From Acetobacteraceae bacterium (GTDB taxonomy: Bacteria; Pseudomonadota; Alphaproteobacteria; Acetobacterales; Acetobacteraceae): 43,054 nucleotides of DNA. Location of the stretch: the NCBI GenBank assembly GCA_043742865.1, contig JAYTXR010000012.1, positions 1-43,054 on the forward strand, written 5' to 3'. Below are positions 1 to 43,054 of the stretch, piece by piece. Positions within the stretch are counted from its first letter, which is position 1, and every line of letters begins with the position of its first letter. Made by a program: the position numbers and the translations under genes. Below the pieces are notes generated by a model. The model ran no database searches and was not told the DNA's origin. It worked only from the letters and a program-made list of their open reading frames with translations.

Positions 1-93
1 CGCCCGAGCCGAACAGAGGTGCAAAAGCGCCAAGGCGATTTGCGTTCTTAACTCAGGAAACTTTCAAAGCAACAGAACGGTGAATAGGACGGG

Positions 94-763
94 CTAGACG
101 CTCTCCATCGGGTTCAACTCGGGCGAATAGGGCGGGAGCGCCAGCAGGGTGATGTTGTCAGGCACGTTCAGGTCTCTGCCGGTCTGGTGCCAGCCCGCCC
201 CGTCGCAAATCAAGACAGCATGGGCGCGTGCTGCGACCTGCGTGCTGATCTTTCTTCTGACCGACCCTGGCTTCGTCCTGACACCAAATCTCCATCGTCG
301 AAGAGGCGGCGGCGCCGAGCCGGGACTTGCGGACCAGGTCGGTGAAGTTTTTTTAAATGTCTCCTGGGCTTCGGCATCTTTTTGGGGTGGATGGGCGTGG
401 TTGCAGGCGTGTCAGGCCCAGCTGACGCAGCCATTTGCCGATCGTGCTCTCATGCACCGTTACGTTGAACCGGCGGGCGGCTTCCTGGCGCAGATCGAGG
501 CATCGCCATCGCACGACCTAATTCGTCGCTGGATCGGGACCCTTGAGCTCCAGTGCCTTCAACTCCGTCATTTGCTGCTCCGTCAAGGCAGGGGCGGGGC
601 CGGCGCCATGCCGCGACGCCGCCTGCGTGCGCGGACAGCCTTCCAGAACCAACGCCAATGCCAAAACCCGACGAACCTGCGCGCCGTAGCGGCACTTGCC
701 AGTGAACGCCCGAAGCTGCGCTGGCAAATACTCCGTCCGTAGGATCCTCAACGCCGATCCCAT
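94..763 (-). pseudogene. IS630-family transposase remnant (frameshifted, internally deleted)
   Basis: The minus strand carries IS630 motifs in order but spread over three frames. They are MGSAL...APALTEQQMTELKALELKGPDPATN (518-763), VVRWRCLDLRQEAARRFNVTVHESTIGKWLRQLGLTRLQ, KDAEAQETFKKNFTDLVRKSRLGAAASSTMEIWCQDEARVGQK, then ICDGAGWHQTGRDLNVPDNITLLALPPYSPELNPMESV followed by a stop at 94-96. The central part of the DDE domain is missing. Confidence 0.8.
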
Positions 764-857
764 CCGATGCTCCTGTGCGAATCGCAGCCAAGGAGATTGA
801 ATCAGAACCCCGCCGGGTTGGGAACCAATCGTTCGTCAAAAACCGCGCGGGTTGGTA

Positions 858-1337
858 TTAGCCCAGCGCCTCGGCCAGCAAATCCAGCAGGGCGGCGGAA
901 AACACCCGCATATTCGCCACCCGGTCCGGGCTGCCGGTTTCGATGGTAATCACTTTTTCCACCGGGCCGGATATCGCCAGGCAGGAGTGGCCGGCCTGGT
1001 CGCCGTAGCGGTTGCCGGTCGGGCCGGAGGCGCCGGTTTCGGCGATGCCCCAGGTGGCGGCGAAGCGGTGGCGCACCGTGCGGGCGAGCAGCCTGGCATA
1101 CGGCTCGGAGGAGGACCGGATGCCCTCCATTTCGGCGTCGGTGATGCCCAGCAATGCGTTGCGCGCGATGCGGGTATAGACCACGCCGCCGCCGAGGAAA
1201 TAGGCGCTCGCACCGGGCACCGACAGCAATGCGGCGGAGATCAATCCGCCGGCCGAGGATTCCGATACCGCGACCGTGTGGCCGCGGCCCTTCAACATCG
1301 CACCCAGGCGTTGCGCCTTTGGCATCAGTTCCTGCAT
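858..1337 (-). CDS. CinA-family protein (PncC-like nicotinamide-nucleotide amidohydrolase domain)
   Basis: 159 aa. It contains VAVSESSAGGLISAALLSVPGASAYFLGGGVVY and IAETGASGPTG, signatures typical of the CinA C-terminal domain. Confidence 0.8.
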   Translation of the reverse strand: MQELMPKAQRLGAMLKGRGHTVAVSESSAGGLISAALLSVPGASAYFLGGGVVYTRIARNALLGITDAEMEGIRSSSEPYARLLARTVRHRFAATWGIAETGASGPTGNRYGDQAGHSCLAISGPVEKVITIETGSPDRVANMRVFSAALLDLLAEALG

Positions 1338-1354
1338 CTTGCCTGTTCCTTTGG

Positions 1355-2380
1355 TTACGGTTGCGGCGAAACCAGCGGTTTCGCGGTGAAACGTTCGGCC
1401 CGCGCCTGGGCTTGCAGCGCCAGCCGGCAGACCGTGAAAACCCGCTGTTGGCGCATCGCGGTTTCGGTGCGGTTCGCCACATCGGCGGCGAAATCGTGGT
1501 AATAGGTCAGCTTATGGCCGGCGCATTCGACATGGCTTGTTTGGCGCCCATCGACCAGGAACAGATGATCCGCCCCTGGCCGGCCGGCGATATCGAGGTT
1601 TTTGCGCAGTTCGATGGTCCCCTCGGTGCCGAGCAGAAACAGCCGCCCATCGCCCCAGGATGCCAGGCCATCGGCGGTGAACCAATCTACCCGCGCATAG
1701 CCGCGCACGGTATCGGTGCGCAGCATGATCTCGCCGAAATCCTCGAACCCCGGCGGCGGCGTGCCGAAGGCGCCGATGCTGCTATGCACCAGGGTGGCGT
1801 CGTCGGCATCGGCGCAGGCCAGGAACAGGTCGATCTGATGGGCGCCGATATCGGCCAGGATGCCGCCATAGGCGTCGCGCTCGAAGAACCAGGCGGGCCG
1901 CAATTCGCGGTTCAGCCGGTGCGGGCTGAGCGCGGTCATCTGCACCAGCCGGCCGATGGCGCCCTCGCGCAGCAGGGCCAGCGCCGCCTGCACCGATGGG
2001 CTCAGCAGATGGCCGAGGGCGATCGAAAAGATCCGCCCGGTTTCCGCCACCGTCCGCTCTATGTCGTGCAATTGCCGAAAACCGGTCACGCCGGGCTTGT
2101 CGGTCAGCACGTCCTTGCCGTGCCGCATCGCCTCGATCGCCAGCGCCGCACGGTCGCGCGGAACCGCGGCGATCACCACGAAATCGATCGACTTATCGGC
2201 CAGCAGCGCGTCCTTGCCGACGGCTTGGATGTCGGGAAAGCGCTGTTGGAATCCGGCCAGCACGCGCGGATCGGTGGTTTCCGGCCAGTAGCCGGCGCAG
2301 ACCTGCCCGGCATCCAACAACCCCTGGGTGAGGTCGTAGATGTGCCGATGATCGAGCCCGATGGCCGCGAAGCGCGCCAC
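1355..2380 (-). CDS. Gfo/Idh/MocA-family NAD(P)-dependent oxidoreductase
   Basis: 341 aa. The N-terminus MARFAAIGLDHRHIY fits a Rossmann-type fold and the length fits the family. It lies 18 nt upstream of the cinA-like gene on the same strand. Confidence 0.7.
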   Translation of the reverse strand: MARFAAIGLDHRHIYDLTQGLLDAGQVCAGYWPETTDPRVLAGFQQRFPDIQAVGKDALLADKSIDFVVIAAVPRDRAALAIEAMRHGKDVLTDKPGVTGFRQLHDIERTVAETGRIFSIALGHLLSPSVQAALALLREGAIGRLVQMTALSPHRLNRELRPAWFFERDAYGGILADIGAHQIDLFLACADADDATLVHSSIGAFGTPPPGFEDFGEIMLRTDTVRGYARVDWFTADGLASWGDGRLFLLGTEGTIELRKNLDIAGRPGADHLFLVDGRQTSHVECAGHKLTYYHDFAADVANRTETAMRQQRVFTVCRLALQAQARAERFTAKPLVSPQP

Positions 2381-2501
2381 GTCGTTTCCCCTATAATCTG
2401 TCGCAGGCTGCCCGACCTTGGCCGCGGGAGCAACGCCGGCCTTGGCCTGCCTGGCTCGGCGGTCCAGAATGCAGCTTAATCATTCAAGGAAGGATCGAGC
2501 C

Positions 2502-3248
2502 ATGAGCCAACGGGTCGCAGTCGTAACGGGTGCCGGTAGTGGCGTGGGCCGGGCGGCGGCGCTGGCGCTGCTGAACGATGGCTATGCCGTGGCGCTGGCC
2601 GGGCGGCGGCGCGAGGCGCTGGAGGAAACCGCCGGGATGGCGAAGGCGGGCAAGCCGCTGGTGGTGCCGACCGATGTGACCAGCGAGGCCGCGGTGGCGG
2701 CGCTGTTCGCCGCGGTGCAAAAGGATTTCGGCCGTTGCGACGTGCTGTTCAACAACGCCGGCGGCAACGTGCCCAGCACCAATTTCGGTGATTTCACCTT
2801 CGAGATGTGGAAGAAGGTCGTCGATGTGAACTTGAACGGCATGTTCCTGTGCGCCAACGCCGCGTACCGGATGATGCGCGACCAGACCCCGCAGGGCGGA
2901 CGCATCATCAACAACGGCTCGATCTCCGCCCACGCGCCGCGGCCGGGCTCGGTCGGTTATACCTCGACCAAGCACGCGATTACCGGGCTGACCAAGACCA
3001 TCGCGCTGGACGGGCGGAAATACGACATCCAATGCGGCCAGATCGATATCGGCAACGCCGAAACGCCGATGACCGCGCGCATGGCCAACGGCGTGCCGCA
3101 AGCCAACGGGGAGGTGATGGTGGAACCACGGATGGATCCGGACGCGGTGGCGCGCTCGGTGCTGCTGATGGCGAATTTGCTGCCGGACGCAAATATCCAA
3201 TTCCTGATGGTGGCCGCGCACAAGATGCCGTTCATCGGGCGAGGGTAG
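2502..3248 (+). CDS. SDR-family short-chain dehydrogenase/reductase
   Basis: Starts at the ATG at 2502, preceded by [25 protein letters not shown] is the TGxxxGxG motif, NNAG is present, and the catalytic-region tyrosine sits in AAYRMMR. The track ORF begins earlier, at 2418, but no RBS supports that start. Confidence 0.85.
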
Positions 3249-3268
3249 CGGCCCCCGCCAAATGGGGG

Positions 3269-4591
3269 TCAAGGGGCCCCTGGCTCCTTGCGGGGTGTGG
3301 GGCGGAGCCCCAACGCTTGCTGCACCAGCCCCGCCGCCCTCTGCCCGTCCCGCCAGGCACCGCCCAAGGTTCCGGCCAGGCCCTCGTCATTGCAGGCTTC
3401 GCCGCAAAGGATCAGCCGACCCTCGGCCAATGGCTGGCCCAATCGTCCGCGGGCATCCGCGTGCCCAGGAAGCGCATAGGCGTAGGAGCCGAGGAAATTT
3501 GTCTCCCGCCCCCATTGCGTGACCACGCCCTGGTCGCCGCGGAACAAATCCGTGGCGCGGGCGCCGAACAGGCTGGACAGATGGTTGCGGACGAAATCGA
3601 TAGCGGCGGCATCGCCGTCCGCCTGCAACGCCCAGGCGGTGGCGCCGCCGATCCAGGCCGACATATAGGGCTGCCCGCGCGGCCAGAATTGCAGCACCAT
3701 TGCGGGCTCGCCGGGCTGTTCGACGCGCCGGTCGACCGAGCAGTCATCCGGCAGATCGAGCCGGTCGGGCCCGCAAGCCGACAACGCCACCTTGATGGCC
3801 AGACCCATCGGCAACCCCGCCAGGCACTCGCCGATGGCAGAAGGCAACGGTGGGTCGAACGCAATGGCGCCGCTGGCCAAAACCCCGGTGGAGACGGTGA
3901 CGATGCAGGCGCACGCCGTTATCGTTTCTTGGGCGGTATAAACGCTCACGCCATTGCGGGACCAGCTTACGCCGTGCGCGGGGTTATTCAGTCGCACATC
4001 CAACCCCACGCCCAGGCGGCGGCTTACGAAGGCGCCGATACCGCCCTCCACCATGCGGTTGCTGCCGTTCAGGATGTTGCGCTTCCAGTCTCGTAGGCTG
4101 TAACGATCAGCGTCCGCCACGCAGATTACCGGGCCTTCCCACATCTCTACCGACAGCGCCCACGGGTCGTCGGGGAGGGTTTTTGCCACGTCGGCCAGAC
4201 TTCCGTCCCGCCCGCCGGCAGCCAGCAACGCCTCGCCGGCGGCGGTGAAGCGGGGCCAGGCATTGGCGAAATCGGCCAGCTCGTCCTCGCGGGCCAGCCG
4301 CGTTCCGATGAAACTCCGTTCGTGGCGCAGCCGATCGGAATCGATCAGCACCTCGCCGAACGCCTCGGCGATCGGCACCAGCGGATTGCTCTCCGCCACG
4401 TGCAGCCAGCTGGCGCCATGGTCGAACCAGGCCCCGCCCAAGGCCGGTTCCTCGACGGTCCGCGCCCGCCCGCCGATTCGGCCCGATGCTTCCAACACCA
4501 ACGAATTCAACCCGCCCCGGCGCAGGCTGGCGGCAGCGGACAGGCCGGCGACCCCGGCTCCGATGATCACGACATCCAGTTCCGACTTCAT
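3269..4591 (-). CDS. Flavin-containing amine oxidase family protein
   Basis: MKSELDVVIIGAGVAGLSAAASLRRGGLNSLVLEASGRIGGRA is a dinucleotide-binding GxGxxG followed by the amine-oxidase signature. I chose the start at the internal ATG 4591 (GGGGA lies 5-9 nt upstream), because the longer ORF start at 4636 lies inside a terminator hairpin. Confidence 0.8.
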   Translation of the reverse strand: MKSELDVVIIGAGVAGLSAAASLRRGGLNSLVLEASGRIGGRARTVEEPALGGAWFDHGASWLHVAESNPLVPIAEAFGEVLIDSDRLRHERSFIGTRLAREDELADFANAWPRFTAAGEALLAAGGRDGSLADVAKTLPDDPWALSVEMWEGPVICVADADRYSLRDWKRNILNGSNRMVEGGIGAFVSRRLGVGLDVRLNNPAHGVSWSRNGVSVYTAQETITACACIVTVSTGVLASGAIAFDPPLPSAIGECLAGLPMGLAIKVALSACGPDRLDLPDDCSVDRRVEQPGEPAMVLQFWPRGQPYMSAWIGGATAWALQADGDAAAIDFVRNHLSSLFGARATDLFRGDQGVVTQWGRETNFLGSYAYALPGHADARGRLGQPLAEGRLILCGEACNDEGLAGTLGGAWRDGQRAAGLVQQALGLRPTPRKEPGAP

Positions 4592-4600
4592 GGGATCCCC

Positions 4601-4636
4601 ACAAGAAAATGGCGCCGGTGTTGCCACCGGCGCCAT
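4601..4636 (-). terminator. Intrinsic terminator after the DUF35/thiolase operon
   Basis: Perfect 12-bp inverted repeat ATGGCGCCGGTG / CACCGGCGCCAT (4609-4620 and 4625-4636) with a 4-nt loop. On the minus-strand transcript it is followed by UUUCUUGU. Confidence 0.7.
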
Positions 4637-4660
4637 GCAATCGTCTCAGCCGGACAAGCC

Positions 4661-5059
4661 CTAGGCCGGCGTGAACATCGGCACCTTCTGGCCGGTGTCG
4701 CTGTCCAGGAAGACCACCTTCACGTCCTGGCCGATCTTCAGCTTGGAGAAGTCGCAATCGACGATGTTGGTCATCATCGTGGTGCCTTCGTCCAGCGTTA
4801 CGTAGGCCAGGGTGAAAGGCGGGCTGGCCCGTTCCATCACGCTGAACGAGTAGATCTTGCCTTTGCCGGACGCCTGCACCCACTCGGTGTTGGCGCTCAG
4901 CGTGAACGGCGACAACGGGCGCGGGTAGAAATAATGCTTGCCGGTGTCCTTGCACTTCATGATCATCAGCTTGCCCGCGTTGCAGCCGTCCCAGTAGGGC
5001 TTCACCTCGGGGTTGGTGTCGGGCGCGCCGATGAACGAGATTTTCCGCTGTTCAGCCAT
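4661..5059 (-). CDS. Zn-ribbon OB-fold protein (DUF35 family), thiolase partner
   Basis: 132 aa from the ATG at 5059 (MAEQRKISF...). The ...KCKDTGKHYFYPR... stretch followed by an OB-fold region is as seen in DUF35 proteins. It lies 5 nt downstream of a thiolase-like gene, which is the usual pairing. Confidence 0.75.
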   Translation of the reverse strand: MAEQRKISFIGAPDTNPEVKPYWDGCNAGKLMIMKCKDTGKHYFYPRPLSPFTLSANTEWVQASGKGKIYSFSVMERASPPFTLAYVTLDEGTTMMTNIVDCDFSKLKIGQDVKVVFLDSDTGQKVPMFTPA

Positions 5060-5064
5060 GTCGA

Positions 5065-6234
5065 TCACTCCCGTTCCATGATGAGCGTGGCGCTGCCGTG
5101 CCGCGTGCCGAGGGAGCCGCCGGTGCCATGCGCCAATGCGACGTTGCAGTTCGGCACCTGGACCTTCGGATGCGCCTCGCCGCGCAGCTGGCGCACCGCC
5201 TCGATCACCTTGGTGATGCCGCCGCGGTTGGCCGGATGATTGTTGCAAAGCCCGCCGCCATCGGTGTTGAACGGCAGTTTCCCGATGCCGGAAATCAGGT
5301 TGCCGTCAGAAACGAATTTGCCGCCCTGGCCCTTTTCGCAGAACCCGAGATCCTCCAGCTGCATCAGCACGGTGATGGTGAAGCTGTCGTAGATCGAGGC
5401 ATATTTGATATCGGTCGGTGCAACGCCGGCTTCGGCGAACGCCATTTTTCCGGAATAGCGGGCGCCGGTATAGGTCAGATCGACCATGCCGCCCATCTGG
5501 CCCTTCGGCGCCTCGCCGTTGCCGATCACTTTCACCAGCGGACGCTTCAGGCTTCTGGCGATTTCCGGTTTCACCACCAGCAGTGCCCCGCCGCCATCGG
5601 AGATGACGCAGCAATCCAGCCGGTGCAGCGGAGTCGAGACCATGGGCGAGTTCACCACATCCTCGACCGTGACCACATCGCGCAGCATCGCGTGCGGGTT
5701 GTGCTGGGCGTGGGTGGAGGCGGCGACCTTGATCCAGGCGAGCTGCTCGGACGTGGTGCCGAATTCGTACATGTGGCGCGCGGCGCACATGGCGTACATG
5801 TTCACGACCGTGGGCGAGTACGGATACTCGAACATCATGTCGGGCTGCGCCGGGTTGCCGGGGCGCGCGGCGGTGCCGGTGGCCTGGCCCTCGCTGCGCG
5901 GACGGCCCGCCAGCGTGATCAGCGCCACGTTGCAGCGTCCGGCGGCGATCGCCTCGGCCGCATGCGACACCAGCAGCAGATACGACGATCCGCCGACATC
6001 GGTGGCGTCCATGTGCCGAACCTTCAGGTTCAGGTAGTCGACCATCGACAGCGGGCCCATGCCCGGTGCGTCGCCGGCGCAGAAATATCCGTCCACGTCG
6101 TCCTTGGTCAGGCCCGCATCGGCCAGTGCGCCAGCGGCGCACTCCGCATGCAGCAGGGCCACGGATTTGTCCGGTGCCTTGCGCGTGGGGTGTTCAAACG
6201 CCCCCGCGATATACGCTTTTCCCTTGAGACTCAT
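5065..6234 (-). CDS. Thiolase-family protein (SCP-x/non-specific lipid-transfer type acetyl-CoA acetyltransferase-like)
   Basis: 389 aa. It shows thiolase-like N- and C-terminal domains (GGSSYLLLVSHAAEAIAAGRCNVAL, NTDGGGLCNNHP, ALAHGTGGSLG). Its start ATG overlaps the otsA stop as ATGA at 6231-6234. Confidence 0.8.
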   Translation of the reverse strand: MSLKGKAYIAGAFEHPTRKAPDKSVALLHAECAAGALADAGLTKDDVDGYFCAGDAPGMGPLSMVDYLNLKVRHMDATDVGGSSYLLLVSHAAEAIAAGRCNVALITLAGRPRSEGQATGTAARPGNPAQPDMMFEYPYSPTVVNMYAMCAARHMYEFGTTSEQLAWIKVAASTHAQHNPHAMLRDVVTVEDVVNSPMVSTPLHRLDCCVISDGGGALLVVKPEIARSLKRPLVKVIGNGEAPKGQMGGMVDLTYTGARYSGKMAFAEAGVAPTDIKYASIYDSFTITVLMQLEDLGFCEKGQGGKFVSDGNLISGIGKLPFNTDGGGLCNNHPANRGGITKVIEAVRQLRGEAHPKVQVPNCNVALAHGTGGSLGTRHGSATLIMERE

Positions 6235-7715
6235 GCAGTCGCTCCTTTTGCGAGCTCGTTTCCACCCAGCGGTGCGAGCCGATTATACCCATCGGTAGGG
6301 GATGCGCCAGCCGCCCTCGCCGGCCGTATCTCGGCCATCGCCAGATCGCCGGTAAAGCGGTCCCGCCAGCGGTCCAGGCTGTTGCGGCGCATCACCGCGA
6401 TCATCGCCGCATGGCGCTCGCGCCGCTCGTCCAGCCGCATCGACAGCCCGCGGTCCAGCGCCATCGCTACCCCGGCGGAGTCGTATGGATTGATCAGCAG
6501 CGCCGCGTCCAGCTCGCGCGCCGCACCGGCGAACTGCGACAGGATCAGCACGCCGGGGTCTTCGGGGTCCTGGGCGGCGACGTATTCCTTGGCCACCAGG
6601 TTCATGCCGTCGCGCAGCGGCGTGACCAGGCCGACATCGGCCAGCGCATATAATGGCATCAGCGCCGAGCGCGGAAAACTCTTGTTCAGGTAGCGCAGCG
6701 GCATCCAGTCAATTTCGGCGAAGCGGCCGTTGATGCGGCCGGCCTCGGCCTCCAGCTCGCGGCGGATGTCCTTGTAGGTCTGGATGTCGCCGCGCGAGGG
6801 TGGGGCGATCTGCAGGAAGCTGACGCCGCCGCGCGCGGCCGGGCAATCTTCCAGAAACCGCTCGAAGGCCTGGAAGCGCTGACGCAGGCCCTTTGAATAG
6901 TCGAGCCGATCGACGCTCAGGATCAGCTGGCCATGGCGTAGGCTGGCATGCAGCCGGTCGGCGTGGCGCTTGTTGGCCTGTGCGCGGGCCTGGCCGCGCA
7001 CCTCGTCCACCTGCACGCCGATCGGGTAGACGCCAGTAAGGATTATTCTTCCAAAGGCGCGGAGAACCTGACCGTCGGCATGGCTTTCCAGCAGCTCTCC
7101 CTCGCAATGGCGCAGCACGTAATCGGCGAAGCCGGCGCGGTCGGTCTCGGTTTGAAACCCCACCAGATCGTATTCGCACATCGCCCGGATCAGTTCGGCA
7201 TGGGCGGGCACGGTCATGAACACCGGCGGCGCGGGGAAGGGGGTGTGCAGAAACAGGCCGATCCGGTTACGGCAGCCAGCCTGGCGCAGCGCATCCGCTA
7301 GGCATAGCAGATGGTAGTCATGCGCCCAAACCAAATCATCCGGTTGCAGGATCGGAGCCAGTGCGCGGGCGAACTGGTCGTTGACGCGCTGATATCCGGA
7401 GAATTCCTCCCAGTCGAACCGGCTGAGGCCCATCTGGTAATGCAGCACCGGCCACAGCGTGTCGTTGGCGAAGCCGCGGTAGAACTCGTCATAGTCCTTG
7501 CGCGACAGGTCGATCGTGTAGAGCGATATCGGCCCGATTTTCTGCCTCGCCTTGGCGTGGCCGGAGGGTGTGCCGACGGTCTCCCCGCTCCAGCCGAACC
7601 AGATGCCGCCCTGCTGCTTCAGCGCGTCCAGCACCCCAGCGGCCAGGCCGCCGGCGGTCGCCTGCCCCTCGGTGATGGGGGCTACGCGATTGGAAACCAC
7701 GACCAGCCGCGACAC
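6231..7715 (-). CDS. otsA: Alpha,alpha-trehalose-phosphate synthase (GT20)
   Basis: 494 aa. [13 protein letters not shown]...GGLA...[24 protein letters not shown] and GMNLVAKEY are classic OtsA motifs. The start is a GTG at 7715, with GGGGA upstream. Confidence 0.85.
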
Positions 7716-7766
7716 GATCCGTTCCCCGATAGAACCCGCACAGGATGGAACAGGTTAAGCCTTTTA

Positions 7767-7847
7767 GAGCAGCCTCGCGGCTGCAGGCCTGTCGAGCAGC
7801 CTCGCGGCTGCGGGCCTTTCGCGCAACCCCGCGGCGGCCGGCCCGGG
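7767..7847. repeat. 27-bp tandem repeat (2 good copies plus 1 degenerate), each with an internal hairpin
   Basis: GAGCAGCCTCGCGGCTGCAGGCCTGTC (7767-7793), GAGCAGCCTCGCGGCTGCGGGCCTTTC (7794-7820), then a degenerate third copy. Each good unit contains the palindrome GCAGCC-TCGC-GGCTGC. Confidence 0.8.
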
Positions 7848-7975
7848 AACGCGTCGGTTTTTTGCCACAATCGACAATTATGAAAGATTCTGCTGCAACG
7901 TTGTGACGGTCGAGCGAATTCTCCGAACAGGACGTGATTACTGTCCCTACCTCAATCGAAAGGTGGCCTGAAGCC

Positions 7976-9031
7976 ATGCGTATTGCCCAGATTTCGCCTC
8001 TGTTCGAGGCAGTTCCGCCGAAACTCTATGGCGGTACGGAGCGGGTGGTCTACTCGCTGACCGAGGAGTTGGTGGCCATGGGTCATGACGTCACGCTGTT
8101 CGCCAGCGGCGATTCGATCACCTCGGCCAAGCTCGCGCCGATGCGCAAGCAGGCGCTGCGGCTGGACCCCAGCGTGCGCGACTGGGTGGCGATCCATTAC
8201 CAGATGGTCGAGTTGATCTATCGTCGCAAGGACGAGTTCGACGTGCTGCACTCCCACGTCGATTATTTCCCGCTATCGCTGTTCGGCCGGCAGAATGTGC
8301 CGTATCTGACCACGCTGCACGGACGGCTGGATGTTCAGGAATTCATCGACGTCTACAGCACCTTCCCCGACGCGCCGATGGTGTCGATCTCCAACAGCCA
8401 GCGCCGCCCGGCTCCGGGTTTGAACTGGGCGCGCACCGTGCCGCATGGCATGCCGCGCAACCTGCTGACCCTGCGCCCGATGCCGCGGGATTACTTCGCC
8501 TTCCTCGGCCGGATATCGCCGGAGAAGGGGCTGGACCGCGCGATCAAGATCGTTGGCGCCGTTGGCGGCAAGTTGAAAATCGCGGCGAAAGTGGATAACG
8601 CCGACCGCGAGTATTACGAGAATGAGATTAAGCCGCTGCTGTCGCAGGGCCATGTCGAGTTCATCGGCGAGATCGACGACAGTCAGAAATCCGAATTCCT
8701 GTCCGGTGCCAAGGCACTGGTGTTCCCGATCGACTGGCCCGAGCCGTTCGGCCTGGTGATGATCGAGGCGATGGCCTGCGGCACGCCGGTGATCGCGTTC
8801 AACTGCGGCTCGGTGCCGGAGGTGATCGATGAGGGCATTTCCGGCTTTATCATCGATGGCGCCGACGAAGCCGCCCGAATCGACAACGCCATCGCCGCCA
8901 TTGGCCGCCTGGGCGAGCTGGATCATGGCCGGGTGCGGGCGCAATTCGACAAACGCTGGACCTCGCGGCGCATGGCCGAGGATTACCTGGAGCTGTACAG
9001 CGAGCTGATCGGCCAGCGTAAGGCCGCCTGA
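7976..9031 (+). CDS. Glycosyltransferase family 4 protein
   Basis: MRIAQISPLFEAVPPKLYGGTERVVYSLTEELVAMGHDVTLFASGDS is a GT4 N-terminus. The C-terminal EPFGLVMIEAMACGTPVIA matches the E-x7-E region. The start was set at the ATG at 7976. Confidence 0.85.
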   Translation: MRIAQISPLFEAVPPKLYGGTERVVYSLTEELVAMGHDVTLFASGDSITSAKLAPMRKQALRLDPSVRDWVAIHYQMVELIYRRKDEFDVLHSHVDYFPLSLFGRQNVPYLTTLHGRLDVQEFIDVYSTFPDAPMVSISNSQRRPAPGLNWARTVPHGMPRNLLTLRPMPRDYFAFLGRISPEKGLDRAIKIVGAVGGKLKIAAKVDNADREYYENEIKPLLSQGHVEFIGEIDDSQKSEFLSGAKALVFPIDWPEPFGLVMIEAMACGTPVIAFNCGSVPEVIDEGISGFIIDGADEAARIDNAIAAIGRLGELDHGRVRAQFDKRWTSRRMAEDYLELYSELIGQRKAA

Positions 9032-9146
9032 GTCGGGGGCCGCCTAAGTCGGGGGCCGCTCCGGCGCCGGAGCTGCCGCGTCCAGTTGCCCACGGCTTGT
9101 CCTTCGAATGCGGCATGCGCAAGATGGCCCTGCCCGAGGGCCCGAC

Positions 9147-10421
9147 ATGCCGATCCAGCAAAGCCGCATCGCCCTCAGCCTGCTGAACCTGTTGCTCGCC
9201 GCGGTGCAAACCGGGTTCGGCCCCTTCGTCTCCGTCTGGCTGACCAAGCAGGGCTGGAACCAGGCCGATATTGGCATCGCGCTCAGCGTCGGTACCGTCG
9301 CGGCCCTGCTTGGCCAACTGCCCGCCGGCCTGTTGATCGACGCAACCCCCCGCAAGCGCCTGGCGTCCGGCGTTGCCCTGATCGTCCTTGCGATCAGCGC
9401 GCTGTTGCTGGCGCTGATGCCCACCTGGCTGGCGGTGCTTGGCGCCGAAATCCTGCACGGCCTGGCCAGTTGCGCGCTGGTCCCGGCGGTTGCCGCCCTC
9501 ACGCTGTCGCTGGTCGGGCACGAGGCGTTCGGTGAACAAATCGGCATCAATGCCCGCTATGCCTCGATCGGAAACGCCGCCGCCGCCGCCCTGCTCGGCG
9601 TCTGGGCCACCTATCTGTCCCAGCGCGGGGTGCTTCTGCTGACCGCAGCGATGGTCCTGCCGGCGTTGCTGGCGCTGCTGGCGATCCCCACCCAGGATCT
9701 GACGAAGGGCGCCGCCGCCGACGCGCAGGCCGCCAAACTGCTGCCCAAAATCCACCAACCGGCCAGCGAACCGAGCTGGCATGTGGTGTTCGAGCGCGGT
9801 TTCATCGGCTTCGCGCTCTGCGCCCTGCTATTCCAACTGGCCAACGCCGCATTGTTGCCGCTGGCGTTGAACCTCTATGTGGCCCATGACCCGGCCCATG
9901 AGTGGGTCATCTTTGCCTGCATCATCGTGCCGCAATTCGTGGTGGCGGGGCTGTCGCCGTGGATCGGACGCATTTCAAATATTTGGGGAAGGCGGCCGAT
10001 CCTGTTTCTGGGATTGCTGGCGCTGCCGCTACGCGCGGGGATCATTGCCTTCCTGCCCAATGCACTGCTGCTGATCCCGGTGCAGCTGCTGGACGGGGTC
10101 AGCGGTGCGGTGTTCGGGCTGATGCTGCCGTTGATCGCCGCCGATGTCAGCCGGCGCATCGGCTGCTTCAATCTGTCGGTCGGCGTGTTCAGCCTGGCCG
10201 GGGGCCTGGGGGCGACCGTCAGCACCACGCTTGCGGGAGCGATCGCCGATGCGGCGGGGACGCGGATCGCGTTCCTGACCCTGGCCGCCGCGGGTGCCGC
10301 GGCGGTGCTGCTGGTTGGGGTGGCTATGCCCGAAACCCGCCCGGCACAACGCATCCGGCCCGCCGATGCGGCGGTGCAGCTTGATCGCGCCTCTTGCGGA
10401 TCCGGCTCATGGAGGGCCTGA
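9147..10421 (+). CDS. MFS transporter
   Basis: About 424 aa. It is strongly hydrophobic with roughly 12 predicted helices and MFS-like loop motifs (IDATPRKR, GRISNIWGRRP). Start uncertain (9108 or 9147). Confidence 0.75.
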   Translation: MPIQQSRIALSLLNLLLAAVQTGFGPFVSVWLTKQGWNQADIGIALSVGTVAALLGQLPAGLLIDATPRKRLASGVALIVLAISALLLALMPTWLAVLGAEILHGLASCALVPAVAALTLSLVGHEAFGEQIGINARYASIGNAAAAALLGVWATYLSQRGVLLLTAAMVLPALLALLAIPTQDLTKGAAADAQAAKLLPKIHQPASEPSWHVVFERGFIGFALCALLFQLANAALLPLALNLYVAHDPAHEWVIFACIIVPQFVVAGLSPWIGRISNIWGRRPILFLGLLALPLRAGIIAFLPNALLLIPVQLLDGVSGAVFGLMLPLIAADVSRRIGCFNLSVGVFSLAGGLGATVSTTLAGAIADAAGTRIAFLTLAAAGAAAVLLVGVAMPETRPAQRIRPADAAVQLDRASCGSGSWRA

Positions 10422-10449
10422 TAGTGGAAATTCACTCGAGGAATAGACG

Positions 10450-11595
10450 ATGAACGACTTGCCACAGAGTTCTGTCCCACAGCCGGTCAACGCCCCGCAT
10501 CTGGCCGAGCCCAGTGGGGATTTCCAGACGCTGCACGAGTTCGTCGCCGCGGCGCGGAAAAACCTGCCCGACAACATCTGGGATTACCTGATCGGTGCCA
10601 CCGAAACGGAAACCACGATGCGCCGCAACCGGCTCGCGCTGGACAGCCTGGCGCTGCGTCCGCGGGTGCTCTGTGACGTCTCGCATGTCGACACGTCCAA
10701 GACCTTCTTGGGCAAAACCTCGCGGCTGCCGGTAATGCTGGCCCCGGTGGGCTCGCTGGAATCTTTCCACCCCGCAGGCGCTGCCGAGGCCGGGCGCGGT
10801 GCGAGCGAATTCGGCGTGCCGATCATCGTCAGTTCGGTAACCCAGCCGGGGTTGGAGGAATCGGCCGCCGCCGCGACGGGAAGAAAACTCTTCCAGCTAT
10901 ATGTGCGCGGCGACGATGCCTGGGTGAACGATTACGTTCGCCGCGCGATTGACGCCGGCTATGAGCAATTCGCCATCACCGTGGACACCGCGTCGTACAG
11001 CCGGCGGGAACGCGACATCGCCCGGCGTTTCGTCAAACCCTGGCGCGCCGCTGCCACCGGGGGGGATTTCCAGGCCAGCTTCAGCTGGGACAACGTCAAA
11101 CGCTTCAAGGATACCTGGAAAATCCCGCTGATGCTGAAAGGCATCGCCACCGCCGAAGACGCCACTCTCGCCGTGCGGCACGGGGTGGACACGGTCTATG
11201 TCTCCAACCACGGCGGCCGCCAGCTCGATCATGGCCGCGGCTCGATGGACGTTCTGCCGGAAGTGGTGGAGGCCGTCGGCGGCCGCGCGTCGGTGGTGGT
11301 GGATGGCGGTTTTTGCCGCGGCACCGATGTGGTCAAGGCGATCGCCCTCGGCGCCGACGCGGTCGCCCTGGGCCGGCTGTATTGCTACGGCCTGGCCGCC
11401 GCGGGTGCGTCCGGTGTGGTGCAATTGCTGGAACTGCTGGAAACCGAAATCGCGATCGCTCTGGCCCTGCTGGGCGTCACCAGCCTTGCGGCGCTGAACC
11501 GCAGCCACATCCATGCCGGTGCTCCCCAGGTGACGGCGCCGCATGTGCACAGCGCATTCCCGCTGCTGTCGGGCACGCCGGAAATCCCGCGCTGA
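10450..11595 (+). CDS. FMN-dependent alpha-hydroxy-acid oxidase/dehydrogenase (LldD/glycolate oxidase family)
   Basis: 381 aa with VSNHGGRQLD, PVMLAPVG and VVDGGFCRGTDVVKAIALGA, the characteristic FMN-dependent dehydrogenase motifs. Confidence 0.85.
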   Translation: MNDLPQSSVPQPVNAPHLAEPSGDFQTLHEFVAAARKNLPDNIWDYLIGATETETTMRRNRLALDSLALRPRVLCDVSHVDTSKTFLGKTSRLPVMLAPVGSLESFHPAGAAEAGRGASEFGVPIIVSSVTQPGLEESAAAATGRKLFQLYVRGDDAWVNDYVRRAIDAGYEQFAITVDTASYSRRERDIARRFVKPWRAAATGGDFQASFSWDNVKRFKDTWKIPLMLKGIATAEDATLAVRHGVDTVYVSNHGGRQLDHGRGSMDVLPEVVEAVGGRASVVVDGGFCRGTDVVKAIALGADAVALGRLYCYGLAAAGASGVVQLLELLETEIAIALALLGVTSLAALNRSHIHAGAPQVTAPHVHSAFPLLSGTPEIPR

Positions 11596-12230
11596 CCAAA
11601 GCCCGCGAGCAGGTCGCCTTCGTCTATCGGGAGCTGGCGCGTCTGGGCATCAACGCCGGCAGCGCCGGCAATGTCAGCGCGCGGACCCAAACCGGCATGA
11701 TCATCACCCCGTCCGGCTGTTCGGCGGAGACCGTCTCCGCCGGCGGCCTGGTGGCGATGACCCTGAACGGCGCCATGGAGGGACCCGTGGCCGCTTCCAG
11801 CGAATGGCCCATGCACGCCGCGATCTACCTGGGTGATAAACGCGCCGGCGCCATCGTGCACACCCACGCAGATGCGTGCACCGCGTTGGCGTGCCTGAAC
11901 GAGGATTTGCCCGCGTTCCACTACAATGTGCTGTCCTTCGGCGGCGACGACGTGCGCTGCGCGCCCTATGTCACCTTCGGCACACCCGAACTGGCGGAAT
12001 CGGCAGCCGTTGCGATCCAGGGCCGTAGCGCCTGCCTGCTGGCCAATCACGGCATGATCGTGCACGGATCGGATCCGCAAGCTGCGCTGCAGGCGGCGGT
12101 ACTGCTAGAAACCCTGGCGCGGCAATATCTGCTGGCGCGGTCCGCCGGAACACCGCGCATCCTGACCGCGCCGGAGATGCAAGTCGCGCGGGAGCGCTTC
12201 AAGACCTACGGGCCGGCGCGAAAGTATTAA
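11592..12230 (+). CDS. Class II aldolase/adducin-family protein (start codon unresolved)
   Basis: The aldolase-II pattern is present: GINAGSAGNVSAR...MIITPSG...SEWPMHAAIY...AIVHTHADA...LANHGMIVHG. There is no in-frame ATG, GTG or TTG between the preceding gene and the conserved GNVS motif. The nearest candidate start is the CTG at 11592, overlapping the upstream TGA stop. Confidence 0.7.
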   Translation: MTKAREQVAFVYRELARLGINAGSAGNVSARTQTGMIITPSGCSAETVSAGGLVAMTLNGAMEGPVAASSEWPMHAAIYLGDKRAGAIVHTHADACTALACLNEDLPAFHYNVLSFGGDDVRCAPYVTFGTPELAESAAVAIQGRSACLLANHGMIVHGSDPQAALQAAVLLETLARQYLLARSAGTPRILTAPEMQVARERFKTYGPARKY

Positions 12231-12354
12231 TGCCAGCGGAGGGTTGACCCTTGGCGGAACTGGGCAGAGCCCAGGCATTCATTTGTCCAGCCTTCGTTTG
12301 TGTTGACGCACAGCATGTTGCTTTCCCCTGCCGGGGCGGGTAACGGCTCTTGGT

Positions 12355-13404
12355 ATGCTGAACGGTTTTCTATCCTGGTGGGCAGCGCAGATGCTCGGGC
12401 TATTGCCCGCGCGCCTGCTGCGCGCGAGCGGGGTGGGGCGCACGGACGCAATGGTCGTTAGCTGGCACGCCGGACATCTCGACATCGCCATACGTCGGGA
12501 TGGCCGCGAGACGCGGGTCGGCAGCTTCGCTCTGGACGCCGCCGGCCTCGCCGCGGCCGGCGGCGCGCTGACGCAGCGCGGGCAGCCGATTGCGATCCTG
12601 CTGCGCGGGACCCAAGGTCAATTGCTGGAGCGCGAGCTTGCCTTGCCACTGGCCGCGGAACGCGATCTCGGCCGCGTGCTGCGCTACGAGATGGACCGGC
12701 TGACGCCATTCGATGCCGATGAGGTGTTCTGGAGCTGCGCCGTGGAACGTCGCGACCGTGCCCACGGCAAGCTGCATCTTCGCCTGTCGCTGGTCGCCAA
12801 GATTTCGGTGCAGGCGGCGATCGATGCGCTGCAAGCCATCGGCATCGCGCCCGCGTGGCTCGAGGCGCCGACCGCCGCCGGGGCGCTGCGCCGGATCGAT
12901 CTGGCAGCCCCTGCCGACAAGCGGACCGGGGCCCACCGGGCGACGATGGCTGCCGCCCTGACCTGTGGGGTGCTCGCTTTGGCGGCAATCTGCCTGCCGT
13001 TCCTCCTGCAATCGCTGCAAATCGGCGCCATCGAGAGCCGCATCGAGGCACTGCAACCGCGCCTGGCGCAGGTCGATGCGCTGCGCCGCCGGATTGCCGG
13101 TGAAGGCGCCGGATCGGACGTGGTCACGGCCGAACGGGCACGAACCGGCGACGCGCTGCAGGTGCTGGCGGCCATCACCGAATTGCTTCCCGACGACACC
13201 ATGCTGACCGATTTCAGCCTCAGCCAGGGCAAGCTTGGCTTAAGCGGGCTTTCGTCGATCGCGTCGCGGCTGATCCCGATGCTGGCCGGCGACCCGCTGA
13301 TCCGCAATCCGGCCTTTGTCGCGCCGGTGACGCGCGCCGAGGACGGACGCGCTGACGGGACCCGTCTCGACCGCTTCGCGATCCGTGCCGAGCTCGCGCC
13401 CTGA
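12355..13404 (+). CDS. GspL-like / PilN-domain type II secretion (or T4P-like) assembly protein
   Basis: 349 aa. The N-terminus MLNGFLSWWAAQMLGLLP is typical of GspL/PilN-domain proteins of proteobacteria. It has one central TM segment (AAALTCGVLALAAICLPFLL) and a coiled periplasmic C-terminus. It is followed by GspM-like and secretin genes. Confidence 0.6.
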   Translation: MLNGFLSWWAAQMLGLLPARLLRASGVGRTDAMVVSWHAGHLDIAIRRDGRETRVGSFALDAAGLAAAGGALTQRGQPIAILLRGTQGQLLERELALPLAAERDLGRVLRYEMDRLTPFDADEVFWSCAVERRDRAHGKLHLRLSLVAKISVQAAIDALQAIGIAPAWLEAPTAAGALRRIDLAAPADKRTGAHRATMAAALTCGVLALAAICLPFLLQSLQIGAIESRIEALQPRLAQVDALRRRIAGEGAGSDVVTAERARTGDALQVLAAITELLPDDTMLTDFSLSQGKLGLSGLSSIASRLIPMLAGDPLIRNPAFVAPVTRAEDGRADGTRLDRFAIRAELAP

Positions 13405-13406
13405 CC

Positions 13407-14051
13407 ATGCGAAGCGTCTTTTCCGCCAGGCCGGTCACCGGCAAACTCCCCTCGGATTTAGTCTCCGGTCTTCCCGATGGGTCGCGCGGCCGCGCCCTGG
13501 CGCTCGCCCTGACGGCAGCTCTGGCCGCCTCCCTCTGGCTGGGCGTGCTAGCCCCGCTGATGTCGTGGTATGCGGACCGGGCCGATCTGCTGGTGCGCCG
13601 CACCGCCCTGGAGAGGCGCATGGCGGAGCTGGTCGAGACGCTTCCGGCACTCCAGGCACGGTTGGCCGCGTCCGCGAGCACCGGCCCGCCGGCGGTGGCG
13701 GTGCTGCAGGGCGGTTCGGACGCCATCGCCAGCGCCGCGCTGCAAGGGCTGGTGCAGGACATGGCGCGCGCCGCGGGCATCAGCCTGACGCGGATCGAAA
13801 CGCTGCCGGCGGAAGCCCGCGGCAGTTATCGCCGCATTGCGCTTCGAGTCGCGCTGTCGACGCCGCTGCCCGACCTGGTGACGTTCCTGGTGGCGGCGGA
13901 GCAGGCCAATCCGCGAATGCTGGTCGATGACTTGCAGCTGCGCAGCGGCGTCGCCCTGGTGCTGGACGGCGGTGATGGCAGCCCGGCCCAGCCGATCGAT
14001 GCCGCACTCACCGTCCTGGCCTTCCGGCCCGAACCGGCTTCTGGCAAATGA
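13407..14051 (+). CDS. GspM-like (PilO-like) secretion system assembly protein
   Basis: 214 aa with a single N-terminal TM (ALALALTAALAASLWLGVLAPL) followed by a coiled region. It starts 2 nt after the gspL-like stop and overlaps the secretin start as ATGA. Confidence 0.55.
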   Translation: MRSVFSARPVTGKLPSDLVSGLPDGSRGRALALALTAALAASLWLGVLAPLMSWYADRADLLVRRTALERRMAELVETLPALQARLAASASTGPPAVAVLQGGSDAIASAALQGLVQDMARAAGISLTRIETLPAEARGSYRRIALRVALSTPLPDLVTFLVAAEQANPRMLVDDLQLRSGVALVLDGGDGSPAQPIDAALTVLAFRPEPASGK

Positions 14052-16441
14052 CCTGGATGAGCAAGCCGATACCCGCGCTCTGGCTGCTGCTCAGCGTGGC
14101 GATCGGGGTCGCGGCCTGCGCCAGGCCGGATGAGCCTGTGCTGGAGGCATTGCCGCCCTTACCGGGCGGCGCCGGGGAGGCGGCAGGCCCGCGGATCAAC
14201 GGGCGCATCGGATCGATCACCGGCTCCCTGCCGGTGCAGAGCTCGACCGGGGCGGCCGGGGACCCCATCGCGCTCGATGCGACCGGCCTTGGGGGCGCGG
14301 GCGGGACCGCCGTCGGCGACATCTCGCTCGATTTCGCCGATACCGACATCCGCGAAGTCGCCGCCCAGATCCTCGGCAATCTCCTGCGGGTGAACTACAC
14401 GATCGACCCCGCGGTGCACGGTACCGCGACGTTGCGGACCGTGCGGCCGCTGACGCAGGCCCAGCTGCTGCCCACCCTGCAGGCGCTGCTGGCCCAGAGC
14501 GGTGCTGGGCTGACCCGCACCGGTTCGCTGTACCGTGTCGTCCCGGCGACTGCTTCCGGCACATCGGTGTCGCTGGGCGGCAGCGGCCTCGATGCCACCG
14601 CTGGCAGCTCGGTCATCGCCCTGCGCTACGCCTCAGCCGAGGAACTCGCTAAGGTATTGCAGCCATTCGTCGCCAATGGCGGCAAGATCCTCGCCGATCC
14701 CCTCCGCAACGCGATCCTGATCGACGGCGAGCCCGCCACGCGCGAGACGCTGATCAGCCTGGTGCGGGCGTTCGACACCAATATCCTGGCCGGTCAGTCC
14801 TATGCGTTATTCCCAGTCGGCAGCGGCGGGGTGAAGGATTTCGCCGGCGCCTTGCAGGAGGCGCTGCGCAGCCAAAGCGGCGGCGCGCTGGCCAGCGTGG
14901 TCAGGGTGGTGCCGATGGAGCGTGTCAATGCCGTGCTCGTTGTGTCCAGCCAGCAGCGCTATGTCGATGAAGCGCGCCGGGTCTATGCGCTGGTGGACCG
15001 CCAGCGCGGCCAGACAATGCGCAGCTGGCACGTGATGTATCTGCAAAACAGCCACACCAACGATGTCGCCTATGTGCTGCAGCGGGCCTTCACCCCGAAC
15101 GACGTGACCGCCCGGCCAGAACCGGGAGCGGGGCAGTCCGCGCCCGGCCAAAGCACCCGCCAGTCACTGGGCGGGCAGGGGGGCTCGGGGTTGGGAGGCC
15201 AGGGATCGGGTAGCCAGGGATCGGGTAACCAGGGATTGGGCAGCTCTGGATTGGGCAGCTCTGGGTTGGGCTCCCAGGGGGGCGGCCAGGGGGGCGTAGG
15301 GTTCGGCGGTAACAGCGGTGGCGGCGGGCTCTCGGGATTGACCGGGGGTGCGGGCGGCGGTGCCCAGCTCGCCGCCCGCGCGTCCAGCAGTTCGGGTGGA
15401 AATCCGCTGCTTGGCGGGCTCGATCCCACCGCCGGCTCCGGCGAGACCAACCCGGACGCCATGCGGGTCATCGCGAACCTGCAGAACAACGCGATCCTGG
15501 TCTATGCGACACAGCGCGAGAAGGACACCGTCGATGCGATGGTGCGCCGGATCGACATCCTGCCGCTGCAGGTGCGCATCGATGCCGTGATCGCCGAGGT
15601 AACCCTGAATGACCAGCTGCAATACGGCACGCAGTTCTTCTTCAAATCCGGCGGTGTCAACGGCATCCTGAGCGGGGCGACCCAGAGCCTCGGCGCCGCC
15701 AACCTCGCCACCGCGGCGTTCAAAACCACCTTGCCGGGCTTTGTGGTCGGCGGTGCCGGTCTGGGCGGCGCGCCATTCGTGATTTCGGCGCTGCAGGCGG
15801 TCACCACGGTTCAGGTGCTGTCCTCGCCGGAACTGATGGTGCTCGACAACCAGTCGGCACGACTGCAGGTGGGCGATGTCGTGCCCTATCTGAGCCAGAG
15901 TTCGCAGAGTACCCTCTCCCCCAATGCGCCGATCGTCAGCTCGATCAACTATCAGCAGACCGGCGTCATCATGGAAGTGACGCCGCGGGTCAACAGCGGC
16001 GGGCTGGTGACGCTGGATGTCTCGCAGGAGGTCAGCGATGTCGCCGCCAACGTCACCACCCCCGGCATCAATTCGCCGACCTTCCAGCAGCGCAGCGTCA
16101 GCTCGCGCATCGTGGTGCAGGATGGCCAGACCGTGGGCCTCGCCGGGCTGATCCGCGACAACGTCGCCTCGCAGAACACTGGCATCCCGTGGCTGAAGGA
16201 CATACCGGTGCTGGGGCTGCTGGCCGGTCAGCAGTCCAAGGTCCGCCAGCGCACCGAATTGCTGATCCTGATCACGCCGCATGTCATCCACGACCAGCGC
16301 GATGCGCGGGCGTTGACAGCGGATCTGCGCGACCAGCTGATCAACGCCGCTGCCGTGCCGAGTGACCTGCAGAACGCCCCTTTCTCCGGCTCGGCCGATC
16401 CCAGCGCCCGGCTGCGCCGGCGGCTGAAGTTGCAACAATAG
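14048..16441 (+). CDS. Secretin (GspD/PilQ family), predicted lipoprotein, with a Gly/Ser-rich insertion
   Basis: 797 aa. It has an N0-type domain (DISLDFADTDIREVAAQILG...YTIDP) and repeated N domains. The C-terminal secretin core includes VQVLSSPELMVLDNQSARLQVGDVVPY...TPTFQQRSVSSRIVVQDGQTVGLAGLI...IPWLKDIPVLGLL...ELLILITPHVI. The signal peptide ends in the lipobox VAAC. Confidence 0.9.
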   Translation: MTWMSKPIPALWLLLSVAIGVAACARPDEPVLEALPPLPGGAGEAAGPRINGRIGSITGSLPVQSSTGAAGDPIALDATGLGGAGGTAVGDISLDFADTDIREVAAQILGNLLRVNYTIDPAVHGTATLRTVRPLTQAQLLPTLQALLAQSGAGLTRTGSLYRVVPATASGTSVSLGGSGLDATAGSSVIALRYASAEELAKVLQPFVANGGKILADPLRNAILIDGEPATRETLISLVRAFDTNILAGQSYALFPVGSGGVKDFAGALQEALRSQSGGALASVVRVVPMERVNAVLVVSSQQRYVDEARRVYALVDRQRGQTMRSWHVMYLQNSHTNDVAYVLQRAFTPNDVTARPEPGAGQSAPGQSTRQSLGGQGGSGLGGQGSGSQGSGNQGLGSSGLGSSGLGSQGGGQGGVGFGGNSGGGGLSGLTGGAGGGAQLAARASSSSGGNPLLGGLDPTAGSGETNPDAMRVIANLQNNAILVYATQREKDTVDAMVRRIDILPLQVRIDAVIAEVTLNDQLQYGTQFFFKSGGVNGILSGATQSLGAANLATAAFKTTLPGFVVGGAGLGGAPFVISALQAVTTVQVLSSPELMVLDNQSARLQVGDVVPYLSQSSQSTLSPNAPIVSSINYQQTGVIMEVTPRVNSGGLVTLDVSQEVSDVAANVTTPGINSPTFQQRSVSSRIVVQDGQTVGLAGLIRDNVASQNTGIPWLKDIPVLGLLAGQQSKVRQRTELLILITPHVIHDQRDARALTADLRDQLINAAAVPSDLQNAPFSGSADPSARLRRRLKLQQ

Positions 16442-16453
16442 CGGGGTTTGGCG

Positions 16454-16870
16454 ATGGCGGTTCCCTTCCTCGCCTGTATGGTGGCCGTCGCCGCCTTCTA
16501 CCAACTGCCGCCGAGGGTGCTGCCGGCGATCCAGGCGGTGGAGGGCGGTCGCATCGGCACCGTGCATGTCAACACCGATGGCTCGGAGGATCTTGGCGTG
16601 ATGCAGGTCAACACGCGCTGGGTGGCGATCCTGGCCCGCACCATCGGCGCCGCACCCGCCGCCACCCGCCAACGCCTGATCGATGATGCGTGCTTCAACA
16701 TCGCCGCCGCCGGCATCATTCTGCGCACCTATCTGAACGAGGCGCGCGGCGACCTGTTGTTGGCGGTGGGCCACTACCATTCCCACACGCCGGCGCTGCG
16801 CGACTGGTATTTGGCCCGGGTGACGCAATCCGCCGGCGCGATGTTCGCCCGCAATGGGGCCGCGCGATGA
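16454..16870 (+). CDS. Lytic transglycosylase (SLT-domain, VirB1/IagB-like)
   Basis: AIQAVEGGRIGTVHVNTDGSEDLGVMQVNTRW...NIAAAGIILRTYL contains the catalytic Glu context and the GxMQ motif of family-1 SLT domains. Start is the ATG at 16454 (a TTG at 16448 is also possible). Confidence 0.8.
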   Translation: MAVPFLACMVAVAAFYQLPPRVLPAIQAVEGGRIGTVHVNTDGSEDLGVMQVNTRWVAILARTIGAAPAATRQRLIDDACFNIAAAGIILRTYLNEARGDLLLAVGHYHSHTPALRDWYLARVTQSAGAMFARNGAAR

Positions 16871-17277
16871 GGTCAGGTTCGCGGATCGGCCGGGGCGTTG
16901 TGCTGGCGGGTGTGGCGCTGGCGGGCGTGGCGTTGCTGACCGGTCTGCTGGCATCATGCGGGCCCGCCGCCGCCGGCCCTGAGGAAGCCGGAACCGATTC
17001 CGGCCCGATATGCGCGCGAGAGCCGGTCGTGCGGTTCGTGTCGCGCGATATCGTCCGCCACGCGCCCTACACCATGCTGTTGGCGGAAACGATCGGCGAG
17101 CGGCCCAGCCCGGATCCGGTCGTGGTGCTGTGCGTGGTGACGGTGGTGCGGAAGGATTACGACTATTTGCGCTATTGGTCGCAGGCTTGGCTGGGATATC
17201 AGGAATACGTCGTACGGCGGCTGGATCACGGCTACGAGGTGAATATGCGGGAAGGCCTCGTTCACGCCACGCCGTGA
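16867..17277 (+). CDS. Small predicted lipoprotein, unknown function
   Basis: 136 aa. MRSGSRIGRGVVLAGVALAGVALLTGLLASCG is a signal peptide with the lipobox LASC. Its ATG overlaps the SLT stop as ATGA at 16867-16870. Confidence 0.6.
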   Translation: MRSGSRIGRGVVLAGVALAGVALLTGLLASCGPAAAGPEEAGTDSGPICAREPVVRFVSRDIVRHAPYTMLLAETIGERPSPDPVVVLCVVTVVRKDYDYLRYWSQAWLGYQEYVVRRLDHGYEVNMREGLVHATP

Positions 17278-17284
17278 TGGACGC

Positions 17285-18070
17285 CTATCCTGACGTTTTA
17301 GCCTCCGTGCTGGCTTCGCCGATTGCCGCGAGCTCGCCGGTCATGCCGGCCAGCACTTCGGCGACATGGCGTGCCTGGGTGGCGCGCCCCTCCCGCTTCA
17401 GCCGTCCGGCGATATTCAGCAGGCAGCCCAGATCTCCCGCGAGCACCGTGGCAGCGCCGGTGGCGGCGATATCGGCGGTCTTGTCGGAGACCATCCGGAC
17501 GGAAATATCGGGGTATTTCACGCAGAATGTGCCACCGAAACCGCAACATATTTCCGGCTCTCGCATCTCCACGACCGTCGCACCCATCGCGCTCAGCAGC
17601 GCGCGCGGCTGCGCCTTGATGCCCAGTTCGCGCAGGCCGGAACAGCTGTCGTGATAGGTGTAGGTCTCCGCCGTTTTCGCTGCCACGTGCTCCACGCCGA
17701 GCACGTCGGTCAAGAACGAGACGAGTTCGAACGTCTTCGCCGCCAGCGCATCGGCACGGGCGCGCAGATTGGGATCGTCGTCGAACAGATGCGGCAGATG
17801 ATGGCGCAGCATGCCCGCGCAGGAGCCGGACGGGACGACGACATAGTCATAGCCGATGAACGCATCGACGACGCCGGCCGACAGGTCGCGCGTGGTGGCC
17901 CGGTCGCCGGTATTGTAGGCCGGCTGGCCGCAGCAGGTCTGCGCCCGCGGCACCTCCACCTGACAGCCGGCCTGCTCCAACAGCCGGATCGCGGCGAACC
18001 CCACCGATGGGCGGTGCAAATCCACCAGGCAGGTGACGAACAGGGCGACGCGCGGTTTTTTCTCGGACAT
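17285..18070 (-). CDS. lutA: (Fe-S)-binding CCG-domain protein, LutA/GlcF-like
   Basis: MSEKKPRVALFVTCLVDLHRPSVGFAAIRLLEQAGCQVEVPRAQTCCGQPAYNTGD, with a second CCG motif EPEICCGFGGTF. The layout is typical of LutA. Confidence 0.8.
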   Translation of the reverse strand: MSEKKPRVALFVTCLVDLHRPSVGFAAIRLLEQAGCQVEVPRAQTCCGQPAYNTGDRATTRDLSAGVVDAFIGYDYVVVPSGSCAGMLRHHLPHLFDDDPNLRARADALAAKTFELVSFLTDVLGVEHVAAKTAETYTYHDSCSGLRELGIKAQPRALLSAMGATVVEMREPEICCGFGGTFCVKYPDISVRMVSDKTADIAATGAATVLAGDLGCLLNIAGRLKREGRATQARHVAEVLAGMTGELAAIGEASTEAKTSG

Positions 18071-18075
18071 GGCGA

Positions 18076-18879
18076 TCAATCTATGGGCGTGACGCCGCTT
18101 AGGCTAGCCAGCCTCTCGCGGGCTATGGCCAGATAAGTCGGGTCAAGCTCAATGCCGATGCCGCGCGCCCCCTCCAGCGCCGCCGCGACCAGCGTGGTGC
18201 CGCTGCCCATGAACGGGTCGAGCACGGTGGCATTCTGTTTGCCGTGCAGCCTTATGCACCAGCGGGGCAGGGTGACCGGAAAGGTGCTGGGGTGGTGGAA
18301 TTTCTGCGCCCGGCTGTTGACCGTCTCGTACGGGATGAACCAGGTGTTGCCGCGGCAGCGCAGATCCCGCGCGTGACCGCGGCGGGCGATGTTGGATTTG
18401 TCCTTGAATGGCACGCCGATCGCCAGACGGTCGAGCTTCACCTGGCCGGTCAGGGTCAGGTGGAAGATATGCTCATGGTTGTGGTGCAGAAAGCGCTGTC
18501 CGCCGACCGGCTTGAAATGCCCGACGGAATCTGTGCCCACCGCAACGGATTTGATCCAGGTGATGTGGTTCTGCAGCACGAACTGCCGGCGCAGATGCAC
18601 GATCAGTTCGAACGGCAGCCATGGGGCGGTCGAAGAGCCGGCGATGTTCAGGAATAGCGACGCGTCCGGCTTCATCACCCGGCGGAGTTGCTCGGCGACT
18701 TCCGCCAGCCAGTCCAGATAGGCTTTTTCCCCCATTTGATCGTCATAGCTGCGATAGGCGATGCCTAGATTATAGGGCGGCGAGGTGACCACCACATCGA
18801 CCGATCCGGCGGCAAGGCAGGGCAGCACCGTAAGACAGTCGCCGTGGATCATGCGATGCGGATCAACCGCGACATCCAC
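18076..18879 (-). CDS. Beta-class N4/N6 DNA methyltransferase (orphan)
   Basis: 267 aa. Catalytic motif IV VVTSPPYNLG is N-terminal and the AdoMet motif I VLDPFMGSGTTLVAAA is C-terminal, which is the beta-class order. No restriction endonuclease candidate is adjacent. Start is a GTG at 18879 or an ATG at 18852. Confidence 0.85.
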   Translation of the reverse strand: MDVAVDPHRMIHGDCLTVLPCLAAGSVDVVVTSPPYNLGIAYRSYDDQMGEKAYLDWLAEVAEQLRRVMKPDASLFLNIAGSSTAPWLPFELIVHLRRQFVLQNHITWIKSVAVGTDSVGHFKPVGGQRFLHHNHEHIFHLTLTGQVKLDRLAIGVPFKDKSNIARRGHARDLRCRGNTWFIPYETVNSRAQKFHHPSTFPVTLPRWCIRLHGKQNATVLDPFMGSGTTLVAAALEGARGIGIELDPTYLAIARERLASLSGVTPID

Positions 18880-18890
18880 GGGCTAGAGCA

Positions 18891-18923
18891 TGATAGGATC
18901 ATGTCCTTCCCATGATCCTATCA
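18891..18923. promoter_or_regulatory. 13-bp perfect inverted repeat between mltA and the methyltransferase gene
   Basis: TGATAGGATCATG (18891-18903), loop TCCTTCC, CATGATCCTATCA (18911-18923). It lies 12 nt upstream of the methyltransferase GTG. Each arm contains GATC. It could be a transcript hairpin or an operator. Confidence 0.5.
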
Positions 18924-18981
18924 CGCCTGCCAAAACAAAGCCTGGAGCCCGCCCGGTTCTTCTATCTGCGCCGAACATGCT

Positions 18982-20184
18982 CTAGGGAGCCGTCGCACGC
19001 GGCAGCAGCAGCCAGGCACGGCCGGGCTGGCGCATCCGGCCCGCGCGGTCCTCGGCGTGCGCGCCCCAGCCGAAAAACAAATCCCCGCGCAGCGCGCCCT
19101 GGATGGCGCTGCCGGTGTCCTGCGCCAGGGTCAGCCGCCGTAGCGGCTGCGCGTTCAGCGGGTCCGTGGTCTCGACAAACACCGGTGCGCCCAGCGGCAG
19201 CCATCGCGGGTCCACCGCCAGCGACCGGCCAGGGGTCAGCGCCACGCCGAACGCACCGGGTGCGCCCTCGTCCTGGGTCAATCCCGGCAATTCGCGGAAA
19301 AACACGTAAGACGGGTTCTCGTCCATCAGTGTCGCCGCCTTGCCCGGATCGGCGGCCAGCCACGCGCGGATGGTCTGCATCGACACCTGATCGGCGGGGA
19401 TTTCCCCGCGCTGAGCCAACAGCCGGCCGATCGGCACGTAGGCAAGGCCATTCTTGCCGGCATAGCCGACCCGGGCGATGGCCCCGTTCGGCAAGCGCAC
19501 CCGGCCGGAGCCCTGCACCTGGAGCAAAAACGCATCCACCGGGTCGGCCAGCCAGAACAGCTCCAGCCCGCGATGGGACAAGGCCCCGGCCGCGATTTGG
19601 GCGCGGTCGTAATAGGGCACCAGATGGCCATCGCTCAGCCGGCCGATCGTCGTGCCCTCGCCAGGCGATCCCGGCCCGGGGTCTGCCTGGACCAAGTCCT
19701 TCGGTAACGCCAGGATCGGAGTCTGGTAGATGCCGCCGCGCCGGCGGGCACCCCGCACCTCGGGCTCGTAATAGCCAGTGAACAGCGCCTCGCTTCGTCC
19801 GTTGACGGTGATCGTATAGGGCTGGAACCAGCGCTCGAAGAACGCGCGCGCGCCATTATCGTCATTCGCCCGCAATTGTTCGGCCGCGGCGCAGAGCGTG
19901 CCCCATTGTCCGGCCGTGCCGGCCAGCCGGCTTGCATCGCCGGCGCCGCCAAGCTTTTGGACGGGCGGCAGGTCGGCGACGCCGCCACAGCTGCGCAACA
20001 GCGCGGGAACGGCCGCCCAGGAAGGATCGATGCTCCAGCCGGGCAGAGCGTCGAAGCTGGCCAGTGTCAGCGTGGGCGTGCCGGAGGGCGCCACACAACC
20101 AGGTAAACATAGCAGGGCGGCGCCGGCGGCCCGGGCGAGCAGGGCACGGGTCAGCAAAATCTCGTCAAGCCGAGCTGGCCGCAA
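18982..20184 (-). CDS. mltA: Membrane-bound lytic murein transglycosylase A
   Basis: 400 aa. It has the lipobox LPGC and an MltA-domain pattern (FFERWFQPY, FTGYYEP, YYDRAQI). The C-terminal 3D-domain pattern is DTGSAIQG..RGDLFFG. The TTG start overlaps the 3' end of the Tim44 gene by 20 nt. Confidence 0.85.
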   Translation of the reverse strand: MRPARLDEILLTRALLARAAGAALLCLPGCVAPSGTPTLTLASFDALPGWSIDPSWAAVPALLRSCGGVADLPPVQKLGGAGDASRLAGTAGQWGTLCAAAEQLRANDDNGARAFFERWFQPYTITVNGRSEALFTGYYEPEVRGARRRGGIYQTPILALPKDLVQADPGPGSPGEGTTIGRLSDGHLVPYYDRAQIAAGALSHRGLELFWLADPVDAFLLQVQGSGRVRLPNGAIARVGYAGKNGLAYVPIGRLLAQRGEIPADQVSMQTIRAWLAADPGKAATLMDENPSYVFFRELPGLTQDEGAPGAFGVALTPGRSLAVDPRWLPLGAPVFVETTDPLNAQPLRRLTLAQDTGSAIQGALRGDLFFGWGAHAEDRAGRMRQPGRAWLLLPRATAP

Positions 20185-20824
20185 CCAGGCGCCAAACCGG
20201 ATCGCTCGCGCTCAGATCGTGCTCGAAACTCCAGAGATCCACCAGTTCGGTTACCGCGTCCGTGCCGGCCACCGGAGTGCCGCCCGCGTCGTGGGTCAGA
20301 CTGATCTGGTCGGATACGAAGCGGACCGTCAGCTTGGCGAGCGTGCCGTGCAGTTCCGCCTGCTCGATCGTGGCGGACTGGATCGCGCGAACCTCGCTGA
20401 CCTGGGTGTGGCCGGCCGCCTCGCGCGCCGTGATCGCGCTGTCGAAAGCACCGTACGTGGCGTCCGACAATAACGGGCGCAACGTGGCGCGGTCGCCCTT
20501 GGCAAAGCCGCCGACGATGATGCGGAACGCCTGTTCCGCGCCGTTCAGGAAGCCGGCGGGATCGAAGCTGGGATCGCTGGCGCGCATGGCGGACAGGGTT
20601 TGTCCGACCGGGCTCTCCGGATCGGGCTGCGCGCGGGAAGCGGCCGGCGCCACCGGCTCGGCGCGGCCTTCGATCACCGGATTGGCTGGCGAGGCGGGCG
20701 GCGGATACGCCGCCGGCGGACGCTCATAGCCGGTACGCCGGCCAAGGATGCTGCGTAGCCGCAGCACCAGGAAAGCCGCGATCATCCCGAACAGGATCAG
20801 GTCAATCGGAAATCCGCCATCCAT
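20165..20824 (-). CDS. Tim44-domain-containing membrane protein
   Basis: 219 aa from the ATG at 20824. MDGGFPIDLILFGMIAAFLVLRLRSILGRR is an N-terminal TM. A proline-rich linker follows, then a Tim44-like C-terminal domain (FDPAGFLNGAEQAFRIIVGGFAKGD...). This gene is conserved next to mltA in alphaproteobacteria. Confidence 0.8.
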   Translation of the reverse strand: MDGGFPIDLILFGMIAAFLVLRLRSILGRRTGYERPPAAYPPPASPANPVIEGRAEPVAPAASRAQPDPESPVGQTLSAMRASDPSFDPAGFLNGAEQAFRIIVGGFAKGDRATLRPLLSDATYGAFDSAITAREAAGHTQVSEVRAIQSATIEQAELHGTLAKLTVRFVSDQISLTHDAGGTPVAGTDAVTELVDLWSFEHDLSASDPVWRLVAASSA

Positions 20825-20880
20825 AGGTCTTACTCCATTGAAGATCAGACATAGGCGGCTGGGGCGCGCCAGACAACTAC

Positions 20881-20937
20881 GGAACATTGCCCCCCGGAAC
20901 ATTGCCCCCGGAACATTGCCTATGGAACATTGCCCCG
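20881..20937. repeat. Four tandem copies of a 14-15 bp unit GGAACATTGCCCC(C)
   Basis: Copies at 20881-20895, 20896-20909, 20910-20923 (variant ...GCCTAT) and 20924-20937. They sit in the divergent intergenic region between the Tim44 gene (start 20824) and the histidine phosphatase gene (start 20966). Confidence 0.9.
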
Positions 20938-20965
20938 CCGGGTGCAGGCGGCTATTTCGTGGGAT

Positions 20966-21520
20966 ATGATCCTGCTCCGTCACGGCCAGAGCGAATTCAA
21001 CCTGCATTTCTCCGTCACGCGCGTCGATCCCGGTATCGTCGATCCGCGGCTGACCCCGCTCGGTCACGAGCAGGCGCAGGCGGCAGCCGAGACCCTGCGC
21101 CATGAGCGCATCCGGCGCATCATCTGCTCGCCATACACCCGGGCGCTGCAGACCGCCGAGCCGCTGGCCCGGATGCTGGGCGTACAGGTGCTGATCCACC
21201 CGGTGGTGCGGGAGCGCTATAAATTCGCCTGCGACATCGGCAGCCCGCGCATCGACCTGGAGCGCGACTGGCCGCACCGCGACTTTTCCGGCATCGAGGA
21301 GATCTGGTGGCCGGCGATCGAGGAGCCGGCGGCCTCGATCATCGACCGCGCGCGGCTGTTCCGGGCGGAAATGTCGGCGCTGCAGGACTGGTCCGACACG
21401 CTGGTCGTCAGCCATTGGGGCTTTATTTTGTCGATGACCGGAACCAGCGTCATGAACGGGCAATGGCTGCGCTGCGACCCGACGCAGCCGGCGCCGGAAG
21501 AAATCGTGTGGCGCGCGTAA
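20966..21520 (+). CDS. Histidine phosphatase family protein (phosphoglycerate-mutase-like)
   Basis: MILLRHGQSEFN carries the RHG catalytic motif. A C-terminal SHWGF region is present. About 184 aa. Confidence 0.8.
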   Translation: MILLRHGQSEFNLHFSVTRVDPGIVDPRLTPLGHEQAQAAAETLRHERIRRIICSPYTRALQTAEPLARMLGVQVLIHPVVRERYKFACDIGSPRIDLERDWPHRDFSGIEEIWWPAIEEPAASIIDRARLFRAEMSALQDWSDTLVVSHWGFILSMTGTSVMNGQWLRCDPTQPAPEEIVWRA

Positions 21521-21624
21521 TTGAACTTTGGGGACCCCGGATGGCATTCGGCGGGCATCCATGCTACCGGCGCCCCTTATTCGGCCGGCGCTAGCCCGGC
21601 TTGGGAACTTATACGGAGAGCAGA

Positions 21625-22191
21625 ATGTCGGACGCACAGAATGGCCAGCAGCCAACCCCGACCGGCACAGCCACCGCACCCCAAACACCGCCGCTGGTGG
21701 TGAACATTCAATATGTGAAGGATCTGTCCTTCGAGGTGCCAGGCGCGCCGGCCATCTTCACCCAATTGAAGGCGAACCCGACGGTCAACATCAATCTGGA
21801 TGTGCAGGCGCGCCGGATCACGGACGGGCAGAACGTGTTCGAGGTGGCGCTGGTCATCCGCGCCGAGGCGCATGAGCCCCCGCCCGCCGAGGGCGCCGTT
21901 TCCGGCACCACCCAGCCGGCCAACCCCCAGGCCGTGTTCGTCGCCGAGCTGACCTATGCCGGCGTGTTCACGCTGAGCAACCTGCCGGACAACGCGGTCG
22001 AGCCGGTACTCCTGGTGGAATGTCCGCGCGTGCTGTTCCCGTTCGCGCGCAACATCCTGGCCGAAGTGACCCGCGACGGCGGCTTTCCGCCGGTGCTGTT
22101 GCAGCCGATCGACTTTGTTGCCCTCTGGCAGAGCCGTCGGACCCCGGTGGCCGGCGCTCCTGGCGTCGTCGTGCCGCCGATCACCAACTGA
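21625..22191 (+). CDS. secB: Protein-export chaperone SecB
   Basis: The ATG at 21625 is preceded by GGAGAG. LVVNIQYVKDLSFEVPGAP...FVAELTYAGVFTL...LLVECPRVLFPFARNILAEVTRDGGFPPVLLQPIDF is the SecB core. Confidence 0.9.
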   Translation: MSDAQNGQQPTPTGTATAPQTPPLVVNIQYVKDLSFEVPGAPAIFTQLKANPTVNINLDVQARRITDGQNVFEVALVIRAEAHEPPPAEGAVSGTTQPANPQAVFVAELTYAGVFTLSNLPDNAVEPVLLVECPRVLFPFARNILAEVTRDGGFPPVLLQPIDFVALWQSRRTPVAGAPGVVVPPITN

Positions 22192-22201
22192 ATTCGGGAT
22201 C

Positions 22202-23182
22202 ATGCAGCAGCATAATTTCGGCCCGCTCCCTCGTGTGTCCACCCTGACACTGGGTGGCGGCGGCATCGGCATGCTGTGGGGCGAGACCACCGAGGCCGAG
22301 TGCATCGGCGTGGTCCAGGACGCGGTGCGCGCCGGCATCAACCTGCTCGATCTGGCGCCACGCTATGGCGACGGCAAAGCCGAGCTGGTTGTCGGCGCGG
22401 CCTTCGAGGGCCGATTGCCGGACGGTGTCCGTGTGACCAGCAAGTGCAACCTCGGCGCCACGCCGCCGGCTGAGATCGAGACCGTCTTGCGCCGTTCGAT
22501 CGAGGACAGCCTGAAGCGGCTGCGACTGTCGCGGCTGGACCTGTTTTTCCTGCACTCCAACGTCGTGCCGGAAGGCCTCGCGACATCGGCGAGTGCCGAG
22601 GGCGCGACCCGCATGACCGCCTATCCGGTTTTCGTCGACCATGTGCGCCCGTTGTTTGAGCGCTTTGTCGCGGAGGGGTTGATTGGCGCCTGGGGCCTGA
22701 CCGGCATCGGCCATCCTGACACCATTCTTCGGCTGCTGCACGAAACCCCGCGACCCGCGGCGGTGCAATGCATTGCCAACCTGCTCGACAGCCCTGGGGG
22801 GCTGAAATTCTTCGACGGCCCCGCCAAGCCCCGCGCCGTGATCGCCGCGGCCCGGGCCAACGGCGTTGGCGTGATGGGCATCCGCGCCGCGCAGGCCGGA
22901 GCGCTCACCGCGGGGATCGACCGCAAGCTGCCGCCCGGCCATCCTGAGATCCGCGACTACGCCAGGGCCGCCGGCTTCCGCGCGATCTGCGCCGAACTGG
23001 GCGAAAACCCGGCCGTCATCGCGCATCGCTACGCTCTGGCGCTGGACATCGACACGCTGGTGCTGGGTGTAAAAAACCGGGTGGAGCTCGCCGAATGCGT
23101 CGCCGCCGCCGAAGTCGGCCCCTTGTCGGCCGACCTGATGGCCCGGATCGACGGATCGGTGGACCGCTCCGCCGACATCTGA
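22202..23182 (+). CDS. Aldo/keto reductase family oxidoreductase
   Basis: 326 aa. LGGGGIGMLWG...INLLDLAPRYGDGKAELVVG...LDLFFLHS is the AKR pattern. Confidence 0.8.
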   Translation: MQQHNFGPLPRVSTLTLGGGGIGMLWGETTEAECIGVVQDAVRAGINLLDLAPRYGDGKAELVVGAAFEGRLPDGVRVTSKCNLGATPPAEIETVLRRSIEDSLKRLRLSRLDLFFLHSNVVPEGLATSASAEGATRMTAYPVFVDHVRPLFERFVAEGLIGAWGLTGIGHPDTILRLLHETPRPAAVQCIANLLDSPGGLKFFDGPAKPRAVIAAARANGVGVMGIRAAQAGALTAGIDRKLPPGHPEIRDYARAAGFRAICAELGENPAVIAHRYALALDIDTLVLGVKNRVELAECVAAAEVGPLSADLMARIDGSVDRSADI

Positions 23183-23193
23183 TCGGAAATGGT

Positions 23194-23252
23194 CCGGCCA
23201 GGATCTGCCCGGACAGGATATGCCCGGACAGGATCTGCCGGACAGGAACTGC
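23194..23252. repeat. Four tandem copies of a 14-15 bp unit CCGGACAGGATCTG(C)
   Basis: CCGGCCAGGATCTGC, CCGGACAGGATATGC, CCGGACAGGATCTG, CCGGACAGGAACTGC. The array lies between the convergent stops of the AKR gene (23182) and xerD (23258). Confidence 0.9.
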
Positions 23253-23257
23253 GAGGA

Positions 23258-24172
23258 TCATTTAGCCAGCGGATGATGCGCTTCGACCAGGCGCTGCAAA
23301 CGCTCTGACTGCACATGCGTATAAATCTGCGTGGTGGCGATATCGGCATGGCCAAGCAGCAATTGCAGGCTTCGCAGATCCGCCCCGCGCGCCAGCATGT
23401 GCGAGGCGAAGGAGTGACGCAGCACATGCGGCGACACGAGCGCGGGATCGAGCCCGGCATCGGTCGCGATCTGCTTCATCAGCAGCGCAAAACCCTGCCG
23501 TGTCATTGCCTGGCGCGGGTTGCGTCCGGGAAATAGCCAGGGGCTGACAGCCTTGGGGTCGTCGTTCCCAGCACCCGGCAATGAACCCACAAAATCCCCG
23601 GTCGCCCGTTTCGCCGCATCTGATAACGGCACCATCCGCTCCTTGCCGCCTTTGCCGCGGACCAGCAGGACCGCCGCATCGCCGGCCAACGCCCCCCGCC
23701 GCAGCGCCAACAGCTCCGACACGCGCAATCCGGTCGCATAAAGGATCTCCAGCGCCGCGCGCGCCAGCTTCCCCTGCTGACCCGCCCTCGCGGCCCCAGC
23801 CTCCATCAGCGCGTCCACTTCTTGCTCCGTCAGGTATTTCGGCAGCGATCGCGACAGCCCTGGGCTATCCAGAAATGTGGTTGGATCATCGGGACGCACG
23901 CCCTCGCGCAACAGGAAACGGAAGAATTGCCGCAATGCCGATAGCCGGCGAGCCGCCGTGCGCGCCGACAGCCCTGCCGGCGCTAACCCCGCCATATAGT
24001 TTTGCAGGGTAATCGCGTCCGCCCCTGAAGGACCCATTTTCCGGGTGGCCGCGAAAGCGGAAAAATCGCCGAGATCGGCACCGTAGGCCGCCAGCGTGTT
24101 GCGCGCCGCGCCGCGTTCAGCCGCAAGCATCTCCAGGAAGGCCTCGATATGACGCTCCTGGATGGCCGGCAC
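23258..24172 (-). CDS. xerD: Site-specific tyrosine recombinase XerD
   Basis: 304 aa. The N-terminal SAM-like domain is IEAFLEMLAAERGAARNTLAAYGADL. The catalytic region shows ATGLRVSELLAL...GKGGKERMVPL...HVLRHSFASHML..GADLRSLQLLLGHADIATTQIYTHV. Its position next to aroK/aroB is as in many alphaproteobacteria. XerC cannot be fully excluded. Confidence 0.8.
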   Translation of the reverse strand: MPAIQERHIEAFLEMLAAERGAARNTLAAYGADLGDFSAFAATRKMGPSGADAITLQNYMAGLAPAGLSARTAARRLSALRQFFRFLLREGVRPDDPTTFLDSPGLSRSLPKYLTEQEVDALMEAGAARAGQQGKLARAALEILYATGLRVSELLALRRGALAGDAAVLLVRGKGGKERMVPLSDAAKRATGDFVGSLPGAGNDDPKAVSPWLFPGRNPRQAMTRQGFALLMKQIATDAGLDPALVSPHVLRHSFASHMLARGADLRSLQLLLGHADIATTQIYTHVQSERLQRLVEAHHPLAK

Positions 24173-24316
24173 TCAACCGCTCTTGAACTGGTCGTTCGGC
24201 AGAACCTTCTCCACCGGCTGGATCGACGGATTGGGCGGAAACGCCCCCAGCAACAGCGCGCCCGCACCGAGCAGCACCCCAACAGCGACGATTATCACGA
24301 CAACAAGGCGGTTCAT
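24173..24316 (-). CDS. Small membrane protein (47 aa), hypothetical
   Basis: MNRLVVVIIVAVGVLLGAGALLLGAFPPNPSIQPVEKVLPNDQFKSG has one TM helix. Its stop directly abuts the xerD start. Only the 3' part of track ORF 24173-24550 looks coding. Confidence 0.45.
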   Translation of the reverse strand: MNRLVVVIIVAVGVLLGAGALLLGAFPPNPSIQPVEKVLPNDQFKSG

Positions 24317-24390
24317 CGGGACGTGAACGACTCCATAGACGGCGAGCCAGTTTGGCCTGCGCGTGCCTGGCTGTGCTAGCCTCCAGAACC

Positions 24391-26091
24391 ATGTCACGCA
24401 ACACCTCTCTTCGCGAAACTGTCCCCCTCGCCGCGCCCTACGGCCCGCCGCCCGGTGCGCTCGCCGGGCGCAGCATTGTCCTGGTCGGGCTGATGGGGGC
24501 GGGCAAGACCTCGATCGGCCGCAGGCTCGCCGCCAGGCTCGGCATGCCATTCCATGACGCGGATGCCGAGATCGAGCTGGCGGCCGGGCGAAGCATTCCG
24601 GAGATCTTCGCCCGCTACGGCGAACAAAGCTTTCGCGACGGTGAACGCCGTGTGATCCGCCGCCTGCTGTCCGGCGAACCCATCGTCCTGGCCACCGGCG
24701 GCGGTGCGTTCATGGACGACCAAACCCGTGCCGCGACGCGCCGGGATGCGGTTTCCGTCTGGCTGCGCTGTAGCTTGCCGGTGCTTGTCCGGCGCGTGAC
24801 CGGGCGCGACAACCGCCCGCTGCTGGCCGGCGGCGATCCGGAGACCATCCTCCGGGCGCTGATGGACCGGCGCCACCCGGTTTATGCAGAGGCGGACCTG
24901 ATCGTGGATTGCGGCGATGAAAGCCTGGATCACAGCACCCATGCGGTGATGCAGACGCTGCTGTCCTGGCGCCCGCCACGCCGGCTCTGCGTGCAGCTTT
25001 CCACCACCCAATACGACGTGGTGATCGGCAACAACCTGCTGGCACGCGCCGGCGCGCTGCTGGCGCCGCTGCTGGCGCAGAAGCGCGCCGTCGTGATCAC
25101 CGATGAACACGTCGCCGCTTTGCACCTGCAAACCTTGTTGCGCGGATTGGCGGAAACCGGCATCGCCGTCAGCCAGATCATCGTACCGCCGGGGGAGGCG
25201 TCGAAAAGCCTGGAGGTTTATTGTCGCGTAACGGACGCCTTGTTGGCAGCCAGGGTCGAGCGTCGCACGACCGTGATCGCGCTCGGCGGCGGCGTGGTGG
25301 GCGACCTTGCCGGCTTCGCCGCCGCCACCACGCTGCGGGGCCTGCCGTTCGTTCAGGTGCCGACCACGCTGCTGTCGCAGGTGGACAGTTCGGTCGGCGG
25401 CAAAACCGGCATCAACACGCCGCGCGGCAAGAATTTGCTCGGCGCCTTCCACCAGCCGCGGATGGTGCTGGCCGATACCGCCACGCTGGCGACGCTGCCC
25501 CGCCGCGAACTTGCCGCCGGCTACGCCGAGATCGTCAAGGCCGGGCTGATCGCGGACCCCGAATTCTTCGAGTGGTGCGAGCTTCATGGCGCGGGCGTGA
25601 TCGGGGGAGATCCCGACGCCCAGGCCGAGGCGATCCGCCAGGCCTGCGCCTTCAAAGCGGCCGTGGTCGGCGACGACGAACGGGAGGAAAAGCCCCAGGA
25701 TGGCCGCGCCCTCCTCAACCTCGGCCATAGTTTCGGCCATGCGCTGGAAGCCGAGTATGGCTATGGCGGCGGATTGTTGCACGGCGAGGGGGTTGCGGTG
25801 GGCCTCGGGCTGGCATTCCGGTTATCCGTCCGCCTCGGCCTCTGCCCGCAAGCGGATGCGGACCGGGTCGTGTCGCATGTGGCGGGCCTTGGCCTGCCCG
25901 CCGAACTGCGGACCCTGAACCGCCGCTTCTCCGCCTCCACGCTGGTTCGCCATATGCGCGGGGATAAGAAAATGCAGGACGGCGTCCTGAAATTTGTTCT
26001 CGTGCACGGCATCGGCCAGGCCTTTACCTCCTCGAATGTTGACGAACAGGCGGTGCTCGATCTGCTGCGGCAGGAAGGCTGCGACGCCTGA
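24391..26091 (+). CDS. aroKB: Fused shikimate kinase / 3-dehydroquinate synthase
   Basis: The N-terminal AroK part has the Walker A motif VLVGLMGAGKTSIGRRLA and DADAEIE. It continues without a stop or restart codon into AroB (YDVVIGNNLL..., GGGVVGDLAGFAAAT, VQVPTTLLSQVDSSVGGKTGIN, NLGHSFGHALE). Confidence 0.85.
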   Translation: MSRNTSLRETVPLAAPYGPPPGALAGRSIVLVGLMGAGKTSIGRRLAARLGMPFHDADAEIELAAGRSIPEIFARYGEQSFRDGERRVIRRLLSGEPIVLATGGGAFMDDQTRAATRRDAVSVWLRCSLPVLVRRVTGRDNRPLLAGGDPETILRALMDRRHPVYAEADLIVDCGDESLDHSTHAVMQTLLSWRPPRRLCVQLSTTQYDVVIGNNLLARAGALLAPLLAQKRAVVITDEHVAALHLQTLLRGLAETGIAVSQIIVPPGEASKSLEVYCRVTDALLAARVERRTTVIALGGGVVGDLAGFAAATTLRGLPFVQVPTTLLSQVDSSVGGKTGINTPRGKNLLGAFHQPRMVLADTATLATLPRRELAAGYAEIVKAGLIADPEFFEWCELHGAGVIGGDPDAQAEAIRQACAFKAAVVGDDEREEKPQDGRALLNLGHSFGHALEAEYGYGGGLLHGEGVAVGLGLAFRLSVRLGLCPQADADRVVSHVAGLGLPAELRTLNRRFSASTLVRHMRGDKKMQDGVLKFVLVHGIGQAFTSSNVDEQAVLDLLRQEGCDA

Positions 26092-26169
26092 ATTTGCACC
26101 CGCGCCGGCGCGGAGGTATAGAACTATGTTGCACTGCACAATTCTTTCCCGTCAGTGCCGGAGCGTCCC

Positions 26170-26832
26170 ATGCCACTGAGCCCCCCTGTTATGCGCGAAC
26201 TGTCGCATACCCGCGCGATCACCATCCAAGGTTATCGCCGGGCCGACGGATTATACGACATCGAAGCGGCGCTGACCGACACGAAGGCCTTCGGATTTCC
26301 GAATGAGGAGCGCGGTTTCATCGCCCCCGGCGAGAAGCTGCACGGCATGGCCATGCGCATGACCGTCACCGAGGACATGACGATTACCGGGTGCGAAGCC
26401 TCCTCGGACCATACGCCGTATGCGATCTGCCCCAGTGCTGCACCAAACTTTGTCCGTTTGGCGGGGCTCAAGATCGGCCGCGGCTTCCTGAAGGAGGCCG
26501 CTCTGCGCATCGGCGGAACGCATGGCTGCACCCATCTGCGCGAGTTGCTGCAGCAAATGGCCACAACGGCTTTCCAGACCATCAACCCCCACCGCGCCAA
26601 ACGCGATACTGATGCCGCCGCCAGGCGTGGAGAAACCATCAGCGGTGAAACGCTGGACGCCAAGATCACCGAACGCTGGGGCGGCCCACCGGCCATCCTT
26701 GGCACCTGCGTCGCCTACGGCACCACCAGTCCGGTTGTCCGGCGCCGTTGGCCGCATCTCTATACCGGCGTCAATCCGGTCCAAAATATGCCCGCCCGCC
26801 CGGCCATGGCGCCAGCCGCTGGCGAGGACTGA
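26170..26832 (+). CDS. DUF2889-domain protein
   Basis: 220 aa. SHTRAITIQGYRRADGLYDIEAALTDTK...GTHGCTHLRELLQQMATTAFQTI resembles the DUF2889 family pattern as I remember it. Confidence 0.6.
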   Translation: MPLSPPVMRELSHTRAITIQGYRRADGLYDIEAALTDTKAFGFPNEERGFIAPGEKLHGMAMRMTVTEDMTITGCEASSDHTPYAICPSAAPNFVRLAGLKIGRGFLKEAALRIGGTHGCTHLRELLQQMATTAFQTINPHRAKRDTDAAARRGETISGETLDAKITERWGGPPAILGTCVAYGTTSPVVRRRWPHLYTGVNPVQNMPARPAMAPAAGED

Positions 26833-26841
26833 GCGCGATTC

Positions 26842-27258
26842 TCAGATCGGTCGACACTCGTATCCGTTGTTGCCTCGATACGTCGCGTCCGACCCGGAAA
26901 CCTGGGTTTTACCCTCCGCCAGCGCGCGGAAATATTGCACGATGAACACCCTTATTCCGCTGGTGCGACCGCCGGCAGCGTCCCCATCGTCACGGCCGTG
27001 CTGTGTCCTGCCCTGAGATTCGACCCGACGGATAATGGTTCCGATATCGGATTGCTCCCGCCGGCAAATTTCCCGTAGGGCATCCCATAGTTCCGGTTCC
27101 AGACGCATGCTGGTCCGTCCGCTCTCGCCGACGACGTTGCGATTGACCAATCGGCTGCCGGGCATGCCGCTATCTCCATACATTTCACGTGTGGATTGAG
27201 CCAGACCCAGGTTAAGCAACGGTTCCCATGTAAAAATTTCGCGTCTGCAGTCGGCCAC
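26842..27258 (-). CDS. Ribbon-helix-helix (RHH_4-like) domain protein
   Basis: The core TSMRLEPELWDALREICRREQSDIGTIIRRVE...IRVFIVQYFR matches the RHH pattern seen in DUF-type RHH_4 proteins. Start uncertain (27258 or the ATG at 27165). Confidence 0.55.
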   Translation of the reverse strand: MADCRREIFTWEPLLNLGLAQSTREMYGDSGMPGSRLVNRNVVGESGRTSMRLEPELWDALREICRREQSDIGTIIRRVESQGRTQHGRDDGDAAGGRTSGIRVFIVQYFRALAEGKTQVSGSDATYRGNNGYECRPI

Positions 27259-27276
27259 GCTTCATATTGGCCCGCT

Positions 27277-27741
27277 TCATATTGGCAACGGTCCATCCTT
27301 TAGCCGCTCCATGGCAAAGCGGCTGGTAACGTTGCGCAGCTTCACTGCGACAATCAGCTTTCGGTAAAAATCATCATAAGCGGCGATATCCGCCACGACG
27401 ACATGCAGCAAATAATCCACATCCCCGCTCATTCGCCAGGCATCGACGATCTCCGGCATTCCGCCAACGACTGTGGCGAACCGTTCCAGCCAGTCGCTCG
27501 AATGATCCGCGGTCTCCACCTCCACGAATACCGAAACCGGCACGCCGATCTTGGCGGGATCGAGCACCGCGACCCGGCGAAGGATAATCCCATCCTGCTC
27601 CATACGCCGGATCCGCTTCCAACATGGTGTGGGGGTCAGGCCAACTTTTTCCGCCACCTCCGCCAATGACAGCGAGGCGTCCTCGGCCAGCAATCGCAGG
27701 ATCGCCCGATCCAACCGGTCAAGCAGTTTGTTGTCGGCCAT
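27277..27741 (-). CDS. Lrp/AsnC-family transcriptional regulator
   Basis: 154 aa. LDRLDRAILRLLAEDASLSLAEVAEKVGLTPTPCWKRIRRMEQDGII is the HTH, followed by an AsnC-type ligand domain. It is divergent from an efflux MFS gene across an AT-rich spacer. Confidence 0.9.
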   Translation of the reverse strand: MADNKLLDRLDRAILRLLAEDASLSLAEVAEKVGLTPTPCWKRIRRMEQDGIILRRVAVLDPAKIGVPVSVFVEVETADHSSDWLERFATVVGGMPEIVDAWRMSGDVDYLLHVVVADIAAYDDFYRKLIVAVKLRNVTSRFAMERLKDGPLPI

Positions 27742-28023
27742 ATAGGGGTTTTCCTTGCGTAAATTCGCTATTCAATAGATAGGCTTTACTCATTATGGCT
27801 AAAATGAATTGTAGAAAAGTATTTTTTTCTCCCGCCGCGCGTCCTTCCGCCAGCGTTCGCCTTGCCGGAGCGGTCGTTGCCCGTGCCCGCCAGCCTGATG
27901 TCACGGCCCCGATTTCATGCCCGGACTTCATCCCCTGGTCGCTGCCAGCCCCATCCGGCTACTGTTGCGCGCTTGACAATCCTGCACGGCGGCGAACCCC
28001 GCGAGCCCCCCAACGCCGCGGCC

Positions 28024-29475
28024 ATGCGCAGGCTTTTCTTTCACGTTTTCCCATCGATCATGCTGCCCGTGTTTCTCTCGGCGCTGGATCAGACCATCGT
28101 CTCGACGGCGCTGCCCGCCATTGCCGGTGCCCTCGGCAATGTCGAACAGATCTCGTGGATCGTCGTCGCCTACCTGCTGGCCAACACCATCGCCGCCCCC
28201 ATTTACGGCCGCCTCGGGGATGCACTGGGACGCAAGCGCATGCTCTACGTCGCGCTGGCGATCCTCATGACCGGCTCTCTGATCGGCGCAGCGGCGCCCA
28301 ATTTGTGGGTTTTGGTCCTCGCCCGGGTGTTGCAAGGCCTTGGCGGCGGCGGACTGATGACGTTGTCGCAGGCGCTGATCGGGGAGGCGGTGCCACCCCG
28401 CCAGCGCGGTCGTTATCAGGGGTATCTGGCCACCACATTTGTCACCGCCAGCACCTTCGGTCCCGTGGTTGGCGGTTATCTGACCGAGCATCTGGGCTGG
28501 CGCGCCGTGCTGCTGGTGAATATTCCGCTGGGCCTGCTGTCGATGTTGCTGGCGATCCGGTTGAAATCCCAATACCAGGGCGGTGGCCGGTTCAGCTTCG
28601 ACATCTGGGGCACGGTATTCTTCGCGCTCACCATCGTCCCCGGCCTGATCGCCTTGGAACAGGCACGCAAGCTGGATGCCCACGCATTGCCGCTGATCCT
28701 GCTGCTGCTCGTGATCGCCGCCGTCTCGCTGTTTGTGCTGATACGCCAGGAGCGCCGTGCCCCAACGCCGCTTCTGCCGGTCAATCTGTTGCGCGACCCC
28801 ACCATTCTTCGCAGCGATTTGATGGCGCTGTGCCTCGCCGGTGCGGTCGTCTCGATGATCACGTTTTTGCCGCTCTATTTGCAGGTTGCCCGCGGCGTCT
28901 CGCCTAGCGACACCGGAATGATGATGTTGCCGCTTACCGCCGGCATCGGCGTCGGCTCCATCTTCACCGGACGGATGATCGCACGTACCGGCCGCACCGC
29001 CATCTGGCCGTCCTTAGGGCTCGCGATCAGCGTGGCGATGCTGGTATTCCTGGCGATCCTGGCGCCGCAGCTTCCGGTGTCGGTACTCCCCTGGGCTTTC
29101 GCGGCTATCTCGATGAGCTTTGGCACCGGCATGCCGGTCGTGCAGATCACGGTCCAAACGATGGCCGGCCCGACATCGCTTGCCGCTGCCGCGGCTTCCG
29201 TGCAGATCTCCCGCTCGGTCGGCGCCGCCTTCGCCACGGCCGTTGTCGGCACAATCCTGTTCGCTGTCCTCGCCGCCAAGGACGCGCAGACGGCGGCGAT
29301 GTTCACCGAACTGATCCAGCACGGCCCGCCCATACTCGCAAACTTGGATCAGGTCCGTCGAGAGGCGGTGCAGACCGAGATCGCCGAAGCCTTCCAGGCT
29401 GCCTTTCTTACCATCGCCGGCTTCGCCACCGCCGCTCTGCTACTGGCCTGGAGCATACCGGTCCGGCGGCTATAG
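28024..29475 (+). CDS. MFS transporter, DHA2 (EmrB/QacA-type, 14-TMS) efflux family
   Basis: From the ATG at 28024: FPSIMLPVFLSALDQTIVSTALPAIAGALG, GRLGDALGRKR, LARVLQGLGGGGL. About 483 aa with 14 hydrophobic segments. Confidence 0.85.
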   Translation: MRRLFFHVFPSIMLPVFLSALDQTIVSTALPAIAGALGNVEQISWIVVAYLLANTIAAPIYGRLGDALGRKRMLYVALAILMTGSLIGAAAPNLWVLVLARVLQGLGGGGLMTLSQALIGEAVPPRQRGRYQGYLATTFVTASTFGPVVGGYLTEHLGWRAVLLVNIPLGLLSMLLAIRLKSQYQGGGRFSFDIWGTVFFALTIVPGLIALEQARKLDAHALPLILLLLVIAAVSLFVLIRQERRAPTPLLPVNLLRDPTILRSDLMALCLAGAVVSMITFLPLYLQVARGVSPSDTGMMMLPLTAGIGVGSIFTGRMIARTGRTAIWPSLGLAISVAMLVFLAILAPQLPVSVLPWAFAAISMSFGTGMPVVQITVQTMAGPTSLAAAAASVQISRSVGAAFATAVVGTILFAVLAAKDAQTAAMFTELIQHGPPILANLDQVRREAVQTEIAEAFQAAFLTIAGFATAALLLAWSIPVRRL

Positions 29476-29532
29476 CCGTTTCTAGAACGATCCAATTTGA
29501 GCCGGCGTGGTTAATAAACGATACGCTGGGGA

Positions 29533-31647
29533 CTAGGGAGCCGTTTCCGCCAATCCGGCGAGCCTTAACCCCTCAGCATAATGAAGCAGGTCCTCGGGCC
29601 GGGTCAGGGGGGATCGCGCCACCGCGTCGCGCACGCAGAATTTTGGTTCCAGAACCAACAACCGTTCCCGCAAGTTCTTCGCTTCGGTCAGCCGCCCCAG
29701 ATGGCCCAGCGCAGCCAAATGTCCTTTGTACGTCGATGAGAAGGTTGGGTTTAGCGCCAAAGCCCGGTTGCCGAGTCCGATCGCGAGATCATAGGACTGC
29801 AGCATCAGAAATGGCATCATCGCCGCCATATCGAAAAAGAACCCATGCGGATCGAACGGCGATAGCTTTCGCGCCTGCGCGATCCTCTCGATGGCTTCCT
29901 CATGCCTTCCCAGATAGGAAAGCGAGAGCCCCGAGAAACACCAGGCCAGCGCGAGATGCGGATTAACCGCCAACGCCTGCTCGTGCAACTGCAACCCTTC
30001 CTCGGCGTGCCGTCCGAGGAAGCAGCGAACGTGACCCGCGATTGTCAGGGCCCGGGCATCCGTCGGGTCGAGCCTCACGGCGCGTTCAGCCAGATCCCCC
30101 CCGAGCAGCGTTGCCGCCGCCACATCCTCTGCCCACCCCTGCCCAACCAGCAATAAATGCCAATAGGCATACCAGGCATGAGCCGAAGCATGGGTAGGAT
30201 CCAAGACGATTGCAGCTGCCAGCATCTCCCCGGCATCGTGAAATCCCTCCAGCTCAAGACGGTAGATCGCCGGAATGGCGCGCAGCAGCAGATGATCCGC
30301 ACTGGCGCCATCGCGCGGCAGGGAACGGGCCTTTTCCCCTTCGCGCACCAGCAATTCAGGATCCAGTTGGGCCACTGTCTCTGCCGCGATTTCTTCCTGT
30401 AGCGTCAGTAAGTCGGTCTCCTGGCGATCAAACCGCCTCGCCCAGATCACTTCCTCACCGGCATGCAGATCCAGCAATCGTATCATGACCCGCGCTCGGC
30501 CACGGCCACGCTGCACGGTTCCCTCCAGCAACAGATCCAAACCCAGCAACCGCCATGCCCCGCCCCCGCCAACCTGGCCCACGGCATTCTGCTGTGCCAG
30601 GGCACTCATGGAACTGGGGGCCACGCAAGAAAGCCAACTCAGCCGCGACAGGGTGTAGGTAATTTCCTCCGCCACTCCCAGCGACAATTCGTCCGTCTGG
30701 GAGGCGTCCAACATGCGCAGCGGCATTACGCCGATCCGCACCGGGCGATACCCGACGGAAACCGGAGCGAGGCCTGGCACCTGTGACGTCTTCGCCTGAT
30801 CGGCCGGCGGCCCGGGCCGGACGGAACGGATATCGGAAAAGACCTCTGCTGAACCCCGATTGCGGATGCTTGAAAGTATAGAAGCCGTCTCCTCCGAAGG
30901 AGCGAGTTGTGCCACTGCCGCCAGTGCATCGGCGCAACGTTCATAAGTGCTCACCGCAGCGGCCCGATCCCCCCTGGCTGCATGCACCCGGATCAAGACA
31001 CGCCAGGCGCCTTCATGCGCCCGGTCGATGGCGATCAGAAGTTCGGCCGCGCGGACCAAAGTCTCCATCCCCGCATCGGTCCCATCGGCCCCGGCCGTCT
31101 GGCAGGCAGCCAACCAGGCCTCCGCCCGGACGCGCGCCAATCCGGACAAAATTTCGGTCTGCGCTGCCCGCCAGCGGTCAAATGCCGGATCGATACCCGC
31201 CAGATCTTCGACCAGGGTCGGGCGGAACAATTCCAGCGCCTCGGGCCGGCTCACTCCGCCACGCGACAGCGCCTGGATGTCCACCTGCACAAGCTCGCTC
31301 AGCGATCGGCTTGCAGGCGCGTTTCCCAGGGAGAGATGGGTGCGATCCACCAGAAACAACGCCGGATCCATCCCGCCCAAAAGGTCACCTAGCTCGTGGA
31401 CGGCCTGACGCAGCGAGGCTCTGGCTTGCTCGCGCTCCCGTCGGCTCCACAGCAGTTCCGTCAACTCATCGCGTCTCACCGGTCTTCCGGCATTCAGCGC
31501 GAGCACCGCCAGCACTCCGCGCGTCTTGCGGCCTTTGGGCAGCAGGTTTGCTCCGTCCGGCCCACGCACGTCCATGGTCGAAAACAGTCTCACCCGCAGG
31601 AGCGGAAATCCCAGTTCAGGGACGGATACTCGGGGATCGCGTTCCAT
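29533..31647 (-). CDS. Large transcriptional regulator: N-terminal winged-helix (OmpR/SARP-type) DNA-binding domain plus central domain plus C-terminal TPR repeats
   Basis: The N-terminus LRVRLFSTMDVRGPDGANLLPKGRKTRGVLAVLALNAGRPVRRDELTELLWSRREREQARASLRQAVHEL is a SARP/trans_reg_C-type wHTH with a BTAD-like continuation. The C-terminal third has repeated TPR-like helices (AHAWYAYWHLL, ALTIAGHVRCFLGRHAEEGLQLHEQALAVNP, AWCFSGLSLSYLGRHEEAIERIAQARKLSP, YKGHLAALGHLGRLTEAKNLRERLL). Start is the ATG at 31647 or the TTG at 31677. Confidence 0.75.
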   Translation of the reverse strand: MERDPRVSVPELGFPLLRVRLFSTMDVRGPDGANLLPKGRKTRGVLAVLALNAGRPVRRDELTELLWSRREREQARASLRQAVHELGDLLGGMDPALFLVDRTHLSLGNAPASRSLSELVQVDIQALSRGGVSRPEALELFRPTLVEDLAGIDPAFDRWRAAQTEILSGLARVRAEAWLAACQTAGADGTDAGMETLVRAAELLIAIDRAHEGAWRVLIRVHAARGDRAAAVSTYERCADALAAVAQLAPSEETASILSSIRNRGSAEVFSDIRSVRPGPPADQAKTSQVPGLAPVSVGYRPVRIGVMPLRMLDASQTDELSLGVAEEITYTLSRLSWLSCVAPSSMSALAQQNAVGQVGGGGAWRLLGLDLLLEGTVQRGRGRARVMIRLLDLHAGEEVIWARRFDRQETDLLTLQEEIAAETVAQLDPELLVREGEKARSLPRDGASADHLLLRAIPAIYRLELEGFHDAGEMLAAAIVLDPTHASAHAWYAYWHLLLVGQGWAEDVAAATLLGGDLAERAVRLDPTDARALTIAGHVRCFLGRHAEEGLQLHEQALAVNPHLALAWCFSGLSLSYLGRHEEAIERIAQARKLSPFDPHGFFFDMAAMMPFLMLQSYDLAIGLGNRALALNPTFSSTYKGHLAALGHLGRLTEAKNLRERLLVLEPKFCVRDAVARSPLTRPEDLLHYAEGLRLAGLAETAP

Positions 31648-31775
31648 GTCGTCCAGCCAGCGCCTCCGATCGACCAACCCAGATGCGAGTTATTGAAAAT
31701 TGTATTCTGAATCACACTATCGTGAGTTCATCCAGTCCGCAATAATCCTTTGTAAACAGATATAGGAAAATTGTC

Positions 31776-31805
31776 TTGACGCGCGTTCCCGATCCATCCT
31801 AGGAT
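31776..31805 (+). promoter_or_regulatory. Candidate sigma70-type promoter upstream of the small peptide ORF
   Basis: TTGACG (31776-31781), an 18-nt spacer, then TAGGAT (31800-31805). The -10 element is embedded in the 10-bp palindrome ATCCTAGGAT (31796-31805), and GAAAATTGT abuts the -35. This is a sequence match only. Confidence 0.3.
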
Positions 31806-31986
31806 TAAACTGTCAACAGGCGTACTGCGCCCGCAGACTTTCCAACGCAAATTCATCCTCCGTCCCGACCGTCTCTGGGTAGTTTTGCCCGGCGCGCCAG
31901 GATAAGGCTGCCCATTTGCCGGCTGGAATGCGGCAACATCGGCAGGTCGCAAGTTGACAACCCCACATCGTCCGGAAGGATCTAAA

Positions 31987-32151
31987 ATGATGCAGGTTTC
32001 CTCGAATACCGCTCTGCCCAAGCCGACCAACGCGGACACCGTCGATAACGGTACCATTCACATCGGCGGCGGCTTTCGTCTTTCGCCGGTGGAAATCGCC
32101 GATAGCGCCCGCGTTCGCGTTGGCGGCGGCTTCCGCCTGCCTACCGCCTGA
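31987..32151 (+). CDS. 54-aa peptide with duplicated GGGFRL motif (candidate precursor or signalling peptide)
   Basis: GGAAGGA Shine-Dalgarno lies 6 nt upstream of the ATG at 31987. Translation: MMQVSSNTALPKPTNADTVDNGTIHIGGGFRLSPVEIADSARVRVGGGFRLPTA. It has no signal peptide or TM. A stem-loop follows, then a gene with its own strong RBS. Confidence 0.55.
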   Translation: MMQVSSNTALPKPTNADTVDNGTIHIGGGFRLSPVEIADSARVRVGGGFRLPTA

Positions 32152-32158
32152 CGATAAA

Positions 32159-32187
32159 GGCCAGGGGGAGCGAAGCTCCCCCTGGCC
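32159..32187 (+). terminator. Perfect 13-bp stem-loop directly after the peptide ORF (attenuator or partial terminator)
   Basis: GGCCAGGGGGAGC-GAA-GCTCCCCCTGGCC, starting 8 nt after the TGA. No clear U-tract follows (GCCTCTCGTGGGTGTTC). Confidence 0.55.
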
Positions 32188-32232
32188 GCCTCTCGTGGGT
32201 GTTCAATCCGGCCCAAACCAGGAGACCCGGTT

Positions 32233-33009
32233 ATGCCTCAGAACCTTTCCGTCAGAGCCGCCTGCGGTGCGCCGGTCGTCCACTTCCACCGACTGATCGA
32301 ACAGGCACGTGTGCCGATCCGCGCCGACCGGTCCGCTGCCGGAACGCTGCCGGCACGCGCCCTGCGATACTGCGAAGCCGTCACTTCCGCCGCCGGCTTT
32401 GGATGGTGGGTGTTTCCGCCGATCGATCTGACGCTGATGTGGGACGGCGACTCGATTTTCTGGCTTTACCAGGATGAATGGCTGGCGCTGACCACCGCAC
32501 AGTTTCCAGGCTTTTCCCGCGCATTCGATGCCGCGGCCCCGGCCGACCTGGCCGGTTGCGCGCCGCCCTTCCTCACCGTGTTGCCGGAACCGGGCACCTT
32601 GCAAATTTGGACCGGCCTGATCGCGCGCACGGCTCCGGACTGGAGTTTGCTGATCCGTCCTCCAGCCAACCTGGCGCTGCAAGGTGGCTATGCCCTTTAT
32701 GAAGGCATTGTCGAGGCCGACCGCTGGTTCGGACCGCTGTTTACCAATCTGCGCTTTACCCGCAGCCACACGCCTGTTCGCCTCACCGCGGACTTTCCCC
32801 TGGCCCAGGTCCAGCCGATTCCCCGCCACGCCTATAGTGACACAACCCTTGCGTCCATCGCTCTGACCCCCACGCTCGCCGCCCTCTCTTCGGCTGAATG
32901 GGATTCGTATCGGGTGAGTATCGCTGAACCCAGCTCTCGGCCCAACCGTCCTTTTGGCGCCTACGCGACCGAGACCCGAAAACGCCGCCGCGGCTTGTGC
33001 CCGGTCTGA
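32233..33009 (+). CDS. 258-aa protein of unknown function (possibly DUF6065-like)
   Basis: AGGAGA lies 7 nt upstream of the ATG. The N-terminal stretch ARALRYCEAVTSAAGFGWWVFPPIDLTLMWDG resembles the R-x-C-x-P/A-x3-A-x3-GW-x-[IV]-x2-P-x-D/F...W signature I associate from memory with DUF6065 proteins (unverified). It has no TM, no signal peptide and no recognisable cofactor motif. Confidence 0.65.
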   Translation: MPQNLSVRAACGAPVVHFHRLIEQARVPIRADRSAAGTLPARALRYCEAVTSAAGFGWWVFPPIDLTLMWDGDSIFWLYQDEWLALTTAQFPGFSRAFDAAAPADLAGCAPPFLTVLPEPGTLQIWTGLIARTAPDWSLLIRPPANLALQGGYALYEGIVEADRWFGPLFTNLRFTRSHTPVRLTADFPLAQVQPIPRHAYSDTTLASIALTPTLAALSSAEWDSYRVSIAEPSSRPNRPFGAYATETRKRRRGLCPV

Positions 33010-33048
33010 TCGACTTGCGCGAATAAGCCTGGCCGCGAGGAAATACCG

Positions 33049-33591
33049 TCAGCTTGGCATCAGGCTCAGGCAACGGCCCTTGCGGCCGGCGGAGAACAGA
33101 AATTCGACAAGTTCTCCGATCGCGGGCAGGCGCCGACACGCGACGACCCCGGTCAAACGGAGGATTTCCTCCACCGCTTGCGCCGCGCCCAACAGGCTCG
33201 GGTCGTCGCCGGTCAGAACCAGAACGGGAAGGGTTCGGTCATGCTCGGCCACGATTTTCATGACGTGACAGCCATCCTGTCCGGGGCTGTCCAACTCGCA
33301 GAACACCGCCATGGGCCTCTGCGCTTTCAGCAGCGGGGCCAGATCACGGTGGCTGGTAACCTGTTCGAGTTCGATGCCAAGAAATTCACAAATTGTCTGT
33401 AGTCCAGGCGAAAAGCGTATCTGGTCCTCTACTGCCAGCACCAGCGGTTCGCGCCGGACCGGCCCGGCAAATTCAGTGCTCCCGTCCAGGCCTCCGCCGA
33501 CGCGCCTGGCGGCCATCGGTTGCGGATCGGGTTCGATATTCCTCCAGAAAACCGTGTCTTCCCAGCAGGAATTCTTGATCACCTGTCCCAT
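33049..33591 (-). CDS. Stand-alone receiver (REC)-like protein with N-terminal extension, atypical
   Basis: 180 aa. LVLAVEDQ is the beta1 acidic pair, as ED. AVFCELDSPGQDG places an Asp at the phospho-acceptor position. PVLVLTGDD carries the conserved Thr. The usual Lys-Pro of beta5 is replaced by RRLP. There is no output domain. Confidence 0.55.
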   Translation of the reverse strand: MGQVIKNSCWEDTVFWRNIEPDPQPMAARRVGGGLDGSTEFAGPVRREPLVLAVEDQIRFSPGLQTICEFLGIELEQVTSHRDLAPLLKAQRPMAVFCELDSPGQDGCHVMKIVAEHDRTLPVLVLTGDDPSLLGAAQAVEEILRLTGVVACRRLPAIGELVEFLFSAGRKGRCLSLMPS

Positions 33592-33748
33592 GGCATTCCC
33601 CGACGATTAGTAGTCCACGACCGGCCGGACCCTTTGCAGTGGTTCGCCGGACAGGGTCAGTATCAGGGATAGTTAATCTTTATTAAAGATTTCAACCTTA
33701 AGTTATGCCGTTAGATTTATGGATTTTTCCGTGAAAAGCCGTTAATTA

Positions 33749-34204
33749 TTATCCTCTCGTTAATTTCACGGTCCATCGGCACCGTCCGGATACCAGATTT
33801 CCTTCAATCGCGTCCGAACCATCGGACAAATCGATCACCCGGGCGTGAAACAGAATCGTCAGCATCTTCTTATCTCCGCCTGCCCGTTCCTGGGAAGGTT
33901 CAAACGCGTTATCGGGGCCGAGCTTGCCCCGGATGGTCACGGTGTTCTGAAACGGCGCGAAGCCGAAGCCGCCACGTCCAACACTCATCAAGCCGGTCGT
34001 CGTGCTCCCGCATCCGGGCCCATCCGGCGCCACCGGGCCCACCCATCGCCCTTCGACGCCGCCAAGACCCACGACGCGCCCGGATTGCAGTATCGCCGCC
34101 GGATCGGAACTGGCGCACCCGAAAACCAGAAGGGGGAGGGCGATCTGAAGGCCATAAGAAAAAAAACTGATAAAAGGAATTTTTCCCTTGACCAACCGCC
34201 CCAT
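33749..34204 (-). CDS. Predicted lipoprotein, unknown function
   Basis: 151 aa from the ATG at 34204. MGRLVKGKIPFISFFSYGLQIALPLLVFGCASS is a signal peptide with the lipobox VFGC. The longer track ORF (to 34372) would overlap the phage small-terminase gene. Confidence 0.5.
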   Translation of the reverse strand: MGRLVKGKIPFISFFSYGLQIALPLLVFGCASSDPAAILQSGRVVGLGGVEGRWVGPVAPDGPGCGSTTTGLMSVGRGGFGFAPFQNTVTIRGKLGPDNAFEPSQERAGGDKKMLTILFHARVIDLSDGSDAIEGNLVSGRCRWTVKLTRG

Positions 34205-34217
34205 AAAATCGTATATA
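34188..34217 (+). promoter_or_regulatory. Candidate promoter at the left edge of the phage structural module
   Basis: TTGACC (34188-34193), an 18-nt spacer, then TATATA (34212-34217), in an AT-rich patch. It is very close to the ATG at 34221, so either the mRNA is nearly leaderless or the true start or promoter differs. Confidence 0.25.
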
Positions 34218-34220
34218 TCT

Positions 34221-34595
34221 ATGCATGATGCAGACACGCGCACAACACCGCGCAAAACTGCAACTTCCCCCATCTCGTCCATCCAAGACCCCACACCGCT
34301 CGACATTCTGCTGACGACCATGCGGCAGAAATGGTCAGGCGGCGATCCCGTTGGCGCCGCGGCAATCGCCAAGATCGTCGCTCCCTATATCCACTCACGT
34401 CCAATCCATTCACGCCCAGTCCACACGCGTACAGTCCATTCACGTCCGGTCCATTCAAGCCGGGCAACCACCGGCAATCTTTCCGAAACCCAAACGGAAC
34501 TGCACCGACTGACCGATGACGAACTCGCAATCAGACTGGCGTCAGCTCACCGGGGAGCAGAAGACCCGCCAGACGATCCGCACCAGCCTGACTGA
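34221..34595 (+). CDS. Phage terminase small-subunit-like protein
   Basis: It lies directly upstream of, and overlaps, the large terminase gene. TPLDILLTTMRQKW...AAAIAKIVAPYIHSR resembles the conserved segment (..PLEFLL.VMRD......AA.AAAPY.H..) of small proteins that precede TerL in alphaproteobacterial phages (from memory). It contains an HSRPx pentapeptide repeat. Confidence 0.5.
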   Translation: MHDADTRTTPRKTATSPISSIQDPTPLDILLTTMRQKWSGGDPVGAAAIAKIVAPYIHSRPIHSRPVHTRTVHSRPVHSSRATTGNLSETQTELHRLTDDELAIRLASAHRGAEDPPDDPHQPD

Positions 34596-35931
34596 TTGGG
34601 CTTGCGTCGCCCTGGACCCGTTAGGGCAGTCTCCCGCCGCCCATCATCACCTGTTGATCTCCGAGCTGGAAAAAATCGCCACCGGGCTAAACGACCGCCT
34701 GATGCTGCTGCTGCCGCCCGGCAGCGCCAAATCAACCTATGCGTCCGTCCTGTTCCCAGCCTGGTGGTTCACCCAGCACGCCCAAAGCTCGGTCATCGCG
34801 GCCTCCCACACCGCGGACCTCGCCCATCATTTTGGCCGTCAGGTTCGGGATCTGGTCACCGCGCAGGGCGAACGGCTCGGCTACACCCTGGCCCAGCACA
34901 GCCGGGCGGCCGGACGGTGGCGCACCTCCCTCGGGGGTGAGTATTTCGCGGTCGGGATCCGCGGGCCGGTCACCGGCCGCCGGGCTGACCTCGCCATCAT
35001 CGACGATCCCATTAAATCGCACGCGGAGGCAGACAGCGCAAACCAGCGGGACCTGCTTTGGAACTGGTACCGTGCGGATCTGATCACCCGACTGAAGCCG
35101 GGTGGGCGCATCGTGCTGATCATGACCCGGTGGCACGAAGACGATCTGGGCGGGCGGTTGCTGTCGCATCAAAAAGGGCAGTGGCGCGTCCTCCGCCTTC
35201 CCGCCCTGGCCGAACCGAATGACCCGCTCAACCGTCCCGAAGGCGCACCGCTTTGGCCGGATTGGGAAAGTGCTGAAGCGCTCGATCGCAAGCGCGCCAC
35301 TGTGGGCGAGCGGGTCTGGTCGGCGATGTATCAGCAGACCCCTCGGCCCGCCCATGGCAGCCTGTTCATGATCCGGCCTATCGAGATCGCCGACCAGCCG
35401 CCGCTATCGGGCCGCTCGGTCCGGGCCTGGGATCTCGCCGCCACGCCCAAGCGGCCCGACAACAACCCGGACTGGACCGTCGGCGTTAAGTTGCACCGAA
35501 CCGACTCCCAGCACTTCACGGTCACCGATGTTATCCGCCTGCAAGGCAGTCCGCACCAGGTAGAGGAAGCCATCCTCCACACCGCCAAACTGGATGGCCG
35601 CCCGGTCACCATCTCCCTACCGAAGGACCCCGGCTCCGCCGGCGGTTTCGTCGCCAGTTATCTTGCCGGGCAGCTGGCAGGATACAACCTGGTCATCACA
35701 TCCGAAACCGGCTCGAAAGCCTCTCGCGCCGCCCCTGTGGCGGCACAGATCGAAGCCGGCAATGTCTCCATCGTTCGCGCCACATGGAACCATGCCTTCC
35801 TGGAAGAACTTCGAGACTTTCCGTACGGCATCAAGGACGATCAGGTAGATGCCTTGTCACGCGCCTTCGCCGCCCTGATCGAACAGGGTGCTCCGGCTCG
35901 CCGGATGACCGTGCCCTTCCTCGCCCGTTAG
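34516..35931 (+). CDS. terL: Phage terminase large subunit
   Basis: 471 aa. LLLPPGSAKSTYASVLFPAWWF is Walker A-like. ADLAIIDDP is Walker B. LIMTRWHEDDLGGRL is the coupling motif. A C-terminal nuclease-type region includes DDQVDALSRAF. Confidence 0.9.
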   Translation: MTNSQSDWRQLTGEQKTRQTIRTSLTDWACVALDPLGQSPAAHHHLLISELEKIATGLNDRLMLLLPPGSAKSTYASVLFPAWWFTQHAQSSVIAASHTADLAHHFGRQVRDLVTAQGERLGYTLAQHSRAAGRWRTSLGGEYFAVGIRGPVTGRRADLAIIDDPIKSHAEADSANQRDLLWNWYRADLITRLKPGGRIVLIMTRWHEDDLGGRLLSHQKGQWRVLRLPALAEPNDPLNRPEGAPLWPDWESAEALDRKRATVGERVWSAMYQQTPRPAHGSLFMIRPIEIADQPPLSGRSVRAWDLAATPKRPDNNPDWTVGVKLHRTDSQHFTVTDVIRLQGSPHQVEEAILHTAKLDGRPVTISLPKDPGSAGGFVASYLAGQLAGYNLVITSETGSKASRAAPVAAQIEAGNVSIVRATWNHAFLEELRDFPYGIKDDQVDALSRAFAALIEQGAPARRMTVPFLAR

Positions 35932-35938
35932 GACCTGC

Positions 35939-37357
35939 ATGTTTGAAACCATTTGCGACCTGATCCCCCAGGATCGGGACTACCCGCCGCGCGCGCGCGT
36001 GCTGGACATCCTCAAACGCGTCCTGAATGGCACTTTCTATGACGTGCTGCCCAACCAGTTTCATGAAGAAAGAGGTCCTGGCGGAGACTACATTCCGCTG
36101 CGCAACCGCCGCCCATCGGTCCGGTATGCCCTCTCGCGGATCGTCGTCGAGGACAGTGTCGCGCTGTTGTTCAGTGAGGGACATTTCCCGACCATCGACT
36201 GCGCCGACCGGACGATCCGTGCCGCATTGGCCGACATTGCCAAGGAGACGCGGCTCAACCAAATCATGACCGAGGCAGCGATCCGCGGCTCGATCGGCTC
36301 GGTCGCCATCCTGATGCGCGTGCTCCGCGGCCGTATCTTCTTCGAGGTTCTCGATACCACCTGGCTTAATCCAATCTGGGACCCGGAGGCACCCGACACG
36401 CTGAAGGCCGTTACCGAGCGTTATAAGGTGGCGGGACGTTTCCTCGCCGCCACCAGCTACGATATCGGCGACCCCAGCGTCGATTATTGGTTTTCCCGCA
36501 GTTGGGACAGTGGCGGCGAAACCTGGCTGCTGCCGCAACCGGTTGGGAATGATGGCCCGCCTGAGATAGACACCGAACGAAGCGTCCGCCACGGGCTTGG
36601 CTTTGTCCCCATCGTCTGGATAAGGAACCTCCCCGGATTTTCGGCGACCGCCGATCCGAATGACGGCGCGTGCACATTCCGCAGCGCCATCGAGACGCAA
36701 ATTGAAATCGACTACCAGCTCAGCCAGGCCGGCCGCGGCCTGAAATACAGTTCCGATCCCACATTGCTGATCAAGGAACCGGCAACCGCCGATACCGAGA
36801 TCGTCAAGGGTGCCGGCAATGCATTGGTTGTCAGTGAAAAAGGTGATGCCAAGCTGCTGGAAATCGGCGGTACGGCGTCGGCCGCGGTCATCGACTATGT
36901 CCGCACCTTGCGCGAATTCGCACTTGAAAGCGTGCACGGCAACCGGGCCAGCGCGGATCGCCTGAACGCGGCGCAATCGGGGCGGGCGCTGGAGCTGATG
37001 AACCAGGGCCTGATCTGGCTCGCCGACAATCTTCGAGTCAGCTACGGCGAGGGTGCGTTGCTGCAGCTCGCCCGCATGGTCTTGCGGGCGTCCAATACCT
37101 ATCGTTTACAGGTATTGGGCAATGAGATTTCAACGCTCGACCCGGCCGCACGGTTAACGTTGAAATGGCCCCGCTGGTATCCCCCTACGGCGGAGGATCG
37201 TCAGCGGGACGCGCAGACCCTCGCCACGCTCGCCGCCTCCGGACAGATTTCTCGTGAAACGGCCGTCAAGTCGATCGCCGATATCTACGATATCGAGGAT
37301 GTGCCGGCCGAGCTCGCCCGCATATCCGCATCCCGAAAACCGCTCAGGAAGGCCTAA
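35939..37357 (+). CDS. Putative phage portal protein
   Basis: 472 aa, immediately after terL and before the scaffold and capsid genes. Both size and position are canonical. No specific family motif was recognised by eye. Confidence 0.6.
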   Translation: MFETICDLIPQDRDYPPRARVLDILKRVLNGTFYDVLPNQFHEERGPGGDYIPLRNRRPSVRYALSRIVVEDSVALLFSEGHFPTIDCADRTIRAALADIAKETRLNQIMTEAAIRGSIGSVAILMRVLRGRIFFEVLDTTWLNPIWDPEAPDTLKAVTERYKVAGRFLAATSYDIGDPSVDYWFSRSWDSGGETWLLPQPVGNDGPPEIDTERSVRHGLGFVPIVWIRNLPGFSATADPNDGACTFRSAIETQIEIDYQLSQAGRGLKYSSDPTLLIKEPATADTEIVKGAGNALVVSEKGDAKLLEIGGTASAAVIDYVRTLREFALESVHGNRASADRLNAAQSGRALELMNQGLIWLADNLRVSYGEGALLQLARMVLRASNTYRLQVLGNEISTLDPAARLTLKWPRWYPPTAEDRQRDAQTLATLAASGQISRETAVKSIADIYDIEDVPAELARISASRKPLRKA

Positions 37358-37764
37358 TGACAGTCACAGAACAGCCACCGGACGAGCCTGACCCTCTCGC
37401 GCAATTGCGTGCCCGCGCGGATGCGCTGGAACATCTGCTTGCCGCGACCCAGGCAGAAACGGAAGCTCGCCTGGTTCGTGCGGAGCTCAAGGCCGAGGCG
37501 ATCCGCGCCGGTATGGTGGATCTCGACGGACTGAAGCTGCTTGATTTTTCCCGTTTGAAACTATCGAAATCCGGGGAGTTAGACGACGCCGGAACGATCA
37601 TGTCCAAGTTCCGGCAAGCTAAGCCCTGGCTGTTCGGCGCGGCGTCCTCCTCATCGCCCGCCACGGCGCCGCCGGCCCAGCCGCCCCGCAAGAAATTGGC
37701 AACCGAAATGACGGATGCCGAATACCGAGCCGCCCGCGCGGACCTCGTCAAACGTCGAAGCTGA
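37357..37764 (+). CDS. Putative phage scaffolding protein
   Basis: 135 aa. It is a charged helical protein (LAQLRARADALEHLLAATQAETEARLVRAELKAEAIRAG) between the portal and major capsid genes. Its ATG overlaps the portal TAA by 1 nt. Confidence 0.55.
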   Translation: MTVTEQPPDEPDPLAQLRARADALEHLLAATQAETEARLVRAELKAEAIRAGMVDLDGLKLLDFSRLKLSKSGELDDAGTIMSKFRQAKPWLFGAASSSSPATAPPAQPPRKKLATEMTDAEYRAARADLVKRRS

Positions 37765-37798
37765 ACTCCCCATAATCTGAGTTAGAGGAACAATCCGC

Positions 37799-39121
37799 AT
37801 GGGTATTCAAAACTTCCCCGCCGCGCTCCAGCCGATCATCCAGCAAGGCTTCCTGGAACGTGAATTTCAACAGGCGCTGCATTCCCGTCTCGGGTACCGC
37901 GCCGTCGCCGATCGTGAAGACATCGCCGTGGGGATAGGTGAAACCCTCACCAAGACCCGCGCCGGGCTCAAGCCCAGCGTCACAATCCCGCTGCCGCCGG
38001 CCACCAACACCAATCTCGACAACGGCCTGACACCGACAACCTGGGGGGTCGAGCAGTACACGCTGACCATCAACCACTACGCCGCAACCACCGACCTCAA
38101 TATGGTTACGTCCCGGGTCGGCATCGCCAGTCAATTTCTGCAAAATGCTTTCATTAATGGCGAGCAGGCAGCCCGTTCGCTGGATGAACTGGCACGCAAT
38201 GCCTTGTTCGCGTCGTATTTCGGCGGCAATAGTCGGGTACGTAGCACGCTCAGTGTGGCCGGCCCCAGCGTCAACGTCGACGATATCCGTGGCTTCCAGA
38301 ACGTGTTCATCAACGGCGTCCAAACGCCGGTCAGCACCGCGGCGTCGCTCACCGTCACCATCGGCGCCAATCCGTACACGCTGACCGGAACGGCGGCCGA
38401 TGCCGCCAATCTGTCCACCACGCCGGGCGGCATCTCGGGCGTGCTGACCTTGGCTGCCGCGGTTGCAGTTTCCGACGGCACCGCCGGCACCGCCGTCACC
38501 GCGGCCAATGCCTCGGTGATTGTGCGGCCATTCAGCCGTTCGAACACCACCAACCTGATCGCCGGCGATACGCTGACGATGTCCAACCTACTCGACGCGG
38601 TCGCCAAGCTACGCCTGAATGCCGTTCCCGAGATCGATGGGGTCTATAATTGCTATCTTGACCCGGTCTCCGCCCGCCAGTTGTTCGCCGACAATGATTT
38701 CCGCCAGCTGTTTCAGGGCGCTACGTCCGCGAACCAGGTCTTTCGTCAGGGCATGGTCAATGATTTCCTGGGCTTGCGGTTCATTCCCACCACGGAAGCC
38801 TATGTCCAGCCGCATCCGACGCTTGCTGGCTTGATGGTCCGCCGCCCGATCGTCTGCGGCCAGGGCGCGCTGATCGAAGGCGACTTCGCTGGCATGGCGG
38901 AAGATGATATCGCCCCCAGCGACAGCATCGTCTCGTTGGTTGATGGTGTGGCGATGGTGACGCGTGAACCGATCGACCGGCTGCAGCAGATCATTGCCCA
39001 GTCCTGGTACTGGATCGGCGGCTTCTGCGCCCCGTCCGACACCACGACCAATCCGGCGACGATCCCAACCGCCACCAACGCCGCCTTCAAACGCGCGGTG
39101 ATGATCGAACACGTCGGCTGA
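37799..39121 (+). CDS. Putative phage major capsid protein
   Basis: 440 aa with AGAGGA upstream of the ATG. Position after the scaffold gene, the size, and an Ala/Thr/Gly-rich composition are typical of major capsid proteins. Confidence 0.6.
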   Translation: MGIQNFPAALQPIIQQGFLEREFQQALHSRLGYRAVADREDIAVGIGETLTKTRAGLKPSVTIPLPPATNTNLDNGLTPTTWGVEQYTLTINHYAATTDLNMVTSRVGIASQFLQNAFINGEQAARSLDELARNALFASYFGGNSRVRSTLSVAGPSVNVDDIRGFQNVFINGVQTPVSTAASLTVTIGANPYTLTGTAADAANLSTTPGGISGVLTLAAAVAVSDGTAGTAVTAANASVIVRPFSRSNTTNLIAGDTLTMSNLLDAVAKLRLNAVPEIDGVYNCYLDPVSARQLFADNDFRQLFQGATSANQVFRQGMVNDFLGLRFIPTTEAYVQPHPTLAGLMVRRPIVCGQGALIEGDFAGMAEDDIAPSDSIVSLVDGVAMVTREPIDRLQQIIAQSWYWIGGFCAPSDTTTNPATIPTATNAAFKRAVMIEHVG

Positions 39122-39195
39122 TAGCCACGAACGGATCGATAACCAACGGCGCGGCAACGCGCCAGCCTCCCATCTGCCAAAGGACCGGCCCGCCG

Positions 39196-39576
39196 ATGTC
39201 TCTCACCGATGCCGAAAAGACCGACGCGCGCCGGTTCTGTGGCTATCCCGCTTACGGTGCGGGGGCGGCAGGATTTCAGAACTGGAGGTTCTATCAAGCC
39301 TATGGCCTGCTCGAATTTCGTCTCAACAACCTGGCCGATGCCGAACTTGCCGTGTTGCGCGGCTATCTGAACACCCTGCTCGGCCTGGAGGCAGCGATCC
39401 CGAACGCCGCCGCCAACCTCGATACCGACCAAGCCGCGGTATGGACTCGAAATCGCAATGAAACTGCGGACAGGGCGGCACTGTTTGACGATTGGCGCCG
39501 CCGCCTCTGTGGCTTCCTCGGGATGCCGGCGGGGCCTGGGCTTGCCTCCGGCGGCTCCGTGACCTTGGTCGTATAG
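39196..39576 (+). CDS. Phage hypothetical protein (head-associated position)
   Basis: 126 aa. The codon usage looks coding and it lies in the same-strand phage module. Confidence 0.5.
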   Translation: MSLTDAEKTDARRFCGYPAYGAGAAGFQNWRFYQAYGLLEFRLNNLADAELAVLRGYLNTLLGLEAAIPNAAANLDTDQAAVWTRNRNETADRAALFDDWRRRLCGFLGMPAGPGLASGGSVTLVV

Positions 39577-40235
39577 TGGATCGATCTCATCTGCAGGACC
39601 GCATCAGCTGGGGTCTGAACGTCGCCGCCCGCCACATCGGCCGCAGCACCGACGCCTATCGTGCAAATGACTGCGTAGACGCCCTGTCACCGGCCAATCG
39701 CTTCCTGAAGCTGCAGGCAGCCTTCAGCGCGCCCGACGGCAAGTTTGTTCGCCCCAGCGGCTACGGCAATCCGCTCTGGTATGGGGTTTTCGACAATGCC
39801 TACACGCAGCCGGGTGACTACCTGGTACAAGACGCTGAGATCTGGTTTGTTGTCGCCCAACAGCCGTTGCTGCCGGTGCTGTGCGTTCAGACCAATCGCA
39901 CGGTCAGCTTTGCCCGACCCGCCTCGCCCAACGCGATCGGCCTCAATGCGTATGGGGGCGTTTCTGCCCAGACCGCCGAGACATTGATCCGTGACTTTCC
40001 AGCCAGCGTTCTTGGCACCTCTGGTTCCAGCCATCCCGCCGCCAGCCTGCCGGGCGACACCTCCATCGGCTACTGGACCGTGCTGCTCCCAGCGGTATCA
40101 GCACCGGATGGCACACTCGTCATTCTGCGGCAGGCCGATCTCATGACCGACGAGCTTGGCCGGACCGGCGTTGTCGCCGGCGCCGAGCTGACGGATCTCG
40201 GCTGGCGGCTCAACGTGAAGCAGGCAACCACCTGA
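39576..40235 (+). CDS. Phage hypothetical protein
   Basis: The GTG at 39576 overlaps the preceding TAG by 1 nt. 219 aa. The track ORF start at 39492 would overlap the previous gene by 85 nt. Confidence 0.45.
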   Translation: MDRSHLQDRISWGLNVAARHIGRSTDAYRANDCVDALSPANRFLKLQAAFSAPDGKFVRPSGYGNPLWYGVFDNAYTQPGDYLVQDAEIWFVVAQQPLLPVLCVQTNRTVSFARPASPNAIGLNAYGGVSAQTAETLIRDFPASVLGTSGSSHPAASLPGDTSIGYWTVLLPAVSAPDGTLVILRQADLMTDELGRTGVVAGAELTDLGWRLNVKQATT

Positions 40236-41044
40236 TGGCCGATCAGTCGGATGTAGAAAATGCCCTCGCCGCTCTGGTCGCTGCCGCGCTGTATCCAAGG
40301 GGTCCGGATGCACCCAGCCTTCCGGGCCCTTCCTGCCGCGTCTATCGCGGCTGGCCGAACCCGGCAGCGCTCGATGCCGATCTGGCGATGGGACACGTCA
40401 ACGTCACAATCTTCGCCGGCGATGCCGCGCCCCGCCTGACCACGCGCTTTGCCGAGGAATTTCTATCGACACCGGTCACGCCGACCCTGCAGGCGTCGGT
40501 GTCAGGCTCGTCGGTTGCCTTCACCGGGAGCGCCGATCCTGGCCAACTCGCCGGCGTCCTTGTCGATGGCCAGCCTTACGTCTATCGAACACTGTCCAAC
40601 GATACCTCCGCTTTGGTTGCGGCAACGATCGGCTCGCTGATCCGTGCCACGCGTATCGTTCATCTCCACGACGCGACGCTCGATATATACGGTGCCCACA
40701 CCGTTGCCGCACGCGTTGTGGCGTTCCGCTCCGTGCTCCAGGAAATCCGTCGTCAACGCCTGAGGATCCGCGTCAGCTGTTGGTGCCCCAGCCCAACTTC
40801 ACGCGATGCCACGGCGGCGTCGATCGACGCCGCTTTCGCATCCACGCGCTTCGTGACTCTGGCGGATAATTCTCAGGCCTGGCTCACCTTTGCCGGCGGT
40901 GCGGTGTTCGATCAGTCCGAAAACGCCTCGCTCTATCGCCGCGACCTTCGCTATGCGGTCGAATACGCCACCACGCTCAGTCAATCTCAGCCGGAAATGC
41001 TGTTCGGCGCCCTCGGCGTGAACGCTCTTCACATCACCGCATAG
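40235..41044 (+). CDS. Phage hypothetical protein
   Basis: 269 aa. Its ATG overlaps the preceding TGA as ATGA-type coupling at 40233-40237. Confidence 0.5.
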   Translation: MADQSDVENALAALVAAALYPRGPDAPSLPGPSCRVYRGWPNPAALDADLAMGHVNVTIFAGDAAPRLTTRFAEEFLSTPVTPTLQASVSGSSVAFTGSADPGQLAGVLVDGQPYVYRTLSNDTSALVAATIGSLIRATRIVHLHDATLDIYGAHTVAARVVAFRSVLQEIRRQRLRIRVSCWCPSPTSRDATAASIDAAFASTRFVTLADNSQAWLTFAGGAVFDQSENASLYRRDLRYAVEYATTLSQSQPEMLFGALGVNALHITA

Positions 41045-41057
41045 ATATGGAGACACG

Positions 41058-41210
41058 ATGAACGTTCATTTGGTCGTCGTGCGGCCGTTTGCCGGCCTCG
41101 CGCGCGGCGTATCCGTTACCGATACGGCTCGGATCGAGCAAATTCTCAACAGCGAGCATGCCGACAAGGTCGTCAAGGTCTGCTCGCGTGCGCCTGAAAA
41201 GGAGTCCTGA
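41058..41210 (+). CDS. Small phage protein (50 aa), not in the supplied ORF track
   Basis: The ATG at 41058 is preceded by GGAGA. Translation: MNVHLVVVRPFAGLARGVSVTDTARIEQILNSEHADKVVKVCSRAPEKES. The stop is at 41208-41210, and AAGGAG of the sheath gene RBS lies inside its 3' end. It exactly fills the gap between two phage genes. Confidence 0.5.
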   Translation: MNVHLVVVRPFAGLARGVSVTDTARIEQILNSEHADKVVKVCSRAPEKES

Positions 41211-41215
41211 TACCC

Positions 41216-42775
41216 ATGCCGATCGTCCAGCAGGGCAGCATCAACACCACCGCTTTGGTGGTGCCTGATCTTTATGTCCAGATCGTCCCGCCACAGAATC
41301 TTATTCTGAACGGCGTGCCGACCAACGTCATTGGTGCCGTCGGTACCGCCTCGTGGGGTCCGGTGAACCAACCGGTCATCATTGCAACGATGGCGGATTA
41401 CGCGCGTAATTTCGGCCCCCTCGTCGGACGTAAGTTCGATCTTGGGACGCAGATCGCAACGTCCGTGCAGCAAGGTGCGCAGAATTTCCGCTGCGTGCGG
41501 GTTACCGATGGCGCCGACACGGCGGCCTCGGTTCTGGTTCCATCAACGACGGTCGCCTTCACGGCACTCTACTCCGGCAGCCTCGGAAATCAGGTGGCGC
41601 TCGCGCTAAGTTCCGCGCCGCGTGCCGGCGCCTGGCGCCTGACCGTGGCCATCCCGGGCATAGCGCCGGAAGTCTTCGACAACATCGCCGGCTCGGGGGC
41701 CGCGTTCTGGGTAGCGCTGGCGGCCGCGGTGAACCAGGGGCAAGGCCCGCAGCGCGGTCCGTCGCAGTTCGTCACCGCCAACGCCGGCGGCGCCTCCGCG
41801 GCACCCGCGTCGTTCACCCTGTCGCTCGGCGCCAGCAATACTGGAACCGACGGAGCAGGCGTGAGCACGGCGACGCTGGTGGGTGCGGACCTCGCACCGC
41901 GCCGGGGCATGTATGCGCTGCGTGGCCAGGGTTGTTCGATCGGACTGCTCGCCGACGCCGACGACCCTACCCAATGGACCGTCCAGGCGGGTTTCGGCCT
42001 GCAGGAAGGCATCTACATGGTCCTTACCGGGCCCGCCGGCGACACCATCTCCAACGCCGTCACGGTCAAGCAATCGGCTGGCCTCGACAGCTATGCCGCC
42101 AAGCTGATGTTCGGCGACTGGCTCTGGTGGTCCGATCAGGTGAATAATATCATCCGCCTGGTATCTCCGCAGGGGTTCGCCGCCGGCCGGCTGGCAAACC
42201 TCTCGCCGGAGCAATCCAGCTTGAACAAGAACCTCTATGGCGTCATCGGCAGTCAGAAGACCGGCACCCCGGGGTCCGGGCAGAGCACCTCCTATTCCTC
42301 CGCCGAGCTCGCGGTGCTGCTCGGCGCCGGCATTGATGTCATCGCCAACCCGCAGCCTGCCGGCAGTTTTTGGGGCGTCCGCGGTGGGCATAATGCCTCG
42401 ACCAATGCTGCCACCAATGGCGACAACTATACCCGTCTGACCAACTATATTGCCGCCACCCTCGCCGCCGGCATGGGCCTCTATGTCGGCCAGGTCATTA
42501 ACGCCGGCCTGTTCCGTCGCATCCGCGCGACCCAGCTCAGCTTCTTGCAGGCGATGCTCAGCCAGGGACTGCTCGGCAGCACGGATGGCAGTCTGCCGTT
42601 CAGCGTGATCTGCGACACTTCCAATAATCCAGCTGGCCGCACGGGTCTCGGCTACGTGCAATCGGATGCGCAGGTTCAATACCAGGCCATCAACGAGAAG
42701 TTCATCGTCAACATGGAAGGCGGCCAGACCGTGCAGGTCTCCCGCCAGACGCTCCCCGCCGGCCAACCGGCCTAA
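41216..42775 (+). CDS. Phage contractile tail sheath protein
   Basis: 519 aa. The N-terminus PDLYVQIVPPQNLILNGVPTNVIGAVGTASWGPVNQPV...ADYARNFG and the C-terminal region (YGVIGSQ..., VLLGAGIDVIANP, WGVRGGHNAS) fit the tail-sheath family. A tube-like gene follows. Confidence 0.8.
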   Translation: MPIVQQGSINTTALVVPDLYVQIVPPQNLILNGVPTNVIGAVGTASWGPVNQPVIIATMADYARNFGPLVGRKFDLGTQIATSVQQGAQNFRCVRVTDGADTAASVLVPSTTVAFTALYSGSLGNQVALALSSAPRAGAWRLTVAIPGIAPEVFDNIAGSGAAFWVALAAAVNQGQGPQRGPSQFVTANAGGASAAPASFTLSLGASNTGTDGAGVSTATLVGADLAPRRGMYALRGQGCSIGLLADADDPTQWTVQAGFGLQEGIYMVLTGPAGDTISNAVTVKQSAGLDSYAAKLMFGDWLWWSDQVNNIIRLVSPQGFAAGRLANLSPEQSSLNKNLYGVIGSQKTGTPGSGQSTSYSSAELAVLLGAGIDVIANPQPAGSFWGVRGGHNASTNAATNGDNYTRLTNYIAATLAAGMGLYVGQVINAGLFRRIRATQLSFLQAMLSQGLLGSTDGSLPFSVICDTSNNPAGRTGLGYVQSDAQVQYQAINEKFIVNMEGGQTVQVSRQTLPAGQPA

Positions 42776-42799
42776 CGGCACCCGCGACAGGATTATCGA

Positions 42800-43054
42800 A
42801 TGGCAACCAACAACTTCTCCCTGGGTCGCGACACCCAGCTGGTCCTGATGGGCCCGGCCGGGCGTGTCGACCTCGCGCACGTTACCGGTTTTGAGAGCAG
42901 CCAGCTTACGCTGCCGGTCCGCGTCGACCGGCTGGACGGCACGCAGATGTCGGCCGAGCTGCCAAAAGGCTGGCATGGCAGCTTCGATATCGAGCGTGGC
43001 AATTCCGCGGTCGACGACTTCATCGCCACCGCGGAACAATCCTACTTCAACGGC
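42800..43054 (+). CDS. Phage tail tube protein (3' truncated by window end)
   Basis: MATNNFSLGRDTQLVLMGPAGRVDLAHVTGFESSQLTLPV... The position directly after the sheath gene is canonical for the tube protein. The ORF runs off the window. Confidence 0.6.
   Translation, partial: MATNNFSLGRDTQLVLMGPAGRVDLAHVTGFESSQLTLPVRVDRLDGTQMSAELPKGWHGSFDIERGNSAVDDFIATAEQSYFNG

Follow-up and report, generated by a model that had tools for sequence, protein, structure and literature searches.

Gene organization and conservation of the locus

The window analyzed here, the whole stretch of 43,054 nucleotides from an Acetobacteraceae bacterium, holds five consecutive genes that a sequence-only reading had grouped as one unit, and all five ORFs are present as that reading placed them. 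They and their neighbouring features are the following.

27862-29475, + strand: MFS transporter (MFS_1, E 1.7e-52), tail to tail with REG
29533-31677, - strand: REG, 714 aa, cytoplasmic, with SARP-type wHTH and BTAD, a TolB_N-like alpha/beta domain and TPR repeats
29536-30810, - strand: putative sensor module of REG (residues 290-714; TolB_N-like plus TPR)
30862-31605, - strand: DNA-binding output of REG (residues ~25-272; winged helix plus BTAD, SARP type)
31678-31986, no strand: putative control region between the divergent REG and PEP genes, AT-rich (GC 0.495), with three blocks conserved in the related loci L001 and L002
31711-31725: control block ATCACACTATCGTGA (three-way alignment with L001 and L002)
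31765-31783: control block GGAAAATTGTCTTGACGCG (same alignment), containing a -35-like TTGACG
31819-31829: control block GGCGTACTGCG (same alignment)
31987-32151, + strand: PEP, 54 aa, two core units
32044-32085, + strand: PEP unit 1, D20-S33
32101-32142, + strand: PEP unit 2, D39-P52
32159-32187, + strand: GC-rich stem-loop with a perfect stem of 13 bp, after the PEP stop codon and before DUF6065
32233-33009, + strand: DUF6065 protein, 258 aa (PF19541, E 1.6e-13)
33049-33591, - strand: REC, 180 aa (Response_reg at 32.8 bits, cut-off 30.2)
33749-34204, - strand: lipoprotein, 151 aa, at the phage-cluster junction and outside the conserved module
34516-35931, + strand: large terminase (Terminase_6N/6C, PHROG 38), which opens a myovirus-like head-tail cluster

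The AT-rich spacers described earlier are real, with GC contents of 0.495 (31600-31899), 0.45 (33600-33799) and 0.51 (34100-34299) in a surrounding window of about 0.60-0.69. A synteny comparison, the check put forward in the sequence-only reading, revealed that regulator, peptide and enzyme form a true conserved neighbourhood across related loci. Among 80 related Acetobacteraceae loci, whose common phylogeny makes the counts overstate the independent observations, a motif-bearing peptide lies 5' of DUF6065 in 77, DUF6065 has a REG-sensor homologue beside it in 74, and REC is found directly 3' of DUF6065, in convergent orientation, in 39. The proposed five-gene unit therefore shrinks to four: REG, PEP, DUF6065 and REC co-occur and the lipoprotein follows the phage junction. 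Twelve MAGs carry two cassettes, one of each type (SARP and hybrid histidine kinase).

The phage junction, the lipoprotein and REC

The terminase is followed by portal, major head and sheath genes. In one alternative, the cargo idea of the sequence-only reading, the five genes would be morons of the adjacent prophage. This would account for the abutment of the locus on the terminase, for the DUF6065-REC-lipoprotein-TerL order conserved in 16 genome loci and for the IMG/VR provirus calls that take in DUF6065 at the contig edge. However, many loci have REG-PEP-DUF6065-REC and the same left-flank genes but no phage gene, and in such phage-free loci SH3_4, DsrE-like, MoeB-like and QueC-like genes come after REC. 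Type B cassettes, in which the sensor belongs to a hybrid histidine kinase, also lack phage context, and related phage clusters occur without the module. The module is independent of the phage: it lies beside an identical amino-acid ABC-transporter flank whether or not the cluster is there, and its GC content is ordinary, which also speaks against the island behaviour once suspected. For four of the five genes the moron explanation is largely refuted, and we consider it very improbable.

Only the lipoprotein gene tracks the junction. It occurs in 16 of 16 loci with TerL or a TerL remnant and never in the others, as well as in 13 of 15 IMG/VR contigs with both DUF6065 and TerL; it was absent from five phage clusters examined in other contexts. 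Its reading frame was confirmed by codon-position variability (0.20/0.16/0.41), and the protein shows a single N-terminal hydrophobic segment and then a conserved lipobox Cys. REC is a stand-alone, atypical receiver in which Glu replaces the phospho-acceptor Asp at E99 (nt 33295-33297). The beta5 Lys is missing, as noticed earlier, and the C-terminal tail FLFxAGRxxGCMRLxP is conserved.

The repeat peptide and the DUF6065 enzyme

PEP is preceded by a Shine-Dalgarno sequence (GGAAGGA) placed 6 nt from its start codon, and its two units lie in a direct repeat (32034-32081 and 32091-32138) that is 71% identical. A sequence logo of the related loci gave the core motif D-x-G-[RK]-I-x-[LF]-G-[GA]-G-X-R-L-P, present in 1 to 8 tandem copies per peptide, the largest expansions yielding peptides of up to 235-257 aa. 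Invariant residues are encoded by many synonymous codons, and the codon-position entropy (8.2/8.0/18.8) is more than twice as high at third positions as at positions 1 and 2. Judged by this signature, the peptide is under protein-level purifying selection, and the comparison of coding sequences shows PEP to be a translated gene. Could the peptide ORF nevertheless be spurious and the neighbours unrelated? Chance ORFs are common in GC-rich DNA, and PEP has no match in Pfam or NCBIfam. Yet the genes are syntenic in 74-77 of 80 loci and in 6 of 6 distant ones, the peptide has a coding signature, and the databases contain 186 called homologues, all without names. These data refute the possibility, to which we assign next to no weight.

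A strong stem-loop 3' of the peptide stop codon was detected at z<-2 in 40 of 78 loci; the hairpins are unrelated in sequence and some carry T-runs. PEP might accordingly be a cis-acting leader whose translation, together with the hairpin, attenuates DUF6065, the peptide itself being functionless. Such a leader would explain why a short ORF, preceded by a good Shine-Dalgarno sequence, stands directly 5' of DUF6065 with a strong terminator-like hairpin in between in many loci. Against it, the 14-residue motif is conserved as amino acids across very divergent DNA, it is repeated in tandem up to 8 times, in peptides that reach 235-257 aa, the peptide subtype tracks the type of sensor, and no alternative anti-terminator pairing was evident in a non-exhaustive look. 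We judge attenuation by a leader improbable.

No literature was found on DUF6065. The AF2 model of the protein (pLDDT 94.9) shows a dUTPase-like beta-barrel with extra helices; the top PDB structure matches were all trimeric dUTPases (best E 3.4e-6, highest TM 0.75), and BFVD structure matches were obtained as well. The core barrel thus resembles the trimeric dUTPase / dCTP deaminase superfamily (PDB E 3e-6), and dUTPase motif 3 has a loose parallel in the loop EGIVEaDrWfGPL. However, DUF6065 is about twice as large as dUTPases, with 12-14% identity, the five dUTPase motifs cannot be made out in its sequence, and its family has a nearly invariant Cys47 of its own as well as an invariant Asn146. 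Residues conserved family-wide are C47, G57, Q124, G128, R142, N146, E157, E161, D163, P189 and Y244. In sequence searches the similarity to dUTPase was not significant (hhalign E 0.12; no Pfam dUTPase match) and no known RiPP enzyme family was matched, so that nucleotide chemistry would be argued from the fold. DUF6065 is a candidate peptide-modifying or peptide-binding enzyme.

Six distant loci, four of Gammaproteobacteria and one each of Mesorhizobium and Salinarimonas, encode enzymes 32-33% identical to DUF6065. In all six, a collinear peptide of 28-33 aa lies 65-82 nt 5' of DUF6065, with a Shine-Dalgarno sequence on the peptide and an intervening hairpin (z<-2 in 4 of 6). An MFS or EamA gene is found 3' of DUF6065, nucleotide-kinase-like genes lie nearby, and in five of the six a partner protein of ~336-342 aa with an invariant GxRxDID, typical of nucleotidyltransferases, comes after DUF6065. 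Distant DUF6065 cassettes adjoin phosphonate (PEP mutase), ATP-grasp, aminotransferase and MFS genes, and there no TPR sensor is present. The PEP tandem repeats, the dUTPase-like fold, the Asp-to-Glu change in REC and the wide distribution of the peptide-DUF6065 pair went beyond the sequence-only reading.

The regulator, a proposed mechanism and known systems

The earlier assignment of REG as a SARP-type wHTH with TPR repeats was borne out. Single-sequence Pfam matches to Trans_reg_C and BTAD were below cut-off; a profile of 24 homologues matched the SARP EmbR (2fez) across wHTH and BTAD (E 6.6e-12), positions 25-272 aligning with EmbR residues 8-271, and 20 of the 24 matched BTAD. The TPR repeats are clear (the profile matches OGT/Hop/CHIP-type TPRs), the alpha/beta domain is only weakly like TolB_N, and no TM segment was predicted. 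In type B loci the tblastn match of REG is confined to residues ~261-711, and the sensor module is the C-terminal part of a HisKA-HATPase-REC protein of 935 aa. The 74 sensor homologues show either the SARP upstream and divergent or the hybrid histidine kinase downstream and convergent, and the peptide core subtype follows: RLGGG[FYW] with SARP, [RS]FGA[GA][CYM] with the kinase. A third architecture, a nucleotide cyclase, stands beside the peptide-DUF6065 pair in Mesorhizobium; the C-terminus of this Guanylate_cyc-TPR protein is 27% identical to the REG sensor end to end (E 2e-28), an adjacency that could be chance because TPR-cyclase genes are abundant in rhizobia. Between REG and PEP, a promoter-like TTGACG-18-TAGGAT was located at 31776-31805. 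A conserved operator was sought across loci and none was found.

A transporter gene adjoins the peptide in most layouts, a YeiH-like gene (PF03601, 29 loci) or a BT1/MFS gene (BT1 in 16) lying immediately 5' of it. Within the window, the sole nearby transporter sits on the far side of REG, and this adjacency is retained in L001 and L047 and in no other locus. The transporter might serve the cassette as exporter, a weak link; its simpler partner is the Lrp/AsnC regulator at 27277-27741.

The cassette appears to be a hitherto undescribed system, either for peptide-based signalling or for making a natural product. Under a pure natural-product account, PEP would be a scaffold or precursor, DUF6065 a biosynthetic or self-resistance enzyme and the product an exported antibiotic-like compound, with REG as a purely pathway-specific activator answering an unrelated cue and its TPRs never seeing the peptide. 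SARPs classically activate biosynthetic clusters and REG is SARP-like, transporters are adjacent, and distant cassettes with biosynthetic neighbours do without the TPR sensor. However, the same sensor on a hybrid histidine kinase or cyclase implies signal-relay outputs rather than pathway activators, the peptide core subtype co-varies with the sensor type, and the Acetobacteraceae loci hold no further biosynthetic genes. We regard this account as rather unlikely, though less so than the other alternatives.

Our best reading, with a probability of about 0.5 for the explanation as a whole, is a vertically inherited chromosomal cassette, REG-PEP-DUF6065-REC, conserved in many Acetobacteraceae, in which a new ribosomal peptide would be joined to a modifying enzyme and a cognate sensor. 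PEP would give a 54-aa precursor in the cytoplasm, with the conserved Gly-rich core present twice, and the stem-loop before DUF6065 should make peptide transcripts outnumber enzyme transcripts. We infer that the core is the substrate that DUF6065 binds and modifies or processes, and the dUTPase-like fold suggests nucleotide-derived chemistry. The TolB_N-like/TPR module of REG may recognise the peptide, or the product made from it, as a cognate receptor would, and REG, through its winged helix, would control the divergent PEP-DUF6065 promoter, an autoregulatory circuit; REC may act as a phosphorylation-independent adaptor. A neighbouring transporter probably carries the product across the membrane, a link that is weak in this window. 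Cytoplasmic locations are predicted for all four proteins, and PEP lacks an export signal; a role in extracellular signalling would be conjectural.

Several known systems resemble parts of the cassette. Microcin C-type peptide-nucleotide antibiotics likewise involve a short peptide of ribosomal origin, one or more enzymes that handle nucleotides and an exporter of the MFS type, and in the distant cassettes a partner protein resembling nucleotidyltransferases comes in addition; here, however, an adenylating enzyme of the MccB/ThiF kind is lacking, the peptides have greater length and are rich in Gly, and the chemistry is putative. Rgg/SHP-controlled RaS-RiPP operons (such as that of streptide) and other RiPP clusters share the order of small precursor gene, stem-loop and modifying-enzyme gene, an adjoining TPR-type regulator and, in some, multi-core precursors, whereas the enzyme here is DUF6065 and not radical SAM, YcaO, LanM, MNIO or another known RiPP enzyme, and the cassette lacks both a protease and a PCAT exporter. 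The Xanthomonas RaxX-RaxST-RaxABC and RaxH/RaxR system also brings together, in a proteobacterium, a ribosomal peptide and the enzyme that modifies it with an exporter and a two-component sensor. Its enzyme is a tyrosine sulfotransferase, its exporter is of the PCAT type, and its peptide, enzyme and sensor families are unrelated to the present ones. The logic of a TPR receptor beside its peptide, suggested by the sequence-only reading, gains support from the recurrence of one sensor module with three kinds of output next to peptide-DUF6065 pairs. Like RRNPP systems (Rap/NprR/PlcR/PrgX/Rgg) and arbitrium AimR-AimP of Bacillota, the cassette sets a cytoplasmic TPR receptor with a DNA-binding domain beside a small peptide gene, and paralogous receptor-peptide pairs with distinct peptides occur in one genome. 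RRNPP membership itself fails: REG has a SARP winged helix with BTAD instead of an XRE-type HTH, and the peptide has no signal sequence. Other differences are the tandem repeats of the peptide, the constant presence of a dedicated enzyme, the proteobacterial host and the occurrence of the sensor, always next to peptide-DUF6065, on a histidine kinase and a cyclase as well. With the SARPs of actinomycetes (EmbR, AfsR, ActII-ORF4) REG shares a homologous N-terminal wHTH plus BTAD and a divergent position beside its putative target operon; unlike them, this alphaproteobacterial protein has no NB-ARC ATPase or FHA domain, and its C-terminus is the TolB_N-like/TPR module common to kinases and cyclases.

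The module and its phage neighbour

The five ORFs that the sequence-only reading had described next to the phage genes are all present as described:

29533-31677, minus strand: REG, SARP-type regulator of 714 aa
31987-32151, plus strand: PEP, repeat peptide of 54 aa
32233-33009, plus strand: DUF6065 protein of 258 aa
33049-33591, minus strand: REC, stand-alone receiver of 180 aa
33749-34204, minus strand: lipoprotein of 151 aa

The AT-rich spacers reported with them are real as well, with a GC content of 0.45-0.51 in all three against about 0.60-0.69 around. Pfam assigned the putative enzyme to PF19541 (DUF6065) and REC to Response_reg, and gave REG clear TPR matches together with weak Trans_reg_C, BTAD and TolB_N matches. 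The peptide and the lipoprotein had no Pfam match, nothing was found for these two or for DUF6065 in NCBIfam, PADLOC or PHROGs, and no tRNA genes were present in the window. On the other side of REG (window 27277-29475), an MFS transporter of 537 aa ends 58 nt from the REG 3' end and is divergent from an Lrp/AsnC regulator. The adjacency of MFS and REG is kept in the related loci L001 and L047, and the Lrp/AsnC gene in L001 only.

A DUF6065 profile scan of one genome per species yielded 205 relatives, and the best 80 loci of these 205 were compared. All 80 belong to Acetobacteraceae-type MAGs and isolates, including Rhodopila and Acidisphaera. In tblastn searches with the window proteins, a REG homologue appeared in 74 of the 80 loci and REC in 39, and the lipoprotein and the large terminase (TerL) were found in the same 16. 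It is barely credible that these genes are neighbours by chance. Two layouts were distinguished. Type A, that of the window, consists of REG(-), a YeiH-like gene(+) in many loci, PEP(+), DUF6065(+) and REC(-); a cultured organism, Acidisphaera sp. S103 (L069), is among its carriers. Type B consists of BT1/MFS(+), PEP(+) and DUF6065(+), followed by a convergent protein of 860-935 aa that matches REG residues ~261-711 only and that is, according to Pfam, a HisKA-HATPase-REC hybrid kinase with the same C-terminal TPR module as REG. Twelve MAGs (pairs within loci L004-L076) hold one cassette of each type with different peptide cores, which suggests two orthogonal channels per genome.

The earlier idea of a five-gene unit was not borne out. 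Co-occurrence held for REG, PEP, DUF6065 and REC and failed for the lipoprotein, a real gene with a conserved lipobox Cys that tracks TerL: it is confined to loci in which the module borders on TerL or on a remnant of it, and related phage clusters elsewhere lack it. The suggestion that the locus is phage cargo, to which the proximity of the terminase, portal, major head protein and tail sheath genes (from 34516 on) lends some appeal, is very improbable, as in most loci no phage genes accompany REG, PEP, DUF6065 and REC, and none of the four behaves as a moron that travels with the phage and is absent from phage-free loci. In the latter, SH3_4, DsrE-like, MoeB-like and QueC-like genes come after REC, and the left flank of amino-acid ABC transporter genes is common to loci with and without phage. 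The REG-PEP-DUF6065-REC module belongs to the chromosome and is inherited vertically, with the phage cluster as its neighbour in one clade, and the logic of regulator, peptide and enzyme proposed from the sequence holds. Annotators should be warned that provirus callers take these host genes into the edges of their prophage predictions.

The phage cluster itself is of a myovirus-like head-tail type (window 34516-43054) and opens with TerL at the module junction. This junction is shared by 16 species-level genomes and 15 IMG/VR contigs, and TerL is reduced to an N-terminal remnant in three loci. Of 447 IMG/VR stretches that match the sheath, the 80 best show 76-89% identity to it. No integrase was seen within the window. 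A gene transfer agent of the RcGTA type was rejected because the encoded tail sheath indicates a contractile-tailed (myovirus-type) build, and RcGTA is not built like a contractile-tailed phage. An ORF of 135 aa with tandem HSRP(I/V) repeats (window 34188-34595) overlaps the TerL start without a PHROG match and may be either a small terminase or spurious.

The peptide, the putative sensor-regulator and the receiver

A motif ORF of 1 to 8 tandem units was located upstream of DUF6065 in 77 of the 80 loci. Its logo is [PAV]-x-[TVI]-[AT]-D-[TAS]-G-[RK]-I-[RS]-[LF]-G-[GA]-G-X-R-L-P, in which D, G7 and R are invariant among 126 units and position X is hypervariable (F, Y, C, W, M and others). The two PEP units of the window form a 48-nt direct repeat. 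Because the invariant residues use many synonymous codons (summed entropy of 8.2/8.0/18.8 at codon positions 1/2/3), the peptide ORF is translated and under purifying selection. A profile search recovered 186 called PEP homologues, all labelled "hypothetical" and none with a Pfam family. The core subtype tracks the sensor type, RLGGG[FYW] occurring with the SARP form and [RS]FGA[GA][CYM] with the kinase form. PEP has no hydrophobic segment that could act as an export signal (maximum KD19 0.43), and there are no Opp genes within the module.

Between PEP and DUF6065 there is a perfect 13-bp stem-loop (32159-32187); at z<-2, 40 of 78 loci have a comparable one after the stop codon of the peptide, with unrelated sequences. 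Such hairpins would suit a leader-peptide attenuator, with PEP as the leader; however, the conservation of the peptide at the amino acid level and its tandem amplification speak against this explanation, which we regard as improbable.

A profile built from 24 REG homologues matched EmbR (2fez) over residues 8-271, the whole wHTH and BTAD region, with an E value of 6.6e-12, and BTAD was matched in 20 of the 24 (best E 4e-11). The SARP assignment made from the sequence, an OmpR-type winged helix followed by BTAD, is confirmed by this match. The C-terminus of the profile matches TPR proteins of the peptide-binding type. Neither NB-ARC nor AAA was matched in REG by Pfam or NCBIfam, a weak TolB_N-like domain being found instead, and no TM segment is predicted in REG, PEP, DUF6065 or REC. 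The C-terminal 425 residues of REG can be aligned over their full length with the C-terminus of a Guanylate_cyc-TPR protein from Mesorhizobium (27% identity, E 2e-28). A peptide-DUF6065 pair is located 3.4 kb from the gene of this protein, and directly upstream of that peptide there is another fragment of the sensor module. The main argument for sensing comes from this distribution: since one module is joined to three outputs, each beside a peptide-DUF6065 pair, it would perceive something made by the pair. The SARP domain could also be taken for that of a pathway-specific activator, and the locus for a biosynthetic cluster and nothing else; beside the same sensor module on kinase and cyclase outputs, we find this rather unlikely.

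In the region between REG and PEP, a 12-nt direct repeat (31695/31766) overlaps a -35-like TTGACG, and its upstream copy is not conserved in the related loci L001 or L002. Exact 7-mers across 39 REG-proximal intergenic regions gave no shared operator above background. Three blocks of this region are conserved with the two closest relatives (31711-31725, 31765-31783 and 31819-31829); one of them is palindromic (ATCACnCTATCGTGA) and one holds the -35-like TTGACG. Judged from the sequence, they are candidate operator and promoter elements.

REC has a receiver fold (Response_reg 32.8 bits for a cut-off of 30.2; PDB receivers 3t6k and 8svz matched). Its Glu99 aligns with the phospho-acceptor Asp, and the position of the beta5 Lys, already seen to be absent, is occupied in the window by A-C-R. 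In relatives of REC the acceptor residue is D, E or A and the Lys position is K or R, and phosphorylation is therefore not uniformly conserved. In an alignment of REC from 37 loci, conservation is highest in the C-terminal tail, FLFxAGRxxGCMRLxP (window 33049-33100). This tail loosely resembles the peptide core (G-x-x-R-L-P) and might serve the same TPR module, or the enzyme, as an additional ligand.

The putative enzyme and its distant relatives

DUF6065 is a large family: a collection clustered at 90% contains 2638 matches, and at 50% identity there are 944 clusters. A first AF2 model from 24 close homologues reached a pLDDT of 69 with marginal fold matches; the AlphaFold2 model from a diverse alignment of 87 sequences had a pLDDT of 94.9 and a pTM of 0.88. 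Foldseek comparison of DUF6065 with the PDB gave 99 matches at E<=1e-3, and all of the 50 best listed were trimeric dUTPases (E down to 3.4e-6, TM (target) up to 0.75, identity 12-14%). In BFVD the best matches were phage proteins, uncharacterised and similar in size, and viral dUTPases came next; among the former, A0A6J5MPI8 and others (Caudovirales proteins of ~230 aa) reached an E value of 8e-10 and a TM of 0.53-0.59. Since these phage proteins match the model better than the dUTPases do, the DUF6065-like fold is predicted to occur in phages too.

At the sequence level, DUF6065 showed no dUTPase Pfam match at E<=10, a PDB sequence-profile search gave no match, and the five dUTPase motifs, including the catalytic Asp and the C-terminal P-loop-like arm, were not found in it. 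Membership of the dUTPase family was rejected, as hhalign against E. coli Dut (sequence entered by hand) was not significant (E 0.12) and aligned only the motif-3 region. According to the model, DUF6065 would share the dUTPase-like beta-barrel fold and not membership of that enzyme family. Residues C47, G57, Q124, G128, R142, N146, E157, E161, D163, P189 and Y244 are conserved family-wide, and conserved loops lie at residues 30-56 and 146-165. A papain-like Cys-His-Asn protease was rejected because there is no family-wide conserved His, and a nucleotide-depleting anti-phage defence because PADLOC gave no match and multi-copy, sensor-bearing cassettes argue against it. One DUF6065 relative of 452 aa, P0244, has an extra N-terminal domain of ~200 residues that may be HD-like; if so, it would likewise hint at nucleotide or phosphoester chemistry.

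Six distant genomes (Pseudomonas putida, Xenorhabdus khoisanae, Vibrio mediterranei, Pectobacterium aquaticum, Salinarimonas and Mesorhizobium) encode DUF6065 proteins 32-33% identical to that of the window. In all six loci an ORF of 28-33 aa, for example MKIVISSSIPAVTSNGVQVRSTGGGSAK, lies 65-82 nt before DUF6065; it has a Shine-Dalgarno sequence, and a hairpin separates it from DUF6065. Alignment of these ORFs with single-unit Acetobacteraceae peptides needs no internal gaps and gives the pattern MK..S....P followed by A.T[DS].G....G.G. The peptide precedes DUF6065 in these loci too, and the peptide-enzyme pair is therefore ancient. A short precursor gene adjoins the enzyme and is co-conserved with it in 77/80 and 6/6 loci, as expected of a RiPP system; no known RiPP-modifying family or RRE was found in DUF6065, PF19541 being the sole match.

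In five of the six distant loci (L180, L181, L183, L184 and L185), a partner protein of ~336-342 aa and an MFS transporter come after DUF6065. The partner has an invariant GxRxDID motif of the nucleotidyltransferase type and weak NTP_transf_5 matches. The cassettes of P. putida (L180), V. mediterranei (L183) and P. aquaticum (L185) are transcribed divergently from phosphonate genes (PEP mutase, PHP, cupins, AA kinase and HMGL-like), and that of Xenorhabdus (L181) adjoins ATP-grasp, DegT and thymidylate-kinase genes. Mesorhizobium sp. M0644 (L182, 2834-9665) brings together YcaO, Guanylate_cyc-TPR, a sensor-module fragment, the peptide, DUF6065 and an EamA transporter. Only in alphaproteobacterial loci was the TPR sensor observed. 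No mention of DUF6065, PF19541 or a dUTPase-like protein with a precursor peptide was found in the literature searched, and a paper on Pectobacterium phosphonates does not cover these genes.

Proposed function and likeness to known systems

The best supported reading, to which we give a probability of about one half, is that PEP would be a ribosomal precursor and DUF6065 would act on its Gly-rich core, possibly by nucleotide-derived chemistry. The TolB_N-like/TPR module of REG would sense the peptide or its product, its SARP domain would control the divergent promoter in a form of autoregulation, and REC would be a phosphorylation-independent partner. Of this, the analysis establishes that the genes co-occur, that PEP is translated, and what the fold and the domain architectures are, whereas the substrate of the enzyme, its chemistry, the ligand of the sensor and the autoregulation are inferred. 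More tentatively, DUF6065 might found a new class of ribosomal-peptide-modifying enzymes, with a dUTPase-like active site that attaches or exploits a nucleotide-derived group on the Gly-rich core ([ST]-[DS]-x-G...G-x-G). The TolB_N-like/TPR module might then be a proteobacterial intracellular peptide receptor, analogous to RRNPP and plugged into transcription-factor, histidine-kinase and cyclase outputs, with types A and B as two orthogonal Acetobacteraceae channels and the Gammaproteobacteria using the pair in phosphonate or nucleotide natural-product clusters; as a whole, this larger proposal is possible and still doubtful.

To our knowledge, peptide signalling and RiPP chemistry are poorly charted in Proteobacteria, a few cases excepted. 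The cassette is the first testable functional context for DUF6065: the 14-residue core is a defined candidate substrate, a candidate receptor domain is at hand, and the three output types offer natural "domain-swap" controls. Modification of the peptide by the enzyme would amount to a new class of RiPP, built on a fold not expected for it, and binding of the peptide by the TPR module to a Gram-negative counterpart of RRNPP receptors.

RRNPP and arbitrium receptors combine an N-terminal XRE-type HTH (or a phosphatase) with a peptide-binding TPR domain. The RRNPP pro-peptide carries an export signal, is matured outside the cell and re-imported, and its binding in the TPR groove switches DNA binding. 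The likeness to RRNPP proposed from the sequence stands for the TPR part and fails in two respects: REG has Trans_reg_C/BTAD (SARP, EmbR) and not HTH_3, and the exported pro-peptide, an RRNPP feature, has no equivalent in PEP. That the TPR groove may bind the peptide is suggested indirectly, by the joint occurrence of sensor and peptide and by the match between their subtypes. SARPs bind direct heptameric repeats at the -35 of their target promoters, and the large, AfsR-type ones have an NB-ARC ATPase between BTAD and TPR; they share wHTH and BTAD with REG, which is devoid of the NB-ARC ATPase. Trimeric dUTPases resemble DUF6065 in predicted fold but not in sequence motifs. The peptide, enzyme and sensor cassette is made of uncharacterised families, and by analogy it would work like the RRNPP or Rgg-RiPP systems and the SARP-controlled clusters.

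Follow-up and report, generated by a model that had tools for sequence, protein, structure and literature searches.

We analyzed a small open reading frame (ORF) and its surroundings in a 43,054-nucleotide window of Acetobacteraceae DNA (positions 1 to 43,054 of contig JAYTXR010000012.1, GenBank assembly GCA_043742865.1; the window denotes this whole stretch). The ORF at 31987-32151 on the forward strand encodes a peptide of 54 amino acids and lies between a divergently transcribed regulator gene and a DUF6065 gene on the same strand. The features of the locus are as follows.

29533-31677 (-): divergent 714-aa regulator with a predicted winged-helix/BTAD (SARP-like) N-terminus, then a TolB_N-like domain, then TPRs
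29545-30897 (-): putative sensor module of this regulator (residues ~261-711, TolB_N-like plus TPR), which includes residue L624
31764-31805 (+): predicted promoter of the small gene, AGGAAAATTGTC-TTGACG (-35, 31776-31781), an 18-nt spacer, and TAGGAT (-10, 31800-31805)
31812-31825 (+): conserved motif GTCAACAGGCGTAC just downstream of the -10 box, which may be either the transcript start region or an operator
31974-31980 (+): Shine-Dalgarno sequence GGAAGGA, 6 nt before the ATG
31987-32151 (+): small gene of 54 aa, a repeat-unit peptide with two units
32035-32088 (+): unit 1, DTVDNGTIHIGGGFRLSP (residues 17-34)
32092-32145 (+): unit 2, EIADSARVRVGGGFRLPT (residues 36-53)
32159-32187 (strand not assigned): intercistronic hairpin of 13 bp (11 G-C) between the peptide gene and DUF6065
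32233-33009 (+): DUF6065 protein of 258 aa with a predicted dUTPase-like beta-barrel
33049-33591 (-): stand-alone receiver-domain protein of 180 aa, convergent with DUF6065

The first-pass annotation described this ORF as a 54-aa peptide with a near-consensus Shine-Dalgarno sequence and two copies of a GGGFRL-containing module, and our analysis confirmed that observation. The translation is exactly as described, and both the ribosome-binding site and its 6-nt spacing were verified. The back-translated pattern GGGF[RK]L occurs twice in the 43-kb window, both times inside this ORF, whereas 0.02 occurrences are expected from shuffled sequences. At the DNA level, the repeat is 48 nt long with 71% identity, spaced by 57 nt or 19 codons. 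Within the 11-residue modules described initially, 22 of 33 nt and 6 of 11 aa are identical, and the GGGFRL cores differ only by synonymous changes (TTT/TTC, CGT/CGC, and CTT/CTG). The GC content at third codon positions is 0.73, similar to that of the neighboring genes. The N-terminus is hydrophilic (MMQVSSNTALPKPTNADT) and contains no hydrophobic core or stretch, in agreement with the proposed absence of a signal peptide. Two points of the earlier description required correction. The repeated unit is longer than 11 aa, since it starts about 7 residues upstream of the first Gly at a conserved Asp (D20 and D39 here), and the proposed leader of about 23 aa therefore overlaps unit 1.

Conservation of the small ORF next to homologs of the downstream 258-aa protein, which had been proposed in advance as a test, was clearly confirmed. 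In 88 of 90 evaluable DUF6065 loci from Acetobacteraceae genomes and IMG/VR contigs, a position weight matrix (PWM) search identified a unit-bearing ORF on the same strand within 1.5 kb upstream of DUF6065. Only one further PWM hit occurs elsewhere in 1.1 Mb across six frames, and the two loci without the peptide (L069 and L077; L numbers denote individual DUF6065 loci) also lack the TPR partner described below. The precursors carry 1 to 14 copies of a single 17-residue unit, [AST]-T-A-D-[TA]-G-[RK]-I-R-[LF]-G-[GA]-G-X-R-L-P, although most relatives have only one. Among 111 units distinct at the nucleotide level, G0 is invariant (111/111), and D(-7) (110/111), G(-5) (108/111), and R(+4) (109/111) are nearly so. 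G(+2) was found in 111/111 units because the search pattern required it, and it is replaced in loci found later with the PWM. Each of these residues is encoded by 2 to 5 synonymous codons, and dN/dS against orthologs of the 54-aa gene is 0.21-0.46, corroborating the earlier suggestion that the repeat is maintained at the protein level.

Position X is Phe in this window and most often Tyr, Trp, Cys, Met, Leu, or Ile elsewhere. It is aromatic in about 68% of precursors (27 Phe, 19 Tyr, and 14 Trp of 88) and C, M, L, I, A, or S in about a third. X is identical in all units of a precursor in 32 of 32 multi-unit cases and in 34 of 34 further database precursors, but it switches between close relatives. 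Both units change from F to Y together in near-identical peptides such as P0294 and P0297, and X differs between loci whose DUF6065 proteins are 93-97% identical. Searches of Pfam and NCBIfam gave no match for the peptide. Of its 581 database relatives, the 120 best, which were listed, carry no Pfam domain, and the named ones are called 'hypothetical protein' apart from one stray JGI label. Thus, the peptide is not a fragment of a known family. The family has a cultured carrier, Acidisphaera sp. S103 (peptide WP_158923516.1).

The TolB_N-like/TPR module forms a third partner, and a homolog of the regulator carrying it lies in 77 of 82 non-redundant genome loci. The module is fused to a winged-helix-BTAD region in 50 loci of architecture A, whereas in 25 of 27 loci of architecture B the same module (45-52% identity) is fused to a hybrid histidine kinase (HisKA+HATPase_c+REC), always beside the peptide-DUF6065 pair. 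In the 714-aa regulator of this window, the Trans_reg_C and BTAD scores of 21.9 and 19.9 bits fall below the Pfam gathering cut-offs of 26.2 and 22.1 bits. PDB matches were obtained to the winged helix of EmbR (2fez; residues 46-110, E = 4.9e-5) and to consensus TPRs (residues 488-682), and homologs carry a precomputed PF03704 assignment. The receiver-domain protein (Pfam Response_reg, E = 8.5e-8) is present in 45 of 88 loci, all of architecture A.

The sequence elements predicted to control expression are conserved as well. The promoter was found by a consensus scan, and its AGGAAAAT..CTTGAC(-35)..-10 arrangement is conserved in the four closest loci and in 37 loci of architecture A. The motif GTCAACGGG[CA].. 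occupies the same place downstream of the -10 box in 37 loci of very different sequence. The Shine-Dalgarno sequence is conserved as GGAAGGA in the related loci L001, L009, and L010. In contrast, SARP-type direct repeats of ATTGTCTT spaced 22 nt apart are present in L009 and partly in this window but are not general. The intercistronic hairpin begins 8 nt after the stop codon; the 101-nt stretch containing it (32140-32240) folds at -50.7 kcal/mol (z = -4.6), and its own 45-nt window folds at -34 kcal/mol. A comparably strong hairpin of unrelated sequence follows the peptide stop codon in 37 of 58 loci, whereas architecture-B loci have a 55-nt gap without a hairpin, and the distance from the stop codon to DUF6065 is 190-470 nt in many loci. 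A search of Rfam found no RNA family in 31400-33700.

We further compared position X with the sequences of its partners, using the best 80 of 471 GTDB loci. The sensor column corresponding to L624 is F or Y in 9 of 9 systems with X = Trp and in 5 of 58 others, and it ranks first among 699 columns. The pattern recurs in both architectures (L013 versus L015, L016, L022, and L025; L033 versus L023), and DUF6065 has no comparable column. However, the covariation is only modestly significant once phylogeny is considered, as a crude UPGMA/Fitch analysis gave three coincident changes where about 0.7 were expected (p about 0.02). Sensor divergence in close pairs differing in X had a median gap of 11% compared to 8%, a comparison that is confounded.

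The 258-aa partner belongs to DUF6065 (PF19541), with 51.1 bits against a gathering cut-off of 26.6 (E = 1.6e-13), and is 60-85% identical across Acetobacteraceae. Its AlphaFold2 model has a pLDDT of 74, with the conserved segment 33-54 unmodelled. Foldseek searches with this model gave trimeric dUTPases as the best PDB matches (E = 1.6e-4, TM on the target 0.64-0.75), but TM on the query is only 0.35-0.38 with an rmsd of 4-8 Å, so the match is moderate. In BFVD, the best matches were uncharacterized phage proteins followed by dUTPases. In contrast, a family HMM found no PDB sequence, and hhalign comparisons with approximate sequences of E. coli Dut and Dcd gave a probability of 0.1, with none of the five dUTPase motifs alignable. 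PADLOC matched none of the five module proteins examined; in PHROGs, DUF6065 and the 207-aa ORF had no match, and the receiver protein hit only two families of unknown function. Literature searches on DUF6065 (PF19541), the hexapeptide motifs, and dUTPase-like proteins in connection with precursor peptides returned nothing relevant.

Among more distant DUF6065 proteins, a first alignment was too diverse to be used for searching. Some relatives at 30-40% identity from other GC backgrounds also have small upstream ORFs with a strand followed by GGG, one of which (L127) is multi-unit. In these distant relatives the peptide ends 2-5 residues after GGG and X is absent. In a second scan, several distant loci had no recognizable small ORF, and hence the pairing is not universal across the whole Pfam family. 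Distant DUF6065 genes lie beside a LanB dehydratase, an NRPS C-A protein, a PEP mutase, and MFS exporters. Within the set of loci analyzed here, exporters are only sometimes adjacent, namely PF03601 in about 31 loci and MFS in this window (27862-29475) and in two others. Pfam and NCBIfam searches of the window genes and the conserved neighbors found only DUF6065, regulators, and occasional transporters, with no known RiPP maturase, leader peptidase, RRE, dedicated exporter, or immunity gene in the conserved core and no Opp genes among the conserved neighbors.

The first-pass annotation interpreted the ORF as a candidate RiPP-like precursor or signaling peptide, and this interpretation is partly supported. 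The signaling part gains support from the TPR partner and from the sensor residue that tracks X, within the statistical limits given above. The RiPP part is less well supported, since no recognized maturase, protease, or dedicated exporter belongs to the conserved core, the partner has a predicted dUTPase-like fold never linked to peptide chemistry, and a simple anatomy of leader plus repeated cores does not fit well, given that the whole 17-aa unit is conserved rather than a core flanked by recognition sites.

Based on these results, we tentatively propose that the ORF is a translated small gene belonging to a conserved three-part module of a repeat-unit peptide, a DUF6065 protein, and a cytoplasmic TolB_N-like/TPR sensor protein. 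In this view, the peptide would be transcribed from its own conserved promoter, and the hairpin after its stop codon would keep it in excess over DUF6065. DUF6065 would bind each unit through the invariant part, a short beta-strand ([RK]-I-R-[LF]) followed by the G-[GA]-G turn, and then process or modify it, a RiPP-like logic with one product per unit. Binding would occur by strand addition, with the Gly turn lying in the conserved R-A-D-R/R-Y-C-E/E-T-D pocket of DUF6065. The peptide or its product would be read in the cytoplasm by the TPR module, with residue X (Phe here) as the specificity determinant, which would contact L624. In this window the proposed reader is a SARP-like transcription factor, which presumably feeds back on the divergent promoter and possibly acts on neighboring genes. 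The comparative data establish that the gene is real, that it is conserved as a protein, that the three partners are genetically linked, and that the output domain is swapped on a constant sensor module. On the other hand, expression of the peptide, its binding and any modification or cleavage by DUF6065, sensing by the TPR module, and autoregulation are inferences from sequence and genomic context alone. The absence of a signal peptide and the cytoplasmic location of the sensors mean that cell-to-cell signaling would need unknown export and import, and conservation of the whole unit, together with the early end of the distant peptides, fits a binding motif as well as it fits a precursor.

The leading alternative, which we consider possible but less likely, is that the peptide is an unmodified intracellular connector whose units are short linear motifs binding the TPR sensor directly, with DUF6065 acting as a binder, sequestering protein, or degrader. 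The conservation of the whole unit, the cytoplasmic sensors, the lack of a signal sequence, the peptide-binding consensus type of the TPRs, the distant peptides ending right after GGG, and P0124, which looks like a fusion of a degenerate unit to DUF6065, are consistent with this view, and the X-L624 covariation fits direct binding equally well. However, up to 8-14 identical units are easier to explain as product amplification. DUF6065 is far more conserved (60-85%) than the regulators (45-50%), with many invariant polar residues, as enzymes are; a strong hairpin separates the two genes, as between precursor and enzyme genes; and distant DUF6065 genes lie in biosynthetic contexts. It is unlikely that the peptide is instead the precursor of a secreted natural product, such as an antimicrobial or another extracellular RiPP, made by DUF6065 and merely regulated by the SARP-like or kinase proteins. 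SARP-type activators are classic pathway regulators of biosynthetic clusters, the unit is a cationic strand-turn-strand, transporters lie nearby here and in other loci, and distant DUF6065 genes neighbor LanB, NRPS, and PEP mutase genes, but the constant element beside the peptide-DUF6065 pair is the TPR module rather than the output domain, a sensor residue tracks X, and the conserved core contains no exporter or immunity gene.

The remaining explanations are more doubtful. The peptide could be a detached arm subunit that completes a nucleotide-binding site of the dUTPase-like DUF6065 in trans, as motif V, a Gly-rich arm with a stacking Phe, does in dUTPases. The predicted fold and the strand followed by G-G-G and, in about 68% of precursors, an aromatic residue agree with this idea. 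Nevertheless, the sequence comparisons with Dut and Dcd found no similarity, DUF6065 keeps its own conserved basic C-terminal arm (G-x-Y-A..R-K-R-R), X is non-aromatic in about a third of precursors and absent in distant peptides, and neither the multi-unit arrays nor the covariation with the sensor is explained. A cis-acting leader or arrest peptide controlling read-through of the hairpin into DUF6065 is similarly improbable; the stable hairpin and the conserved R-L-P near the C-terminus of single-unit forms are suggestive, but arrays of 2-14 units with uniform X that switches between relatives make no sense for an arrest peptide, and the hairpin-free gap in architecture B, the long distances in many loci, and the lack of an Rfam element argue against it. 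High-GC DNA yields many spurious ORFs, and antisense ORFs overlap this one, but a chance open frame is already refuted by the synonymous-codon variation at invariant residues, the syntenic conservation in 88 of 90 loci, and the excess of pattern matches. We also considered and dropped resemblances to a lasso core (no Asp/Glu at ring distance and no B/C enzymes), RTX repeats (no Asp at position 6), the glycyl-radical motif R-V-x-G-Y (one residue out of register, no activase, and an aerobic host), the sortase motif LPXTG (the motif here is LP-x-x-T), and enkephalin-like GGF (a coincidence). A G-[GAS] motif as in double-glycine leaders is present, but the hydrophobic register is off by one, and no C39 or ABC gene is among the conserved neighbors.

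Neither the peptide family nor DUF6065 (about 950 clusters at 50% identity) has an assigned function, and their near-obligatory pairing with a sensor module that swaps output domains is the kind of genomic signature that has preceded the discovery of new RiPP classes and signaling systems. If DUF6065 acts on the peptide, it would add a new enzyme fold to peptide natural-product biosynthesis. If the TPR module reads the peptide, it would be a rare case of ribosomal-peptide signaling with cytoplasmic receptors in Gram-negative bacteria, with a specificity code (X against L624) amenable to mutagenesis. A more far-reaching and unlikely possibility is a communication system in Alphaproteobacteria in which DUF6065 matures the precursor into a short signal whose variable residue (F/Y/W/C/M/L/I) acts as a 'pherotype' code, read by a TPR receptor wired to either a SARP-like transcription factor or a histidine kinase. 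In the clade that includes this window, such a module would switch on the adjacent, vertically conserved myovirus-like (GTA-like) particle genes, as an arbitrium-like decision circuit outside Firmicutes.

The locus can be compared with several known systems. As in multi-core RiPP and pheromone precursors (cyanobactin PatE, microviridins, BURP/lyciumin and dikaritin precursors, and yeast alpha-factor), a ribosomal small gene has an N-terminal non-repeated part followed by a variable number of tandem near-identical units, differs in copy number between relatives, and lies directly upstream of a strongly conserved partner with an intercistronic hairpin. However, none of the class-defining enzymes is present (YcaO, radical SAM, LanB/C/M, ATP-grasp, PatA/G proteases, P450, DUF692, or BURP), the partner has a predicted dUTPase-like fold, no protease or transporter is fixed in the cluster, and only one position varies within a wholly conserved unit, in place of recognition sequences flanking a hypervariable core. 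The RRNPP and arbitrium pairs of Firmicutes and their phages (Rap-Phr, NprR-NprX, PlcR-PapR, and AimR-AimP) likewise combine a small peptide gene with an adjacent cytoplasmic TPR-containing signaling protein, several paralogous systems per genome, and a few peptide positions that set specificity (putatively X here), and in one clade our module abuts a phage-like gene cluster. In contrast to these pairs, the present system has no Sec signal peptide or Opp importer, a wHTH-BTAD-TolB_N-like-TPR or hybrid kinase-TPR receptor architecture rather than HTH-TPR, Gram-negative alphaproteobacterial hosts, the near-obligatory additional protein DUF6065, and a repeated peptide. The regulator resembles SARP-family proteins with TPRs (AfsR/EmbR type) in its EmbR-like N-terminus, its C-terminal TPRs, and its position beside a candidate biosynthetic operon, but its Pfam scores are below the cut-offs, it has no NB-ARC ATPase, a TolB_N-like domain is inserted, and the same C-terminal module is alternatively fused to a histidine kinase. 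Finally, the predicted beta-barrel core of DUF6065 superposes moderately on trimeric dUTPases of the dUTPase/dCTP deaminase superfamily, which includes phage Dut proteins that signal to the SaPI repressor Stl, and in this window the gene sits next to a phage-like cluster at 34516-43054. DUF6065 differs from this superfamily in having no sequence or profile similarity and no recognizable motifs I-V in the comparisons made, no evidence of nucleotide binding, and about 100 additional residues with a conserved N-terminal segment (R-A-D-R...R-Y-C-E) and an invariant Cys.

We first assessed the small ORF itself. ORF 31987-32151 (+) encodes MMQVSSNTALPKPTNADTVDNGTIHIGGGFRLSPVEIADSARVRVGGGFRLPTA, and GGAAGGA lies at 31974-31980, 6 nt before the ATG. 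The back-translated GGGF[RK]L pattern occurred twice in the 43-kb window, both times in this ORF, compared to an expectation of 0.02 from shuffled sequences. At the DNA level the repeat is 48 nt long, 71% identical, and spaced by 57 nt, whereas the two GGGFRL cores differ only by synonymous changes. The GC3 of the frame (0.73) matches that of the neighboring genes, and the 309-nt region upstream is AT-rich, at 0.51 GC. The observation made in the first-pass annotation, a 54-aa ORF with a duplicated GGGFRL motif, is correct, and the only correction is that the repeated unit is about 17-19 residues long rather than 11. Its interpretation as a candidate RiPP-like precursor or signaling peptide is partly supported by the comparative data described below. 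The surroundings of the ORF comprise the following features:

To the left, ordinary chromosomal genes: a xerD-like gene, aroK-aroB, DUF2889, AsnC, and MFS.
29533-31677 (-), divergently upstream, a 714-aa protein with a weak OmpR-type winged helix and BTAD, a TolB_N-like domain, and canonical TPRs.
32159-32187, downstream of the stop codon, a hairpin of 13 bp (11 GC); the 101-nt stretch 32140-32240 that contains it folds at -50.7 kcal/mol with z = -4.6.
32233-33009, a 258-aa gene belonging to Pfam DUF6065 (E = 1.6e-13).
33049-33591 (-), convergent with DUF6065, a 180-aa stand-alone receiver protein.
33749-34372 (-), a 207-aa ORF without a family match in Pfam, PHROGs, or PADLOC, conserved (36-62% identity) between the receiver gene and TerL in the 23 loci that carry the phage-like cluster.
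34516-43054, a myovirus-like structural cluster: TerL, SPP1-type portal, scaffold, major head protein, two unknown PHROGs, and a tail sheath.

The phage-like cluster lies next to the same RR/DUF6065 module in about 23 genome loci and 13 IMG/VR contigs. Its portal is 76-89% identical and its MCP 74-92% identical where DUF6065 is about 65% and the regulator about 48% identical, and no integrase abuts the left end of the cluster in the window. The cluster looks like a vertically kept cryptic prophage or a GTA-like element; conserved phage-like contigs in Acetobacteraceae have been described (PMC12142844). However, the link between the module and this cluster rests on conserved adjacency in one clade only, and the module also exists without the cluster in two thirds of loci.

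A direct search with the small ORF found only two relatives, both of which keep the two units 19 residues apart, and one of them lies in the same gene order on 24 metagenome contigs. In contrast, DUF6065 is abundant and unusually conserved, being 60-85% identical across Acetobacteraceae, with 471 hits in GTDB species genomes and 953 clusters at 50% identity. We scanned 95 non-redundant loci, namely the window, one ENA locus, the best 80 of the 471 GTDB loci (all Acetobacteraceae MAGs or isolates), and 13 IMG/VR loci. Of these, 90 have more than 150 nt of sequence upstream of DUF6065, and in 88 of the 90 the same strand carries a small ORF with at least one unit within 1.5 kb upstream. The position-weight matrix (PWM) used for this count was trained on 64 of the 88 positive loci, and the other 24 were found with it independently. 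It hit only once elsewhere in 1.1 Mb read in six frames, at a unit (IADGGRIKVGGGYRPPL) in locus L026 (position 3809), about 570 nt downstream of the DUF6065 gene on a short contig, which is possibly the start of a second module.

The unit consensus is [AST]-T-A-D-[TA]-G-[RK]-I-R-[LF]-G-[GA]-G-X-R-L-P. Among 111 units distinct at the nucleotide level, G0 and G(+2) were present in 111/111, although the search pattern required both and G(+2) is replaced in the loci found later with the PWM, whereas D(-7) (110/111), G(-5) (108/111), and R(+4) (109/111) were nearly invariant. Each of these residues is written with 2-5 synonymous codons, and dN/dS against the three closest orthologues is 0.21-0.46. 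A profile of two-unit peptides retrieved 581 database proteins; among the 120 best, which were listed, none has a Pfam domain, and the named ones are called 'hypothetical protein' apart from one stray JGI label. Based on these results, we concluded that the gene is real and that the family is unannotated.

The number of units per precursor was one in 56 loci, two in 18, three in 8, four in 2, five in 2, eight in 1, and fourteen in 1. The longest array, in locus L083 (4986-5759), has 14 PWM hits, but its second half is readable as units only in another frame, while the called frame reads DHAGWRLPPAGRDRRRQ repeats; it is either an assembly frameshift in a repeat array or a decaying array. Only one position, X (the residue after G-x-G), varies freely, with F in 27 loci, Y in 19, W in 14, C in 11, M in 6, L in 5, I in 3, A in 2, and S in 1. 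X is identical in every unit of a precursor in 32/32 multi-unit loci and in 34/34 further database precursors, even where the units have diverged at the DNA level, as in this window. In near-identical peptides both units switch together, as in the database peptides P0294 (Y/Y) and P0297 (F/F). In contrast, X flips between loci whose DUF6065 proteins are 93-97% identical, for example between L013 (W) and L015 (Y), and among L017 (C), L023 (F), and L033 (W). X therefore behaves as a rapidly evolving specificity position embedded in an otherwise frozen unit.

The four closest loci share the SD and a -35/-10 promoter (TTGACG, 18 nt, TAGGAT at 31776-31805). Across 37 loci of architecture A (defined below) of quite different sequence, the same arrangement recurs, with AGGAAAAT-n3-CTTGAC followed by a -10 box and then by GTCAACGGG[CA] a few bases downstream. 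In the window and the 37 related loci this last motif, GTCAAC[AG]GG[CA]GTAC (31812-31825 in the window), is conserved although the surrounding sequence has diverged; it is partly palindromic with the following bases and could be an operator or a 5'-terminal stem-loop. A near-perfect palindrome, TCACACTATCGTGA (TCACGCTATCGTGA in the related loci L001, L009, and L010), lies at 31712-31725, 35 nt upstream of the regulator's start codon, and is a candidate operator for a dimeric regulator. A strong GC-rich hairpin of unrelated sequence follows the stop codon in 37/58 loci, and no Rfam family matched the region. Together, this looks like a dedicated, highly expressed small transcription unit with partial read-through into DUF6065.

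A homologue of the 714-aa protein lies within 6 kb in 77/82 genome loci, in two architectures. In architecture A (50 loci plus the window) it is the divergent wHTH-BTAD-TolB_N-like-TPR regulator, often with the receiver protein downstream. In architecture B (27 loci) the gene convergent with DUF6065 encodes HisKA, HATPase_c, and a receiver domain fused to the same TolB_N-like/TPR module, which is 45-52% identical to residues ~261-711 of the window protein; this fusion was seen in 25/27 loci, and the other two are truncated contigs. The two loci without a peptide (L069 and L077) also lack this partner. A constant C-terminal module with interchangeable output domains is the signature of an input, or sensor, domain. 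In about 31 architecture-A loci, such as L055 (4123-5541), a PF03601 (YeiH-like, putative exporter) membrane protein is encoded between the regulator and the peptide gene, whereas in the window (27862-29475), L009, and L061 an MFS transporter flanks the regulator instead. Single genomes carry two or three paralogous peptide/DUF6065/sensor modules of different architecture, often with different X (for example the loci L064/L067/L070, L035/L079, L041/L046, and L012/L054), which resembles the multiple Rap-Phr-type channels seen in Firmicutes.

We further compared the sensor columns with X. The column corresponding to window residue L624, in a TPR helix (DMAAMMPF-L-M), is F or Y in all 9 systems whose peptide has X = Trp and in 5 of 58 others (Fisher p = 5e-8), and it ranks best of 699 columns. 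The pattern recurs independently in architecture B (L013 against L015/16/22/25) and in architecture A (L033 against L023, among others). On a UPGMA tree with Fitch parsimony, which corrects only crudely for phylogeny, 3 of the 6 changes in X coincide with 3 of the 8 changes at this column on 66 nodes, where about 0.7 coincidences would be expected (p of about 0.02). DUF6065 shows no comparable column. This is suggestive evidence, not proof, that the sensor reads the peptide or something that carries X.

The AF2 model of DUF6065 has pLDDT 74 and pTM 0.67, with the conserved segment 33-54 unmodelled. The best PDB matches of the model are all trimeric dUTPases (E = 1.6e-4, TM on the target of 0.64-0.75), and in BFVD the best matches are uncharacterised phage proteins, followed by dUTPases. 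However, there is no sequence-level similarity, as an HMM search of PDB sequences found nothing and hhalign against approximate sequences of E. coli Dut and Dcd gave probability 0.1. The family has many invariant polar residues and one Cys (C47, in R-Y-C-E) that is conserved even in relatives at 25-35% identity, a conservation pattern that is enzyme-like without allowing any activity to be assigned. In the 313-aa metagenome protein P0124, a degenerate unit (ADTHDVGRIRFGAAAAK) is fused in frame to a DUF6065 domain, which is either a natural precursor-enzyme fusion or a frameshift or gene-calling artefact.

A metagenome scan with DUF6065 relatives at 30-40% identity gave 29 loci. Some of these have small upstream ORFs with the same logic, a short beta-strand followed by GGG, namely MKIVISSNVPAVTSNGVQVRTAGGGSAAAK, MKKIVLSSKVKRTYSGSVKVFANGGGAR, and a multi-unit array, KD[ST][GK]KV[KR]LG[SA]GLAPAAL, whereas others have no recognizable peptide. 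In the distant loci L113 (1680-5726), L122 (2247-5771), and L115 (3716-7948), DUF6065 relatives sit directly after a full-length LanB lantibiotic dehydratase (25-nt gap), after an NRPS C-A protein with no carrier domain, and beside a PEP mutase and an MFS transporter, contexts that suggest natural-product pathways. The strand plus Gly-turn/DUF6065 pairing is therefore old, the X-R-L-P tail is specific to the Acetobacteraceae clade, and the wider family has natural-product associations.

On evidence that is comparative throughout, the analysis establishes a real small gene, protein-level selection on its repeat unit, near-obligatory linkage to DUF6065 and to a TPR module with the signature of a sensor, and a single position that behaves as a specificity position. 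It remains an inference that DUF6065 binds the invariant strand-turn and processes the unit, that the peptide or its product is the ligand of the TPR module, and that the SARP-like regulator autoregulates the conserved promoter. We favor this combined reading only tentatively, at somewhat less than even confidence. The main rival, in our view unlikely although not remote, is that the peptide is never modified and acts as an intracellular TPR-binding connector. This rival explains the lack of a signal peptide and the conservation of the whole unit, but it explains less well the arrays of 8-14 units, the enzyme-like conservation of DUF6065, and the precursor-style hairpin. A secreted RiPP with ordinary pathway regulators is less likely still, a trans-acting 'motif V arm' of a dUTPase-like enzyme and a leader or arrest peptide are both improbable, the arrest peptide slightly more so, and a chance ORF is a remote possibility.

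The peptide, the predicted fold of its partner, and the triad are not described in Pfam, NCBIfam, PADLOC, PHROGs, or the searchable literature, whereas the general plan of a peptide precursor with a partner and a regulator is already known. There is a minority chance that the module represents something categorically new, namely peptide pherotype signaling in Gram-negative bacteria, possibly controlling a GTA-like element. Compared with known systems, it works most like a multi-core RiPP or pheromone precursor coupled to an RRNPP-like cytoplasmic TPR receptor, but it fits neither of the two, since it has no class-defining maturase, no secretion signal, and no Opp system, and its receptor architecture differs.

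Follow-up and report, generated by a model that had tools for sequence, protein, structure and literature searches.

DUF6065, a protein family of no assigned function, is probably the processing or modifying enzyme of a previously undescribed peptide-signalling or peptide-product system. The member analysed here is a 258-aa protein encoded in the window, by which we mean the whole stretch of 43,054 nucleotides of Acetobacteraceae DNA. An earlier reading of the sequence alone, here called the sequence-only reading, had proposed this protein as a candidate modifying or processing partner of the peptide encoded just upstream. The proposal gained support from the linkage of the two genes and from the peptide-maturation genes that surround distant homologues. 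Since DUF6065 almost always follows a repeat peptide and lies beside a TPR sensor, it is probably the enzyme that processes or modifies this peptide. Our explanation as a whole, which we regard as about evenly balanced between right and wrong, is that the 258-aa protein serves a conserved cassette as the enzyme dedicated to its peptide, the product being the ligand of the TPR sensor. The cassette would comprise a repeat-motif peptide gene, a hairpin, the DUF6065 gene, a cytoplasmic TolB_N-like/TPR sensor and usually an exporter (Table 1).

Table 1. Positions in the window of the DUF6065 gene and of the features around it.
Feature	Position	Strand	Basis or remark
MFS transporter, candidate exporter	27862..29475	+	PF07690 MFS_1, E=1.7e-52
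Putative sensor-regulator, 714 aa: wHTH (OmpR-type), BTAD-like, TolB_N-like, TPR	29533..31677	-	Divergent from the peptide gene
54-aa peptide gene, two motif copies, VDNGTIHIGGGFRL and ADSARVRVGGGFRLP	31987..32151	+	Sequence
Perfect 13-bp GC-rich stem-loop, loop GAA, no U tract	32159..32187		Between the peptide and DUF6065 genes; read from sequence
Shine-Dalgarno-like AGGAGA	32220..32225	+	7 nt ahead of the DUF6065 ATG; read from sequence
DUF6065 protein, 258 aa, dUTPase-like fold	32233..33009	+	PF19541 match, AF2 model, Foldseek
Stand-alone receiver-domain protein, 180 aa	33049..33591	-	PF00072 Response_reg, E=8.5e-8, 32.8 bits vs 30.2

The open reading frame is real, and both the ribosome-binding site ahead of it and its distance of 81 nt from the peptide stop codon (TGA, 32149-32151, on the same strand) are as the sequence-only reading had described them. 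The start codon is supported by the closest homologues, whose N-termini are alike (MPQSLPVKA..., MRQKCPVKA...). The peptide gene and the DUF6065 gene happen to share a reading frame.

Family membership was analysed with Pfam, where the protein matched DUF6065 (PF19541) alone, with E=1.6e-13 over residues 121-231 and with 51.1 bits against a curated gathering cut-off of 26.6 bits. A six-frame search of the genome with PF19541 gave 41.6 bits. Core members score 300-347 bits, which makes the window protein a divergent member. The family is large, with 2638 matches in one search and 654 clusters at 50% identity in another. The sequence-only reading had suggested this family on the strength of an N-terminal segment; it named the right family, but the statistically matched region lies outside that segment. 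The segment itself does carry a family signature, as C47 (99%), G57 (99%) and W58 (88%) are conserved across 76 homologues, and the corresponding stretch of a core Pfam member reads YRCLPLTMANTTGWEIL. By eye, the family signatures Y-R-C, A-x3-G-W, P-N and G-h-h-E-T-D-W were recognised in the window protein as RYC(47)E, A53..G57-W58, P145-N146 and G158-I-V-E-A-D163-R-W, and in the core member at locus L080 as YRC, ANTTGW, PNH and GLIETDW. Further conserved positions among the 76 homologues are Q124 (95%), N146 and P189 (both invariant), E157, E161 and D163 (each at least 93% acidic) and Y244. To judge from this conservation pattern, the invariant Cys and Asn and the acidic cluster look like catalytic residues.

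No radical-SAM, YcaO, oxygenase, protease or P-loop model of Pfam matched the protein at E<=0.1, in agreement with the earlier statement that known enzyme motifs are absent, and searches against NCBIfam, PADLOC and PHROGs returned no match. Pfam and NCBIfam likewise gave no RiPP recognition element (PqqD-like RRE) and no other peptide-binding or known maturase domain; such elements are not universal among RiPP classes. The sequence-only reading had also held that the family has no assigned function, and our literature search indeed found no publication on DUF6065 or PF19541, nor any linking dUTPase-like proteins with a precursor peptide or RiPP.

The fold was studied with an AF2 model of high quality (pLDDT 94.8, pTM 0.88). 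When this model was compared with the PDB by Foldseek, the best 50 matches were all trimeric dUTPases, with E-values from 2.3e-6, a probability of 1.00 and TM-scores normalised to the target of 0.57-0.76. The protein thus has the jelly-roll fold of the trimeric dUTPase/dCTP deaminase superfamily. It is twice as long as a dUTPase, its C-terminal part is helical in the model and lacks a Gly-rich arm, and the near-invariant Cys, Gln and Asn are additions relative to dUTPase. At the sequence level PF00692 (trimeric dUTPase) gave no match at E<=0.1, and a sequence-profile search of the PDB returned no dUTPase, its sole hit, to a tail-fibre protein (E=1.1), being due to chance. When DUF6065 was aligned with the host Dut by hhalign, at a probability of only 2.9%, a motif-III-like loop, G-I-V-E-x-D-x-W, fell on G-L-I-D-P-D-Y and a motif-IV-like strand, P-L-A-Q-V-Q, on R-F-A-Q-L-V. 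The other three of the five dUTPase motifs, namely the motif I Asp, the motif II Ser/Arg (P-R-S-G) and the Gly-rich motif V arm, are absent, and the conserved residues of DUF6065 include no equivalents of them. In dUTPases, which are homotrimers with their active sites between the subunits, these are the motifs that hold the triphosphate and Mg.

The sequence-only reading had named a confident assignment unrelated to peptides as an outcome that would speak against it. The fold is indeed that of a nucleotide enzyme, but the dUTP-binding motifs have not been kept and the genome encodes its own dut elsewhere. A housekeeping dUTPase was rejected on the missing PF00692 match, the low hhalign probability and the separate dut gene. 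All known members of the fold among the Foldseek matches act on nucleotides, which counts against a peptide enzyme. The gene context of DUF6065 consists of peptides and signalling proteins and not of nucleotide metabolism. DUF6065 might also act on a nucleotide or another small molecule, the upstream ORF then being a regulatory small protein or a leader that tunes expression or activity. The fold and the EGIVEADRW and PLAQVQ stretches aligned to the host Dut are in keeping with this, as are the hairpin between the ORF and the DUF6065 gene, the core family members that stand alone (as at L080), and an HD-like DUF6817 domain that is fused to DUF6065 in protein P0227 and encoded adjacent to it at locus L106, which hints at phosphate or nucleotide chemistry. 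We consider it quite improbable, however, since the motifs and matches of a dUTPase are missing as listed above, since the genome has a separate dut gene, and since leader peptides do not show amino-acid conservation across 40-85% identity, variation in repeat number or co-diversification with a downstream protein.

These last features were all found in the upstream peptide. In 69 of 72 testable Acetobacteraceae loci, DUF6065 is directly preceded by a small same-strand ORF with the motif D-x-G-x-h-R-h-G-[G/A], so that, as in a RiPP pair, a short co-oriented gene adjoins the DUF6065 gene and is conserved across taxa. Homologues mostly lacking an adjacent small ORF, which would have spoken against the pairing, were not what we found. 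The three loci without the peptide form one clade, and the sensor and receiver genes are missing from them too. The question raised earlier, whether a GGGF-motif ORF always lies upstream, has a divided answer: the motif peptide is there in the 69 loci, but the strict form GGG[FYW..] matched only about 30 of 74. Since the remaining gaps held GAG, GAA, AAV and GLS variants, the lower count is an artefact of too narrow a motif. In an independent sample of 151 Acetobacteraceae genomes, DUF6065 was present in 76 and the peptide in 54. All but one of the peptide-positive genomes (53/54) also carried DUF6065, the exception being located at a contig end, and of the 125 peptide-model matches, 107 preceded a DUF6065 gene of the same strand at a distance of 42-613 nt.

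The number of motif copies per peptide is 1-4, although one ORF contains as many as 8 matches to the peptide model. A single copy is present in the majority of cassettes (36/60), and the system therefore cannot serve in general to release many units. The units are cationic and amphipathic (e.g. RIRLGGGWRLP), and a Sec signal sequence is lacking. The peptide and DUF6065 have diversified together, as the peptide types G[G/A]G-x-RLP, IGAAVGRP and LGGLSPLF track the DUF6065 clades. Covariation was tested between the variable residue of the peptide (F/Y/W/I/C) and the columns of DUF6065 and of the regulator, using 10 contrasting sister pairs and 10 controls, and no robust signal was obtained in these pairs. 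Residue 162 in the E-x-D loop was Thr beside Tyr-type peptides (10 of 13 cases) and Ala beside Phe-type peptides (7 of 15), which amounts to about two independent contrasts.

Contact between the two proteins was modelled by AF2 as a read-through chain of the peptide, the 28-aa linker and DUF6065, with the stops as Gly and 20 paired rows from other loci. The DUF6065 part was predicted with a pLDDT of 97-98, and the peptide was left unplaced at a pLDDT of 35-52, reaching at least 50 only in residues 49-54. An unplaced peptide counts to some degree against an enzyme for this peptide, and likewise against the suggestion that DUF6065 is not an enzyme but the binding partner of the peptide. True dUTPases lend their C-terminal motif V arm to the neighbouring subunit, and docked peptide units might replace this arm (R-G-x-G-G-F-G). 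The complex would then control the TPR protein, or DUF6065 would sequester or destroy the signal, comparable to phage dUTPases and Stl. DUF6065 has no motif V arm of its own and, by eye, R-h-G-G-G-F of the peptide resembles ARGAGGFGSTG of the host Dut. Proteins of the dUTPase fold can be regulators, Dut-Stl complexes were among the PDB matches, regulators are always adjacent, and in one protein (P0121) the peptide motif is naturally fused to DUF6065, a fusion that favours the enzyme reading too. However, the fused peptide was undocked in the AF2 chain, the motif varies across clades in its aromatic residue and its second half (AAVGRP, GLSPLF), and a copy number from 1 to at least 8 is ill-suited to a stoichiometric partner. 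With residues in addition that look catalytic, we hold a binding partner, in both versions jointly, to be improbable, and keep to DUF6065 as the probable enzyme.

The stretch that follows the peptide stop codon folds with an MFE of -47.4 (z=-5.2). Most loci have an equivalent hairpin of different sequence 3' of the peptide stop codon (median z=-2.1; z<-2 in 35 of 62), so that its structure is conserved and not its sequence.

The neighbouring genes were identified by tblastn of the proteins of the window against each locus. In the sensor-regulator only TPR_17 scored above the Pfam cut-off (30.4 bits). Matches to Trans_reg_C (E=1.9e-4, 21.9 bits, cut-off 26.2), BTAD (E=1e-3, 19.9 bits, cut-off 22.1) and TolB_N (E=1.4e-3) were below it; the counterpart at L114 matched BTAD with E=1.3e-10 and 42.2 bits. 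No RRNPP regulator family matched in Pfam, where only generic TPR and weak models appeared. A homologue of residues ~260-711 of the regulator was present within 5 kb in 65 of the 69 peptide-bearing loci, in three arrangements. The shared part is the TolB_N-like/TPR region, which is attached to wHTH/BTAD domains in the window and to HisKA-HATPase_c-REC at L006. Since this region is conserved while its output domains are exchanged, it appears to behave as a sensor and not as a pathway activator.

The exporter position is less uniform. The MFS gene occupies it only in the window and the two closest loci (L001 and L068), whereas a YeiH-type membrane protein (PF03601, E=1.4e-67) is encoded between the regulator and the peptide in 36 others, and at L114 an EamA transporter takes the place. 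The receiver gene is convergent with DUF6065, and a homologue lies at the same position in 45 of the 69 peptide-bearing loci. The idea of a minimal pair of peptide and enzyme therefore had to be given up, the unit being at least a triad with the TPR sensor protein and usually including an exporter. An anti-phage defence system was rejected, as none of the five proteins had a PADLOC match.

Farther downstream in the window, terminase and portal genes of a phage-like head-tail cluster begin about 1.5 kb from the cassette, in an order that is kept in 19-21 of the 69 loci. The cassette could regulate this cluster, as in a gene-transfer agent or an arbitrium-type phage peptide system. Yet the portal gene is mostly single-copy and occurs in 82 of the 151 family genomes, including some without DUF6065, and the two genes are far apart in genomes of one or two contigs (G482, G425, G548, G407, G421 and G468). 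That they adjoin elsewhere is thus a matter of synteny in a single group of genera, and such control, largely refuted by the genome-wide gene positions, is scarcely credible.

Distant relatives of DUF6065, at 31-42% identity, were examined in 10 representative neighbourhoods, which showed operons with MvdD-type ATP-grasp, radical-SAM and S8 peptidase genes and small ORFs. One homologue directly follows an MvdD-type ATP-grasp gene and a 74-aa ORF. Others lie next to a B12-radical-SAM enzyme and a 66-aa ORF, next to two radical-SAM enzymes, an S8 peptidase, a glycosyltransferase and JmjC/cupin proteins, or next to a 49-aa ORF, a DegT aminotransferase and a radical-SAM enzyme. The same gene order recurs around a homologue of 42% identity from outside the Acetobacteraceae locus set, with a peptide of 3x DSGRVRIGTMSPLF, a BTAD-TPR regulator and an EamA exporter. 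Around about 20 core Pfam DUF6065 genes of other Alphaproteobacteria, no tandem-repeat ORF was found within 1.5 kb by a search that is blind to single-unit peptides; this weighs against our explanation.

Such neighbourhoods also suit a classical RiPP cluster whose product might be, for instance, an antimicrobial or a metal-binding peptide. DUF6065 would then be the maturase, and the wHTH/BTAD-TPR protein would be no more than a cluster-situated SARP-type activator and not the receptor of the product. The layout of precursor, enzyme, exporter and BTAD-type regulator fits, as do the ATP-grasp, radical-SAM, S8 peptidase and JmjC clusters of the distant homologues and the cationic, amphipathic units. 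We think this unlikely. The exchange of output domains on a conserved TPR region speaks against it, as does the occurrence of up to three complete cassettes in one genome, every one of them with a separate sensor. Moreover, no immunity gene, ABC/PCAT exporter or protease is conserved around the peptide-bearing loci, and the cassette is not patchy but occurs in about half of the Acetobacteraceae genera.

The cassette was then compared with three known kinds of system. In multi-core RiPP precursors with a dedicated maturase, such as cyanobactin PatE and the microviridins/graspetides, there are repeated conserved core units with variable linkers, as here with 1 to at least 8 copies, and a hairpin between the precursor and enzyme genes and an adjacent exporter are shared as well; the DUF6065 homologue behind the MvdD-type ATP-grasp gene adds to the likeness. 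In contrast, the cassette of the window has no known maturase family, recognition element or leader protease, and most cassettes have one unit. In ComQXPA of Bacillus, a modifying enzyme (ComQ, an isoprenyl transferase) and a precursor peptide are encoded with a sensor (ComP, a membrane histidine kinase) and a response regulator. The DUF6065 cassette resembles it in that the genes of a small precursor and of one dedicated enzyme adjoin those of signalling proteins that presumably read the product, and in that one peptide residue is variable and the sequences diverge by lineage. It differs in the dUTPase-fold enzyme, the cytoplasmic TPR sensor, the repeat-bearing peptides, the gene order and the phylum, and no homology to any Com protein was found in Pfam. 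The RRNPP systems of Bacillota (Rap-Phr, NprR-NprX, PlcR-PapR and AimR-AimP of phages) share with it a cytoplasmic TPR regulator beside a small pro-peptide gene and several paralogous cassettes per genome. Unlike these, the DUF6065 cassette has no RRNPP family match and no Sec signal, and a dedicated cytoplasmic enzyme is always present; its sensor combines a TolB_N-like region with TPR and is in some cases joined to a histidine kinase, and its hosts are Gram-negative Alphaproteobacteria.

We propose the following mechanism for the cassette. The hairpin would attenuate read-through or stabilise a short transcript, and as a result more peptide than enzyme would be produced. DUF6065 would recognise each D-x-G-x-h-R-h-G-[G/A] unit and then hydrolyse or covalently modify it, using a pocket that may have been inherited from the dUTPase/dCTP-deaminase fold. 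This pocket would have kept the acidic motif III loop (E157, E161, D163 and W165) and gained the almost invariant Cys47, Gln124 and Asn146; hydrolases of the dUTPase fold use acid-activated water. The product would be exported (by the MFS protein here, by YeiH-type or EamA proteins elsewhere), or be active inside the cell, or both. As the ligand of the TPR domain it would act through the DNA-binding output found here or through a hybrid histidine kinase, and the stand-alone receiver protein may be part of the relay.

A bolder form of this proposal, about which we are somewhat doubtful, makes DUF6065 the first dUTPase-fold enzyme on ribosomal peptides and the hallmark of a widespread peptide-signal class of Gram-negative Alphaproteobacteria. 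A leader-poor precursor with one to many D-x-G-x-h-R-h-G units would be matured in the cytoplasm, perhaps by a hydrolysis related to dCTP deamination, e.g. cleavage or deimination at the invariant Arg. After export, the product would be perceived in the cytoplasm by TolB_N/TPR receptors whose fused output is a transcription factor or a histidine kinase, an RRNPP/ComQX-like quorum-sensing logic at work outside Bacillota. Peptide clusters of the graspetide and radical-SAM types would have taken up relatives of the enzyme for tailoring.

Communication between cells by peptides and cytoplasmic TPR receptors is considered typical of Gram-positive bacteria and the phages that infect them. If our explanation is right, the cassette, often in more than one copy per genome, is a Gram-negative counterpart. 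If the dUTPase fold does carry out peptide chemistry, it offers a new enzyme scaffold for RiPP mining, and the DUF6065 genes inside ATP-grasp and radical-SAM peptide clusters would be explained as well. The unstudied DUF6065 family gains a concrete, testable role and a candidate natural substrate. Carriers of the cassette are available in culture, namely Roseomonas alba HJA6 and Neoroseomonas lacus CGMCC 1.3617 (cassettes L060 and L062) and Paeniroseomonas aquatica CECT 7131.

The sequence-only reading had placed a 258-aa gene with its own strong ribosome-binding site 81 nt behind the stop of a 54-aa ORF on the same strand. The gene, the site and the spacing were all found as described (see table). 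Both ORFs share a reading frame, and a stem-loop lies between them. The start codon is supported, since the nearest homologues begin alike. The only Pfam match of the protein was DUF6065 (PF19541, E=1.6e-13, 51.1 bits at a cut-off of 26.6, residues 121-231), the family that the sequence-only reading had named; NCBIfam, PADLOC and PHROGs gave no match. The N-terminal RYCE...GFGWW segment quoted for that family is a true signature, but it lies outside the part scored by Pfam. Relatives amounted to 2638 matches in one search and to 654 clusters at 50% identity in another, and the core members of other Alphaproteobacteria reach 300-347 bits against the PF19541 model. Judged by these profile scores, the window protein is a divergent member of DUF6065. 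Many Acetobacteraceae genomes (e.g. G525, G505, G412) also contain ORFs of 250-470 aa that are more remotely DUF6065-like and match only profile positions ~106-233, with E 1e-7 to 1e-15.

Positions of the cassette genes, of neighbouring features and of related loci
Feature	Sequence	Positions	Strand	Remarks
Fused ORF, 579 aa	window	24352-26091		shikimate kinase (PF01202, E=4.5e-46) and 3-dehydroquinate synthase (PF01761, PF24621)
Sensor-regulator, 714 aa	window	29533-31677	-	divergent from peptide gene
Peptide ORF, 54 aa	window	31987-32151	+	
Stem-loop	window	32159-32187		perfect, 13 bp, GC
Ribosome-binding site	window	32220-32225		AGGAGA, 7 nt 5' of ATG
DUF6065 gene, 258 aa	window	32233-33009	+	
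Codon of residue 162	window	32716-32718		within conserved E-x-D loop
Phage-like head-tail cluster	window	34188-43054		small ORF, large terminase (phrog_38, E=7e-92), SPP1-type portal, major head protein, two conserved unknowns, tail sheath
Pentapeptide repeat	window	34389-34463		in frame (IHSRP IHSRP VHT...), within small ORF preceding terminase
Second cassette type	L006	5740-8421		adjoins cydB
DUF6817-DUF6065 overlap	L106	9095-10460		in radical-SAM operon
ATP-grasp locus of P0188	L108	1563-3641		
Radical-SAM operon of P0235	L112	348-9548		

The pairing of the two genes was analysed in 74 fetched genomic loci encoding relatives, all from Acetobacteraceae or unclassified Alphaproteobacteria MAGs. 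The sequence-only reading had asked whether a short GGGF-motif ORF always lies upstream. In the strict GGG[FYW] form it was found in under half of these loci, but when the variants read in seemingly empty gaps were included (e.g. GAGFRLP, GAGWRLP, IGAAVGRP, LGGLSPLF), 69 of the 72 testable loci had a small same-strand ORF just upstream of DUF6065. These ORFs end in 1-4 copies of the motif D-x-G-x-h-R-h-G-[G/A]. The three peptide-less loci form one well-supported clade and also lack the neighbouring signalling genes. Independently, 151 genomes of the family were searched with a DUF6065 profile and a peptide profile, which detected DUF6065 in 76 and the peptide in 54. All peptide-positive genomes except one, where the peptide sits at a contig end, were also DUF6065-positive (53 of 54). 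Full-length DUF6065 genes followed 107 of the 125 peptide matches on the same strand at 42-613 nt, and a single ORF holds up to 8 matches. The gene pair is conserved far above chance. The peptide type tracks the DUF6065 phylogeny, and most loci have a GC-rich hairpin 3' of the peptide stop (median z=-2.1; z below -2 in 35 of 62), alike in structure and different in sequence. No tandem-repeat ORF was found in the 1.5-kb flanks of about 20 core Pfam DUF6065 genes of other Alphaproteobacteria, one of which, examined closely, is a stand-alone gene. In the metagenome representative P0121 (313 aa), an N-terminal ...HDVGRIRFGAAAAKPP... / ...DVGRIRFGAAAAKPP motif stands in frame before a full DUF6065 domain, either as a natural peptide-enzyme fusion or through a lost stop codon.

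The cassette is more than a peptide-enzyme pair. Of the 69 loci with a peptide, 65 have a homologue of the 714-aa protein no more than 5 kb away, divergent upstream in 52, convergent downstream in 8 and co-directional downstream in 5. Common to these homologues is the C-terminal TolB_N-like/TPR region, which is preceded by a weak wHTH/BTAD region in the window and by HisKA-HATPase_c-REC, a soluble hybrid histidine kinase, in L006. Since the same region is carried on differing signalling outputs, it bears the signature of a predicted sensor domain. In 45 of the 69 loci, DUF6065 faces a convergent gene for a stand-alone receiver protein. A membrane transporter also adjoins, of the YeiH type (PF03601) in 36 loci, MFS in the clade of the window and EamA in L114. 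We give an even chance to the explanation that DUF6065 is a peptide-dedicated hydrolase or modifier that would produce the ligand for the adjoining TPR sensor, while the hairpin would set a precursor excess and the transporter would carry the product out. A conventional RiPP natural product made by the cassette, for which the regulator would be no more than a pathway activator, is unlikely in our estimate.

A second cassette type adjoins cydB in L006 and also in L003-L005, L008, L011, L012 and L069. In this type the peptide leader is longer (MNNLPKRFVPARVAGLP...), a hairpin is not apparent 3' of the peptide stop, and the HisKA-HATPase_c-REC-TPR sensor is convergent with DUF6065. Both types occur together in six MAGs, where one peptide has Y or W at the variable position and the other F or I; these pairs are phylogenetically non-independent.

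The fold was predicted with AlphaFold2 from 76 sequences (pLDDT 94.8, pTM 0.88). All 50 of the 50 best solved-structure matches were trimeric dUTPases, with E from 2.3e-6 at probability 1.00 and a target-normalised TM of 0.57-0.76. A function as dUTPase is ruled out: PF00692 did not match the window protein, motifs I, II and V, which hold Mg and triphosphate, have no counterpart, and an ordinary dut with all motifs sits on another contig of the same genome. In a profile comparison with this host Dut, the alignment was limited to the motif III loop (GLIDPDY versus EGIVEADRW) and the motif IV strand (RFAQLV versus PLAQVQ), at 2.9% probability. DUF6065 resembles dUTPase and dCTP deaminase by fold, but fails their defining motif tests. 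Among the 76 homologues, N146 and P189 are invariant, C47 and G57 are each 99% conserved, Y244 97% and Q124 95%, and E157, E161 and D163 are acidic in at least 93%; one core family member also has the YRC, GW, PN and ETDW signatures. Such conservation would fit a putative catalytic site on a hydrolase scaffold. A nucleotide or small-molecule enzyme regulated by the upstream ORF is, in our view, improbable.

Docking was modelled with a read-through chain of peptide, 28-residue linker and DUF6065 (20 paired rows), in which AF2 did not place the peptide (pLDDT 35-52). Covariation between the variable peptide residue and the DUF6065 columns gave no robust signal. Residue 162 is Thr with Tyr-type peptides in 10 of 13 cases and Ala with Phe-type peptides in 7 of 15; since only about two of these contrasts are independent, the tendency serves as a lead only. 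The peptide could also dock on a non-catalytic DUF6065, perhaps replacing the missing motif-V arm, with the sensor then under the control of the complex or of its sequestration; we hold this to be quite unlikely.

Among the distant relatives, ten representatives (31-42% identity) were examined in their genomic context, and five of these contigs were informative. P0131 (42%) has a divergent BTAD-TPR regulator, an EamA exporter and an 82-aa ORF with three copies of DSGRVRIGTMSPLF before DUF6065. It is the window cassette again, with a motif type that also occurs in Roseomonas. At P0188 (35%), a 74-aa ORF (MNELFAFKV...) and an MvdD-type ATP-grasp gene (E=4.9e-14) are followed 13 nt further by DUF6065, which looks like a graspetide-like cluster with DUF6065 as an additional enzyme. 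The P0239 locus (31%) contains a 66-aa ORF, an unknown gene, a B12-radical-SAM enzyme, HD-like DUF6817 and DUF6065. P0235 (34%), on a 122-kb metagenome contig, lies with two radical-SAM enzymes, an S8 peptidase, a glycosyltransferase and three JmjC/cupin proteins in an operon in which no precursor gene was identified. At P0262 (34%), DUF6065 is followed by an unknown gene, a 49-aa ORF, another unknown gene, a DegT aminotransferase and a radical-SAM enzyme, and one copy of this locus adjoins an integrase. L107, L109 and L113 were too short, the L116 contig showed no peptide-type context and L117 unannotated ORFs only. Gene order around the distant relatives likewise appears to point to peptides. 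In L106, the HD-like DUF6817 gene directly precedes and overlaps DUF6065, and in P0227 both are fused in a single chain; this recurrent partner hints at phosphate chemistry.

In the library of papers searched, we found none naming DUF6065 or PF19541 and none tying the dUTPase fold to precursor peptides. ComQXPA, the RRNPP systems of Bacillota and multi-core RiPP clusters follow a similar cassette logic, but share no homologous component with this one. We rate the cassette as of the precursor-peptide/enzyme/sensor type with an unprecedented enzyme scaffold.

Control of the adjoining phage-like cluster by the cassette is essentially refuted: the portal gene (46-91% identity), mostly present in one copy, was detected in 82 of the 151 Acetobacteraceae genomes, and many of these lack DUF6065. 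Where an assembly consists of one or two contigs, the portal and DUF6065 genes stand far apart. To the left of the cluster, neither integrase nor lysogeny genes were found. The mostly single-copy portal, widespread in the family, suggests vertical inheritance of a domesticated, gene-transfer-agent-type element and not a recent prophage. Elsewhere in the window, the 579-aa ORF is, from its domain matches, a predicted aroK-aroB fusion.
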